This document shows positions 1 to 64,000 of a stretch of 64,000 nt of DNA, one piece after another (position 1 is the stretch's first letter; each line of letters opens with the position of its first letter). A program made the translations under genes and the position numbers. The DNA lies in the NCBI GenBank assembly GCA_965153455.1, contig OZ234493.1:19334213-19398212 (forward strand), in the 5' to 3' direction. The stretch is from Sphagnum compactum (taxonomy: Eukaryota). The notes below the pieces were generated by a model. The model saw nothing but the letters and a program-made list of their open reading frames with translations. It did not search any database and had not been told where the DNA came from.

Positions 1-276
1 CAATCCGTAAGGAACTTGCCAAGAGGTTCCTCGATTTCGAGAAGAACGAAGAAGACGGTTGCGTACGGGCATCGATGGTGCTAAGGATTTGCTGTAGATT
101 GATTTAGTCTTTCGGTGCGAATTGCAAAAGAAAAAAAATTATAGGAAGAACGGTGGATCTTGAAGGAAAAGCAAGCAAGGCCCGTGGTGGTTGTGATTGG
201 ATTGCTTTTTTGGGTCTGAGGAAGGAAAGGCACGCTGGAGGATCACGTAAGGCACAGAGGAGGTGGTGGTGGAGGA

Positions 277-3200
277 TTGGGGAGGTCAAGTGGAGGTGCA
301 TTCGATGGAGGAGCGATATCTACACATAGCCAGGGCGGCAGCGCTCGACCCTTCGACCCCTCAGTCTCTAGTTTGCAAACAAGGCGAGAACAAACTTCGA
401 GGTACGATTCACAGCAATCCGACTCATACTGGTCGCGGTCCTACTCTAGCTATGGAAGGTCATGGCGAGGAGGAGGAGGAGGAGGATCTCAGGGACAGCA
501 GCAAGTAGCTGAATCTGGCATTGACTTCTACTGGTTTATTGGCTTCTTCGTGATCGTGGGTACGCCAGATTTTCTTTCCTCTTCAGCTTTTCCTTCTTTG
601 GTTGTGCGCTTCTTCCTTTTTAAGAGAACCTCTGGTCCCAGTTTCTCTGGGAGTGGGTTTGAGTCTAGTTCTTTCAATTTCTAAAGCCCATGGTCCTGGT
701 TCTGGCACATTTTTTTAACAAATTCAAGAACCTCTACTCCTGGTTCTACACACACACTACACACTCCCAAATGTCAGATCTTATAAGTTTTACAACAAAA
801 TTAAAACAGGGTTTTGTATAGGTAAAGAGTTCAACAACTAGTGAAAATTAATACTTCACTAAGTTCAGCCTACTTGCCAACTTTCTCAAGAAAGAATCAA
901 CTTGCCCACCTAAAGAACCTGAACATGTACTCAACAGTGGTTTCGTTTTCAGTTCCAGATCTTGTTAAAAGGCTAGTTCCTCGGTCCCATTCTTGTTCCA
1001 GTTCCGTGCCAGTTCAAGTCCAGGGCACAAGAACTTGAAGCCCTGAATTTAACACTACAAACCGGATACCCTCACAAGACTGGTTTGAAACCTTAAATAT
1101 TTGACCTAAACCAAAGCACCAATGCTGGTTCAAACCTGTTCGTGGATTGTTTTTGCTTGTTAGCTGAAATTTGTATTTCAAAGAATGGGAAAGATAATTT
1201 GCACACATTTCACACAGAATCATCATACATTTCAGTCCTGTTGTTATATCATTGTTGTTCTTTCAGCTGCTTGTAGATCTCCATTTTTACAAATGAATAT
1301 TGCACCCACTTTGAGTCCGCAGTGTCACTATGGATGCTTATCAGCCTGTATGGATCTCAAGTCTTGGAGATGGGATTATTTTATTCGCGGATCCTGAAGG
1401 CTAGTCCTTTGTTGGTGAAGGAGATCAAGGTTGGTGAGCATTTTCTAATTGCTTATGAATCCAATGCACATGTGCCATGTTTGCATGTGTTTCATGCTCA
1501 GAGTTGTGGTTTGGAAATGGTTCAATTGCTGGGGGTTCATAATGTTGGACCATCTTGTTGAGTATCATCATCAGTATGGTGCTTTTTTGTGTGTGAGGGT
1601 TCAGGTTCAGAATCTTGGAGAGCCTGGTCCAGTTGTGACTTCATTTGCAAAGCATCCAGGTTATGGTCATCCGTTCATTTCAGACGAAAAATTTAATGTG
1701 ACAGTCAATCCACGGTTCCACCAGGCATGTATCTCTCTGCCATAGTTTCTGTTTGGATTTTGTATTGGACTCTCCTGCTTTTCTTATATGATGGTGGACA
1801 ATTGAAATCACTTTGCATCCATCTGATCTTAAGCAGAATCTGATGTGGTAGTTGTGTTCAATTATCTGCAGCGATATGGATTCTGGCTGAACAAAGGCTC
1901 ATCTTTTACTCTCATATATAATGTGAAAGACTCTTGGGAAGATAGCCTGGTGCTGGCAATTGTCAGAGGTGAAAAGGCTGTTATCTTCTTTGAGTTTGTT
2001 TGAAGGCGGAGCATTCAATCATGTTACCCATGCACACTGCTGGTTGATAGTCAAATTGTAGCTGCAGCTGTGGCGAACTCCAATGACAAGGTATATCGCC
2101 TGTGAAAAATTCATGTCATCTATTATTGACAAATGAATGTCATTTGGTTTACTGTTGCAGGTGAAGATAGCTATCAGGAATGGACAAAGGATCCAAGTAA
2201 TGCTCAATTAGTATCAGCATGGAAGCGGGTTTATGGTAAGACATTCATTCAGGTAGTCTCCTGGAGCACATGGGATGAAGTTGTATATGTTTGTTCAGCT
2301 AATTGCCAATCTTTGTATGACCGATCAGAGCTCAGGTTTGGTGGGTTGGGAGTCTTTCATCAAACTTCTGTGCTTACCTGCCTATTCTCTCTATGCAACA
2401 TGCAGGAAGAGGTTCATTAAATTTTACAGTGACAGAAGATGATGACTACTATGTTGCCTTTGGGAACTTGAATGCTCATGAAATGAAGGTGGGTGGTTCA
2501 ACTGCCTATTTATTCCATATACAAGTTTACATGAGTGTGAACAAGTCTACATGAGAGTTAACTCATGCGATCTGCTTTGCTGTGGTATCTTTCAGAACAA
2601 GAGAAACCCAGATCTGTACTTAGCTCATCAATATTGTGGTTATTTTTGTGCCAGATTTCCTTCCACTTGAAGATGCATTGCATGATTTATTCTGTTCAAG
2701 ATGCGGAATCTCACTGTTCACTGGTGAATGGGAACGTTTGCCGGGTGCCTCTGTCATTGTCCAAATCCAAGCGGGTGCTAATATCTGCACCTGACAAGAA
2801 GCAGGTATTTGAACCCTGAGTACATATCTGAGTTTTTGAGGAACAGATATAATGTTTCCACCAGAATAATGAGTCTGTCTTGCAGTTGTTTGAAGCTTTC
2901 CTTATTGGGTGGTCTGTCCAATCATTGATTTCTGCATAACAGGATGTAAAACTGCATTTATGAGTAAGGGCATTCTTATTCTGGTAGCCTATATCTGTGA
3001 ATTTTTGATATTCCATAACCAGCCTGCCACTACTAAAGCCTTTTAGTTGGGGTCATCTACAGGATTGGACTATGTATATTTGGTGTTGATTCACACTGTT
3101 GTGGTTGTGTATACAGCATGGTGTTGATGTTTGGAAGGTGAAAGTCTCATACATTCCACGCTGGATTACCTACTTCATATTGTGGAGTACGTTGTTTTTC

Positions 3201-3991
3201 CCATCCTGGACCTGAGGGAAATGCTTTGGTTTGCACTACTCAGTTTTTGTTGATTCAAGTTCTTCTATGATATTTTGACAACAATCCTGAAATTTCCCCA
3301 TTGGAGACGTTTGAAGCAAGTAAATTTGATTTCAACTGGGCTGAGGTTGCAGGTGTAATAGGGCTTGGACTATTAGGTATGGAGCTACGTAAACAAGGCA
3401 GGCAAGTTTCCACAAGTCAACGAGAGGTGGTTCCTCTCACATCTATAGAAGGAAATGAAAGCCCTGAAAATTTGGCAAGAGAAAGCCAGTCTGCTGACTT
3501 TTCACCAGCTTTAGGATCTGGAAACTTTCAAGGGGGACATGGAGAGCAATCTTTGGAGCAGCTGTGCACTGTGTGCTTGGATGCACCTAAAGACAGTTTC
3601 TTTGATCCTTGTGGCCATCGCTGCACATGTTACACCTGTGGCATGAGGTACGTACCCATGATCCAATGGCAACAAATGATTCCTTTTGCAGATGTTCTAG
3701 TTGTTTGCTGGTGGGGTTATAATCAGCTAGGACATGGGTAATTATCCAGCTGCATTTGCCCATGGCTCAGCAGTGCATGTTGTGAGTTCATTGTACTGTG
3801 ATCAGAAATCATCTGGACCACTGCTGTCGCACAAGGACAGTTTTGTTTCTCTATAAGTTTTCTGTTTGGAGCTTGTGGGCTGACCAAGAAACCATAACCG
3901 CTTGAATTGCAGGATACAAAATGGAGACATTGCAAGATGTCCCATTTGCCGGGAAAATGTGCGTGCTGTCCATAGGATTTATGACTCATAA
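277..3991 (+). CDS. APD-like (ABERRANT POLLEN DEVELOPMENT family) transmembrane RING E3 ubiquitin ligase, 10 exons; true start codon not identified
   Basis: Phase-consistent exons: ?-559, 1323-1429, 1605-1724, 1872-1968, 2161-2235, 2406-2488, 2655-2804, 3117-3186, 3353-3647, 3913-3991 (TAA). The spliced product has a TM segment FYWFIGFFVIVVSLWMLISLYG, the motifs WLNKGS, EWTKDP, YYVAFGNLN and VSYIPRWITY that I recall from Arabidopsis APD proteins, and a C-terminal RING CTVC..PCGHRCTCYTC..CPICR. Confidence 0.9.
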
Positions 3992-4662
3992 ACCCTTAGA
4001 AGCAACAATCTGGCTCTGGAGCAATCTTCCTTGAAAATTGCTTAAGTTTTCTGACTGTAAAGCATCTGAATGAGAAAATTGCTGATTTGGTGACTAAGGC
4101 ATGCTTTTTTTCTGTTCTGTGATTGACGACAAGCAAAACCATGGTCATCTTCTGAACTGGACAATGAAAAGATGTGTCATTGCAGTGTAGATATTATCAA
4201 TTTCTCCTAGCCTAGCTCATCTAATTATGCTGAAGCATTTTACAGTTAATGCTATGATGACAACAATCTTAGACGCTGGAAAATGCAACTGTGTCTAAGA
4301 TCGTTGCAACATCTTCTAAATCTGTACAACTTCAGGTTTTGCCACCCTAGATAGACAGCATGTTTGTGTAATCTGTCCTATTGCCAATCTGAACTTGAGT
4401 ACTTGGGATTGACCATTTGTGACTTGTGATCTGCAATTTTTATGATTGAGGTTTAGAGTTCCAAGGGGCATCAAGAGGAGATATCAACTCTGTGGAAATT
4501 GAAACATGTTAGAACATGTGGACACTAAGTTCAATGCAGTTTGAGTGGGTACATTATAACGGGATGAGCATTTCCGAAAATGGAACACTCGCCATATAAC
4601 AGTATAGTGGGTGTTTCATGTCATTTTACAAAATGGTCGCCCCTGTTTTTTTAATTTTGGAT

Positions 4663-4792
4663 GTGCTTTATGTTGGGCAACACCCACAGAGCATGGGCAT
4701 AACTGAAATAAGAACCCCCTTGGCTCCACCTCAGGAGGGTCCTTATTTCAGTAATGACCCACTCCTGGGGTGTTACCCTACACGTAAAGTAC
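4663..4792. repeat. ~130-bp imperfect inverted repeat (foldback/MITE-like hairpin)
   Basis: The arm GTGCTTTATGTTGGGCAACACCC..ACTGAAATAAG pairs with CTTATTTCAGT..GGGTGTTACCCTACACGTAAAGTAC. Confidence 0.75.
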
Positions 4793-5233
4793 CAGCAGAA
4801 CATTTCTAGTGTATCTGGAGAATCCATTATCTAGCAGAATTTCTCGGTGGCAAGCAGGCATGTCATTTTTTTCCCCCTTCATACCTGGTGGGTAACGTGT
4901 GATATGAGCTGAGTATCACTGGAAAAGAAATTTAAATTAATTTTCTGCCAGTGCTGTACATCAGAACACCCTCAGAGCAAGGTCTTACCCCAAAGACCGC
5001 ACACTGGCCAAAGCCAGGGCAGGCCTACTTCAGGGAGACTGCCTCACTTGGATTGGTATTACCCCGCTGATATTAAAGTTATCGGTAAAGTCATGGAAAG
5101 ACAGTATTGGAACCCCCCTCTGTTTCACTATTCACAGGGCACACCCTCCCATGCTGTGGCCACATATTGCAAGGCCATCAGAGGTATATATGTGTGCACT
5201 CTAAATAAATTATTTTACATGTTGTGAAACTAA

Positions 5234-5553
5234 GGGCGACTTTAGACGAAGGTCCAGAGACCAATGAATTCAAGCAATCTTATTGGTCGAAAGCTTTAAA
5301 TTGGTCCCAAGGCTTTTAGATGAGGGTACAAGACCAAAAACTGGCAAATTGAGGCTAATATGGCAACTGTTTTGTAAGGAAAACCAATTGGTTCAGACCA
5401 AAAGACAGTGATTAAAGGAAAGCTCCTGATTTGGGGAACCAAGAATCAGGCTAGGGACCCAGGTACACTCCAACTCAAGGATTCAATTTGCTTCACATGA
5501 GTCCAAATTGGTTCCTAGGAAATTGGACCCTGGACCCTCGTCTAAAGTGGGCC
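5234..5553. mobile_element. Tourist/PIF-Harbinger-like MITE, 320 bp
   Basis: TIRs GGGCGACTTTAGACGAAGGTCCAG / CTGGACCCTCGTCTAAAGTGGGCC, flanked by TAA and TAG (degenerate 3-bp TSD). Confidence 0.75.
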
Positions 5554-6078
5554 TAGTGGTGTTTTACTGCAAGACCCTTTTGACAATCAATCACAATCAG
5601 CATGATTGACATCTGTGCAAAATGCAAGCATGTTGGATCCGAGATCTGAGGCCTTAGCCTACTGAAAACCAGTAACTTTTTGCTCACTTTTGGTTTTGTG
5701 ACTTGCTTTGTGTTATGGTGTCTGCAACCAAGTCTGTTGTTTGTGAAGGAATTGGGGAAACCTATAATTAATGGCCAGGCTGAACCTGCACCTACATTAA
5801 TGCATTCACCTTCTTGAATGAGGCCTTTCCCCATAATAACTCCAAGACTGCATGTCCAAATCCATAGTAGAAAAAACCTTTTAAAGGGGTTTAAATGACC
5901 ACTGCAAAATCGACATCCATACCGGAGTGGAGCAGGAGTTATGCTATCCTGCTGCAAAATTAATGAAAAGGGATGTTTACAGGTGTGGGGTGGAGATGCT
6001 CTAAGGATGCTACATGTATCTATAATGTTTTGAAGTTGCCCCCAAAAACTTTAGGATTTTCACCGTGGTTCAAGTGTA

Positions 6079-6300
6079 GGCCAGGATAACCTGACCAAGG
6101 AAAATTGACCCCCACATTGGAATCATGGTAAAAACCGCAGAGCCCATTTAAATTGCTCATAAATATTCTAAATATTAAAAATATCATTTCTGTAGACAAA
6201 ATCAGCGTCTCTAAGTCCAAATCTATAATTTTTGGGGCCTAATATGGCCATTTGAATGGGTTTTGGGGGTCAGTTCACCCTGGCCGGTTCACCCAAGGCC
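6079..6300. mobile_element. MITE (family shared with 31676-31871)
   Basis: Inverted ends GGCCAGG..AATTGACCCCCACATT / GGGGGTCAGTTCACCCTGGCC. The internal ATTGACCC.CACATTGG.AT.ATGGTAAAAAC is shared with the copy at 31.7 kb. Confidence 0.6.
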
Positions 6301-6399
6301 CAATTAATCATGCATTGCCTGCAACATGAACTCTGGCAGAACGCTTCAATAATGCACTGGGTGAAATCAGCCCAACAGCAGGAAACGTGTGGAGCAATA

Positions 6400-6680
6400 T
6401 TTTTTGGGTGAGTTTTGAGATATAGCCCAAGTGGCTATCATCGGTAGGAAGATTTAGTCAGATTTGGCTATGAGCTAAATAAGGCATTAGAAAATCTTAA
6501 ACAGCTTTCTCTTATTTTTGGCTACCTACTTGGAAATCACGAATGGAAATCTGACGATTTTTCTTTGGATTTGGTTGAATTTTAGCTATTGAGAATCTCA
6601 AAAAGCATTTGATTTTAGCACTTTTAAATTTTATTTTTTAGCTTTTTTCCGGCTATAGTTTTTTGGTAAAAGAGAGGTCG
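6400..6680. repeat. Dispersed non-coding repeat (related copies ~26850-27140, ~31190-31485, ~40845-40960)
   Basis: Shared motifs such as ATTTAG.CA.AT.TGGCTA, TTGGCTACCTACT.GAA and AAAATTC.CCA. Confidence 0.5.
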
Positions 6681-7284
6681 ATGTGTGGATGTGAACAAAA
6701 GTCATGATGATAATAATGGGGGACGCCAGAGGGAAAAAGTAAAGCGCGTTTGACAAGTCTCAAGCTGACATTGCATATTCCATCCTCAATTACGAGTAGA
6801 AAATAGAGACATGTGTTCCACAAAAGAAAGTAATCAATTGTTCAGTGGCCAAGAAGAAATCGGTAAAGCGTGTATGCGAGAGTCTGAAGAGTCACGGCAA
6901 AACCCTTCTAGAAGTTTCTGGGCGAGGAGAAAATGAAGAAGAAGAAACATCTGCAAGAAAAGTCGAAAAGGAGTGAGAGAAGAGTGTGAGAATTCCAGGG
7001 AGATCGTGAAGAGGAAAGCGGTTGATGTTTTTTGGGGAGATCTAGTGGAAAGATCAGCTTAGCTTGTGGGAATCTGTGATGTGTGAGGGACACCCATCAT
7101 ACCCTGTGTATGCTAATGGGATGGCAAAGGATTTGTAGCAGGTTTTATGGGACCAAAAGGTTAAGAGAGAAATATTGATGAGAGCGGTGAGCAAAAGGAA
7201 TTTCAGTAGTGCGAAATATGGGAAATTCAGATGGCCTCAAGGGAAAAGGAGTTGATCTTTCACAAGGGCCCCCAGAAAGAAAGA

Positions 7285-7592
7285 GAGATGTTGTGCGGAT
7301 CCCTGCTGGGATTGAGACACCTTTGGTCCCCGCTGAAAATGCTCCTTCAAGCTCTGGATGTCACAGCCATGTGGTGCTTCTTCTTGATCTTATCATGAGC
7401 TTTCTTTGCACTGTTTTTTCTTGGGCTTTCCCATGTAAAGATGTTATGCAGATACCTGCTGCGATTGAGACACCTTTGGTCCCTGCTGAAAATGCTCCTT
7501 CAAGCTCTGGATGGCACAGCAATGTGGTGCTTCTTCTTGACCTTATGATGAGCTTTCTTTGCACAGTTTTTCCTTGGGTTTCCCAAGTCACA
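7285..7592 (+). repeat. 153-bp tandem duplication in the 5' part of the HNL gene
   Basis: GATGTTGTGCGGATCCCTGCTGGGATTGAGACACC.. at 7287 recurs as GATGTTATGCAGATACCTGCTGCGATTGAGACACC.. at 7440. Confidence 0.9.
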
Positions 7593-10500
7593 TGTTGAAG
7601 TTTGATTTTTCTTTGCTTTTTTTCATTTTGTTTGGGTGTTGACAATTTTCCTTGACCCTTACAACCATGATAGCTTATTGTCCTCACAAAGCATCAGGAG
7701 AAGGAGGTCTAGTTCAGATTTGAACTCCCAACCAACAGCTTCACAACCATACCTTTTAGCCACTAGGGTACCTGAACTCCCCAATCGTTTACAAGCTTCC
7801 TTGTCATACATTTTTACTTTGCTTACTTTCCAGTTTGGTTGTTTAGATAAAAACAATATGAAATGATGTTTAAAACAATACGAAATGGAGTCATCACTAT
7901 AGCCTCTTACATTTGGTTGGCAACTCATTTGCTATAACAAGTATAATTGGTGAAAGGGAAATTTGTCAAAATTTGGCATTGACTAAAATTATGTTGAACT
8001 TGTAAGGATTGGAACTTTCATTATAGATTATGAGTTAAGTTCAATGTGTAGTCTTGATCCAACAACCTAAAGCAAATTATTAAAATGCTCTTGGACATTC
8101 TTATTGGGTTTGTGTCCCAATTCCTTAGCTGTGGGAGGCCTTAGAGGCCCAAATACCAAACTAGATGGCTAAGCAAATCAACCCAAACTTGAAAGAATCC
8201 GATTCTTAGCATTAACTTTTATTGTTTGGCATACATTCCACCTACTATGTAACAACATTCACTTATTGAACTATGTTTTGAAACTTTGAGGTCTATGACA
8301 CATGTGAATGATCTTCATTTGTTAGTCATGCAAGATAGATTTGGTATTTTCCAATTCATTTATTATTTTGATCTTGTTAAACTTAATCTTTTCAACCAAT
8401 TATTGCTTTTATCTAACTACTATAATTTGTATATTGCATTTTTCTTATTTCATGTATAGTCAAATAATTTCCAAGAGACATTTAAAGAATTGTGTTCACT
8501 CGTTTTCTTTTCTTTGCAGGAATATCTAGTGCATGATTTAAATCCCTCTTGCAATTCCAATAATGCAAACTTGACCATCATCTTTTTTCATGGGATTGCT
8601 TTTGGCACAAATGATGAATGGAAGGAAACATGGACAACATGCCGGACTAACAATAGAGAAGAGTGCATATGTTGGCCGGAAAAGTGGCTACCCGAAGACT
8701 TGAACAACAATGTTCGAATTTTATCATTGTCCTATGATTCCAACATTGTGGCAAGTGTTCACAATGACGTGACTGAAATCGGCAAAAACCTTGTTCAAAG
8801 TTTGATTACAAATTCAAGGTGTGACCATCTCCTCTATTTATGGACACGTTAATTACTTCTCCTTGTGTACATTAATGATAATTGTTTATATCTTTAGAAT
8901 TTCTTACATGTTTTGCACAAGTTAATTGTTCATGTGATACACACCAACAAGTTTCAATTTACTTGAATTGTTAGATTCATGTAGAAGAAGATAAAATGGG
9001 GTTAAGGCAAATGTTCTTGTTTGAAGATAATAACAAAGTCTATGTTCATATTATAAGTTCATGGTACAACTAGTTTGGTTTTGATGGCAATTTTGAGTTC
9101 GCGTTTTTTTAAGCTTTATCTAGGGTAATGCAATTGAATTAAATTAAATTAAATTGATACATGTGTAGAAAGTTTTCATCCATTTCATTGTGAAAAAATT
9201 ATTTTAAAAAAATGGTATATATATATTTTTTCATTTAATTTTTTAAAATTTCAACTATATTTCCAACGTAACACATAGAAGATGAGTTGTACATTAACAC
9301 AAGAATGTAAACACCTACATACTTGTGCATAATAATTGTTTTACCAAAACATGGTTGTCACATTTTTTAGGTGTATTAATGGATTCCATAAACAACATAT
9401 GACAAGCAAATCAATTATGAACTTATGGCTTAGGTCATGTGTGAATTGGAAAATTGCCCCCAAGTATAATAGGATAAATTTGTCATTCTAATACAATGTT
9501 GATAATGGAATTTTGGTGCATTGTTGAATATTTTGTAGTTATCAATCCCTTTGGGATGGACCAGTGACATTAGTTGCTTATAGTTTTGGAGGTCTTGTAC
9601 TCAAAAGCTTGGTGGTTGAAGCTCACAAACATGTATATCAACGGCCAAAAAATGGTTTGGATGATAAAGTACACAAATGTTGTAAGACATTTTTGAACAA
9701 TGTTAAAGGTGTAGTATTTTATAGTGTACCACATGTTGGTGACACCCAATCTCTATCAAATTATTTCATTTGGAAACATCAACAAATCAACACATTGAAC
9801 AAGTATGCAACCCAATCTGGGTTTTTAAAAAATTTAGAATCTTTCAATTCACAAATGGAGCACCTTTCAACGGATTTTTAAAATGCCATTCATGAAAACC
9901 TCAACATTTATGCATTTAGCGAAGGATTACCACTCGACAAAAATTGGGTAAGATTTCATTTCATCACATTGAAAGTTATCCAACTAGGTTCGTTAATTGA
10001 ACATTTTTCGTATTGTCAAAACTTGTGTGGGATCATGTACTCAATACTTCTACATATATTAATGTGGTGAATGGGTCATGTGTTTTATGAACTTTGTTAC
10101 ATGAAAAACTATTGATGGAAATGAAATTTGATTGATTTCAAACATCAAAAAATAAATTTAAATTTTCCCTTCATCAAATCAATTCCATATAAATATTTAC
10201 AAGGAAAATCATAACATCATTAAAGCATGTAAGATTCATGAGATTAAAAACCAATAACTTTGTGATGTATTTATATAAGGTTTTTTGCCAAAAGGTTGAA
10301 GGAAATTACTTGTACACAATATTTCATTATTACTCAAACATTAATAGTTATTAAACTATAATTTCCACCACCATTTGGTTTATAAGTTCAAGCATAAGTG
10401 AACAAAGAAGTCAATGAATTCCATTAACTTAATCTTTTGCACATGCAGGGAATTTTAGTGCCACATGCCTCAGCTATTCAGTTGTCAAACAACAACCATT

Positions 10501-12249
10501 ACATAGTTGAGGATGCTAATCACTTGACAATTTGCAAGCCACCAAACAGAGATCATCCAAGCTATTCTTTATTGTTAAAATGTTTGAGAACATGTATGGA
10601 GGTAAAAACATCAAATCTAAATCTTTTGACTTCATATATGTTCATGTACTTTGAAACACATTAGGTCATAGCACACTTGATGTGTATCGCATATGCAATG
10701 TCATATATATTGGTTATCAAATAAGAAAGATAACATATAAATGACCTATATTTTGTGAATTTTGACAGAAAAATATATTACTTCCAAGTTTGCCATGTCA
10801 TGAGGTGGCGTTGATCGACAAAGCACAAGACATAAACATCTTGTTACAAAAGCAATCTATTGTTGGTTTGGTTGGAATGGGTGGGATTGGAAAAACCACT
10901 TTGAGCAAAAAATTCTATCATTTGTTCCACAACGAATATGACAAATCTAGTTTTTTGGAGGATGTGAAATCAAAGGACGATATTAACGATGTCATTAAAC
11001 AACTCCTACATGATTTGTGTGGCAAAAGGTTATGCGAGGATGAAAATGTGAATGAAGCCCTTGACAAAATTAGACAATGTATGATATCGAAGAAAGTGTT
11101 AGTGGTGGTGGATGATGTTGGCAAGGCAGAAAACCTTACATCCTTGCAACTTCTCATTGAAAAGGGTGCCAAGAATGCAACTTCTAAAAGCAGAGTACTT
11201 GTGAATTGTCGAAATTGGCAAATTCTAAAATCTCATGTAAGTGAAGATGGAAAAATGGTCATGAAATCTTTTGAGGAAGAGGAAGCAAGAAAACTCTTTA
11301 TGTTCCATGCATTTGGTAATGCGAATCATGTTCCAACAAAGGATTTCAAAAATATATGTATGAAGATTATAAAAGCTTGTGGGGGACTCCCTTTAAGTCT
11401 TAAATATTGGGTTCTTTTTTGTGCAATACTAAAAAATTAGAAATGTGGGAAGGTGCATTGAGCAAATTGAAAAGTGGGAAAAGTTTGACAGGGGGCAATG
11501 ATAATGAAGAGCTTTGGAGTGTTTTAAAGATATCATATGAGGACTTGGATAAACAAAATCAAAACATGTTTTTGGATATTGCCTGTTTTTTTGGTGGTTT
11601 AAAAATAAGTATAATTTGTCGAGTGTGGAGTGGAGATTATGAACACCCAAAGTTTGAATTACAAAATTTACAACATAGATCTTTAATTGAGTGGGCAGAA
11701 GATGGAATCTTGTACATACATGAACAATTACAATACATGGGTCGAAATATTGCAATGGAACTTCCAATTATGAATCGATTTATATGGAAATCAAATAAAT
11801 CAAATATATATTTACAAAAGGATGAGGTTGTCACTATACTATTTCGATCCTATAATTTTATTTTGATTTTTTATGATTTTTTAAAAAGTCCAAGACCAAA
11901 TGTTTTAATTTTGAATCTTGATTTTATAAATGAATGTTTTTCTAATAAAAATTGAGATTAGGATGAAAATTTTCTAATACAGATAATCCTTTTTCTTTTC
12001 ATTTCATGTGATAGGTGGTGGAAAATTTAGAAGGCATGTCATTGAAAAAATGTGTAAATTTGCCTACATTGTCCCAAATCGGCTCAAAGGGATTTTGCAA
12101 CCTTAGGTTGGTTGACCTAACAGAAGCTTCACCAACTATAGTCGAAAATTTCATCCAAGGGCGAAATTTGAATAACGTTAAGTGGTTGTGCCTCAAAAAA
12201 TGCATGATTCAAAAATTACCAAGTAATTTATTTTATTGTTTACAATTAC

Positions 12250-15200
12250 AAGTACTTGATTTGGCACAATGCCAAAGTTTGGAAAAAATACCTTCATCCA
12301 TTGGCCAATTGAATGCACTCCAAGAGCTTGATTTGCGAGGGTGTTCCAAGTTGAAAAAACTACCTTCATCTATTGGCCAATTGAATGCACTCCAAGAGCT
12401 TCATTTATCATCGTGTTCCAGCTTGAAAGAAATACCTTCATCCATCGGCGAATTAAATGCATTCCAAAAGCTTGATTTGTCATGGTGTTCCAACTTGAAA
12501 AAACTACCTTCATGTACTGGCCACTTGAATGCACTCCAAGAGCTTGATTTGCGAGGGTGTTCCAAGTTGAAAAAACTACCTTCATTTATTGGCCGATTAA
12601 ATGCACTGCAAAAGCTTCATTTATCATGGTGTTCCAACTTGAAAGAACTACCTTCATTTATCAACCAAAAGAATGCACTCCCAAAGCTTGATTTGCAACG
12701 GTGTTACGACTTGGAAGAACTACCTTCATTTATTGGCCAATTGAATGAACTCCCAAGGCTTGATTTGTCATGGTGCTCCTACTCGAAAAAACTACCTTCA
12801 TCTATTGGCCAATTGAATGCACTCCAAGAGCTTGATTTATCATGGTGTTTCAACTTGAAAGAACTACCTTCATCTATTGGCCAATTGAATGCACTTCACA
12901 AGCTTAATTTGTCAGAGTGTTCGAACTTGAAAGAACTATCTTCATCTATTGGCCAATTGCATGCACTCCAAGAACTTCATTTACAAGGGTGTTCTAACTT
13001 GAAAGAACTACCTTCATCTATTCCAAAACCTTGTTTTGGAAGGGTGTTGGAACTTGAAAGAACTACCTTCTTCTATTGGCCAATTGAATGCACTCCAAAA
13101 GCTTGATGTGCAAGGGTGTTTCAACTTGAAAGAACTACCTTCATTTATTGCCCAATTGAATGCACTCCCAAAGCTTGATTTGCAAAGGTGTTCCAACTTG
13201 AAAAAACTACCTTTATCTATTGGCCAACTTCGTGCACTCCAAAAGCTTGACTTACAATGGTGTTCCGAGTTAAAAGAACTACCTTCATCTATTGGCCAAC
13301 TGAATGCACTCCAAAAGCTTGATTTGTCATGGTGTTCCAAGTTGAAAGAACTACCTTCATCTATTGGCCAATTGAATGCACTCCAAAAGCTTGATTTGAA
13401 AAGGTGTTCCGAGTTGAAAGAACTACCTTCATCTATTGGTCAATTGAATGCACTCCAAAAGCTTCATTTGCAATGGTGTTACAACTTGGAAGAACTACCT
13501 TCATCTATTGGCCAATTGAATGCATTGCACAAGCTAAATTTGTCAGAGTGTTCGAACTTAAAAGAACTACCTTCATCTATTGGCCATTTGAATGCACTCC
13601 AAGAGCTTCATTTAACATCGTGTTTTAACTTAAGAGAACTACCTTCATCTATTGGTCAATTGCATGCACTCCAAGAGCTTCATTTATCATTGTGTTACAA
13701 CTTGGAAGAACTACCTTCATCTATTGCCCAATTGAATGCACTCCGAGAGCTTCATTTGCAAAGGTGTTCCAACTTGAAAGAACTACCTTCATCTATTGGT
13801 CAATTGAATGCACTCCAAGAGCTTCATTTGCAAGAGTGTTCCAACTTGAAAGAACTACCTTCATCTATTGGCCAATTGAATGCACTCCAAAAGCTTGATT
13901 TGAAAAGGTGTTCCAAGTTGAAAGAACTACCTTCATCTATTGGCCAATTGAATGCACTCCAAGAGCTTCATTTATCATGGTGTTCCAACTTGAAAGAACT
14001 ACCTTCATCTATTGGTCAATTGCATGCACTCCAAGAGCTTCATTTATCATTGTGTTACATTTGGAAGAACTACTTTCATCTATTGCCCAATTGAATGCAC
14101 TCCGAGAGCTTCATTTGCAAAGGTGTTCCAATTTGAAAGAATTACCTTCATCTATTGGTCAATTGAATGCACTCCAAAAGCTTCATTTGCAAGAGTGTTC
14201 CAAGTTGAAAGAACTACCTTCATCTATTGGCCAATTGAATGCAATCCAAAAGCTTGATTTGAAAAGGTGTTCCAAGTTGAAAGAACTACCTTCATCTATT
14301 GGCCAATTGAATGCACTCCAAGAGCTTCATTTGCAATGGTGTTACAACTTGGAAGAACTACCTTCATCTATTATGCATTTGAATGCACTACAAAAGCTTG
14401 ATTTGCAAGGGTGTTTCAACTTGAAAGAATTACTTTCATCTAGTGGCCAATTGAATGCACTTGAAGAGCTTGATTTACAATGGTGGTCCAATTTGAAAGA
14501 ACTACCTTCATCTATTGGCCAATTGAATGCACTCCAAGAGCTTCATTTGCAAGGGTGTTTCAACTTGAAAGAACTACCTTCATCTATTGGCCAATTGAAT
14601 GCAGTCCAAAAGCTTCATTTGCAAAGGTGTTCCAACTTGAAAGAACTACCCTCATCTATTGGTCAATTGAATACACTCCAAAAGCTTGATTTGCAAGGGT
14701 GTTTCAACTTGAAAGAACTACCTTCATCTATTGGTCAATTAAATGCACACCAAGAGCTTGATTTACAATGGTGGTCCGAGTTGAAAGAACTATTTTCATC
14801 TAGTGGCCAATTGAATGCACTCCAAAAGCTTGATTTACAATGGTGGTCCAATTTGAAAAAACTACTTTCATCTATTGGCCAATTGAATGCACTTCAAAAA
14901 TTTGATTTGTTAGGGTGTTCCAACTTGAAAAAACTACCTTCATCTATTGTCCAATCAATCTACTCCAAGAGTTTGATTTGAAAGGGTGTTTCGAGTTGAA
15001 AGAACTACGTTCATCTATTGGCGAATCAATGTACTCCAAAAACTTAATTTGTCAAGGTGTGACAACTTGAAAGAACTACGTTCATATATTGGCCAATCAA
15101 TGTACTACAAAAACGTAATTTGTCAAGGTGTGATAACTTGAAAGAACTACCTTCATCTATTGATGAATTGAATGCACTACAAAAGTTTTATTTATAAGAC

Positions 15201-15620
15201 TTCTTCAACTTGAAAACATTGTGAAAAATGTACATTCATCTATGGCCAAATTGAATACATTCAAAGTGTTTCATTTGTCAAGGTGTTCCAACTTGAAATA
15301 AATATTTTCATCTATTGGTCAATTGGGTACATTCCAAAAGCTTCAATTGTCAAAGTGTTCTAACTTGAAAAAACCATTTTCATCTATTGGTCATTGAGTG
15401 CACTTGAAAATCTTGATTTGTGTGAACGTTTCAACTTGCAAAAATTACTTACATGTACATTGGCCAATTAAATGCACTCCAAAAGTTTTAGTTGTGTGAA
15501 CTTAATTTGTACGAGCTTGCAGGAATTACTTACGTTTATAGGCCAATTTAATGCATTCAAGGAACTTAATTTGTTAAGGTGTTTCAATTTGAAATAATTA
15601 CCTTCATCTGTTGCCAATTG
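12250..15620 (+). repeat. 72-bp (24-aa) tandem LRR array, roughly 45 units
   Basis: Consensus LKELPSSIGQLNALQ(E/K)L(D/H)LxxCSN, with near-identical DNA units AACTTGAAAGAACTACCTTCATCTATTGGCCAATTGAATGCACTCCAA. Confidence 0.95.
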
Positions 15621-17028
15621 AATCATTAGTAGGAAACCCCTCTTTTTCAACCAACTCGCATTCAACTTGACATCATCTTCAACTACATTTCAATTGTAAT
15701 TTTTTGAATATTTAAAATTTATTCACAATTGCAAAGTAAATTGAGCCACCTATTCTTTTGGTGGACAAATGAAGGCGAAAACCAACTATTTTGAAGTTCA
15801 TGGAATATTCTTAGCACCCCCATGGTCTACAATTGAATTATAGTTGAATTCTAGTCAAGCATCTCAGGGTGGTGTGTCCTATGTTCAACTATTTTGGTCA
15901 ATTACAAAAAATAGTGATGGATGATAGATCACACATGGATGGATGACATTGAGATTGGGATTAATGTTTTTGTTGCAAGTGCACATTGGGACTATCTTTT
16001 GATTATGACCTACAAGTTGAAAGGCAAAAAATGAATGTTGGGCACTTTTACATACTATGTCAACACCTCGATTGCAAGTGCTACTTAGAAAGCATGACAA
16101 CAACCATTGTGCCATGCTCTACAAACATTGGTATATATGCATGGTTCCGGTTTTAAGAAACAAATATTTATTGAGGTTGTCAAAGCCAACAAACCCATAG
16201 TGATGAAAATATATTCCTTATGTTTGAAAGACCTCAATAATTAGATTTTGAAAACTATCAAGTTAATTGATGATTTGTCGAAAACATTCAAATCCTAGGT
16301 TCCATGATAGATGGTGGGCAAAAATGATTTAGCTTCCAAAACAACATTATTCACATTAGGATGTGACTTTTCACCCAGCTCCTTATTAAAAGAAATTTGG
16401 CATTGAAAAAAGTTTCAAGGTTTAGGGTCCTAAAATATTTTTACATTTAGATGACATTTGTAAATTAGTACAATTCAGATCAGATTGTAAATGCTTATGG
16501 ATTGTGAAAAGGCACAACCAAACTCATTATGTAATGACCCCATTTGTTATATTCAATTCGAAAGAAATTGAAATTAGTAAACATCATCAACAAGCCCATG
16601 AAACAACCAAACAACATTGTTGTGACACCAAAAAAGGGAATATGCTAACTTAACAACTTTGGAATGCTTGAGGTTTTATAGAAAGGATTTTGACATACTA
16701 AAATAGGAATAATGCTTACCAATTTTGTAAAAGCCACTGAAAGTTTGGTCTGTCTATTTCCCACTTGTAGACCACCCGCATTCTCAATGCACAAAAAGAT
16801 GTGGCCTAGGGTATGAAACTCCTCACCAAACAGCCTAGTTGTTTTTTCTTTGTCAACTTCATTTTTGAAGTTAACAACCTCCCGCCAAAGCCCTAAAACC
16901 TGACAACATGTGAAACTTCTCTCCACATAAAGGGCACTAATTTTCAAGTCTTGTCATCAAGTAAAAATCCCATTGAGCACAAGCTTTGGCACATTTGTTT
17001 CTTTTCCTTTCACATGTGATGCAATATT

Positions 17029-17934
17029 TGTCACGACCCTAGCCTTGGGCTCGTAACCAAGGCAAAGGCATGGAAAGGTGCAGGTCAAGAATGCAACCCA
17101 ATAGTCACATTTTGCATTCCCGGGAGTGTGAGTGAGAGTGTGAAGGAATGAACCCACACACTCCCAAGTGGATTCCCACTTTGGGAGTTGGAATCCCTAT
17201 GGAGTCCCAAGTTTTCAAAGAATGATTTCAAGGGTCAAAATTCATTCGATTAAAAAATTCCTTATGCCATTGGAAAGCTCTTGAAACTTAAATGTCTAAA
17301 ATGGGCTCGCATGACCCATTTGAGTACTTAAAACACAAGTTATGATCAAAAGAAAGGTCGGGAGTCAAAGTGCCAATTTGACTCCTGACCACTAAAAGTC
17401 AAGAATCGCTTTGAAATATGTGCGTTTGAGTGGCGTGCCACATATCGTTGGAAAGATCTTGACGAGAATTATAACTTTGATTTAAACCTCACATTAGTCG
17501 GAGGTTTACACAATAAGTTATGGGCCTCCAAAATGTCAAAAGTCCCAATTTCGAGAATTTCAAGACTTTCAACTTGAGAGTCCTAGGAAAAATGACTTTT
17601 GAATGCAACCTTGTGGTTAATCATCGAGAATACTATAAGGAGGAAGGTGGTGGCTTCTCCCAAGTCTGGGCTATGGTGAATCTTGTAAGCTCGTGTATGC
17701 CCATGATTCGTCCATGCACCAACTATGCATTAACCAACTTGTTGTTTAGTTTGTGTAAGTTTGTGTGAATAATTAACCTGTTTGTTACTTGTCTTAGACC
17801 CCATCTTGAAGCTCCAACATGCGCCTCTTACTCTTGAAGTGTTGCGAGTAAGGGAAAATACCCCAACTCTTTTTTTCGTTGTTTTCACCTTTGGACTCGC
17901 ATTTGAATCTTTCAAGGAGTTTGGGGGTGCGTCA
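17029..17934. mobile_element. Solo LTR of an LTR retrotransposon, 906 bp
   Basis: Starts TGTCACG and ends GCGTCA (TG..CA). Perfect 5-bp TSD ATATT at 17024-17028 and 17935-17939. No internal coding region. Confidence 0.92.
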
Positions 17935-18551
17935 ATATTAGATAATTCTCCATTAATTTTGTAACGTTTAATACATGTCAAAGTAAAACACCCTTTGATT
18001 GGTTGAAATGCATTTCCATAGTTTTGTTTCATGAACATACGTGCAATTTTTTTGAGTATCTTATTTAAGCTAATGTACCCAAGGGGGTCATAGTTTCCAA
18101 CTTCCAAATACTTATTCTCATTTTCCTTGCTTGCCACAATTCGTTGGAATCAATGACTAAAATCTTCAAAATAATGCATGGCTAGGGTTTTTTTCAAGCA
18201 TTGACATAGTACAAGATCAATTGATTAAGGTTTAAGGTTTTCATGGATGGATGTTGATCTTGCATTATTGTTTTGTGCTTTGTAAGCTTGTTTATAGATT
18301 CTTAAGTTTGACACATTTAGTGCGAAAACCTGAGTGTTTTTCAATTAGGTAAATAATTAAGTTTGTATTGTCATAAGAACTCATCACTAGATAATCCAAA
18401 TAGAGATAAAGGAAACCCTAGCTAGATAATTACTCCATAAATTTTGTTAAAAACCAAGCTCCCAACTAATTCTGCAAGAAGCTCAAAACGTGGAAATGAT
18501 GGGAGTTTGCTGGAAATAAAAAAAGAAGAATTGTGGGTGGGTAATGGGTAC

Positions 18552-18776
18552 CTCTCCAATGAAAGGGAAACCAAAGGTAAAAGTGACCTCATGAGCCATA
18601 GAGATGTACATCTCCCTTCATGATGTAGTCCTTAGACTTCTTAGAAAAAGCGGAAAAAGAGAAGCTGCTAAGAAGAAAAGGTTAGTTTCGGCCTCCCTGG
18701 ATTCTGAGTCCAGAATTGCAATGCACTGGCCTTTCCTCATGGCCTCTAGAGCTACACTTAAAGCTTGGTCCTCCAT
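18552..18776 (-). pseudogene. Orphan first exon of a 3,4-dihydroxy-2-butanone-4-phosphate synthase (RibB-like), with an internal stop
   Basis: Reads MEDQALSVALEAMRKGQCIAILDSESREAETNLFFLAASLFPLFLRSLRTTS*REMYISMAHEVTFTFGFPFIGE, then a GTACCC donor. This fits the DHBPS N-terminal pattern A(I/L)EAL(R/K)KG..(I/V)..D...RE.E.D. Confidence 0.7.
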
Positions 18777-19487
18777 ACTTCGTGTCTGAATTCTAACACT
18801 CAAATCAAACCATGGGTTTTTCTTTATTAGAGGTCCAAGAAAAAGAAGAAACAATTCTTGAAAGACAAGTTCTAAAGGTTGTTCGAGTCATGATCTCCTC
18901 TTACATAGAAGATTTAGGCAAGCTTATGGATAAGCCTATCGCTTGCATCCTTTTCTTCCAACATTGGAGTTAAATATAATCGACAAAGAAAATAAAATAA
19001 GATGCGATTCATGTGGGACAACATATCAATCCGTCGATGATCAATCCTTCCCAAATGTAAATCGTCATCTTCCCAAATGAAGATTGCATGATTAGTAACA
19101 ATGCGAAATGCCATTACTATTGATCACTAGAACAAAATACTTTTAGTCTACTGGATTGATTAAGAGCTTGCACCTTCTATGGTTGCTGATGCTTGGTGCT
19201 TCCTTACCTTCCTTGGCCACAATGAACCAACACCCACCAGTGCACCATGAAAGATGAATGATAAGTGGTTAAGAATTTTTTTTTGTTGAGTCTTAATTCC
19301 CTAGCTAACCATGGTGGTTACCTTAGTTGTCCCTACTTTCCTATTAACAACCCATAAGCAGGTTGTTAATAAGTAGGTAGTAAAAACAACCTTTACATAT
19401 ATATAAATAAACCATCTACTTACCTAATAATTATTATTTTCCTATCTACCTACTTATGCATGAGACTTATTTCTTATCACAAAACTT

Positions 19488-19730
19488 CTTGGCATTTATA
19501 TATTTGATGGGAATTTCACACACCTTTTCATACCTTGGTGGTTTTGTACCACTTGGCATTTACATTTATGAGAACTTTGCCACCTTTCCATACCTTGGTG
19601 GTTTTGTCAAATTTTGCATTACATTTATGATGAGTTTGTCACCCTCTTGCATATACATTCATGAGGAGTTTACCACCCTCTTTCTAATATACCCTGGTGG
19701 TTTTGTAAACCTTGGCATTTACATTTACAT
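19488..19730. repeat. ~60-bp minisatellite, about 4-5 degenerate units
   Basis: Recurring TTGGCATTTACATTTATGA..CACCTTTCCATACCTTGGTGGTTTTGT. Confidence 0.75.
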
Positions 19731-22700
19731 AGAACACTCTGAGAAAAAATTTAATGCATTTGGAAGGCACCTTATATTGCATCAAATTCTCTCTTCGAAA
19801 ATGGGAGGGATATTATGCGTACTACTCAAAAGTGGGAGGGTTATTACACCTAAAAGTAGGCATAATATCCCTCTCACTCCTATGCCTCATGACCTATATA
19901 GATTTGGTTCATGATAAATTTTGCGTCATGTTTTATGGTAGGTAGAGCCCATGGGTGGGGATATTCCCAAAATGTGGGGCTCAACTTGGCTGTTGCTTCA
20001 TCCTAGACCCCTTATTTTGAGAATGCCCCTATCTTAGGACTTTACTTTACACAAGGAACTTGGAATAGGGAAATTTGAAAAGAACAAACTAAATCTAAAA
20101 CTCTATCCAAACTCATCACTTTAAGAATTTTTTAAATTCTAGGAACCTTACAAAGTGGAAAGTATCTTTTCTAATCAAATTGGGATCAACCCCAAATGGA
20201 AGAAGGTTAATTTATATTTTGAAATGTCACATTTCACTAAGAGAAATGATTGAAAAATGCATGGAATTTTTTTGAAAGGTTATTTACATTTTCTATCATT
20301 ATGTTTTTCTTCCCAATGAAGATGTTTGGTGCATTTGTCTCTCACCCAAGGTAGATCTGAATTCTCTTCAACTTTTCCTACTACTGGTCAAAGCAATGCA
20401 CCAAATCTAACAATCATCATGTGTGTTTTCTCCTTTCTATCATTTACCATTTGTCAACATGATTTGAATGTGGATGTTTTGGGGACGAAAATTGTGTCAT
20501 CCATCTATTTGTTAATGGTTTGAAATTTAAGCTTCAGAATAAAGGATTTTGTTGTTGAGTATCTTGTGAGTAAAATAAGGATAAAACTACCACAATTTTA
20601 CTTCATGGATACCTATGTGAAGGGTTAATTGATTTCACCTCTTGAATTGAACATTTGAAATGTGCATCGACAATATTTTGTTGCCCTTGTCTATATACGA
20701 CATAAGGTTGAATTATGTTCATTTGGTAGTCCTCATATCCTTACTATCTATCTCACATAAACATATTCCAGCTCTCAAAATGCATTGCAACTGTGTTAAA
20801 AATGATTCAAATATATAGATATCAAAATTGATCATCAACATCACCCATTTCCTTAGCTCACTCAAAACCTACCCATTTTGAGATGGTAGGAGTAGCCACA
20901 AATGGATGACAAACAAAACAAAACAAAACCAAGTAAAAGAAAACACATCAGAACTTGCGAGATTGTCTGATCAACTTAGCCATAACACCTATGGCAATGG
21001 AGATGAAGCAACAACAAACAAATTGCCAAGAAAAGGGAAAACAAAAATGTTCAAATGTATTGAATCTTACATCAACCCACTTCTTTAGCTTGACCATAGC
21101 CCTTTTGATAGCAAAGATGGCAAGAGTAGCAATAAACAAAAGGAGGATGAAAAAAAAAGACAAAAAATATGTGGAAGCTTGAGCCAACCGATTATCCTTA
21201 GTTCAACCACATACTCTTTTGGCAGCAAAGATGATAGGAAGGGGAAAAGAAACTAAAAAAGTATTCAAATTTTGTGAAAGCTTGTGCCAACTTCCTCTTT
21301 AGGTCAGCCACAACCTCTTCCACAATAGAACAACAATATGAACAATGACTCCATTTGAGTAAAATTGGCATACCTAGATACAATTTTAGGTACGCTTGCA
21401 TTGAATGAATTAAAAGTTATTTTTGGAGAAAAAAAACTATCATGTATCTCAAATGGCTACAAGAGAGAGTTATGAATGAATATTTACTTGTGAAAGGATC
21501 ACAAGAAGTGTCAGCAAATTTGCACATAAATGTAAAGTTGCATATTATCAGTTACATCTAGTTGTGTGCTTGATTGAGTCCATCACTTGGATGTTACAAA
21601 ATGAGAAAGTCAATGACCAAAGAGGGATATAAAAATTAAAATAAACACCAGATGCATGGAAATAGGATTATTAAATCATGGTGCTGTGAAAACAAGGGCA
21701 ATGGTAGATCCTTGTTGCTAAATCATAAAACAATTTGCGCTACCTGAAGAAAAAAACTAAATGAAACATTACACACATCAATGATCTCCTTGCAATAATA
21801 ATGGTGTTCACCATGTCTCATGCTTGACAGTCTTTTGATGCATCACATGCATTTGTACACCTTATGTGTCATGAGCATGTATATTCATAATTATTAGGAA
21901 AATGATGTCATCCCCATAGTCCAAATATTGCAACACCTTCTGCCCTTGCTCAAATTTCACATACCCCAAAAATCATTACATCCCAAGCAACAACATCACT
22001 GAATCTCAATCACAACATTTTGGCCACATATCAAGCAACAAATAAGAGCTGAAAGCCATAATAAGTTTGTAGCAGTTAAAAGGACAATCCAAGTATGGCA
22101 AATGTCTTAGTGACCCAAACTTCTTTTGGAAAATTAGGATTGCAATTTACTATAACAACTCTAAGCTCAAATGATCCCCAGACCCCCACATCCAGAACAC
22201 CAACCAATGGAACTCCACATTCCCCAAAGGCTAGTGTTAACAACCCTGGTAACTCTGAAAATCCATCCTCCAATTCTTGTGATTACACCCAAATGGCCAA
22301 CATACCCCACTTCCAATCTTAAAAGGAAGAGTAACAATAATGGATAAACTAAAAGTGAAGGTGAAAAACATGTGTCCTCAAGCAAATGCATGCATGCTAG
22401 CCATAGGTTTACTTGCTTGTGTCATACACCAACACAACAAGGACAGTAGCACAACAATGGTAGGAGTAAAAAGAAGAGAAACCCATCCATTAGTGAGATG
22501 ATCTCAATCACCATCCACTAGCTAATCATTGATCATGATAATTGATCAACGATTAAAGTCCCTTGAAGCTCTAAACTGAAGTCCAATAAAAAAATCATTT
22601 CTTCACTAAAAATATCCGGATCCATGCCTAGCCCCAAACCCCTGAAAGAGACGCAATTTTGTCAACTTGCAGATGAGTTTCCTATTGGTAGAGTTCCGTG

Positions 22701-22799
22701 AAACGTATATAACCTAGTGGAACTAAAACACTGACAAATGCATGATTGTTTCAATACCTCCTACCACATGTATCGAAACTACTTCATTTCTGGCAAATG

Positions 22800-25700
22800 A
22801 ATTATTGTCAATAACCCTTATTATATGTGGTCAACCTAACTTTTTTCAAGAGATGACATGAACACACAACATGAGGAACGTTCCAATTATCAATATTTGT
22901 GTAATAGGAGATAGACAACAAAAAGGAAAGACAATAATAACTTCATAATTTGTGTAGGAATGCCAACCTTCATAAGACTTTTAGCATAATGTAATAATAA
23001 GCCAAAATTAAACCACAAAAAATGGAAACCTTCCACAACTATAAGTTGTCTCATTCACAAGTCCACAAACACCTTAATTTTATTAACTAAAAGATACACA
23101 ATAAAAGAGCCAAAGATGAGGGCCAAGGTGACCCATTGTTAGGTTGGAGTTGGTAACTAATCTTGCTTTCCAAATGAGAGTCTAAACATGTTATACAAGA
23201 GATCACAAATATAAAAAGACACAAAGGAAGAAAAAAAATAGTCACATAGGGAAAGAAAGACCTTGCACCCTATAGAAGGGAAGTACATAATTAGGGGCAA
23301 CCCATCACCATGGACTAGAATTGGGGGAAGACTACAAATAGAGTATCAAGTCAAATCCTTAAATGAAATGAAGTTGCTAAATTTGGGAAGTAGAGTTCTA
23401 GATGTAGTTAGCTTTGTATATTGTTTATAAATTTTAATAGAGGATGCTACATGATTAACTTGTCAAACCTTGTGCCTTACAAATTTCAAGTCATATGTTA
23501 AGCTTCGAATGTTGGCGCTTTAACCAATACCATTAAAGTTGTTTCCAAGCAATCCATCTTTGAAAAGGGTAGGTCTAATTTGAGTAAGTTTCGTCACCTT
23601 TGTCAAATGCTACAAGGTAACAGAAAGTCCTAAACCTTGCATACCCAAAAACCCAAATCACAAGTGTTTTATCATCTTTATCCGTTGTTCCCATTACAAG
23701 TAATAGTCAATACTTAGATATTACACTATATTTGGCACACTGAATATTCCCCAAATTTCAATAACCTACTTAACAACTATTTTTAAAATATTGATATTGA
23801 TAACTTGTGTCGTCCCAATTTTTATATATATTTAAAAACCTACCCAATGGTTATTTAGAAAAAAAAAAACCAACTAACACTAGTCCAAACATGATATAAT
23901 GACCCACAAGCACCATTATGTGTCTTTAGCAAGTAATCTTAACAAGGAATTGACAAGCTAATCGATTGATTGATTTTTACATTGGTTACATTACTTAAAT
24001 TGCACAATTAAAACCAATTAAGAATTGGTTACAATTCTTAATAAAAAATGTTTTATGCTTTTGAATATTTTATGCTCATTAGATAGATTAATGTCAAATA
24101 TATCAAGGTGTTATAAAATGGTATATTTCAGACATTGTTATAAAAATACCCAACACAGACGACTAATAGGTCATTGAAGCCCCTTTGAGTTGGGTGGAGA
24201 CATTGGATAACCTTGTTTAACCAATTGTTTTTGTTTTTCCTCTTGCTTCATTCTAAGCTCATGCTCACGCTCCTATTTCCATAGCCTTTGATGTTGACTA
24301 TAACTCAGACTAGGGCTTGGTAGCGATTGTTGTGTATCATTAATAAAACCTTTCAATTCATTCAACCTTACTAACGAAATTTCCAAAAGAAGGGAACAAT
24401 TGACACTAGGAGAAGGTGCTCTAATTCCATTGGGGTTCCCATAATTCACATTCATCTCACTATTTTGGTTGCTAATTCCAATTGACCTTCCACTGAGATT
24501 GCCCGATGATTTGCTGGGGTTGTGCGTTTGTTGTTTCGCAATAACATGGTTCAAAGGTGAAATAAAATTTTCTGCATGCCCAGTTGATGCAGGAATTTAT
24601 AAACTCCTCATTGAGGTTTCATAAAGTTCCTCATGAAGTGGTGTCTGGAGCTTTTTGAACTCCAAAGCCTTTTCATCCAAGAAGGCACGAATTTTGGATT
24701 TTGTCAATTCATCTTCCTCCTATTGTCTTAGAAACCATCCCCTTTCCCCAAGACTATGTTAACATTATGGGGTCCCCATGCTTGCACAATCTCCATTAGC
24801 AACATGTCCTCCTATAGAAATCCCTCCATTTGCCATCAGATTAAGCTTCAAGTCGTTGCCATCCACAAATGATGGCTCTAACATCAGGTTATAGCTTTCA
24901 TTCCAAACCTAACCTTACAAAGTCCATTTTTTGGAAGGAAACATAATTCAACCTTTCGTAGTATGTTGAAAGTTACAAAAGCAAAAAATTGGGCATCAAG
25001 ATTAGTTTGGACATTTGCCTTCACTAGTATTAGTACTAGGTTGTCCTTGACAACTTGAGTTATTTGACATTGGTATCGGATGTTGCAAATTATCAGAGAC
25101 TCCATTTTGCCCCAAACTATTACCTGCAACCTCCATCACAAGCAAGTGCAAGGTCCCATACTAGTCTATTTAATGGGCATAGGCTTCCAGCTACCATGGC
25201 ATCAATTGTCTTGGAAGGTCTACCATGTATACAATTTGAATATCCCCCCTCTACCTCATAGGTCTTCAAATGACCTAGATGGAGCCAAGTGAATTGGCTT
25301 GAGGAAATCAATCATCCCTTATTCATGTGTCTATAACTTCAACTACTAGATCACATTGTGCATACCATGACAGGGTAATAATGACAAGTTTGGATATTCC
25401 TAAGTTGTTATATAGGAGCATTATCTAACCAATTTGATGCTCATATGTAATGGCTTCTCTAACATTTTACTAACACAATCACACTTGGTATGTCCAAGTC
25501 CAAATTTTTTTAACATCAACATATACCGTAATGGGACCTAGGCAAACTACACATGTTTCAATATTTAATCAATGCCCAAAAGCAAAGGGTCTTTCATTTT
25601 ATAAAAAGCTTTAGACCTACTAGACATGTATGTTCTTCTAAAAAGTAAGGACCAACCAACACCAATTAAGAAGTGTAGATCAATGTCCAACTTAATAGTT

Positions 25701-25900
25701 ACCTTATATGTAAGGAGTAAAACATTTGTAATGCAAGCAACTTTGGAAGATGGACAACAAATTCTACATATTATTGATTTTGTCCAAAATGTTTTGAATG
25801 CACTTATTGCCATTTTTTGTTTATACGGTAAAAAATTCACCAATTGTGGCAAGCTTTAGTCTTCTATAGGCTTTTACAGCCATCTAAGCAATGGCTCTTT
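22800..25900 (-). mobile_element. Possible highly decayed non-LTR RT relic(s)
   Basis: Only faint minus-strand echoes of L1-type RT motifs (ITNVLLLTYK ~ I.DNVLLA.E; SKAFYK ~ KAFD; HGDGLPLIMYF ~ QGDPLSPYLF), with many stops. Confidence 0.3.
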
Positions 25901-27297
25901 GAGTAGATCCAATTGGAAATTACGTGCAATCTATCTTTATAGGCTAAGGAGTTTTAGGAGATAGGCTCATTTCCAAAGTTTGAGCCTCAAGAGATCGAAC
26001 CACAATTTTCTCCTTCCCGTCAACCATACTAAATCAAGTGTTTGGGGTAAACCAAACCATTTCAAATGAGCCTTTAGAAGTTTCACTACATTTGACCAAG
26101 GTCACTTCCAAGCCATTGGTGCTAACAATGTTGCTTGGTGTCCTCGAAATGCACTACTATTTATCAATGTCAAGCAATCCATTTGTGGGAAAGGATATAA
26201 TCATTGATCGACCCTCCTCCTTAATTGTGGTTCCTAGTCTATTCAACTAGTTGTTCAGAAGCATGGTGTGAGGTTTAAAGGAGACATTAATCGGTGGATC
26301 ATTAACAACTATATGTTCACTCTAAAATCCTCCGCCACACCTACTCTTAGGAAGGTTGTTGTGAGGGTCCCTATTCGCCATCTTGCACAAACATACACAA
26401 CAACACCGAGACCACTAACCATCCATCATCATCATTTTTTGCAATGATAATTCAAAAAGAAAAGGGATTGACTTTGATCAACTAATAAAAGCTTGCAATT
26501 TAATTTGTTACACAAAAACAACTTTGCAATACCTATTATAGGCCTTGAAATGCCAAATGCTTTTAGTAGGTGGATTATGCAAACCCTGAAAATGGGTCAT
26601 TAAACCACCCGCTAGTTTGTTATAAATCTTCCTATGACCAATTGTGATTTTAGCTACAACAAAAAAACCCTAAAAAACCTTTGTCCTTAATCCCACACCA
26701 TTAAGCTACCCATTCTTAAAGGTTGTATTTAGTAATTACCATTGTGATCTGGCAAACTTACTTTGGGATTGTAATTTTGGGCTCTGTATTTTAAAGGCCC
26801 CAACCCATATCTGCCAACCTACTCGTTTTGAAATCACACCTTCATATAGGGTTTTTTTCTTAATGAAATTTGTGATGTAACTAGGGTGGTGATAATTTTT
26901 TAAATAATTTAACCAAATCTGGCTACCTATTAGATTTGAAAATTAAAGAAAACTATAATCCGTCCTTATCCTTGGCTACCTACTAGAACTTATGATAAAA
27001 ATTTGGCAATTTTGAAAAAAAAAACTTCCTCATAATTTGGTTAATTAGGGCCATTTTTTTCATCAAAAAATGTTTTGTATAGGTCGAAGTCATATTTTTC
27101 AGTTCAAAAATCATGAAAATTCACCATTAAATAAAACATTGTTTTATTTCAATGTTATCCTAAAAACAATATTTCATGTTTCCCCCAAAGTCGAAATAAT
27201 CCACTTGAGGATTTAGCTAAATGTGGCTAAAATAATACTCCATATTCAATAACTTTTGGACCTTGGCTCCAACATTCTAAAACCAACAAGTTGCACC

Positions 27298-27560
27298 CAA
27301 CATTTTTTTTGCTGCAAAATTTCACACCAATGCAAAATTTAAAAATGACTTGCGAGGTGTTTAGTGAGTTTTTTTTTGTTTTCAAAAAATTCACCAAAAA
27401 ATAGGGGATAAGGTGTTGTTCACCACATTTAGATTGTGTGCCCCTAGAAGTAGCTAAAAAGTAGCAAGATTCTAAAAAAAGTTAGCCAAATGTGGCTAAA
27501 TCCTTTTATGGATGGTTGCCAATGTGGTTACATTATAAAATTGAAAAAAAAATGATTGGT
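27298..27560. repeat. Dispersed repeat; uninterrupted paralogue of the element hit by the LINE (another copy at ~55210-55470)
   Basis: TTCACCACATT..AGTAGCTAAAAAGTAGCA.GATTCTAAAA..GCTAAATCCTTTTATGGATGGTTGCCAATGTG..AAAATTGAAAAA. Confidence 0.7.
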
Positions 27561-28601
27561 TGCACCATACACATTGAAAGCTTTCCAATGGTACTAATTA
27601 TATCATTTTTCAAAGGTTTTGTAGTGGCAATACAAATATAAAACATTATTTGATAATAGGATAACATAGGGTAAGCCTATGTCATTCACCTTTGCACGTA
27701 AACAAATTCAATTGATTTTTCCTTCCTAACCCAATCTTTATGATTTTTTTGTTTTACCTTTTATTGGGAAAATAAGGATATGTAGGAACCATTCATAACT
27801 ATTCCATTTGGTTTTTTTTAAATATATATAAAATTATAATACACAAATGGAATTTTGTGTGTATAGTTATAAAATTACAAGGAATTGGTTTCAATGGTAA
27901 GATTGGTGGCCTCTAATCATTGTTAGCATCACCACAACATGAAACTACCCTAGGTGGTGTAATTGGGTGTTAATTCACCCTGGTAAACAAATATGTATTT
28001 GCTTTGTATTATTGACACCCTAAACATATATATGAATTATTTTTTCATTGACACTTGGGGGACATTTGAGAATATCTCCTTCAAAAAAAAAAAGTTTAAA
28101 ATATTTGAACTTTGAACCAAAGTTGGTCGATTTTAGTTTTTGGGTCAATTTTGATTATGGGTCCTAGTTTGGTTACCAATTATCCAAACCATCAATCACA
28201 AATTGTGCATTTTTTTTTCAAAACTAAAATTGAGAATGGCCTCTAGCTATAATTGGACCTAAGTCAAAACCACCCCAAAATTTGATTTTTCCATGTTCCA
28301 ATTCCAACTAGTTAGTAAGGTTTTTTTATTTGTATTTGTATTCTTTGGCCTAATTGGCCCTATGATTATGAATGTTTGTTTCAGAATCGATGACATTTTT
28401 TAATAATAATAATACTTTTTTAAACAATAATTTTGGGGCGAGGTGGGGTTGAATTAGCAAGATAGTTGTTACTTTCAAAACATGTCTCAATCAAGGATAC
28501 AAGTTTTTAAATTTGTTTTTATAAAACTTGGATAAATAACCATGTATAATTGTTACATGTCATCACATTTGGTCAGTGGTATAGTGGTAATAACTAGAAA
28601 A

Positions 28602-28755
28602 CATTACTACAAAATGTGAGTGCAATTCATTAGTCCCCATTCACTAGACCAGTGAATTCACTACTTCCCCACTAGGTCTTATTCACTATAATCAATGAAT
28701 TCACTCATAATCCAATGAAATCGCTTGGTGTACATGGTCACCTTTTGTTGTAATG
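28602..28755. mobile_element. Short CACTA-like non-autonomous TIR element (second copy 34163-34273)
   Basis: TIRs CATTACTACAAAATGTG / CACCTTTTGTTGTAATG, with internal repeated ATTCACT motifs. Confidence 0.6.
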
Positions 28756-29004
28756 AATATGAGGTCAAAAAACCATGACAATGGGGAAGAAAACATGAAG
28801 GTTTTGATTAATGGAGTTATCCTCACCAAGACCACTAGAAGAAAACACACACCAAGTCTTTAATCAATGCATTGAAAGACCTCACAACAATGAAATGAAC
28901 ATGTTTATTTCACATTTTTGTGCATTATGTGTGTATGTACAAGTAGGAAATTACATAACAAATATAGAGGTAGGTAAATAGATAAGTGATTAATATTTTC
29001 ATAC

Positions 29005-29270
29005 ATGCCAACCTATACCTATTTAAATCTATGCCCTATCCACAACCAATCAACCTACCTACCTAGCAATCCACAACCTACCTTCTAAATTACCTAGCTA
29101 ACTAGTTGCTACCTATCCACAACCTATGTATTTACTTAACTACCTACCTATCAACAACCTACCTACCTACATTATGTTTACCCAAAACCAACCCGTTAGC
29201 TACCTATTTACCTACAATAAACTTACCCACAACCAACCAACCTACTTCCCTACCTACATAACCTATGTGT
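29005..29270. repeat. Low-complexity (ACCT/CTAC)-rich tract
   Basis: Many ACCTACCT and CAACCTAC motifs. Confidence 0.7.
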
Positions 29271-31675
29271 TTACTTGTGTTGGGGGTGTAGGATTCAATT
29301 CAGTCTCACTAATCTTTATGATTAGAACAAGTTCATAATTAACCAAGAGCTTAGAGTAGAATTCAATATTTTCCAATGATTAACAATTTTAGAAATATGA
29401 TTAAAATTTTCATCATTATTTTAAAATAGCATATTTATTTCATTGAATGATTATTTAAGTTCCAAAGATGGGAGGGTTTATTCCCACATATAAATTTACA
29501 TTCCATTATGATATTTGAAATGTTTAAAATCATCACATGCATAAAGCACCAAACATGTTTTCCCTTTGAAATATTTGCCCATTATAAACCAAATTAAACC
29601 CCCCCCCTTCCACCCCCCCTCACCCCCCCTTGTTAGTGCTAATGCATTACACAAGATTGCAATGCATAGTACATTACAATCTTGTGTAATGCATTATTTT
29701 AAAAGTATTTTCTTGAACCATACATTTCTTTGCACTGTCTTGTGGCGAATTAGAGATTCAAAATTATTGTCAATTACAACTTCAATTCATATAAACATCA
29801 CCAAGATAGGAGGTTGAAAAATATGCCACGTGATGAAAAATGAAGAAATGAACCTTTTTTCTTTATTGAGAGTAATGCCTTGTATGCCAAGCATTCTTTA
29901 AATTTCACCCCTAGGCCTCAAACTACCGTCCTTAGCTCTAAGAGGTTGTCTTTTTGGAGTGCATTTTCATAGAATGCATGGGGTTACCATGCAAGCATTC
30001 AATGTTGTAAGGAATGAAAAATAAATATCTTATAAAATCCATTGAAAAGAATGTATGGTCAAAACACATATATTCTTCATGTACATATTTGTAATGGATG
30101 TGAATTCAATGGTAGGTGGGCAAGGATGAATGTAGATGAATATGGATGAATTTCATCCATCCATGATTGTCAAACGTTATTGCACAAATGAAAAATCAAA
30201 CAAAGGAAAAGGACATTCGCATGAATATTGCATTCAAGCCATACAATTATACATTGAATGATCACATTTCAAGGTCAAGGGATTTGCTATTTTTTTTAAC
30301 ATCTAGAGGTTGTGTGAATTTCAATCTTGTATGCATACAATTCACCTTTGCTTTACATGCATTCCATTGTCTACTATGATTTTTTGGGTTTTTATTATTA
30401 AATTAAAAAAAATATTTTGATAAAAAAATCCATAGTTTTTGTTGGGTTCTACCATATAGCTTAAAACGCTATTGTTGTTTTCACAATGTATTTACAAGCA
30501 TGAAAATTTCCTTGTTGAGTTTTTAAAATGGTCCTATCCTTAAGTGGGAACTTTTCGAATTTAGAACATTGTGTAGTAGATGTGTTTTAATCATGGGAAA
30601 GCCTTAAGGGAGCGCATTTTTAAGAAACTGGTTTGCCTGGGCTTTACCTCATGAGAGCCATTTATTTGAGGATTGTTCTTCCCTAAGGCTTGATTTAACA
30701 CAAAATGTGAAGGATCCACAAAAAGTTTAAACATCCATGCTTAAACTTTTTTATCTTCATAAATTGTGTTTATAGCAAAATTTAGTTAAATTGTCTTACA
30801 AATGATTGTCGTTATAACTACATCACAAAAATGAAGGAAGAAAAAAACACTGAAGAGGATTTTCTTCCTTGACACCCTCCCATTTAGAAGAAGATGAAAA
30901 ATTAGAGTTGGACTAGTTACATCACAATGCCCAAAATTTAAAAATGAAGAAAAAGATTTTAAAAAAATAAAATAGGAAAATGGCAAAGCATCAACAACAA
31001 TGTCCCCCTCCCCACTTTTACTAGGAATCTCATGCATTTTTTATTTTAAAATTATGGTTTTGAAACTTTGGTGTTTTTTTCCCCATTTTTTTTCCATTTT
31101 TTGAATTTACACAAAATATCAAAAATATCCTTTTTTTCAGCCATAACTTTTTAAAAATGATTTTCTTAGTGATGCCATGGTATTGGGATTGATGATTTTA
31201 ATTTTATTTTTGAGTTTTTCGATTTTGCTAAGTTGGCAATCATAAATGCCAATATTTTGCCATCGCTCCACAAGAGAACTCATTGTGGAGTTTTTCAAAA
31301 GTCCTTCATTAATGTGACTACAAGTACTATAGCCTATGGTAGAAATTTGGCAAATTTTTTAAAAAAAATTCGTCTGAAATTTTGCGAATTTTAGGCCATT
31401 TAAAAAAATAAAATCGATTGCGTTGTTGTTGTTGGCCACATATTTTTTCAAAAAATGATGAAAATTCGCCACATTAAAAAACATTGATTGGGAAGTATGA
31501 AATGTGGGCATGGGGAAAATATTTCTTCCAACCCCCCCAAGAAAAGGGCAAAAAGGAATGTCATTGATGACAGTGCCCTTTCCCTTCTCTCCATCCTTTC
31601 CCTACTAGGAAAAGAAAAACATGATTGTTTATAATAATTATTTTCTCACATTCCTCTCACCATCCTCCCTTTCTT

Positions 31676-31871
31676 GGCGGAGGCGAATTGACCCTCACAT
31701 TGGGATTATGGTAAAAACAAAAAAAACCCCAAAACCCATTTAAACTATTTATAAATACTCTAAATATTTATAAATATCATCTCCATATACTAAATTAAGG
31801 TCCTTAATCCAAATCTATAAATTTCGGGGTTTTTTACCATGATCAGAATGTTAGGGTCAATTTGCCCTGGC
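31676..31871. mobile_element. MITE with ~40-bp TIRs
   Basis: GGCGGAGGCGAATTGACCCTCACATTGGGATTATGGTAAAAA versus the reverse complement of the right end, GGCCAGGGCAAATTGACCCTAACATTCTGATCATGGTAAAAA. Confidence 0.8.
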
Positions 31872-33860
31872 CCCCCTTGCTAAGGAAAAAGAGGATTGTA
31901 GTTGTGCACTAATTGTTTTTGCCCTCACCCTAAAGATGTAGTTATTCAAAAGAATGTAATTTGTTTGTTTCTCATGTTGAGACTTGAGACCTCCCAAATT
32001 GTGGTGCTTTAGACCATGTTCTTGGTATCTTTGGAAAGCTTATGACATACATTAGGGGTGATTTGGCTTAATTTTGTATTGTTTCCACTAACATTGTATA
32101 AATTATTGGATATTTATTTTGTCTCATTGAAAATTAAATCAATACTTAAGCAAAAATTTCAAAGGAATTAGGGTGCATCTAGATTTTTTTGAAATTTTTT
32201 TTTCAATTAGGATATAATGGAATTAATTTCATAATTTTCAGACCTAAGGTACGGGAGACATTATAATATGAGTATTTCATAATTGAAAATTCAAATATAT
32301 TTCAAAAATAGATTCAAAGACAAAAATATGGGTTAAATGTTTTACTTGCACCTTAGTTTTAAATTGAGATGCAATTAAACCTTTTTTAAAATTCAAATTT
32401 AGTTAGTAAAATCCTTCTCATATTATGTCAATTGAAAATATTTAAACTTCATTATGAAAGGTTTTCCAAAATCTACACAAAAAATACTAAAAACATTAAA
32501 ATATATATTTGAATTGAGGAAAATTGCATTTAAATCTTGCATTTCAATACATTTCAACAATGATGTCTTGAAAACATTTTCTTTTTTTAACTATCATTAT
32601 CTTTTTCATACTTCGTCCAAATGAAAGAAATTTTTAAATATGATTTTTTTGGTATAACATAATACATTTAAATTATGAAATTTAATACAAATAATTCATA
32701 AAATATGATATATCAACATATAATAATGTTAATCTCAAGACCATTTAATGTTTAGTATATTTAGAAAATACAATACGTTTAAATTTGGTATACTAAATAC
32801 ATACACGTTAAATTTTATGTTATAATACGAGTTTGATTATGTAGTTTGAAAATATAAATTAATTTTGAAATATAATTATTTTTTAAATGAAATTTCTATT
32901 ACAAATTATAAATATGTCTAGTATAATATTCATTTTATTCACAAATATTTTTATCAATATAGCATATAACAAATAAATATTTTCATATATTATATATAAG
33001 CGATGATAAAAATATTCAATAAATAAAACAATTATATGTAATATGTACAGAATTTTACATGTTATGTATTTTATATCTTATAAAAAAATGACATATTATA
33101 TAATATTTATTATATATTTCTGTGTTACAAAATATTTGATTTTGATTTTGTTTTGTTGTAAACATCATTTAGCATTTTATTGAATAAAGGCAGAAAATAA
33201 AATCTGGCTTATTTTTCAGAATTAAAATAAAATTTTATTTCAATAGTATATATATTCGATTTAAGACTGATAATATATACATTAATTAACAATGAATTAT
33301 ATCATTAATTGATATAATAAATACATTGAAATGAATTTATGTAGAATTATTTTACCAATAATTTTCAATATTAAGAAATTAGGTAAATTATGTAATTAAA
33401 TATTTTTAATTAATAATTAAAATTAATAAAATAACATATAAATTATTACTTGTTTATATATTTATTTAAAATAATCCAAAAATAAAATACATTAATTTTT
33501 TATTATATATAAATGGAATATTTATATTTAGTATTAATTATTTAAAAATGAAATGAAGATATTTAAAACAAAATATTCTAAATGGTTTTAATATTTAAAT
33601 AATTATTATATTATGTAATTATAAATAATATGCTAGTTGATCATACAAAATATTTTTAAAATATTAATAGTATTCCAATTAATTAACATAAATAATTAAT
33701 AAAATTAAATAACTAAGAAATTCCTTATTTATTTATTTATTTGGAATTTTATTGTAGTTCATTTGGGTTCAAAATAATGGAATATGTTGATTGATTTTAA
33801 ATTATTCTACATATCGTATTACATTATATTACTGAAATATACTATTTGTAATATACTATA

Positions 33861-33865
<5 letters not shown>

Positions 33866-33903
<38 letters not shown>
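33866..33903. repeat. (TA)n(CA)n microsatellite inside an extremely AT-rich block (~32.3-34.1 kb)
   Basis: Read directly from the sequence. Confidence 0.9.
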
Positions 33904-34162
33904 TTTTTTCATCTTTTTATTTCTTAAAACTTGTCTTTACATTGTAAAAAATGAAGGCCCAAATTAATATATGGCAATTAAATTCAAAATTGTATGTAAA
34001 ATAAATTTCTAAATGTGTCCTAAGTTGGTTGAAATCACATTCCAATTTGTCATATCATAACTATTTGATGTAATAAAAGGTTATGATAAATAATCTTATA
34101 TTTTATAAATTAATTATATTAAATAAATAATGACATGATGAAATTCAAGTGAAAAATTTCAA

Positions 34163-34273
34163 TTTTACTACAAAATGTGGGTGTAGTTCATTAGTCCCTA
34201 TACATTACATTAGGGAATTCATTCAAAATCCAGTGAAATCATTTGGCGTACAAGGACACCTTTTGTCGTAATG
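34163..34273. mobile_element. Shorter copy of the CACTA-like mini element
   Basis: TTACTACAAAATGTGGGTGTAGTTCATTAGTCCC..CACCTTTTGTCGTAATG matches 28602-28755 with an internal deletion. Confidence 0.6.
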
Positions 34274-37200
34274 AATAAAAGTGAGAAAATTCTTTGGTAG
34301 TAAAGAACTCCACCTAAAGTGGGTCAAAATGACTACATGGTGATTATGCAATAGGCGCGATGGAATGGGGAAAGGATGTGGTCAAATTATTTCACAAATA
34401 GATAGTATTGTGATTTAGGCTAGTGAAATAGGATGGATTATGTAGTAGTGTTTGGAACCATTTTGGAAGGATAAGCATGTGAACACACTTGGACAAATGA
34501 CATAGGTTACATTAGATTTATGTTATTGAGAATTTGGATTTCAAATTGAACAAACTAATTTCTTTGTATCATACAAAGCAAAAAATGATTAGAAATCACA
34601 AAAAGAAGATTTAGAAATTTAGTATTGGGAAAATCAAAATAAAAAATTGAGAATTTAAAAAAAAATGTCAAAAATATTGGTTCAAAACTAAATCTTCCTT
34701 AAAATGATTTGTTGTTTCAAAAATGTTCAAATTCAAAAAAAATCATGACATGAAGGAAAATTATGTTTCAAACTTTGTTCGCATTTGGGTTAGTGACACG
34801 GGCCACATTAGTTAAGATGAGAAAACAAATTTAAAACAAATTTATCATCAACAACAATGCACCCCTTTTCTTTTTGTTAGGCTGTGCAACTAGTTAAGTT
34901 GCCTTTTTTTGACACATGAATTGCACTCTTGAGCCAATGGAAGGATCAGTCCAATTTTCATATATAATTCATTATTCATTGGACTAGTTTTAAGTGAGTT
35001 TAAAAACATAATGAATAAAATATCTATTTGGAATGCCATAGCATTTTAACATGTGAAAACCCAAAAATCTCTAGGACATTAGAATATTGTCTTGTACACA
35101 CTATGTATTGATGGCAATAGTTCAAAGATTATACAAATCAATTAGTGAGTGGATCAAAATTGTTGTTTCTATTTTGATTCATCATTATGATTCTCAATGG
35201 ATTTTTTATGTTCATGCATTCACCTTTTTTAATCCATTTGGTTATCATTCATCCATTTTTGAATTGCATCCATCTATAAGTTATGACATATGTATTATGA
35301 TACATAACATTGTGTATGGTATTTATTTTGGAGTTAATGAAGACCATCCAAAAAGTGGACAACTTTCATCTATGTTTGTAACCTATTTTGACCTATTATC
35401 AAAGGCACAATCTATGAAAGTGCATTCCCAACAACAATCCTCTTGGCTCCAGAGTTTCAAATGAAAGAATGCCCTCTACTCATGGCATTCCTATATATAG
35501 AATGATCAATTCATTAGTATCAGTCCATTCATGTTAATTGCACGAATTTTGTAAAAAAAGTTCAACAATTATACAACCATAAAGAATTTTTGCAAACCAT
35601 AGAGTAGTACATGAAATTGGATGGTAGCTAGCTTGGACTAGTTATTAGGCAATAGTTCAAGGCCTCTACCTCCTTTTGTACATTTTGTTACATTTGTACA
35701 TGTTTTAAAAATTTGGGACAAAAAGTCAAAATTTGAAGCATAGGTAGGTATCCATTTTTTAAATTCAAAATGTCATATTAGGAAGACATCCCATATGCAA
35801 TGAATGGGATAGTAGGGGAAAAGTGGATGAACGTAGAATCGAACTCTACAACCCCTGCATCCATTACTATGACAAGTTATGGACAAAGAGACATGAGCCT
35901 ATATTTAATAGTAGTTTGTGAACAAAAATACTTGTATTGTTTACGTACCAAAACGAGAAAACCATATGAAAAAGGGTTGGATTGAACCAACATTGCCAAT
36001 CAATGATGTAGCAATTGGTGGATGAGGCTTTTAAAACGTTTTGGGGTGAACCTTGTATTGGACCCAACTTAGTTGTATATAAATATTAGTTTTCCTTCAT
36101 TGTCCCACATTTTGGAAATTTCCTACCTACCTCCCTCTTTCTACTTATATTACATTGGGTTGGATGTATACTATAAGTGTGTAGTAGGTTTGATAAAAAA
36201 ATAAATTCTAAACTAAATTGGACAATAGATAGGTTTTAGTGCCTCAAGAATTTACACTGCCTAGTAACAAGTCAAATTGTCATTCGTTTTTGCCCCAAAA
36301 TTATTAGTACAAAAAAACCTTACTACTGAAAATAATTATATGCAAAGACTTGTCAAACCTACTATACACCTGTGGTATATATGCACATCATGTCATGATG
36401 ATATGCATTTGCATGTTATCACTTTCAAACATTGTTGTGATTTTACATCCAAATGTAAAATGGGTGACATTATTGACATGCAAAACATTAGGGCAACATG
36501 TATGGATGTTGCCAATTTGGATGAAATTCTCATACCAATTGATGTGGAAACATGATCATGTGGATGGTCTTAAAGAAATATAAATTGACCACACAATGGT
36601 AATCAATCACGCAATTTTTTCCATCTCTATTTGTGAATTCACACATGGATTATGTTGAACTTTATGTATGAAAAATGACATTATTGATCAAATTGTGATT
36701 GATGTAACCAAGAACAAATTTAACACTTGAAACTTTACAATATCCATCACATATACCTTCATGCATTTGATGCCGTTCATAGTTGTTAATTTCCTCAAGA
36801 TTGTCATTTGTCATCCATGAGGTCCAATTTTAACTGACCCAATATTATTAAAAAAGACATTGTTCATTATATTGTCAAAATTTTCAAGATATTGTAGCAA
36901 AGGGGAATGTTCACTTTGTTCTTTTCTCAATGCACCAAGGCAATATGAAACATAGTACTTTGGCCACTTTGACACATCTATCAAACATTAATTAACTAAA
37001 TTTGAAATTATTATTTGGACAAATGGAATATACCTGAAAATATAATATTTCCTTCACATATATAGATTTTTTGTCAATTGCAAAAGTACTTTTTGAACAT
37101 TCACCATAATTTAAAATGGCATAATTAGTGTGGAAACATAGTCTACTATACTGGATCCATGTGGAGTTTCCTGTGTAAAAATGTGATGATGAATTTGAAT

Positions 37201-38289
37201 TTGAAAGCATTCCCCAAGTAGTGACAAGATCATGAGTGTAACCATTTTTTCCATTTTATAATATTTGGAACTAGCTTGCCAACATAAGACCAATGGAATC
37301 TATATTGTAAATAATAAATTTTATGAAGTTTAAATTCTAAATAGTTTACAACGGAGTCCCATCCTCCAAATCAATAATTCGTCCATGAACATGGAACATC
37401 TCAATATGAAAACTTGTATATGGAAAATTGCAAATTTACAACAATTCATTTCCATCAATAGTTTCATCCTCCAACTCATTGGTATTGACCTTAATGAAAT
37501 GTTGAACAAATTTCCAAAATCCTAAATAACACATTGCATGGTTTTGTATTGTTGTTTGGAATGGCTAGAGGCATATGTGCCCATACTTCCATTACAAAGT
37601 ACTATATTTTCCAAAGGTATTATTTGAGTTCAAATGTTGTTATATTTCTAAGGTGCCACAATGCAATATTTGAATATGGAATAAAGATTGGAATGTAGTC
37701 AGGTTGATAATTATCCATGAACTACCCACATGAGCATTAGAGAACATCAATTGGTTTTTGGAGGTTGACTCCCAAATTGATAATCCATGCACATAAACTC
37801 GAACAAAGTGGGTGTTAAATTTGTTCAAGTCTATGTGCATAGAATCATAAGTGGTAGTTAAATTTTGCATCCACTTTCTAAGGGATATTATAATTTCTTG
37901 CAGCTAACAACATAATATTCATTGAAGGCAGCGAAATGTCTGCTCATCGTCTGCTCATAGTTGAAGAACTAGGCTTAGATCCACACTCAAAAATCTACTA
38001 ATTTTTTAAAGTGTTAAAACTGCCTAGACTGAATGTTCTTTGAAAATCAAATAACTAGCGAGCACTAGTTATCACCCAATTAGGATTCAATGTTTGTTTA
38101 GAGTTTGCTTCTAGTACCAAAGGTGTGATTTTATCTCAAACTCTTTCAATTTTATTTTTGTCGAGTTCAACTTGTAAAGTTTGAATTTTAATTCATAATT
38201 AATATTTTAAAAAAACAATCTTGTTTGGCATTTGATATGTAGGTAGTGAAATAAATATGTACATATATAGATCTACATACCTCAATAAA

Positions 38290-40676
38290 TAGGTAGAATT
38301 TTCTTTTTGAGATTCCAAAAACTAGAATCGATTTTGGGACCCCTAATGTGAGCATTACATTTCTCATTAAAATACAGTGGCTATTATGTGACCCAAATTT
38401 GGGTATTGGACTTCCCATTCAATAAAATAGTTATAACGTAACCCAAATTCGGGTATTGCATTTGTCATTCAAAAATAGTTGCATTTTCTTTTCGAAATTC
38501 CAAAAACCAGAATCTATTTTGTGACCCCTGAAGCATGGGTATTGCATTTGTCATTCAAAAACAATTGCATTTTCTTTTTCAGATTCCAAAACCATAATCT
38601 ATTTGGGGACCCTTTAATGTGGGTATTGCATGTTTAGGAATAGTTCTATATTATGTGAAACTATTGTCTAGGCACATAAAACTATTTTTCAAAGATGTCA
38701 TACCAATAGTCTAACATCACTAGCCTAAATGAACTATTCCATGAACCTGTTCCCCAAAAATGTCGCATTGGTAATCTAAAATCACTAGCCTCAATGAATA
38801 ATTCCACATGTTTGACGGTATGTTGTGGGTACCCTTTCGGCATTTGTTATTAATTGGTGGGTATACACATGGTGATGTTCCATTTGTAGATGGACTACAG
38901 CTGTCGCAAAGTCTTCCTTTGAAGTACCTCAAAGTCTACACCACAAAACAATTTCCATAATCAACTCGTTTGAAAACTACAAACCAAACAAGTAAACAAT
39001 AATAAACAAATGAGTGTCGAAGGGATACCTGCCGTGATCATTTCGGACTCATGAAGATTCACCACCGCATCAATCTCTTTGAGCTGAGTTGCTCGATTGG
39101 ACTCCCACTCCCAATGTTTTGCATCTCAAGCCACTTGTACCTTCTTTGCATATCCATGTTGAGTGGTGTGAATGATAGATGCTACATCTTCATCATCTTC
39201 AATCCACCTATGGATATCACATGGTATGTTCCCCACACCACAAATGGTGATGCCCAACACTTGTAACAATGGGTTAGAGGTCAATTTCACCAAAATGGGT
39301 TGCGGTAGCTCCGGTTTCCCTTGTGTTAAAAAAAGATTCAATCCCATTCTCTTTAGGCCTTTTGCAGGTTCGAGTAACCGCCTTCTGGTCATTTCGTTTT
39401 TGAATGGCCCGTGCATCACTCAAGACATGGGCATTCATTTGATGATGGTCTTGATGATGAGGTCCACCTTCACGAATGAACGGCCGTCCAATTTTACCTT
39501 TTTCCGCACAAGGTCATGTTTCAACTTGAGATGCTAAGTGAGTAAAGATTTTGAAGCATATGAAGCTGAACATGTGTTAACTTGTCACATCCATTTGGAG
39601 CCTCTTTTCATCCAATCTATATCCTTCCGAACAACATTGGGTGCAATTGGCTCATTTATGTTTTCAACCGGCTCGTTAATTTCAAGCTAAACTAGAATTG
39701 GAGAAAAACTAAAAAACAAATTAAAAACCAACAAAATGCCAAATAAGATATTGCATATTATGTACAGTACATAAAAATGGTATGAAAAGTTTTAGAATGA
39801 GAATGCATACTAGAAGGAGTGAGTGCCATTGATGTCTGGACATTTGATGGAGTAGATTTTGATCGATCTTTGATCAATCTCTTGCGTGGAGGCATTATAA
39901 CCCTGTACTGAAGAAAGAGGATTCAGCAAAACGTTATGTAGCAAACCTATAAATGCCAACATTCCATTGTAATAGGAAATGGTCAGTATGGGGACAATGG
40001 GGGAAAAAAAGTGATGGAGGTTGACAACAGGAAGTTGTAAGAGTTCAAATAGTAGGCAGTCCAAACTTATAGGAAGTTGATAGTAGTAGTTGCAAGAGTT
40101 CAAGTGGTAGGCAGTCCAAGCTTACAGGAAGCTGACAATAATAGTTGCAAGAGTTCAAGTGGTAGGTAGTCCAAACGTGGAAGTTCGCCAGAAGATACTC
40201 TAGATGCGACATGAATTCAGTGATAGGCAGTCCAAACGCGGAAATTCGCTAGAAGATACTCGAGATGCGATAGGAAGGGTATTGTGGACGCGGTAGAGAG
40301 TGCATGACGTTGCGATGGGAGCTAACAACCAGGGTTGCACGAGGTTAGGCGGGGACACTGCACAGGAACACCTCACATAGGAACACGGGAACATCATAAA
40401 AAAAGGGGAAAAAAACCATAACTATAAAAGACGAGAAAAAGTGGGGTCGGGGAAGAAAGTTGGAGGCGAGAAAAAACAAAAGAGAACCTGCAAAAACAAA
40501 GCAGAAGCAACAAAACACACAAAACACACAACCCACAAAGGGAGGAAGGAAAACCAAACCAAAGAGGGGGAAAAGAACAGAGGCCAAGGAAACGAGAGAG
40601 GTCCGGGTTTTTGGGGGAGGGGAGACGGTGAGAACGGAGTAAGTAGGGGTGTTGGAGCAGTCATGCGTATGAGGCG

Positions 40677-40713
<37 letters not shown>

Positions 40714-40760
40714 CCTCTAATACCCACGGGTCTACTCCCCAGGGTGGCACCCGGGCAAGA
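38290..40760 (-). mobile_element. Decayed TE-like unit of unknown class
   Basis: Contains repeats at 38300-38640 (GGGTATTGCATTTGTCATTCAAAA), stop-interrupted minus-strand coding-like sequence at 38700-39900, ~57-bp tandem repeats at 40030-40270, a GC-richer promoter-like end, and (TA)16 at 40679-40710. Confidence 0.4.
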
Positions 40761-41044
40761 AGTAAACAAGGACATGGCGAAATGAAGGGACGGGCGCAAG
40801 AGGAGGAAATGAAGGGGGAGGGGGAATGGGGTCCCATAAAAGCAAGGTTTTTTTTGGGGAGGTGGCGATCATCCAGCCTTAGGTTACCTCTATAGAAAAA
40901 TTAAAATCCTTCTTTAATCTTCACTACCGATGGGAACTTATCATAAACATTGGCAATTTGGAATCACTAGTTAGGGTCGTTTTTTTTCATTGTATCACAA
41001 TTTCTTCATGAAAATTTGTTTTTCATGAAAAATCATTTGACGAT

Positions 41045-41969
41045 ATTTATATTATTCTCAACTTTTTTGTAAATCTCAAAACATATTTCTTCCAAATCAC
41101 AAAATATATGGAATAAAAATATTAAATCTTCAAGAATACTTTATTCCTTGAAATAATATTTAAAAATAAATTAATTAGTCAACAGACATGTGTTGAAATG
41201 GCCAAGGTACTACAATACACTTCTTGGACAGGCTTATGATTCCGAACTTCATTTCAAATTGAAGGAGCACCCTCCTACCTTGGCCACTTTGACATTAATT
41301 ATATTTTTCAGAAATGTTGAAATTTTCAAAAAACAATTCTTCCAGATCACAAAATATACTGAAAGAAAACATTGAATCTTTAGGACTATTTTATTTCATG
41401 AAGTAAATCTTTCAAAATTAATTAATTATTCAACGAACATGTGTTGAAATGGTCAAAGTACTACAATACATTTCTTCAAGGGGCTTATGATTGAGAACTT
41501 CATTTTGGAATGAAGGAGTACCCTCCTACCTTGACCACTTTGATGTTAATTATATTATTCTCAGAAATTTTGTAAATTTCAAAAAAAATCTTCAAAATCA
41601 CAAAATGTATGGAACAAAAATATTGAATTTTTAATGAATATTATATTCCTTGAAATAAATATTTCAAAATTAATTAATTATTCAACAAACATGTGTTGAA
41701 ATGGCCAAGGTACTATGATACATTTCTTCGAGGGACTTATGATTGAGAACTTCATTTCGGAATGAAAGAGTACCCCTCCTACCTTGGCTGCTTTGACATT
41801 AATTATATTATTTTAAGAAATGTTGAAATTTTCAAAAAATATTTCTTCCAAATCACAAAATATAGTGAATGAAAATATTGAATTTTTAGGAATATTTTAT
41901 TTCATGAAATAAATATTTTAATTGATTAATTATTCAATGGACATGTGTTGAAATGGCCAAGGTACTATG
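41045..41969. repeat. ~252-bp tandem repeat, about 3.7 copies
   Basis: ACATGTGTTGAAATGG(C/T)CAA(G/A)GTACTA recurs at ~41186, 41437, 41689 and 41941. Confidence 0.9.
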
Positions 41970-42880
41970 ATAATAAGAGAGGAAATGAAGTCAATGATTG
42001 AGTGTTGTGAGCAACGGTTTTTTTTTTTGTGTGGAATTACAGTTGTTGCCAAATTTGAAGATGACCTGCTGCAAGCTCAAATAATTAAGGTTATTCCTGA
42101 AATTCTTCAAAATATTTGCCCAAAATATATAGGAGAAGGGTCTGTTTTTCAGACCATTCCAGAATTCAAGGTGTCATCAAGAGGACAAAGGCCGAGTGAA
42201 AGGTACCAAATTTTTTAGAAGGGTCTGAAAGCAAACCTTTCTCTTGCATGAAGAACCGGCTAGTCTTTTTGGAAAACAGGTATCTAATCAATTGATCGGC
42301 ATTTAACAAAGTCTTAAGGTCCAGTGAAAAATTACTCTTGAGGAGCAACCTAAATATAGAAAGGAAAGAATCCGCCGGCGCTTTATGGATTACAAAGCCG
42401 GCACTTGGTGTTAGTTATGGTTCCCAGTGAGCCAAATGGCGAGCCCGATAACATGAGTGCCGGCTGCCTAGCATAAAGGAGTGACGCTACCAAATTGGCA
42501 GGTCATAGAGTAGGAGTGTAGGAAAAGACAGAATCTGCCGTTGTGGCAGTTTATGGAAAATAGCCAGGCCTTAAAACAGGCCAAATCCGCAACCTCAGTC
42601 CTCTTTGCAGGGGGAAAAGTTGTTGTTCACCACATTAAGACTATGTGCTTCTAGACGTAGTAGCTAAACAGTAGCATGATTCTAAAAGAAACTTAACTTC
42701 ATGTTTGTCCTCTAGCCAAACATAGCTAAATCCTTCTATGGAGCCGGTTGCTGGCCAAAAAGAGTCGACTAACTGGTTTAATCTACCTGTTTTTATTCCC
42801 GTGTACTGTTGCCATCCTGATTTCTCATTTCGTCGCCATTTTAGGGTACTGTTTCCATCCCGGCTTCTCACTTCGACCCT

Positions 42881-43030
42881 GGAGACTCTACACCTGGAGG
42901 AGCTTTAGCGCTTGGTTTCGTAGATTTGGAGCTGGACTTGAGACTCTACACTTGGAGGAGCTTGAGCTTGGTTTTGTAGGCTGGGAGCTGGAGTTGGGAA
43001 TTTTACACTTGGAGCTTGAGCTGGGCTTTG
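42881..43030 (+). repeat. ~57-bp tandem repeat (x3) in the LINE 5' UTR
   Basis: Units of GAGACTCTACAC(C/T)TGGAGGAGCTT..GGTTT.GTAG..GGAGCTGGA. Confidence 0.7.
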
Positions 43031-43587
43031 TATACGTAGAATCTGCTGCTGCTGCTCTATTTACATGAGCACGTCCAAAAGCTCTTTCTGAAAAGCTTTG
43101 GTACTTACAGCAAATTCTTGTTCGGCTATAGTAGACTCACGAGTGTATGTAGCTTGGAGAAGACAGGCAGAGAGCCAGAGAGAGTTTTGGGGTGGTGAAG
43201 CATGGGGGCATCCAACAAGTTCTTCAAGACATTGGTGACGGTGAGGCGGATTGTGAAACCAAGTACCAGTAGTGTGGAGAAAGATGACAATGTAAGTCTG
43301 TAGACCCAGCTGTTGCTTTCTGCTCAAAGAGACTTCCAACACTTTCCTGCCTAATTGAGCATCCAGAAAATTTCTGGTGCCTTGTTGATGTGGAAAAGAA
43401 GAAAGCTTGTTAGGGGGTGTTTAGGGTTTTCTCAAATAGCATTGGTTCAGGATTTTTGGACACGGAGCTTGATGGACCTGGGCCTTCTTAGGTTGGCCTG
43501 ACCTTCTTGTACGTAAGGGTTTGGTTGGTCTGAGGCCTCTGGAATTGGGGTGTGGGTTAAGAAAGTTAGGGTTTTGGGTTTTGGATA

Positions 43588-44454
43588 ATGATGAATGCCA
43601 CGGTTTTCGACGCTAAAACATGGGAATGGAACAAGGACTCGTTGACGATCATGGAGATGCAGGTAGTTGAACTCCAGGCACTATGTACACGCTATAACCT
43701 CAAGCCTGCCAAGACCAGCAAGGCAGCTGCTGCAGCAGCCATCGTCAACTATCTCATGGTCCCTAGGGCTGATGTGGTGACGAAACAGGATGTGCACAAT
43801 GTTATTGAGGTCACTATGGAGCAGGTCGCAAAAAACATTCTGGCTCCAGCAATGGAAGCTAAGATTGTGACCGTAACTAGCCAAGTCGAAACGCTGCAAA
43901 ATAAGGTAGATGCGATGGCTAAGAGCTTTGATACCATGCAAGACAGTGGGGAGAAGTGGAAGGAGGTCGTGGGCAAGAAGGTTGACAAGGTTGTCAACAA
44001 GGTGGACCGGGCAACGGATGTTGACCTAGTCAAGGCCAGGGAAGCAAACATCCGGGTCACCGGGTTGACCATGAGCAAGGGGGAAACCTCAAAACAACTT
44101 ATGGAGTTGGTGCAGACGGAGCTGCTTGACAAGCTGAAGGTTGCTGACCATGTGCAGGTGCAGAAGGTGCACCGGCAGATGCCGTTAGGGCGATTGGATA
44201 AGGCCAATGACAAGGCACCGGCAGTCATCATCACGCTGGCATCGGTACATGACAAGCTCATAGTGTTGCGCGCTCGCAAAGGCTTGTAAGGCACTCAGCT
44301 TGGGCTCGATGAGGACTTGACTCCTGCTCAGCAAGCCCAGAAACGAGCTGCTTGGGCCACCTTCAAGGAGGCCAAAGAGGCTGGAGAACGGGTCTACTGG
44401 CGTGGGGCCGATCTCTACATCAACCACAAAGTCGTAAATTCTCCTACTGCATAG
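43588..44454 (+). CDS. LINE ORF1 (SAP-like N-terminus, coiled coil, RRM-CTD type), with a premature TAA at 44287
   Basis: Contains NIRVTGL..VIITL..KLIVL. After the internal TAA the frame continues GTQLGLDEDLTPAQQ..AKEAGERVYWRGADLYIN, a typical ORF1p CTD (EDLT), ending at TAG 44452-44454. Confidence 0.8.
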
Positions 44455-47400
44455 GGGGGCGGGGGCCAGAGAGACTTGTGTGTGTGCCTATGGAACATCC
44501 ATGGGGCCGCTATCACAAAGCTAGAAACACATGAACATCTGCTTGACCTATTTCAACATGTTGACGTTGTTGCTTTGACAGAAACACATCACTTCCCGGG
44601 CGATACATTCCCGGTCTTACCGGGGTTCTACTGTTTTGATGTTGCCAGGCCTGTGACTCCACAGGGTGTCATTCAAAAGCACAGTGGAGGCATTGCGGTA
44701 CTAGTCAGGGAAACATGGGCAAATAGTACTGTTGTTTGGAAGACTGCAAGGGATGGGATTAGGATTTGGCTGCGCTTGGGCAATGCTTTCCAAAGGCCTT
44801 TGTTCCTGTGCATAATATATGCTGCTCCACAAGGCTCGCCATATGCGGACAGCAGCCTGTTTGAATACATACGCCAAGAGGTTGGAGAAGCCATGAACTT
44901 AGGCAGTGTGCTTCTTGCTGGGGATTTCAATGCAAGGACAGGCACAAACATTGACTTCATTGATTGTAGTCAACTAGCAGATGTGCTGTTGGTGCCACAG
45001 GCCATTGAGGACACCCTGCCCAACGATATGTTGGAGCGCCAGAACCGCGACACCGTCACGGCTGGTTGGCATCGTGAATTCCTCGATCTCTGCAGAACTA
45101 CTGGGCTATTCATCCTCAATGGCCGCACACCAGGAGACATATCAGGGGAGTACACATGCCTATCCAATAAAGGTTTTAGCACTGTGGACTATTTTCTTAC
45201 GACAGCTAACCAATTAAAGGGTGTCAAGCGCTTAGAGGTTAACTGCGATGAAAAGTACTCAGGCCACAAAGATGCGCACTCTGATCATAGACCATTGGTA
45301 CTTACAATCACACAACAGTGGCAACCCCCTCCTGTTCAGCAAAAGGCGATCAAACACCTACCACGTTTCAAATATGACACTACCAAAGCAGCCGAATTTA
45401 GCAAAAGTGTACAGCATAACATCGATGTCTGGGCAAGCCCAGATGTACTCGATGCATCTGACGTACAAACAACAATCAATCTGTTACAACAGTGCATCAC
45501 ACAATCTGCAGAAGAAGTGTTTGGAAATAGACAAGTGGCTTTAGGAAAAACAATAAAACATAGTCACAAACCCTGGTTTGACACAGAATGTCGCCAGACC
45601 AAAAGCCAGTTTGCTAAATTGTCACATGCACACCCAGATAGGCAGGTCAAACTTAAGCAAATGAAACAATTGTACAAAAGAAAGAAACGTGCTTATGATG
45701 TACTCAAGGCTAAACAACTATGTGGTTTAGCGAAGGCGGATCCTGCAGCATTCTGGAAGCGGTACCGTAAGCGCGCTGAAGGTGTCAATGGCATCACCAG
45801 CGAAGCACTCAGGGATGGCTTCCAGCAATTGCTTCAGCCTCCGGCGGCACTAGCCACAACAGGAGCCGTGACAGGTGCCGCTATTCAAGCCCAGGTGGTT
45901 TCCTTTCCACCCCATGGTATTGATTGCGAACAGTTGAATGTTGACATCACACTAGTTGAAGTACAACAAGCGTTCAAAAAGCTAAAACGACACAAAGCTG
46001 CAGGCATTGATGGCATCAAACCAGAGTTCCTTTTGGATGCGGCTGTTGCCTTGCAACAACCACTATTGATTGCTTTTAACAAAATTCTGCGTGAGGGCTA
46101 TTGTGAATCACTCTCTGTTGGGATCATACATGCACTATACAAAGGGGGTGACTACAGTCAGTTTGACAATTACAGGGGGATCACAGTAGGACCAGTCTTA
46201 GCCAAGGTGTTTGCAATGATTCTTGAGTCTCGCATCAGTCAATGGGCGGAGACTAATGATTTACGCGCAAAAGGACAGGCTGGTTTCAGAAAGGACTTTA
46301 GGACAACAGATAACTTGTTTATTCTTCGCACTTTGACCGAACAAGCCAGATTTCAGAAAAAGAAGCTATACACTTGTTTTGTGGACCTCAAAAACGCCTT
46401 TGATACAGTACCAAGGGACCTGTTGTGGCAGGTGCTGGAGGGACTTGGCATCAGTGGGCGGGTACTGGAATGCTTGCGTTCCATGTACCATCAAGACCAG
46501 GCCTGCCTGCACCATCCAGAGGAGGGGCTCACGCCCACTTTCCTCTGCCGCATCGGAGTGAAGCAAGGATGCCCCCTCAGCCCGCTCCTATTTGGCCTCT
46601 TCATAGATGGCTTAGAGAAATGGCTGAATGCTTTGGAGGGTGATGCACCACCAATGTTGGATCAACTAGCTGTTCGCTTGCTTTTGTATGCAGACGACTT
46701 AGCTCTCATGTCACACACTCCTGGTGGATTGCAGAAGCAATTAGATGTCTTGCAGGCTTTTTATTGTGAGCGTCAGTTGACTGTGAATGTCAAGAAAACC
46801 AAGGTTGTTGTGTTTGAAGCACACAAGTCTGTGTGTCAGGCTTTTCAGTATGAGGGTGAAACTATAGAGCAACTAAACTCTTTCAAGTATTTAGGTGTTG
46901 AGCTGCATGGCACAAAAGGTATGCAAGCTGCAATACAACAATTAGCAATGTCTGGGAAAAAGGCAGTTTTTGCATTGCAGCGTAGATGCGCAGAACTGCG
47001 CATCTTTGACCCAGCATTACAATGCCAGTTGTTTGATGCACTAGTCAAACCAGTGCTTAGCTATGGGTGTGAAGTATGGTTAGACCACATGGCACGCGAA
47101 CAGTTAGAGGTGGTTCATCGGGCTTTTCTAAAGTTGTTGCTAGCGGTCAGCACCACGACATCCAGTTACGTCGTGCTGGCAGAGTTTGGCAGGTTTCCCC
47201 TAGAAATATATTGGTGGCAACAGACCATGCGCTTTCTCTCACGTGTCAGTTCTAAGGTAGACTCAGATCGCATGCTCAAGCTAGCTTATGATGTACAGCT
47301 GCAGTTGCTTGCAGCCAGGCGAAAAGTCTCACTCGGGAACCAGAGTGCTGTGGGTAGAAAAAGCCGATTGCCTGCTTGCTGGCTAGCACAAGTAGATGAA

Positions 47401-47924
47401 CGACTGTCGACGTACAATTTGTGCATCGATCGCAATCAGCTGCCACCATGTGCTCGCCTCAAGCAGTTGGCTGAAAGGCAATACATTGTACACCATCAAG
47501 TGGCTGCAGCTGACTCTAGCAGGGTGAGAGCCTATTTGGGGTTGAATAGCTCAACACAGTATGGGTACAAAGAATACCTCTCCAGGGTAAACAATGCACA
47601 GCTTAGGAGAAGCTTGGCACATTTTCGTTGTGCGAATCACAAGCTACAGATTGAGCTAGGAAGGCAAGCCAAGCCAAGCCAGTGAAGGTGCCAGTGCAAC
47701 AGCGTTACTGCAAATTGTGCAACTTGGGTGCGGTTGAGGATGAGGACCACTTCTTGTTGGTTTGCCCTACCTATCAAAATGTTCGGGAGAGGTTTAGAGG
47801 TTCATTGCCACTAACTGCCATCACACCTTTGGCTGAATTGATGAGCTGTCAGCAGCAAGGCATCCTTGCTAGATTCTTAGTGCAATGTCAGAAGGTTAGA
47901 TCTGAATTGCTTCATCAGACTTAA
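44455..47924 (+). CDS. LINE ORF2: AP endonuclease, reverse transcriptase and CCHC zinc finger; one frameshift near the 3' end
   Basis: EN motifs WNIHG, LTETH, IYAAP, AGDFNAR, TVDY, SDH. RT motifs YRGITV, QAGFR, FVDLKNAFD, GVKQGCPLSPLLF, YADD, FKYLG. (AAGCC)3 at 47666-47680 shifts the frame; removing one 5-bp unit joins it to the 47682-47924 zinc-finger ORF. Confidence 0.95.
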
Positions 47925-49585
47925 CGTCAAATGGGTTCTGGCTCGGGCGTTGTTTGGCCCACTTAATGACGCTAAATTGTAAGTAAGTAAGTAAGTAAGA
48001 TGGTTGCCAATGTGCTTCAACACAAAATTGAAAAAGAAAAACAACCATCTAAATAGGACAATTTTTTTCAATTGTTTCTTCAAAAAATGGCAAGAAAAAT
48101 GCCTCAAAGTACCATTTTTTCCCCCTTTTTCTGGAAGAGATATTAACCAAAACAAAGTGTTGCATGGCTCTTCTTATTAAGTCCAGTAAATATTTATTAG
48201 CTATTACCATGATTCTTGATTAATACTATGTCCTATAACATAGTTTTAAAATATTAATAAATTAATAATCAAATTACTATCTTATAGTTTAAAATTATTA
48301 TCATATGATTAAAATGATTATTATATTGGAATATTATATTATGAGTTTTATTAATTTTTTAAATAAATTAATTTTTTAAATAAATCATTAATAGTGCCCA
48401 AATAATTTAATTTGAGCATAATTTAACATTTATTGGCTTTTAAATATTGACTAATTAGTAGTCATTACTATTATTTTTCATTAACTAGTTCAATTAGATT
48501 ATTGAGATATTTTAGAATTAACGATAATTTATTATCTGAATAACTAGTCATTGAGTTATATATACATATTAGTGAACAAGTTAATAAATTGTCTCAAATC
48601 ATTCATTGATAAATATTAAATATATTTTTTTTGAAATAAGTTTTTTACTTGTAAACTAAATAGTTTTAAGTTCACTAATTACTATTGCATATTTCTTCAC
48701 TAATCTATTAATTAATATGAATAATTCATAAATAATGATAAACTACTATATCAATTTATGATCTCATACCTAATTAATCAACTAGTTTTTAAAGTAAGTA
48801 ATAAATAATAATTGATTTTTTTTATTAATTAAAATATAATTGAATGGTTAAAAAAATTATGTAATTCATAGTTTATATTAAGTAATCAATTAGTTGATAA
48901 TAATAATTTATGAATAATTAACATTCATTTAATACAATGAGGTAGGTAGCCCTACTCCACCCTTAATAATCCATTTTGCATGATTTTTATAAATGTTTCA
49001 ATGGTCGTACCAATGGTTTGACAATAGGACCTTTTTGAAAATTCTGGAAAGCTAAATATTGCTACTATATTTTGTTATTTTTCTTTATGTTTGAATCTTT
49101 TATTGTCAAGTTTTTTATTCCACTAGCCCAAATATGGCATTTTATGATTAGATATACAACTTAAAATGTAGTCGTGGACACCATTTATGACTAACCATGA
49201 CTACCTAGGAGAATCAAACTTATCACTTTACCACATAATCATTGATATGGTCATAGTCGTAATTGTGGTCCACAATCTTAAATATGCATAGTCATAAATT
49301 ACAATCATGGATGTTACTACATCAAATAATTCATGGCCATTGGATATTCAATTTTTAAAATATCTTTATATACATGGATTGATATCTAACCTACACATGG
49401 CATGTGTCCATTATATATAAGGCAACACATGTCATGCAAGGCCTATTTCCTCATTATATTCCAATTCTAATATTTAAAACTTATTATAATTTGATTAATC
49501 TAAATGCCCCACATGTTGGGCAATGAGGTCAATTAAAAATCTTACGTGGCAATCAATTCAATGTTAATGTCAAAATCAAAGTCAA

Positions 49586-49685
49586 TTTTAGGGTTAGGGT
49601 TAGACTAGGTTTAGGTTGGTTTTGGTTAGGGTTAGGTTTGGGTTAGATTAAGTTTATGTTAAGGCTATGTTAGGGTTAGGTTAAA
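49586..49685. repeat. Degenerate TTAGGG/TTAGG telomere-like tract
   Basis: TTTTAGGGTTAGGGTTAGACTAGGTTTAGG..GTTAGGGTTAGG. Confidence 0.6.
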
Positions 49686-50329
49686 CACCTACTTAGGTAG
49701 GTAATCAAGTGTAGGTACATAAATATTTCCATTTATTTTGGGTTAAAACTTTTTGATTGGCTCATCCCATATGGCCATGTTTTTAATATGAAAATGTGAG
49801 ACAAAACATCTTGTTTATATTGGTTTCAAAATGATAGACAAAACATATGGAATGAACATTTTGGTTGCAAATAATTTGATTAAACATTTTAGTTGTAAAC
49901 TACTTATAACTATAAATTTTATTCTATGTATTTTATCCTTGTTTTTACTTTTGTAAATTATAATTAAGTAGATAAGTGACTAACTAACTAACTAATTAAT
50001 CAACTATAAATTAATGAATTACTTGTAGTAATAAATCACCAATATTTCTTAGTTACATAATTATGTAATTAATTAACTAATTGATATGTTTTACATTATT
50101 GTTATTATTATTATTATAAATTAAATATGAAAATCTATATACAAATACTTTTGTAACTTGGTAACTTGTGCATGTTAAAAATTAAAAAATTGTAAATTTC
50201 AAAAGTGCAAGAGAGCAACTTGTAAATTCATAGATTTTCACGTTACAAATCATTGATCATAAACTTTCAAGTGCACAAATTGACCAAAAAACCAATGGGC
50301 AATTTATGGATCCCATGTGTGTATTGTAG

Positions 50330-50940
50330 CCTAAACCACAAAAGACCAATGTATATAGAGTACCCTATTTAGGTATTGCAACCTATATCCTAAAACCAGT
50401 CCTTATTTCATGGACCTTTATGCAGGTATTGCATAATTTGGTAAATGTTATTTGAAAATTGACTAAATCAAGACCCAATCCCATAATGCAAAACTCGAAT
50501 ATGAAAATGGTATATCAAGTGCAAGAAATATGTAAGTCAATATACGAGTATTGATTTAAACACAAGTATTGCATTTTCTTCACAAAAAACCAATCCCTCT
50601 TTTGCGGACCTACATGCAGGTATTGCATAATTTGGTAAATGGTCTTTGAATATTAACTAGTTCAAGACCCAATCCCAAAATGCAATACCCCAATGCAAAA
50701 ATGATATATCAAGTGCAAGAAACATGTGAATCAATATTTGATTATTGACCTAAACACAAGTATTTCACTTTGTTCACAAAAAACAAGTCTAGCTCTTTTG
50801 CATACCTATATGTGGGTATTGCAAAAATTGGCAAATGTTGTGATGTTGTTCATTTTGGGACATGTGTGTAAGTATTGTTTTTGTGGGGAAAACCCAATCA
50901 CTATTTTTAATGCCTATATGCAGTTATTGCGAATGTGGGT
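50330..50940. repeat. ~195-bp tandem repeat (x3)
   Basis: GACCT..ATGCAGGTATTGCATAATTTGGTAAATG at ~50412, ~50605 and ~50800. Shares the GGTATTGCA motif with 38300-38640. Confidence 0.75.
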
Positions 50941-51669
50941 AAATAAACACATATCGGTCACAAATGACAAGTACATGGTTCACAAAACATATGGGTAACA
51001 ATGCATATGATACACAAGACATAAGCATATGGGTCACAACACATATGATACACGAAACAATTAATATATTATGTTAATCTTTACATCATTTAGTACTTAA
51101 TATTTTTTACATATTCAAAAATTGCAAGAGAATCTAGTACCAACTACAAAATTGGTTTCGATCTTGGGTCAAAACACACTAAGATGAGCTAATGGGATTA
51201 CTTTGTAAAAGGATTGCTAATCTTTTTTTGGTCCTTTTCACTTTTGCATAGAAAGCAATTTTCAAACAAAATCTTTTACAACTTGTTATCAAAAATATTT
51301 ATAGTTTCTTCAATACATCACATTTTTTGTATTAATCTTTGTTGAATAACTATGAATTTTCTAAGGTGTGCAAATTTTGCCAAATTTTGCATTTCACTTT
51401 TTTAAATGATCATAATTTCAATTCATTCCAATACATGTCAATTACTTTCGGGTTTGGTTTTTTGGATCATAAACTACAACTTTGTTTTATATGTCATGTG
51501 CATTACACTTCATTTACATGTGGTAAGGACTTTTGAAATTCAAAAATGAATCTTGAATTTTGAAACATACATTGAATTTCTTTAAAAAAATTATGTGGAT
51601 ACTTTGCATACAAAAAATTAATGCAAAAGGTGAGAAAGTGTATGTTACAAACCATCATATGAATATAAC

Positions 51670-52215
51670 ACTTTTTGAAAATGCCCATTTCATAAGACCC
51701 CAAACCCTAAACCGTAAGCCCTATCACCTACTCCATAACAAAGAAAGATTTAAGTGCATAGAAGTAAATGTGGGAATGCGGGGAGATCAACAACATCTAG
51801 TTGGTACAAATTCTTGAACTAACATATTTCATAAAACCTCAAAACCCTAAACCCTATCAAGCCCTAGCCCATAACAAAAAAAGTTGTACATACATAAAAG
51901 GATTGGTGGGGAACATGGGGAGCAATAACATTTAGTTGGTAGTAATTATGGAACAAACCAATTTCATAAAGACCCAAACCTTAAGCCCTAGTTAAGTCTT
52001 AAACCCTATAGCCCATAACTTTGAAAATTATAGCTACATAAATGTAAATATGGAAATGTGGGGCACAATGACATCTAGTCAGTACCAATCTTTGAACAAA
52101 CACATTTCCTAAAGCCCCAAAACTTGAAATTTTATCAAACCCTAGCCCATAACAAATAAAGTTGCAAATACATAAAAGTATATATGGGGAACATGGAGTA
52201 GTGGCATCTAGATGC
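51670..52215. repeat. ~135-140-bp tandem repeat (x4)
   Basis: Units of ATTTCATAA..AAACCCTA..GCCCATAAC..ACATAAA..GGGAACATGGGG..CATCTAGTTGGTAC. Confidence 0.75.
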
Positions 52216-55200
52216 CACTAAATGTTGTCATTGTTCATGGAATGCCAAACAATAGACCACTAGCATGGCACTTGTTTAACATAAATCCATCTTGTGTTTG
52301 AATGTCTTTCATTAAGAAACAAGTGTAACTGTGATCAACTCCCAAATCAAACCAAAAAAAAGTTGTTTTAAGTTATGCTCAGTTTACCAAGTATTAACCA
52401 GCATTGTCAAGATAAAAAAAATTTCACTACTAAACAAGGCAATTATTGCAAAAATTTGAAATTTGACTTACACATAGGGTATCAATCATTTTTTCTTTTG
52501 AATTTTGGGACCAACCAAGTATCAAATGGCTAGTACACTAGCATATTCGTATTTTTTTGGTACATATGGATTAATAATTGTTGGGTATGCATAAGGGCTA
52601 GTTTTTGCAATTACCTACCTTGAATTGGACATATAGGCCTTTATTTTGTGATGAAAAGCTTGAAATGAAGATGGTATCCATCAAAGGGAAAAATGCCTTA
52701 AACCAAGTGATCGCTCAATTTATGTCCATTATTGACAAAAGACAACTATTGTCAAAAGTTGAAAGGGAGTGACTTTGCATAGAAGTACATGAATAAGATG
52801 ATATGAAGTTTAATTTTTGGCAAAAGACAAAAGAGAAACTTACCCTTGAATGGATGGAAGATTTATGAATATAAATCTATTTTGCTATTCATGTTTTTCA
52901 TCTAGCATTTTGATGATATTTAATTAAGATGAATATTTCTTGTTGTTCATGTATTTCATCTAGTAATTTGATAATATATTTAATTAATATAAAAAAATGT
53001 TATTGTTTTTCACCTAACATTTTGATGATATTTACTTAATATAAATATGTTGTAGACCTCACTTCATTTTTTCTTGAGTTTACATACTTAAAATGAAAAT
53101 ATTTAACTTGTTCCAATTTTATTTCAAACCACATTGGGACAACATAGTGAAAATTCACCCCAACAAAATTCATTGGGACTTTTGTTCAAAGATTTATTTT
53201 GATGAATATATTTCTTGAACTTTTTGACATTGAACAATGATATATAGTCCTCTTAATTATGTCCAAAGGGTGAAAGCACGCTTTGGTGAACCAAAAGCGG
53301 TGGATGTGGTGTTCATAATTAGTCCTTTTCATAGTGTAAATTTGGAATCATTATTTCAAAATCGTAAACATCCCCCCCTAAAACAAAAAATCTGTGGATT
53401 ACAAGAAAGGTGTCCCTCAAAAATCCTACATACTATTTATATTTTGAAATATAACTTAAAATTCATAAATTTGTGGATTTCAAGGACTAAATTCAACAAT
53501 TAGCTCATAAAATTTCATAAAATTTTCAAATATTCATCTTTTAATGAATTAATTCATTCTAAATCTACATTCATGATACCATTCCACCAAAAAAAGGGCA
53601 TTTATTGGCATAGTTCGTGATGCATTTTTGAGTCCATAACACAAATTATGGATTGTGACAACGTAATTGCCCTAATTTAAAAAGTCCATTTTGAGTTCAT
53701 AATATCATTATTTGTCATTCTATTTTTACAATATTTTTGACTAGTACCCTAACTACTAAAAAATAGGTCCTTCCCAACATTTGATCATAATTTCAAAGTT
53801 GTGTATGCCTAGAACTTAACACCCGCCTTGAGAAAATTGCAATGTGACACCAAAAAATGGATTGTTTAATGTGCTTTCACCCCAAAGGAGTTGAAAAGAA
53901 ATATGCATTCATCAAAATGGCATTGTTTGGCTTGAGTCATCATATAATGGGTAGCCAATAATATAGAATTTGATCCTTATAATACTTACGAAAAGTTTTA
54001 TGAAGTTTTGCCAAACAATTTTCTTATGGATAATTGTTTCATCTTGCACCCCATTATATGTGCAAAGGAAATGGAAGATGAAAATGCAAAAAAAAAATAA
54101 GGGTCAAGTTTTAGGGTTAGGTTGAAACTTATTTAATAAATTTATTCATTAATTAATTTATCAAACAATTTAGCCATACAACTTGAAAAAATCCTATAAT
54201 CTACATTAAATCACATTCAATAGAATGAAAAGACCTTTTTCAAAAATGATGAAAATTATATATTCATAATAAAAATGAATAAAATTATGATATTACAAAA
54301 CACATATGTTTATAAATTAGTAAAAATGAAATCTACATAATGCTAATACTTTATATAATGTTACATTTTCAATGTATTATTATGTTTTAAATAATATAAT
54401 ATAATATAATAATAAGTTAATATGACACAAGATTTATTGATTCAATATATGTTTAAACGTAAGGAGATCTAATATTTAATTTTGTATTGTTATAAACAAA
54501 TTAAATCCCAAAAACCTTTTCAATGTTGATTTAAAATAGGTTTATTTACAAATAAATTTTAAATTTTGAATTTCTTCAAGAAATCATTGTTGTTCAAATG
54601 TATTAAAATGTAATGACAATTCAAATGAATTTTCAGTCAAATTACTTTATATATATATATAATTTTTTTATAAATGTGTGTTAATATCACTTTTTGGGGG
54701 CTTGGCAAGTACCAACTAACTTGCCTAAAAACAATTGTAAAAATAACACTACACCAAATTGTGACTTTCATGACTAGAACATTAAACAACTATGTCATGT
54801 GTACAATCGTTTTTGCTTTGGGCATGGACAAGGTTAGTCATGAATTCGATTATATGACCATGAACAAAAAGTATAACCATTTCAAGTCATTTACATGATT
54901 ACAAGACTAAAATTATGATTTTATGTCTACCTAAGAATACAATTACAACACAAGGTCCACCAACAATATGTAATTAATTCAAACAACATATCTAATAAAT
55001 GCTTTCAAATATCAATTTAAGTACACCAAAAAAGGTCAATGAATACATAATCTTAGGGTTTAGGGTTATAATAATTAAATTAGAAAAACCAATGACAAAA
55101 ATGGGAGGTTAATTACAATTTACATATTAATTATTAAAATTTACATTTATATAGTAAAATTTAGGACTGGCATTGGATATTTTACAAGTGGACCTAGCTT

Positions 55201-56084
55201 AGGGAAATCTAAAAATGAGTAGAGATTTTTTCAAAGGGTGATTTTGAAATTTAAAAAAATCACCAAAACAATAAGGAAGTAAATCTCAATTCACCACATT
55301 GAAACTTGTTCTTCCTACAAGTAGCTAGAAAGTAGCATGACTTTGAAAAATAAATGGTCTTATCTATCTTGTGGGGCTAGTTGTGGTTAAATCCTCCTAT
55401 GGATGATTGCCAATGTGGCTATGTAATAAATTTATTTTTAATAAAATAAAAAATATAAATTTCAAAATAACACTAGAAGCCCACAATCCTTTACCAATGG
55501 AGGAGTTCCATTAGGGTTTAGAGAAGCTTTCCTTGCTTTAGAGATAATCTACATGTGGGCATTCATGAGGAGGCACACAAAGGTGTGGAAGAACTAGCCA
55601 AGAGTAAAAGTCCATTTCTAGTTTGAAAAGTGAGTTTTCTTGAAACTTATGCTTTTCTTTTTCAAGCTTATTCCATCTTCTTCTTCTTCTTTTGTCTTCT
55701 TCTTCAAATTAGTGCACATTTCTAGCAAATACTGAATTCTGATTTTTGTTTATGGACAAACCTATATTAATAGAATCTACACAATTTGATTTGTTAGAAT
55801 TCATGATCAAAACAAAAATTTGGAAAATGCAAACAACAAAACTATGCAAAAATATAATTTGGCTTGAAGTTTCAACAAACAAAACAAACTCTTGAAGTAA
55901 GTAATGATTCAAAGATGGAACAAGAAAAGGAACATAAGCAAGTTCAAAATCAAAACATAGGTTAAAAAAAAAAACTTTAACCAATAACTAATCACTAAGT
56001 AACTAGTTAATTAACTAAAGTTACCCTTACCCCGTCAACAACTTCTTACAAAATCTATTATAATGTTAGTCGCGAACATTTGTA

Positions 56085-56765
56085 TAATATCAATTTTTAA
56101 TCAAATAAATTTTTTGAAGTTAAATAAAAACTTTCAAAATTGAAATGTCAATTTTCATATTCAACTAACAATATTCAAAATTAAAATGTCCATTTTAAGA
56201 CTCAATTAATAATTTTCTGAATTGAAATATTATTTTGAAAATCTAGAATAATAATTTGGAATTCAAATTTCAGCTTTCAAGTCAAATAATTTCTTAACAT
56301 TTAAATTTAAAACTTCAGAATTCAAATATCAAATTTCAAGTTCAAAGTAAAATATTTCAAATCAAAATGTCGATTTTTAGACTCAACTAATTTTTTGAAT
56401 TGAAATACTAATTTTTAGACTCAAAAATAATAATTTAGAATTCAAATATCAATTTTTAGATCAAATAATTTTTTTGAATTTAAATAACAGTTTTCAAAAT
56501 TGAAATGTCAATTTTCAGATTCAAATAACAATATTCAAAATTGAAATGTCCATTTTTAGACTCAATGAATAATTTTCAGACTTGAAGTATTAATTTTGAG
56601 AATCCAAAATAACAATTCGAAATTTTCAGAGTTGAAATATAAATTTTAATATTAAAATTAAAATATTCAAAATTAAAATGTCTATTTTTATAATTTTCTG
56701 AATTGAAATATCAATTTTCAGATTTGAATAACAAATTTCAAAGTTCAAATATTTATTTTGAGATT
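56085..56765. repeat. AT-rich hierarchical satellite (~21-bp subunits, ~360-bp higher-order period)
   Basis: AAAATTGAAATGTCAATTTTCA.ATTCAA.TAACAATATTCAAAATT.AAATGTCCATTTT.AGACTCAAT at ~56136 and ~56496. Confidence 0.7.
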
Positions 56766-56811
56766 TATTATATGAAAAATTTACATATGTATATATATAT
56801 ATATATAGTAC

Positions 56812-57103
56812 ATACATTAAAATACAACCCGATGTCATTGTAAAATACCTTTAGGATGCAACTAATTTGGTGACTATTGCAATTAATTTGACATATCAAC
56901 CTATTAATGGATGAAAGTAAATATAAAATCGATCCAACCAAGAGGATGAAAATTTTAATGATTGCAATATAGTTGTGAAAATGATCAAAATAGTTGAAAT
57001 TTCGTCTTGTAGTTGCAAATATTTCAAAATGTAGTCGCAAACAACTATAAATCGCATGTAGTCGTAAATGGAGTGGTTACATTTTGGCTGATTTCTACTA
57101 ATG
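56812..57103. mobile_element. Probable CACTA-like non-autonomous element truncating the third NB-ARC fragment
   Basis: The minus-strand end CATTAGTAGAAA (cf. CACTAGTAGAAA) abuts NB-ARC codons G-T-L-Y. Internal GCAACTA/TAGTTGC/GTAGTCG repeats. Confidence 0.45.
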
Positions 57104-57428
57104 TACAAGGTTCCATCTTTTGCCCACTGGATTAAAAATATATGTTGTAAATTTTGTAATTCAAACTTTGGGTTTAAATAATCACCATTCCACACTTGAC
57201 AAATTGTACTTATTTTCAAACCACCCAAAAAACAAGCAATATCCAAAAACATGTTTTGATGTTGTTTATCCGAGTACTAATAAAAAATCTTCAATTTACT
57301 CTCAAGCTTTAGTTATCATGGCCCCCGGTGAAACTTTGCCCACTTCTCAATTTGTTCAATGCACCTTCCCATATTTCCAATTCTTTAGTATTGCACAAAA
57401 AAGAACCCAATACTTTAAGACTTAAAGG
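57104..57428 (-). pseudogene. Third HNL fragment (NB-ARC from GLPL to just before MHD)
   Basis: PLSLKVLGSFLCNTKELEIWEGALNKL..MFLDIACFLGGLKISTICQVWNGDYLNPKFELQNLQH..WAKDGTLY, paralogous to 11390-11715. Confidence 0.9.
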
Positions 57429-58169
57429 AATCATTTTCGCTCACCATCTATCATGGAACCTAGGATTTGAATGTTTTTGACAAATCATCAATTAACTTGA
57501 TAGTTTTCAAAATCTAACTATTGGGGTCTTTCAAAGAGAAAGAACATATTTTCATCATTGTGGCTTTGTTGGCTTTGACAACCTCAATAAATATTTGTTT
57601 CTTAAAACTAAAACCATGCATACCAATGTTTCTAGAGCATGGCACAATGGTTGCTGTCATGTTTACTAAGTAACACTTGCAATTGAGGTGTTGACATATT
57701 ATGTAAGTGTGCCCAACATTCGTTTTTTGCCTTTCAACTTGTAAATGTAGTTGAAAGACAATCATGCCGTGCATTTGCAACACAGACATTAATCATAATG
57801 TCAATGTCATCCATCCATGTGTGATCTATCATGCATCACTATGTTTTGTAATTGACCAAAATAGTTGAACATGGGACTTTCTTAGTTGACACACCACCCT
57901 AGGAGGTTTGATTATAGAGCGTGTAATTTTCCAAGTTAACGTTTAAATTAAAATTCAATTGTAGACCTTGAGGGTGTTAAGAATATTCCATGAGCTCCAA
58001 AATAGTTGGGATTTGCCTTCATTTGTCCACCAAAAGAGTAGGCAACTCAATTTATTTGGCAATTGTGAATAATGTTTTAAATATTCAAAAAATTACAATT
58101 GAAACATAGTCGAAAATGACGTCAAGTCAAAGATGGGTTGGTTGAAAAACATGGGTTTTGTACTACTGA

Positions 58170-61100
58170 TTTAGTTGGCAATAGATGAAGGTGTTTCTTT
58201 CAAAATTGAAACACCTTAACAAATTAAGTTCCTTGAATGCATTAAATTGGCCAATAAACATTCATACATTGCTATAACTAAGACTTTTGGAGTGCATTTA
58301 ATTGGCCAATGTACATGTATGTAATTCTTGCAAGTTGAAGGATTCACACAAATCAAGATTTTCAAGTGCGTTTAATGACCAATCAATGAAAATAGTTTTT
58401 TCAAATTGGAACACCTTGACAAATGAAGCTTTTGGATTGTACTCAATTGGCCAATACAGGAAAGTAATTATCTCAAGTTGAAACACTTCGATAAATGAAG
58501 CACTTCGAGAGCATTCAATTAGCCACTAGATGAATGTACTTCTTTCATGATGTTTCCAAGTTAAAGAAGTTTTATAAATAAAGATTTGGATTGCATTCAA
58601 TTGCCCAAAAGATGAAGGTAGTTATATAAAGTTGGGACACTCGTGGTCCAAACAAAGCTTTTGGAGTGCATTTAATTGGCCAATAGATGAAGGTAATTCT
58701 TTCAAGTTGGAACACCCTTTCAAATCAAGCTCTTCGAATACATTCAATTCGCCAATAGATGAAGGTAGTTCTTTCAAATTGGAACAACCTTTCAAATCAA
58801 GCTTTTGGAGTGCATTCAATTGCATAATAGATGAATGTAATTATTTCAAGTTGGACCACTCCACAAAATAAGTTGTTGAAATGCATTCAATATGGCCAAT
58901 AATGAAGGTAATTATTTCAAGTTGGAACACCCTGATAAATCAAGCTCTTGGAGTGCATTTAATTGGCCAATAGATGAAAGTAGTTTTCTCAAGTTACAAC
59001 ACCATATCAAATAAAGCTCTTGGAGTGCATTCAATTGGCTAATAGATGAAGGTAATTCTTTCAAGTTGGAACACCCTTTCAAATCAAGCTTTTGGAATGC
59101 ATTCAATTGGCCAATAGATGAAGGTAATTCTTTCAAGTTACAACACACTTTCAAATCAAGCTTTTGGAGTGCATTCAATTGGCCAATAGATGAAGGTAGT
59201 TCTTTCAACTCGGAACAACCTTTCAAATCAAGCTTTTGGAGTGCATTCAATTGACTAATAGATGAAGGTAGTTCTTTCAAGTTGGAACACCTTGACAAAT
59301 CTAATTCTTGGAGTGCATTCAATTGGCCAATAGATGAAGGTAGTTCTTTCAATTTGGAACACTCATATAAATCAAGTTTTTGGAATGCATTCAATTGGCA
59401 AATAGATGAAGGTAATTTTTTAAAGTTGAACCACTTACACAAAATAAACTCTTGAAGTGCATTGAATTGGCCTATAGATGAAGATGGTTTTTTCAAATTG
59501 GAACACTTTGATAAATCAAACTTTTTGAGTGCATTCAATTGGCCAATAGATGAAGATAGTTCTTTCAACTCGGAACAACATGACAAATCAAGCTTTTGGA
59601 GTGCATTCAATTGACCAATAGATGAAGGTAGTTATTTCAAGTTGGAACACCGTGACAAATCAAACTTTTTGAATGCATTCAATTGGCCAATAGATGAAGG
59701 TAGTTATTTCAACTTGAAACAAATAAAGCTCTTGGAGTGCATTGAATTGGCTAATAAATGAAGGTAGTTTTTTCAACTCGAAACAAATAAAGCTCTTGGA
59801 GTGCATTCAATTTGGCCAATAAATGAAGGTAGTTCTTTCAAGTTGGAACACCTTGACAAATCAAACTTTTGGAGTGCATTCAATTGGCCAATAGATGTAG
59901 GCAATTTTTGTAAGTTTCGACACCTTTTCAAATCAAATTTTTGGAGTGTTTTCAATTGGCCAATAGATGTAGGCAATTTTTGCAAGCTCCCAACCCTGCT
60001 AAATCAAATTCTTGGAGTGATTTCAATTGGCCAACAAATGAAGGTATTTTTAAAAAACTTTGGCATTGTTCCAAATCAAGTACTTGTAATTGTAAACAAT
60101 AAAGCAAATTACTTGGCAACTTTCAAATCATGCAATTTTTGAGGCACAACCATTTAACATTACTCAAATTTTGCCCTTGGATGCAATTTTCCACTACAAT
60201 TGGTGAAGCTTTTGTTAGGTCAACTAACCTAAGGTTGCAAAATCCCTTTGAGTCGATTTGGGCCAATGTAGGCAAATCGACACATTTTTTCAATGACATG
60301 CCTTCTAAATTTTCCACCACCTATCACATGAAATGAAAACAAAAAGGAATATCAATATAAATGAACATTTGATCCTAATACCAATTTTTATTAAAAAAAC
60401 ATGTATTTATAAAATTAATATTCAAAGTTAAAACATTTGGTTCTGGACATTAAAAAAATCATAAGAAATCAAAATAAATTATAGGATTGAAATAGTATGG
60501 TGACAACATCATCCTGTTGTAAAAACAAAATTGATTTAGTTGATTTTCAAACCACCCAAAAAATAAGCAATATCCAAAAACATGTTTTGATGTTGTTTAT
60601 CCAAGTACTCATTAAAAATCTTCAATTTCCTCCAAAGTTCTTCATTATCATGGCCCCCAGTGAGACTTTGCCCACTTTTCAATTTGTTCAATGTTCCTTC
60701 CCAGATTTCTAATTTTTTAATATTGGAGAGAAAAGAACCCAATACTTTAAGACTTAAAAGGAGCCCCCCCACAAGCATTTATAATCTTCATACATATATA
60801 TTTGAAATCTTTTGTTGGAACATGATTTGCATTACTAAATGCATGGAACATAAATAGTTCCTTTGCTTGCTCTTCCTCCAAAAATTTCATGACCACTTTT
60901 CCATCCTCATTTACATGAGATTTTAGAATTTGCCAATTTCAACAATTCATAAGTACTTTGCTTTTAGAAGTTGCATTCTTGGTAGCCTTATCAATGAGAA
61001 GTTGGGAAAATGATAGAATTTTTTGCACAAAATGGTCTTCCCAATCCCACCCATTCCAACCAAACCAACAATACATTCCTTTTGTAACAAGATGTTTATA

Positions 61101-63439
61101 TCTTTTGCTTTGTCAATCAACGCCACCTCATGACATGGCAAAGGTGCAAACAATATATTTTTCTGTCAAAATTCACGAAATATATGTCATTTACATGTTA
61201 TCTTTTTTATTTAATAACCAATATATATGACATTGCATATGTGATACACATCAAGTGTGCTATGACCTAATGTGTATCATATTACATGAACATATATGAA
61301 ATCAAAAGAATTAGATTTGATGTTTTTATGTCCATACATATTTTCAAACATTTTAATAATAAAAATAACTTGGATGATCTTTGTTTGGTGGCTTGCAAAT
61401 TGTCAAGTGATTATCATCTTCAATTTTGTAATGGTTTTTGTTTGACAATTGAATAGCTGAGGCATATGGCACTAAAATTTCTTGCATGTGCAAAATATTA
61501 AGTTAATGGAATTCATTGATTTGTTTGTTTACTTATGCTTTAACTTATAAGTAACATAGTAATTCCAAATGGTGGTGGAAACTAAGTTTAATAACTATTG
61601 ATGTTTGAATCAGAATTAAATATTTTGTGTAAAAGTAATTTCCTTCAACCCTTTGGCAAGCAAGTTATATAAATACATCACAAAATTATTAGTTTTTAAT
61701 TTCATTAATCTTACATGTTTTACTGATTTTCCTTACAAATATTTATATGGAATTGATTTGATGAAGGGAACATTTAAAACCTATTTCTTGATGTTTGAAA
61801 TCAATGAAATTTACTTTCCATCAATAGTAATTCATGAAACAAAGTTCATAAAACACATGACCCATTCACCACATTAATATATTCAAAAGTATTGAATCCT
61901 TGATCCCAAACAAGTTTTGACAATACAAAAAAAATGTTCAACTAATGAACCAAGTTGGATAACTTTCAATGCATTGAAATGAAAATCTTACCCAATTTTT
62001 GTCGAGAGGTAATCCTTCGCCAAATGCATAAATGTTGAGGTCTTCATGAGTGACATTTAAAAATCCGTTGAAAGGTGCTCCATTTGTGGGTTGAAAAATT
62101 CTAAATTAAAAAAAAAACCAGATTGGGTTGCATACTTGTTCAATGTGTTGATTTGTTGATTTTTCCAATTGAAATAATTTGATGAAAATTTGGTACCACC
62201 AGCATGTGGTACACTATAAAATATTACACCTTTAATATTGCTCAAAAATGTCTTACAACATTTGTGTACTTCATGATCCAAATCATTTCTTAACCTTTGA
62301 TGTACATGTTTGTGAACTTCAACCACCAAGCTTTTGAGTATAAGACCTCCAAAACTATAAGCAACTAATGCCACCGGTTCATCCCAAAGGGATTGATAAT
62401 TACAACATATTCAACAATGCACCAAAATTTTGTTATCAACATTGTATTAGCATGTACAAATTTATCCTATTGTACTTGGGGCAATTTTCCAATTCAAACA
62501 TGACCTAAGCCATAAGTTCATAATTGATTTGCTCGTCATTTGTCATTTTTCATTTATTGACTCCATTAATCTACCTAAAAAAATGTGACAACAATGTTTT
62601 GGTAAAACTATTATTATGTACAAGTATGTAGGTGTTTACATTCTTGTGTTAATATACAACTCATCTTCTATGTGTTACTTTGGAAATATTGTTGAAATAA
62701 AAAGAAATTTAAAATTAAAATTATATATACCCTTTTTTGGAAATAATTATTTTGCAATGAAATGGATGCAAATTTTCTACACGTGTATTAATTTAATTTA
62801 ATTCAATTCAATTGCATGACCTTAGATAAAACTTCAAAAAACACAAACTAAAAATTGCCATAAAAACCAAACTAGTTATACCATGAACTTGTAATATGAA
62901 TATAGACTTTGCTATGATCTTCAACAAGAACATTTGCATTTTAGCCCCATTTTATGTTCTTTTACATGAATCTAACAATTCAAGTAAATTGAAACTTGTT
63001 GGTGTGTGTCACAATATTAGCACACATGAATAATTAATTCATGCAAAACATTTAAAAATTTCTAAAGTTGCAAACAATTATCTTTAATGTACACAAGGAG
63101 TAGTAATTAATGTGTCCATAAATAGAAGAGATTGTCACACCTTGAATTTGTAACCAAACTTTGAATAAGGTTTTTGCCAATTTCAGTCACATCATTGTGA
63201 ACACTTGCCACAATGTTAGAATCATAGGACAATGATAAAATTCGAACATTGTTGTTCAAGTCTTCGGGTAGCCACTTTTTCTGGCCAACATATGCATTCG
63301 TCTCTATTGTTGGTGGGGCATGTTGTCCTTGTTTCCTTCCATTCATCATTTGTGCCAAAAGCAATCCCATGAAAAAAACGATGGTCAAGTTTGGATTATT
63401 GGAATTGCAAGTGGGATTTAAATCATGCACTAAATGATT
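58170..63439 (-). pseudogene. HNL copy 2, inverted and more decayed; 5' exons lie beyond the window end
   Basis: Paralogous hydrolase exons (~63141-63439, ~61993-62400, ~61330-61480), NB-ARC ~60510-61162 (GMGGIGKT) with internal deletions, and an LRR exon ~58170-60320 with about 26 72-bp units. Introns and flanks also align to 7992-16328. Confidence 0.92.
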
Positions 63440-64000
63440 CTGCAAAAAAAATGAAAACGAGTGAACACAATTCTTCAAACATCTCTTGGAAATTATTTGA
63501 CTACACATGAAATAAGATAACTACAATATACAAATTATAGTAGTTTGATAAAGGCAATAATTAATTGAAAAGATTAAGTTTAACAAGAAGATAATAATAG
63601 ATGAATTGGAGAATACCAAATTTATCTTGCATGACTAACAAATGAAGATTATTCACGTGTGTCATAGACCTCAAAGTTTCAAAACATAGTTCAATTAAGT
63701 AAATATTGTTACTTAGTAGGTGGAACGTATGCTAATCAATAAAGGTTAATGCTAGGAATTGGATTATTTCAAGTTTGGGTTGATTAGCTTAGCCATCTAG
63801 TTTGGTTCATTTTGCATTTCATGACATTTTCCCCAACATTTGGGCCACTAAGGCCTCCAACTCCTAAGGAATTGGGACACAAACCCAATAAGAATGTCCA
63901 AGAGCATTTTAATAATTTGCTTTAGGTTGCTGGATTAAGACTACACATTGAACTTAACTCATAATCTATAATGAAAGTTCCAATTCTTACAAGTTCAATA

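Follow-up and report, generated by a model that had tools for sequence, protein, structure and literature searches.

A disabled hydrolase-NLR gene in Sphagnum compactum and the homogenised, focally variable LRR arrays of its family

The window analysed here is a stretch of 64,000 nucleotides from Sphagnum compactum (contig OZ234493.1). From position 7218 on the forward strand it carries a gene which, by its exons and domain matches, is of the Sphagnum α/β-hydrolase–NB-ARC–LRR type, with a long array of 72-bp repeats as its LRR exon. The copy in the window is dead, with a stop in the hydrolase, a frameshift in the NB-ARC and at least three lesions in the array. We are fairly confident of the following explanation as a whole: the gene belongs to a large Sphagnum hydrolase-NLR family, the LRR sensor of this family evolves by concerted evolution together with diversifying selection, and the window copy was recently disabled. 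The recombination-driven recognition repertoire that an earlier note had proposed for this DNA is supported for the family, in which units turn over and variation is focused, but not for the window locus.

The repeat array and its variable positions

Tandem Repeats Finder placed the 72-bp array at 12282–15485, with 10.3 + 34.1 copies, and the LRR array described in the earlier note is thus real. Followed to 15597, it comprises 46 periods, which agrees with the ~45 units claimed, although the interval to which they had been assigned, 12250–15000, holds 38. Exon 6 starts with a non-repetitive, degenerate LRR lead-in of 91 residues (12015–12287, +). The regular LRR units follow at 12288–14933 (+), 35 of them clean and two with deletions (17 nt after 13022 and 1 nt near 14060), and a decayed tail of about nine units with stops and frameshifts extends over 14934–15597 (+), its last units being collinear in close paralogues. 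The units were delimited by cutting at a conserved anchor, and their consensus is a 24-residue plant LRR. An AlphaFold model of 13063–14058 (single-sequence, pLDDT 91.5) gave a regular solenoid in which unit positions 13–17 form a β-strand.

The units had been described as near-clonal, which overstated their likeness: the mean pairwise DNA identity of the 35 clean units is 85.1% (range 70.8–98.6%), none of the 595 pairs is identical, and only ten reach at least 95%. The array is one of high internal conservation rather than a clonal one. A three-unit block occurs in it twice, as units 20–22 and 25–27. The variation is focused, as the earlier note had claimed, and not uniform along the unit. 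Codons 13, 15, 17, 18, 20 and 21, located on or just after the β-strand, represent 25% of the codons and hold 94 of the 156 amino-acid departures from the consensus (60%). No other of the 134,596 six-codon sets equals this one in departures, the set having been picked partly post hoc, with 13, 15, 17 and 18 as the x positions of xLxLxx. The combinatorial character of the strand residues was likewise confirmed, with 29 distinct combinations in the 35 clean units, and all ten strand motifs quoted in the note are present in the unit list. Alternate strand residues of LRRs face the concave binding surface.

We also observed that in the stretch of unit codons 2–10, which includes a 10-base palindrome, the codons for Pro, Ser, Ser, Ile and Ala are near-invariant at their third positions within arrays (0.02–0.04). 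Small RNAs might target this stretch, or exchange might favour it.

Unit turnover and selection across the family

A genome search, in which 150 of 232 candidates were scored, yielded 56 full-length NB-ARC matches at least 77% identical, including that of the window, and 60 of the 149 other scored matches were retrieved as paralogues. Members of the family lie on many chromosomes. All named proteins among the best 120 NCBI NB-ARC matches are from Sphagnum, which identifies the window gene as a peat-moss hydrolase-NLR and, together with the domain searches, bears out the bryophyte NLR family suggested earlier. In the ESM Atlas, the first match (0.93) was to a plant cluster with recognition below threshold and was uninformative. 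The annotated proteins P0038 and P0041 were considered as cross-species orthologue arrays; their exon 1 is 99% and 94% alike to that of the window gene and their unit orders differ. They were left uncounted, their orthology being uncertain: other NB-ARCs match that of the window gene better, and the annotated proteins appear truncated within the array.

The number of units per array ranged from 8 to at least 76 across 62 loci, two arrays (L072 and L048, each with at least 76 units) running past the retrieved stretch; L072 is open throughout what was retrieved, with an LRR exon of at least 1916 residues. Taking as open any gene whose frame runs uninterrupted from exon 2 into the array, with no splice-site notes, we counted 22 open genes among the 60 paralogues, with 15–76 in-frame units; the other 38 did not qualify. 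Further units lie behind the first stop in 19 of the 22 open genes, and stop-bearing units rise from 6/225 in the first tenth of the arrays to 103/182 in the last, which suggests that the reading frame normally ends inside the array; a spliced last exon is a possible alternative.

The sister of the window gene, L031, lies ~160 kb away in inverted orientation. Outside the array it is 1.3–1.8% diverged, and the lesions that disable it are other than those of the window copy. Between the two arrays, 29 of 40 units are collinear. Units 1–19 and the last units correspond save for one duplication, whereas units 20–33 are rearranged. Since both copies are broken, their units may have been rearranged neutrally, and after the copies had died. 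In 14 sister pairs, collinearity, called from a heuristic unit alignment, extended over 21 of 25 units at 0.4% divergence (L061/L067) and mostly over less than half of the units at 2–3.5%. By array fifth it amounted to 40/115, 20/110, 29/110, 30/110 and 49/106, being best at the ends. A repeated three-unit block was present in 20 of 54 arrays, that of the window included. All these array comparisons are between paralogues in one assembly, and long repeats may be misassembled.

Linkage within arrays pointed to exchange on a finer scale. The r2 between variable sites fell from 0.164 at 1–3 nt to 0.044 at 41–71 nt, with 0.03 after shuffling (49 loci; arrays under 20 clean units were left out of the linkage and singleton counts, and units with indels out of the counts). 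Four gametes were found in 124 of 229 site pairs of the window array, a count to which recurrent mutation may also contribute. Differences between collinear sister units fell in the six variable codons in 54% of cases when the allele was already a common one in the array and in 16% when it was novel. In a sign of homogenisation, 884 of 2065 units had their nearest counterpart within their own array, with 2% expected; 856 had it in another locus. A module pool common to distant paralogues was looked for and not found: none of 1677 locus pairs at least 4% apart had a three-unit block in common, and across 1756 locus pairs more than 6% apart there was one identical unit, one base from the consensus, against a shuffled mean of ~3. 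The patterns of unit turnover and linkage are those that unequal exchange, together with short conversion, leaves inside an array. The shuffling claimed in the earlier note holds in so far as unit number and order vary among paralogues; it appears to take place within arrays and not from a pool of distant genes.

In terms of selection, counting methods rather than a codon site model were used, and four of the 62 arrays, with fewer than 12 clean units each, were dropped from the pN/pS comparison. In all 58 that were left, the array-wide pS was lower than pN at codons 17–18, and pN at exposed positions was 2.5–3 times pS (medians 0.41–0.49 versus 0.16), whereas framework and convex pN were below pS; convex positions are solvent-exposed as well, yet they are conserved (pN 0.08). 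First-position diversity reached 0.47–0.56 at codons 13, 15, 17 and 18, compared with third-position diversity of at most 0.31 at scaffold codons. In 682 in-frame units of the 22 open genes, the ratio of shared to singleton variants was 2.38 for exposed replacements, 0.60 for synonymous variants elsewhere and 0.16 for framework replacements, in tables that omit alleles occurring exactly twice. We must also note that synonymous variants in exposed codons were enriched among the shared ones (83 shared, 41 single), which linkage and multi-hit codons, or slower homogenisation at exposed codons, can explain. The test within classes was not significant (p 0.34), and as the units are not independent, p-values come out too small. 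Diversifying selection on the exposed residues is likely but not proven, and selection for novel residues at positions 13, 15, 17 and 18 of the strand is supported but model-dependent.

Neutral repeat turnover with purifying selection only, in which the exposed positions are merely unconstrained and changes of unit number non-adaptive, would account for the non-significant test at exposed codons, for the many broken copies (38 of 60, in addition to the dead window copy), and for counts of distinct alleles per codon that in the window are little higher at exposed codons. It is nevertheless unlikely, given the excess of exposed pN over pS in every array, the first-position diversity at codons 13, 15, 17 and 18 above the third-position diversity of every scaffold codon, and the conservation of the convex positions, which are equally open to solvent. 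Also improbable is a further reading, in which the arrays are a fast heritable receptor generator that works without a dedicated enzyme. Mitotic recombination in arrays of 20 to 76 or more units, in long-lived haploid clones, would supply new specificities; the units would spell out, by their order, a modular code along a solenoid of several turns, sensor length would be tuned by where the first stop falls, and the tail would be a local reserve of units.

A dedicated diversification system, either hypermutation of the strand codons or exchange of cassettes from pseudogene donors in the manner of VLRs or antigenic variation, is very improbable. The numerous pseudogenes share the unit type and common alleles move between units, as such a system would have it. 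Moreover, the hydrolase exon 3 looks to have been exchanged between paralogues, judging by distances: in the window copy it is 5.2% from L053 and 9.5–11.5% from L032–L036, while the NB-ARC shows the reverse. That exon 3 is closer to other paralogues (L053, L048, L065) than to the neighbours by NB-ARC suggests chimeric genes. On the other hand, 17.5% of singleton mutations fell on the four strand codons, with 16.7% expected and no dominant type of change, so that no targeted mutator is needed, and targeted hypermutation was rejected on this even distribution. Nor does cassette exchange fit the scarcity of identical units and the lack of common three-unit blocks among distant loci, or the smooth decay of linkage, which gave no sign of fixed cassettes at a resolution coarser than site-by-site tract borders. 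VLR-like features were thus not found in the family, with singletons even and no sharing with donors.

Our preferred explanation is concerted evolution together with diversifying selection. The sequences show that units are duplicated, lost and reordered by misaligned recombination inside single arrays, mostly in mid-array, and that conversion tracts shorter than one unit recombine the variants already there. Point mutation feeds in new variants evenly along the unit, with purifying selection maintaining the Leu/Pro/Ile/Cys scaffold. By analogy with known NLR biology, the exposed residues of the open paralogues would lie on the concave face and contact a ligand, either a pathogen one or one of modified self; binding would switch the NB-ARC, activate the hydrolase and trigger cell death. 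Array instability often kills copies, in a process of birth and death, and the frame usually closes within the array, with a decayed tail behind the stop.

The window gene, its lesions and its surroundings

Five exons with AG/GT borders precede the LRR exon, and two of the junctions were seen in RNA reads of relatives. Exon 1 (7218–7523, +), assigned by its translation, starts with ATG and MGNSDG; its donor is indicated by family RNA reads, in which GT..AG joints connect 7523/7525 with 8519/8520. Many family members start with MGNS, a possible myristoylation site. A 153-bp duplication at 7286–7585 surrounds the exon 1 donor, and exon 1 contains one copy. Splicing at 7523 retains one hydrophobic stretch, VVLLLDLIMSFLCTVFSWAF, in the leader, a possible membrane anchor, which is also found in P0038, P0041, P0073, P0081 and P0107 and is absent from other family members. 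Exon 2 (8520–8818, +), 90–92% alike to annotated Sphagnum proteins, encodes the first part of the α/β-hydrolase domain. Alone it gave no Pfam match and no PDB match under E 0.09; its joint to exon 3 (8816–9537) was present in RNA reads. Exon 3 (9539–9947, +) contains the hydrolase core with the AYSFGG elbow, a motif found in 38 of 39 matching proteins, and a premature TAA at 9879–9881. Its match to PF05057 (DUF676) is weak, with E 3.6e-4 and 20.5 bits against a cut-off of 20.3; three of four full-length relatives lie just above this cut-off and the fourth just below. The hydrolase ends in exon 4 (10449–10601, +), delimited by its splice borders, with DANHLTICK, a motif present in 44–45 of 46 matching proteins, the His of which we take to be the likely catalytic one. 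Exon 5 (10769–11826, +) encodes the NB-ARC (PF00931, E 4e-29), with P-loop, kinase-2 and GLPL motifs, and a winged helix of the ROQ1 type (WHD_ROQ1; PF23282, E 1.5e-11), after which the LRRs follow. At RNBS-B the family reads VNCR, and at the MHD position IHEQL in 73 and IHDQL in 23 of 109 proteins; the usual NLR motifs there are TTR and MHD.

The lesions are distributed over the whole gene. TAA stands at 9879 in the hydrolase, a codon that is AAA in 47 of 59 aligned loci. One base is missing at ~11404, just after GLPL, which shifts the frame of the NB-ARC; this base is present in L031 and in 42 of 48 RNA reads. Within the array, 17 bases are missing after 13022 and one at ~14060, and further shifts start from ~14950. 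With the stop and the frameshifts, a full-length receptor is not encoded by this pseudogene member of the family; the earlier reading of the locus as an NLR gene had overlooked these lesions. No transcription of the window copy was evident in the RNA reads placed on it. In run X24, 198 of 8029 reads were at least 99% alike to it, and the 42 of 48 reads that carry the missing base imply that the reads derive from relatives. None of the public runs, which are short contigs from other plants, contained half of the sampled sequence words.

It is very improbable that misassembly of a long repeat produced the lesions and the rearranged middle, and that the true gene is open. In favour of this reading, the TAA at a junction of a T-run and an A-run recurs in L034 and L084, no public run spans the lesions with the letters of the window copy, and tandem repeats are difficult to assemble. 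Against it, there are at least five independent lesions, two of them outside the array and one a 17-base deletion, no two units of the window are identical, which makes reads placeable, and the arrays of L061/L067, at 0.4% divergence, were assembled nearly collinear. The Lys codon at that junction is TAA in three non-sister loci (the window, L034 and L084), and the second paralogue in the window reads similarly near 62060; the shared TAA is either a lesion that has recurred or a systematic error in base calling.

This second paralogue of the family, more decayed, lies at 58179–63440 on the reverse strand, with 88% DNA identity over 3 kb. Its array at 58284–60046 (Tandem Repeats Finder) has ~24.5 units, its NB-ARC and WHD carry deletions, and its exon 1 would fall past the end of the window. 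Behind its array, an extra copy of the segment from GLPL to the winged helix (57100–57431, −) contains the part deleted from its exon. Elsewhere in the window, a LINE-type retrotransposon at 43570–47685 (+), with GC above its surroundings, has two open frames, an ORF of 239 aa and an endonuclease–reverse transcriptase frame of 1076 aa (PF03372, PF00078), and is probably young. A multi-exon gene at 220–3990 (+) ends in a C3HC4 RING finger (PF13920), and AT-rich tandem repeats occur at 41076–41967, 50412–50837 and 56086–56759, with periods of 252, 194 and 179, respectively. A search for structured RNA in the window gave no Rfam match at gathering score.

Relation to known receptors and meaning

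Among solved structures, the array best matched 7crb, an NAD+ hydrolase which we take to be RPP1 (E 4.5e-48), and ROQ1 (7jlv). With these top matches and its WHD_ROQ1 domain, the window gene leans to the TIR side and resembles the angiosperm TIR-NLRs RPP1 and ROQ1, which differ in having a TIR instead of a hydrolase and LRRs that are degenerate in alignments.

The three-domain architecture of the window gene, α/β-hydrolase, NB-ARC and LRR, is that of the bryophyte HNL class (Xue et al. 2012, PMC3352924), termed Hyd-NLR by Chia et al. (2024, PMC11218826), who named Sphagnum hydrolase-NLRs. The HNL introns described by Xue et al. (PMC3352924) are of phase 0 inside the hydrolase and before the NBS, with one more behind the NBS; compared by pattern and phase, introns of the window gene may correspond to these, and it has two further ones, one of phase 2. 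It differs in being a pseudogene, and in its family's long homogenised LRR arrays, which the excerpted HNL accounts do not mention. No description of Sphagnum LRR arrays was found in the literature covered, mostly the main text of open-access papers; a moss case may be contained in the supplements of Chia et al. or in Fig. 8 of PMC13449251.

In terms of repeat evolution, the family resembles fungal NLRs of high internal conservation (HIC), such as Podospora HET-E/HNWD and the sesB-like genes. According to the parts of PMC4986451 and PMC13449251 used here, their repeats are 80–100% alike with about four hypervariable binding-face positions, units are gained, lost and shuffled, and sesB-related hydrolase N-terminal domains occur; fungal NLRs are without LRRs (PMC4986451), and HIC NLRs are also reported from plants, animals and bacteria (conclusion of PMC13449251). 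HIC is defined there by Psim of at least 0.7 (PMC13449251) or by 85% identity over 100 aa (PMC4986451). By our own calculation, which did not use T-REKS, Psim is 0.81 in the window array and 0.71–0.89 in 58 of 58 arrays, above the former threshold, and the best 100-aa identity in the window array is 87% between two pieces and 70–82% within pieces. The Sphagnum arrays resemble the fungal ones in repeat conservation, in their few hypervariable binding-face positions under probable diversifying selection, as found by counting methods on a predicted fold, and in unit turnover, with repeat number and order varying among paralogues. In contrast to the fungal genes, the repeat is an LRR and not WD40, ANK or TPR, and arrays reach 76 or more units; identical repeats shared by divergent genes, as in the Podospora NWD family, were not found, and the Sphagnum singletons have no RIP-like excess of C-to-T. 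Allorecognition is a feature of the fungal systems.

Tomato Hcr2 genes (Cf-2/Cf-5) provide a plant parallel: according to the sections of PMC7468133 and PMC10515242 available, their near-identical 24-aa LRRs are repetitive in DNA, and intragenic recombination has produced 25–38 LRRs, tied to recognition specificity. Recombining 24-aa LRRs, repetitive in DNA and varying in number, are common to both. Hcr2 proteins, however, are receptor-like proteins of the cell surface, anchored at the C-terminus and conserved at both ends, and identical LRRs are found between Hcr2 loci, whereas the Sphagnum family is one of intracellular NLRs on many chromosomes, its reading frame mostly ends inside the array, and its distant loci gave no such sharing. 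The contrast with degenerate angiosperm LRRs drawn in the earlier note fits RPP1 and ROQ1 but is too sharp, given Hcr2 (PMC7468133, as far as consulted) and angiosperm LRR proteins with 86–88% self-identity through block duplication; among the 120 LRR matches listed, 10 have at least 85% self-identity across 100 residues, for the most part through longer blocks, and several of these 10 are angiosperm proteins.

The mechanism is thus known in kind from fungal receptors and tomato Cf-2-type genes. The window locus itself does nothing, and the family is of moderate importance, as a plant NLR lineage in which fungal-style homogenised repeats with a hypervariable face are the rule (58 of 58 arrays). 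Because the scaffold is regular and the variable positions number four to six, LRR specificity and the rates of repeat turnover can be measured directly. In the text of Chia et al. used here (PMC11218826), pathogen-induced NLR immunity is still undemonstrated in non-flowering plants, and kinase and hydrolase N-terminal domains showed potential immune-related activity in an initial survey, which is no test of the window family itself. The diversifying signatures of the family indicate where NLR immunity in non-flowering plants may be sought.

What the first reader, a model, noticed from the sequence alone, without database searches (positions are those of the whole stretch)
44430..44520. LINE ORF2 lacks an N-terminal AUG and sits in frame behind ORF1's UAG, in a gammaretrovirus-like readthrough context
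Seen: the ORF1 frame ends ..CCT ACT GCA TAG (44452-44454) and continues in the same frame as GGG GGC GGG GGC CAG AGA GAC TTG TGT GTG TGC CTA TGG AAC ATC CAT GGG, i.e. a Gly linker straight into endonuclease motif I (LCVCLWNIHG). The first in-frame ATG is at 44893, after the essential WN and ETH motifs. A 7-bp hairpin CCTATGG-AACAT-CCATGGG lies ~30 nt downstream of the stop. Established: MuLV gag-pol is made by readthrough of UAG followed by a purine-rich spacer (UAG-GGAGGUCA-GGGUCAGG) and an RNA structure; here the context is UAG-GGGGGCGG-GGGCCAGA. The LINEs I know of use reinitiation or translational coupling instead. Inference: this family may make an ORF1-ORF2 fusion (~1,440 aa) by programmed readthrough. 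Caveat: this copy also has a premature TAA at 44287, so the TAG could be a CAG->TAG mutation, implying a single fused ORF, which would also be unusual.
Basis: partly seen in the sequence, partly recalled or inferred. Interest (0 to 1): 0.85.

Follow-up and report, generated by a model that had tools for sequence, protein, structure and literature searches.

The report
LINE with in-frame UAG before ORF2
A moss-associated jumping gene (an L1-like LINE) keeps its second gene directly behind the first gene's UAG stop, in the same frame and with no AUG of its own, and a very distant relative does the same, which points to ribosomes reading through the stop but does not prove it.

Summary

- **Junction:** ORF1 (288 codons) ends at TAG 44452-44454. 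ORF2 follows in the same frame.
- **No early start:** the first conserved in-frame ATG is ORF2 codon 147. That lies past the endonuclease residues N14 and E43.
- **Family copies:** of 46 distinct metagenome insertions covering the junction, 41 have TAG, 5 have TAA and none has a sense codon.
- **Decay in this copy:** the TAA at 44287 is private to it.
- **Distant relative:** L081 is an intact element with about 25% ORF2 identity. It has the same layout: ORF1-TAG-GG, same frame, endonuclease 13 codons later, no ATG for 72 codons.
- **ORF1 fold:** it resembles human L1 ORF1p, and two further ORF1 lineages end at the same point. A single fused ORF is therefore excluded.

There is also no evidence of translation, and RNA is nearly absent.

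Programmed UAG readthrough giving an ORF1p-ORF2p fusion is my best reading (about 0.55). AUG-independent reinitiation is the main rival.

The parts
43545..43587 (+). Short 5' leader of the element, carrying plant-telomere-like TTTAGGG repeats just before the ORF1 ATG
   Evidence: Homology with other copies begins at window 43544-43577. Leader sequences of the copies are shown.
43588..44454 (+). ORF1 of 288 codons plus TAG. It is L1 ORF1p-like (coiled coil, RRM, C-terminal domain) and is broken in this copy by TAA at 44287-44289.
   Evidence: Translation. Intact 288-aa versions exist in L001 and L030. The AlphaFold model's ranks 1-11 in the PDB search are all human LINE-1 ORF1p, E 1.4e-7 to 6.4e-5. 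There is no Pfam hit.
44287..44289 (+). Premature TAA private to this copy
   Evidence: The other 80 loci read CAG 37, CAA 12, TAG 8, CAT 6, AAG 1, CGG 1 and gap 15. T>C at 44287 dominates in three DNA runs.
44452..44454 (+). ORF1 stop codon TAG, in frame with ORF2. This is the candidate recoding site.
   Evidence: Of 46 distinct insertions, 41 have TAG, 5 have TAA and 0 have a sense codon. A TAG sits at the same place in L081.
44455..44478 (+). Eight linker codons (GGGGQRDL) between the stop and the first endonuclease strand. The first 8 nt are GGGGGCGG, of which 7 are purines.
   Evidence: The type III readthrough motif is defined in PMC3542737 (passages read).
44455..47685 (+). ORF2 as open in this copy (1076 codons). 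It has no in-frame ATG before codon 147.
44488..45216 (+). APE-type endonuclease domain (ORF2 residues 12-254), with N14 and E43 upstream of the first ATG
   Evidence: Pfam PF03372, E 2.9e-11.
44487..44505 (+). It is not distinctive.
   Evidence: z -0.52 to +0.83 against shuffles. (44490 is G in 41 of 46).
46165..46905 (+). Reverse transcriptase domain (ORF2 residues 571-817)
   Evidence: Pfam PF00078, E 5.2e-30.
47665..47679 (+). 5-nt duplication (CAAGC unit) that frameshifts the ORF2 C-terminus in this copy
   Evidence: The window has 35 nt between two anchors. The other 40 of 40 loci have 30 nt.
47686..47924 (+). Native ORF2 C-terminus, now in the +2 frame. It holds a Cys-His motif (CxxC...H....C) and ends at TAA 47922-47924.
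   Evidence: Three-frame translation. The same motif occurs in P0007, P0034 and L081 ORF2.

Best explanation
The window holds one slightly decayed copy of an L1-like LINE. In its active form the element is built as ORF1 (288 aa, L1 ORF1p-like RNA-binding protein), then UAG, then ORF2 (about 1154 aa: endonuclease, reverse transcriptase, Cys-His tail). The two ORFs share a frame, no spacer lies between them, and ORF2 has no usable AUG.

The most likely working: most ribosomes stop at the UAG and make ORF1p. A small fraction decode the UAG, which sits in a UAG-GG context, as an amino acid and continue through a short Gly-rich linker. This would give an ORF1p-ORF2p fusion of about 1443 aa, the way retroviruses make Gag-Pol.

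Such a fusion would fix a low ORF2p:ORF1p ratio. Through the ORF1p coiled coil it could also place the enzyme in the same RNA-protein particle.

**Shown:** the architecture, that it is ancestral in the family, its persistence in an active lineage, and its recurrence in a distant intact relative.

**Inferred:** that the stop is read through, that a fusion protein exists, and the co-assembly idea.
For: 1. **The layout is the family's ancestral state.** Of 52 distinct insertions, 46 cover the junction: 41 have TAG, 5 have TAA by the common G>A decay, and 0 have a sense codon.
   - Read laying listed no insertion or deletion at a share of 10% or more in three DNA runs.
   - One copy (L029) has a 7-nt deletion, and 5 are truncated.

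2. **ORF2 cannot start at an AUG and still be an endonuclease.**
   - Codon 147 is the first ATG, in 80 of 80 loci.
   - Codon 10 reads GTG in 51, ATG in 15, GCG in 4 and ATA in 2. The neighbouring variants fit decay of a CpG.
   - Codon 67 reads GTG in 62 and ATG in 17.
   - The EN domain begins at residue 12.

3. **The element was functional with this layout.**
   - The per-column majority of the copies has 0 stops in ORF1 and in ORF2.
   - L001 and L030 keep an open 288-codon ORF1 up to the TAG.
   - The window copy has 0 stops in 1065 ORF2 codons; the 46 other copies have a median of 10.6 stops per 1000 codons.
   - Its dN/dS against the majority is 0.24 for ORF2 and 0.17 for ORF1. The decayed copies have a median of 0.41, range 0.22-0.63.

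4. **An independent lineage has the same layout.** L081 was found through an ORF1 motif, not through its junction.
   - ORF1 lies at 221-1192 and ORF2 at 1193-4804, in one frame. Both are open, at 316 and 1203 codons.
   - The stop is TAG and the next bases are GGC CCT GGC.
   - EN starts at residue 13 and the first ATG is codon 73.
   - Its ORF2 is about 25% identical to the window's over 651 aa.
   - ORF1 homology rests on the C-terminal domain: hhalign probability 94.5%, E 7.6e-8.

5. **A Gly-rich linker runs across the stop in L081.** It reads ...GGKPGGKKGGAQA, stop, GPGS.... The window has GGGG directly after the stop.

6. **The context matches a known motif class.** UAG followed by G or by a purine-rich octanucleotide is the sequence part of the type III readthrough motif. 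Plant viruses use UAG-GGR and UAG-GGG (PMC3542737, table and passages read).

7. **L1s thought to reinitiate do not keep such a junction.** Vertebrate L1 junctions range from overlap to a spacer of 1032 bp (PMC5381506, passages read).

8. **Both elements end ORF1 with TAG and ORF2 with TAA**.
Against: - **No stimulatory RNA structure was found.**
  - Folds downstream of the stop are no more stable than shuffles. The window family gives z -0.52 to +0.83 and L081 gives z -0.98 to +0.21.
  - My enumeration found no H-type pseudoknot in three family copies. In L081, 187 of 300 shuffles scored at least as well.
  - Rfam has no match at the junction.
- **Only UAG-GG and the frame are shared with L081.** The long G-tract is not.
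- **A purine at +4 usually favours termination when no structure follows.** This is recalled, not checked here.
- **Conservation among the 46 copies is inheritance, not selection.**
  - Pairwise identity is narrowly centred on 0.91.
  - Shared variants show no excess of synonymous changes over private ones.
  - The comparative support therefore rests on one further lineage.
- **Relatives may have their own ORF2 start.**
  - P0007 (45% identical over 1088 aa) begins MSLLLWN, which aligns with window codon 8 (UUG). Whether its M is a real ATG is unknown.
  - Most full-length relatives have 3-26 residues of their own before the EN start.
- **No predicted protein joins ORF1 to EN.**
  - There is none among the 150 listed of 4197 HMMER hits.
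  - There is none of 505-2000 aa with ORF1 as query. The tool calls that weak evidence.
- **RNA is nearly absent.** Only 4 reads from about 12% of one polyA run were laid, and none was on the junction.
- **An in-frame stop does not prove readthrough.** In Tca2, an LTR element with gag-UGA-pol, the junction sequence did not direct readthrough in reporters (PMC2194720, abstract read).
Confidence: 0.55

Rival explanations
1. AUG-independent termination-reinitiation or near-cognate initiation. Ribosomes finish ORF1 at the UAG and some restart nearby without an AUG, for instance at UUG (codon 8), GUG (codon 10) or CUG (codon 12). In L081 the candidates are CUG 10 and GUG 12. This would give a separate ORF2p, as proposed for human L1. 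The shared frame would then be a coincidence.
For: - The element is L1-like by its ORF1p fold.
[quoted passage not shown] The original paper (Alisch et al. 2006) was not held.
- Near-cognate codons lie 24-36 nt after the stop in both lineages. Separations of up to 29 nt are tolerated in pneumovirus reinitiation (PMC5972666).
- P0007 starts at the position of window codon 8.
Against: - This model needs neither a shared frame, nor UAG in particular, nor GG after it.
- L081 nevertheless shares all three with the window at about 25% ORF2 identity. My rough chance estimate is 1/3 x about 0.3 x about 0.09, or about 0.01, with G at 0.30 in L081.
- No start or near-cognate codon overlaps or abuts the stop.
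- A start at codon 8-12 leaves 2-6 residues before the catalytic Asn.
- The stretch right after the stop encodes a Gly-rich linker in both lineages. Under this model that stretch would be untranslated.
Confidence: 0.33
2. ORF2 of this family is not translated from its own RNA at all. The copies were spread in trans by another LINE, and the junction has no function.
For: - No direct evidence of translation exists.
- RNA is almost absent in the one polyA run laid.
Against: - The majority state of ORF2 is fully open.
- The window copy keeps 1065 ORF2 codons free of stops. The decayed copies have a median of 10.6 stops per 1000 codons.
- The window copy's dN/dS of 0.24 is below their median of 0.41.
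- L081 has both ORFs intact.
Confidence: 0.05
3. The TAG is a CAG>TAG mutation of this copy, and the family really has one fused ORF.
For: This copy does carry other private damage: the TAA at 44287 and a 5-nt duplication.
Against: - 0 of 46 distinct insertions have a sense codon at the junction.
- ORF1 proteins of two further lineages (P0033 and P0154 as one, P0074 as the other) end at the same alignment position.
- L081 has a TAG at the same boundary.
- No ORF1-containing protein longer than 504 aa was found.
Confidence: 0.01
4. A tiny in-frame intron removes the stop. GTAAAT at 44434 through CATAG at 44454 spans 21 nt, which is 7 codons including the TAG.
For: The 21 nt start with GT and end with AG behind a pyrimidine-rich stretch, and their length is a multiple of three.
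Against: - 21 nt is far below the intron lengths I recall for land plants. This was not checked here.
- The nearest GT...AG pair at the L081 junction spans 17 nt, which is not a multiple of three.
- Read laying listed no joint at this place, but RNA coverage there was zero.
Confidence: 0.02

Closest known systems
Mammalian LINE-1 (L1): ORF1p/ORF2p bicistronic element
   Same: - Two ORFs on one RNA.
- ORF1p with coiled coil, RRM and C-terminal domain. The model's best PDB matches are human L1 ORF1p.
- ORF2 with an N-terminal APE endonuclease and then a reverse transcriptase.
- The catalytic Asn is residue 14 counted from the codon after the stop. I recall N14 for human L1.
   Different: - L1 ORF2 has its own AUG, and the junction ranges from overlap to a spacer of 26-1032 bp (PMC5381506). 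Here there is a single in-frame UAG, no spacer and no AUG.
- ORF1 does not reach Pfam's L1 ORF1 family by sequence.
- The ORF2 C-terminal CxxC...H....C motif follows an H.L.IE.GR-type motif.
Gammaretrovirus gag-UAG-pol and plant-virus type III readthrough (Tombusviridae UAG-GGR; rice stripe necrosis virus UAG-GGG)
   Same: - A structural or RNA-binding protein comes first and the polymerase lies behind an in-frame UAG.
- G follows the stop, and the window has a purine-rich first octanucleotide (PMC3542737; window).
   Different: - The defining 3' RNA structure (compact pseudoknot or stem-loop) was not found.
- The element is a non-LTR retrotransposon, not a virus.
- Readthrough has not been measured.
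Zorro3, an L1-clade LINE of Candida albicans
   Same: A review states that its ORF2 is separated from ORF1 by in-phase stop codons and that it is unclear whether they are bypassed (PMC3956500, passage read). An in-phase LINE junction therefore has a precedent with no known mechanism.
   Different: - Zorro3 has four in-phase stops and a zinc-knuckle (type I) ORF1.
- Here there is a single UAG-GG and an L1 ORF1p-like (type II) ORF1.
SART1 (Bombyx) UAAUG translational coupling, and the AUG-less UUGA junction of a Naegleria LINE
   Same: [quoted passage not shown]
   Different: In those cases the start codon overlaps the stop and the ORFs are out of frame. Here nothing start-like overlaps the stop and the ORFs share a frame.

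Membership tests
L1-like LINE (APE-type non-LTR retrotransposon with L1-type ORF1p) | ORF2 with an N-terminal APE-type endonuclease followed by a reverse transcriptase | tested here: met
   PF03372 at residues 12-254 (E 2.9e-11) and PF00078 at residues 571-817 (E 5.2e-30).
L1-like LINE (APE-type non-LTR retrotransposon with L1-type ORF1p) | ORF1p with coiled coil, RRM and C-terminal domain | tested here: met
   AlphaFold model with mean pLDDT 59.9; the RRM/CTD blocks reach 70-84. Foldseek ranks 1-11 are all human L1 ORF1p, E 1.4e-7 to 6.4e-5, and the RRM domain 2w7a gives TM 0.73. The model has moderate confidence and rests on 5 sequences.
L1-like LINE (APE-type non-LTR retrotransposon with L1-type ORF1p) | Sequence membership of ORF1 in the Pfam L1 ORF1 family | tested here: not met
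   No Pfam hit reaches its cut-off for the window ORF1, P0001, P0033, P0074 or L081 ORF1. phmmer against PDB sequences found nothing below E 1.
L1-like LINE (APE-type non-LTR retrotransposon with L1-type ORF1p) | Placement inside the L1 clade on a reverse-transcriptase tree | not tested
   No reference set of named clades was at hand. Clade membership is therefore left open, and I say 'L1-like' only.
L1-like LINE (APE-type non-LTR retrotransposon with L1-type ORF1p) | Target-site duplication and a 3' tail | tested here: inconclusive
   The fetched loci stop at about window 47905-47927 because of the flank limit. The window has (TAAG)5 at 47979-47999 after the ORF2 stop. No duplication was searched for.
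Type III programmed stop-codon readthrough | UAG stop with the downstream ORF in frame | tested here: met
   Window, family and L081.
Type III programmed stop-codon readthrough | A 3'-adjacent G or a purine-rich octanucleotide | tested here: met
   The window has GGGGGCGG, 7 of 8 purines. L081 has GGCCCTGG, which starts with G but has only 4 of 8 purines. The definition comes from PMC3542737.
Type III programmed stop-codon readthrough | A stimulatory 3' RNA structure (compact pseudoknot or stem-loop, or long-range pairing) | tested here: not met
   Folds are no better than shuffles. There is no H-type pseudoknot in the family, and none above shuffles in L081. Long-range pairing was not tested.
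Type III programmed stop-codon readthrough | Measured readthrough or a detected fusion protein | not testable with these tools
   This needs a reporter assay, Ribo-seq or proteomics.
Termination-reinitiation (SART1 or calicivirus type) | A start codon overlapping the upstream stop or within a few nt of it | tested here: not met
   No AUG is there. The nearest in-frame near-cognate codons are 21 nt or more after the stop: UUG at codon 8 in the window and CUG at codon 10 in L081.

The most novel reading that the evidence does not exclude
An old clade of L1-like LINEs makes its endonuclease/reverse transcriptase only as a readthrough extension of ORF1p. So far it is seen in a moss-associated genome and in an unidentified GC-rich eukaryote. 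This would be a Gag / Gag-Pol strategy in a non-LTR retrotransposon. The UAG would set the ORF2p:ORF1p ratio, and the ORF1p coiled coil would draw the fusion into the trimer that coats its own RNA. That would give a physical basis for cis-preference.
Probability: 0.5. Interest if true: 0.8.

Novelty: new variant of a known kind. Interest (0 to 1): 0.66.

Why it matters
How LINEs translate ORF2 from a bicistronic RNA is still unsettled, even for human L1 (PMC5381506; PMC5009743).

A LINE lineage in which ORF2 has no AUG and sits in frame behind a conserved UAG-GG offers a simple natural test case. A one-base frame shift after the stop would separate readthrough from reinitiation.

If it is readthrough, three things follow:
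- It links LINE and retroviral expression logic.
- It predicts an ORF1p-ORF2p fusion protein.
- Annotation pipelines miss these ORF2s or truncate them at the first internal Met. The database proteins starting MCLWN..., MVWN... and MWN... look like this.

My full-text searches found no paper that claims stop-codon readthrough for a LINE ORF2. The older plant-LINE literature is mostly not open access and was not searchable.

Tried and rejected
- **Whole genome:** none is held for the window, and the window holds only this one copy.
- **Records behind the metagenome loci:** they could not be searched, so no other LINE family of the same host was reached.
- **Flanks of the 80 loci and the window:** tblastn with 7 relatives' proteins hit only this element in the window. 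Hits in the loci were not checked for other families.
- **Viral-contig scans:** the ORF1 alignment and the ORF2 alignment each found no relative.
- **The assembly holding L081:** it has only that one copy.
- **Fused ORF1-ORF2 proteins:**
  - None is among the 150 listed of 4197 HMMER hits.
  - P0098 aligns from query residue 265, but that stretch is K/E-rich low complexity, not ORF1.
  - The word-index search for longer proteins found none.
- **Selection inside the family:** shared variants are mostly recurrent transitions, stops included. Shared transversions have the same nonsynonymous:synonymous ratio as private ones, 4.6 against 5.1. The 46 copies therefore count as one observation of the ancestor.
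- **RNA structure:** RNAfold, my pseudoknot enumeration and Rfam all gave nothing above background.
- **G-quadruplex idea:** considered for the G6-C-G5 tract and dropped, because L081 has no G-runs.
- **Papers not held:** Wright et al. 1996 by DOI, Alisch et al. 2006 and Kojima et al. 2005. What I say of the last two comes from review passages.
- **A recollection I could not check:** that some plant LINE descriptions mention ORFs in one frame separated by a stop.


Full report
**What is in the window**

Frame 1 holds three open stretches in a row: 43570-44289 (ends TAA), 44290-44454 (ends TAG) and 44455-47685. The last stretch has an APE-type endonuclease at residues 12-254 and a reverse transcriptase at 571-817. 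The window holds only this one copy, and no whole genome is held for it.

**The family**

A scan of metagenome contigs with the endonuclease region matched 253 stretches. Of these, 172 encode relatives, and the best 80 were kept, at 82-91% amino-acid identity.
- Homology to the window runs from about 43545 to at least 47905. The fetched flanks end there.
- At 98.5% identity or more, the 80 loci collapse to 52 distinct insertions.
- Pairwise identity is narrowly centred on 0.91.
- Shared variants are mostly recurrent transitions with no excess of synonymous changes.

The copies therefore look like one burst followed by neutral decay. They tell us the ancestral sequence, not ongoing selection.

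**The junction in the family**

- Across all 80 loci the junction codon is TAG in 62 and TAA in 8. It is a gap in 5 and partial or misaligned in 5.
- After removing duplicates, 46 of 52 insertions cover it. Of these, 41 have TAG, 5 have TAA and none has a sense codon.
- The 6 that do not cover it are 5'-truncated, or in one case carry a 7-nt deletion.
- The G>A change that gives TAA is as frequent as G>A at neighbouring Gs.
- The TAA at 44287 is private to the window. Elsewhere that codon is CAG in 37 loci, CAA in 12, TAG in 8, CAT in 6, other in 2 and a gap in 15.
- Three DNA runs read C at 44287 in most or all contigs.

**No AUG for ORF2**

- Codon 147 is ATG in 80 of 80 loci.
- Codon 10 is GTG in 51, ATG in 15, GCG in 4 and ATA in 2.
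- Codon 67 is GTG in 62 and ATG in 17.
- The variants around codon 10 (TGCGCGTG, TGCGCATG, TGTGCGTG and others) fit decay of CpGs in an ancestral CGC GTG. The ATG there is therefore derived.

The catalytic Asn is residue 14 and the ETH glutamate is residue 43. A start at codon 147 could not give an endonuclease.

The window's ORF2 ends early at TGA 47683. Between two anchors the window has 35 nt, and 40 of 40 other loci have 30 nt. This is a 5-nt duplication of a CAAGC unit. The native frame continues through a CxxC...H....C motif to TAA 47922-47924. That gives about 1154 codons, and a fusion would have about 1443 aa.

**Was the layout functional?**

- The per-column majority of the copies has no stop in either ORF.
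- L001 and L030 keep an open 288-codon ORF1 from ATG to the TAG.
- The window copy has no stop in 1065 ORF2 codons. The 46 other copies have a median of 10.6 stops per 1000 codons.
- Its dN/dS against the majority is 0.24 for ORF2 and 0.17 for ORF1. The decayed copies have a median of 0.41, range 0.22-0.63.
- In run X1, high-depth contigs match the window with 1-3 differences over 133-238 nt. One of them spans the junction.

I read this as a lineage that stayed active for some time with this junction. The dN/dS contrast is moderate, because the window's value lies at the low end of the decayed copies' range.

**ORF1**

- It has no Pfam family and no sequence match in the PDB.
- A model built on 5 sequences (mean pLDDT 59.9) shows a small helical head, a long helix, an RRM-like fold and a small C-terminal domain.
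- Its ranks 1-11 in the PDB search are all human LINE-1 ORF1p, E 1.4e-7 to 6.4e-5.
- Two further ORF1 lineages at 31-33% identity end at the same alignment position. These are P0033 with P0154 as one lineage, and P0074 as the other.

The stop sits at the natural end of ORF1p and is old. A single fused ORF is excluded.

**A distant relative with the same junction**

Scanning one genome per prokaryote species with the ORF1 alignment gave one locus, L081. It is a 5.5-kb contig with 60% G+C, binned in a cyanobacterial MAG, and it consists almost wholly of a LINE. It is probably a eukaryotic contig that was binned by mistake.
- ORF1 (221-1192) and ORF2 (1193-4804) are in one frame and both are open, at 316 and 1203 codons.
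- The stop is TAG, followed by GGC CCT GGC.
- The endonuclease starts at residue 13 and the first ATG is codon 73. ORF2 ends with TAA.
- Its ORF2 is about 25% identical to the window's over 651 aa.
- The ORF1 C-terminal domain matches the family profile with probability 94.5%.
- A Gly-rich linker runs across the stop.

L081 was found by an ORF1 motif, so its junction played no part in the choice. If the junction were free to vary, my rough estimate of the chance of the same frame, the same stop codon and GG after it is about 0.01. This is one lineage only.

**What speaks against readthrough**

- The sequence part of the type III motif is present: UAG plus G or a purine-rich octanucleotide. Plant viruses use UAG-GGR and UAG-GGG (PMC3542737). 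The structure part is not.
- Folds after the stop are no better than shuffles.
- My enumeration found no H-type pseudoknot in three family copies, and none above shuffles in L081.
- Rfam has nothing at the junction.
- No fused protein is in the databases.
- P0007, the closest other full-length ORF2, starts MSLLLWN at the position of window codon 8, which is UUG. I could not see whether its M is an ATG.
- One polyA RNA run gave 4 reads, none on the junction.
- In Tca2 an in-frame gag-UGA-pol junction did not direct readthrough in reporters (PMC2194720, abstract).

**The main rival**

For mammalian L1, reviews describe AUG-independent initiation or termination-reinitiation (PMC5972666; PMC5009743). 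Near-cognate codons lie 21-33 nt after the stop in both lineages.

That model does not predict the shared frame, the UAG or the GG. In vertebrate L1 the junction varies from overlap to a spacer of 1032 bp (PMC5381506).

**Verdict**

The layout is conserved and was functional, but the MuLV-like structure is absent and readthrough is inferred.
- I put programmed UAG readthrough giving an ORF1p-ORF2p fusion at about 0.55, and AUG-independent restart at about 0.33.
- An in-phase LINE junction has a precedent in Zorro3, with unknown mechanism (PMC3956500).
- My eight full-text searches found no claim of readthrough for a LINE ORF2.
- Older subscription papers and the closed supplements of LINE surveys could hold one.

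Noticed in passing
window 47665-47679: A 5-nt duplication (CAAGC unit) frameshifts the ORF2 C-terminus of this copy and cuts off the Cys-His motif. 40 of 40 other loci lack it.
   Followed up: yes
window 43545-43587, and the leaders of L003, L005, L014, L015, L018 and others: The short leader just before the ORF1 ATG is made of plant-telomere-like TTTAGGG repeats. Further upstream the copies fall into at least five groups with unrelated leader sequences. This may reflect exchanged 5' modules or shared insertion sites.
   Followed up: partly
window 47979-47999: A (TAAG)5 microsatellite lies about 55 nt after the native ORF2 stop. It is possibly the element's 3' tail. The fetched loci end before this point.
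   Followed up: no
L077, L079, L080 (their equivalent of window 44525-44594): This insertion group carries a tandem repeat of a 70-nt piece of the endonuclease region. The BLAST pieces show three copies in L079 and L080.
   Followed up: no
L081 (contig in a MAG labelled Cyanobium sp.): A 5.5-kb contig with 60% G+C that is almost entirely an intact eukaryote-type LINE sits in a cyanobacterial bin. This looks like a binning contaminant. It is the only copy in that assembly.
   Followed up: partly
public protein clusters of this family's ORF1 (P0168, P0169): Two ORF1 fragments of 175 aa carry the source name 'tRNA G10 N-methylase Trm11'. That name looks like a mis-annotation of a LINE ORF1.
   Followed up: no
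window 42611-42695 and 47999-48039, against 27404-27552: Short stretches on either side of the element match window 27404-27484 and 27511-27552 at 84-86% identity. They may belong to another repeat into which the LINE inserted.
   Followed up: no
window 32001-34000: A very AT-rich block with G+C of 0.175, against 0.25-0.49 elsewhere in the window.
   Followed up: no
database proteins P0003/P0163, P0034, P0012/P0157: Predicted ORF2 proteins of this family and of relatives start only 1-3 residues before the WN motif (MCLWN, MVWN, MWN). Gene callers appear to clip AUG-less ORF2s at the first usable start.
   Followed up: partly
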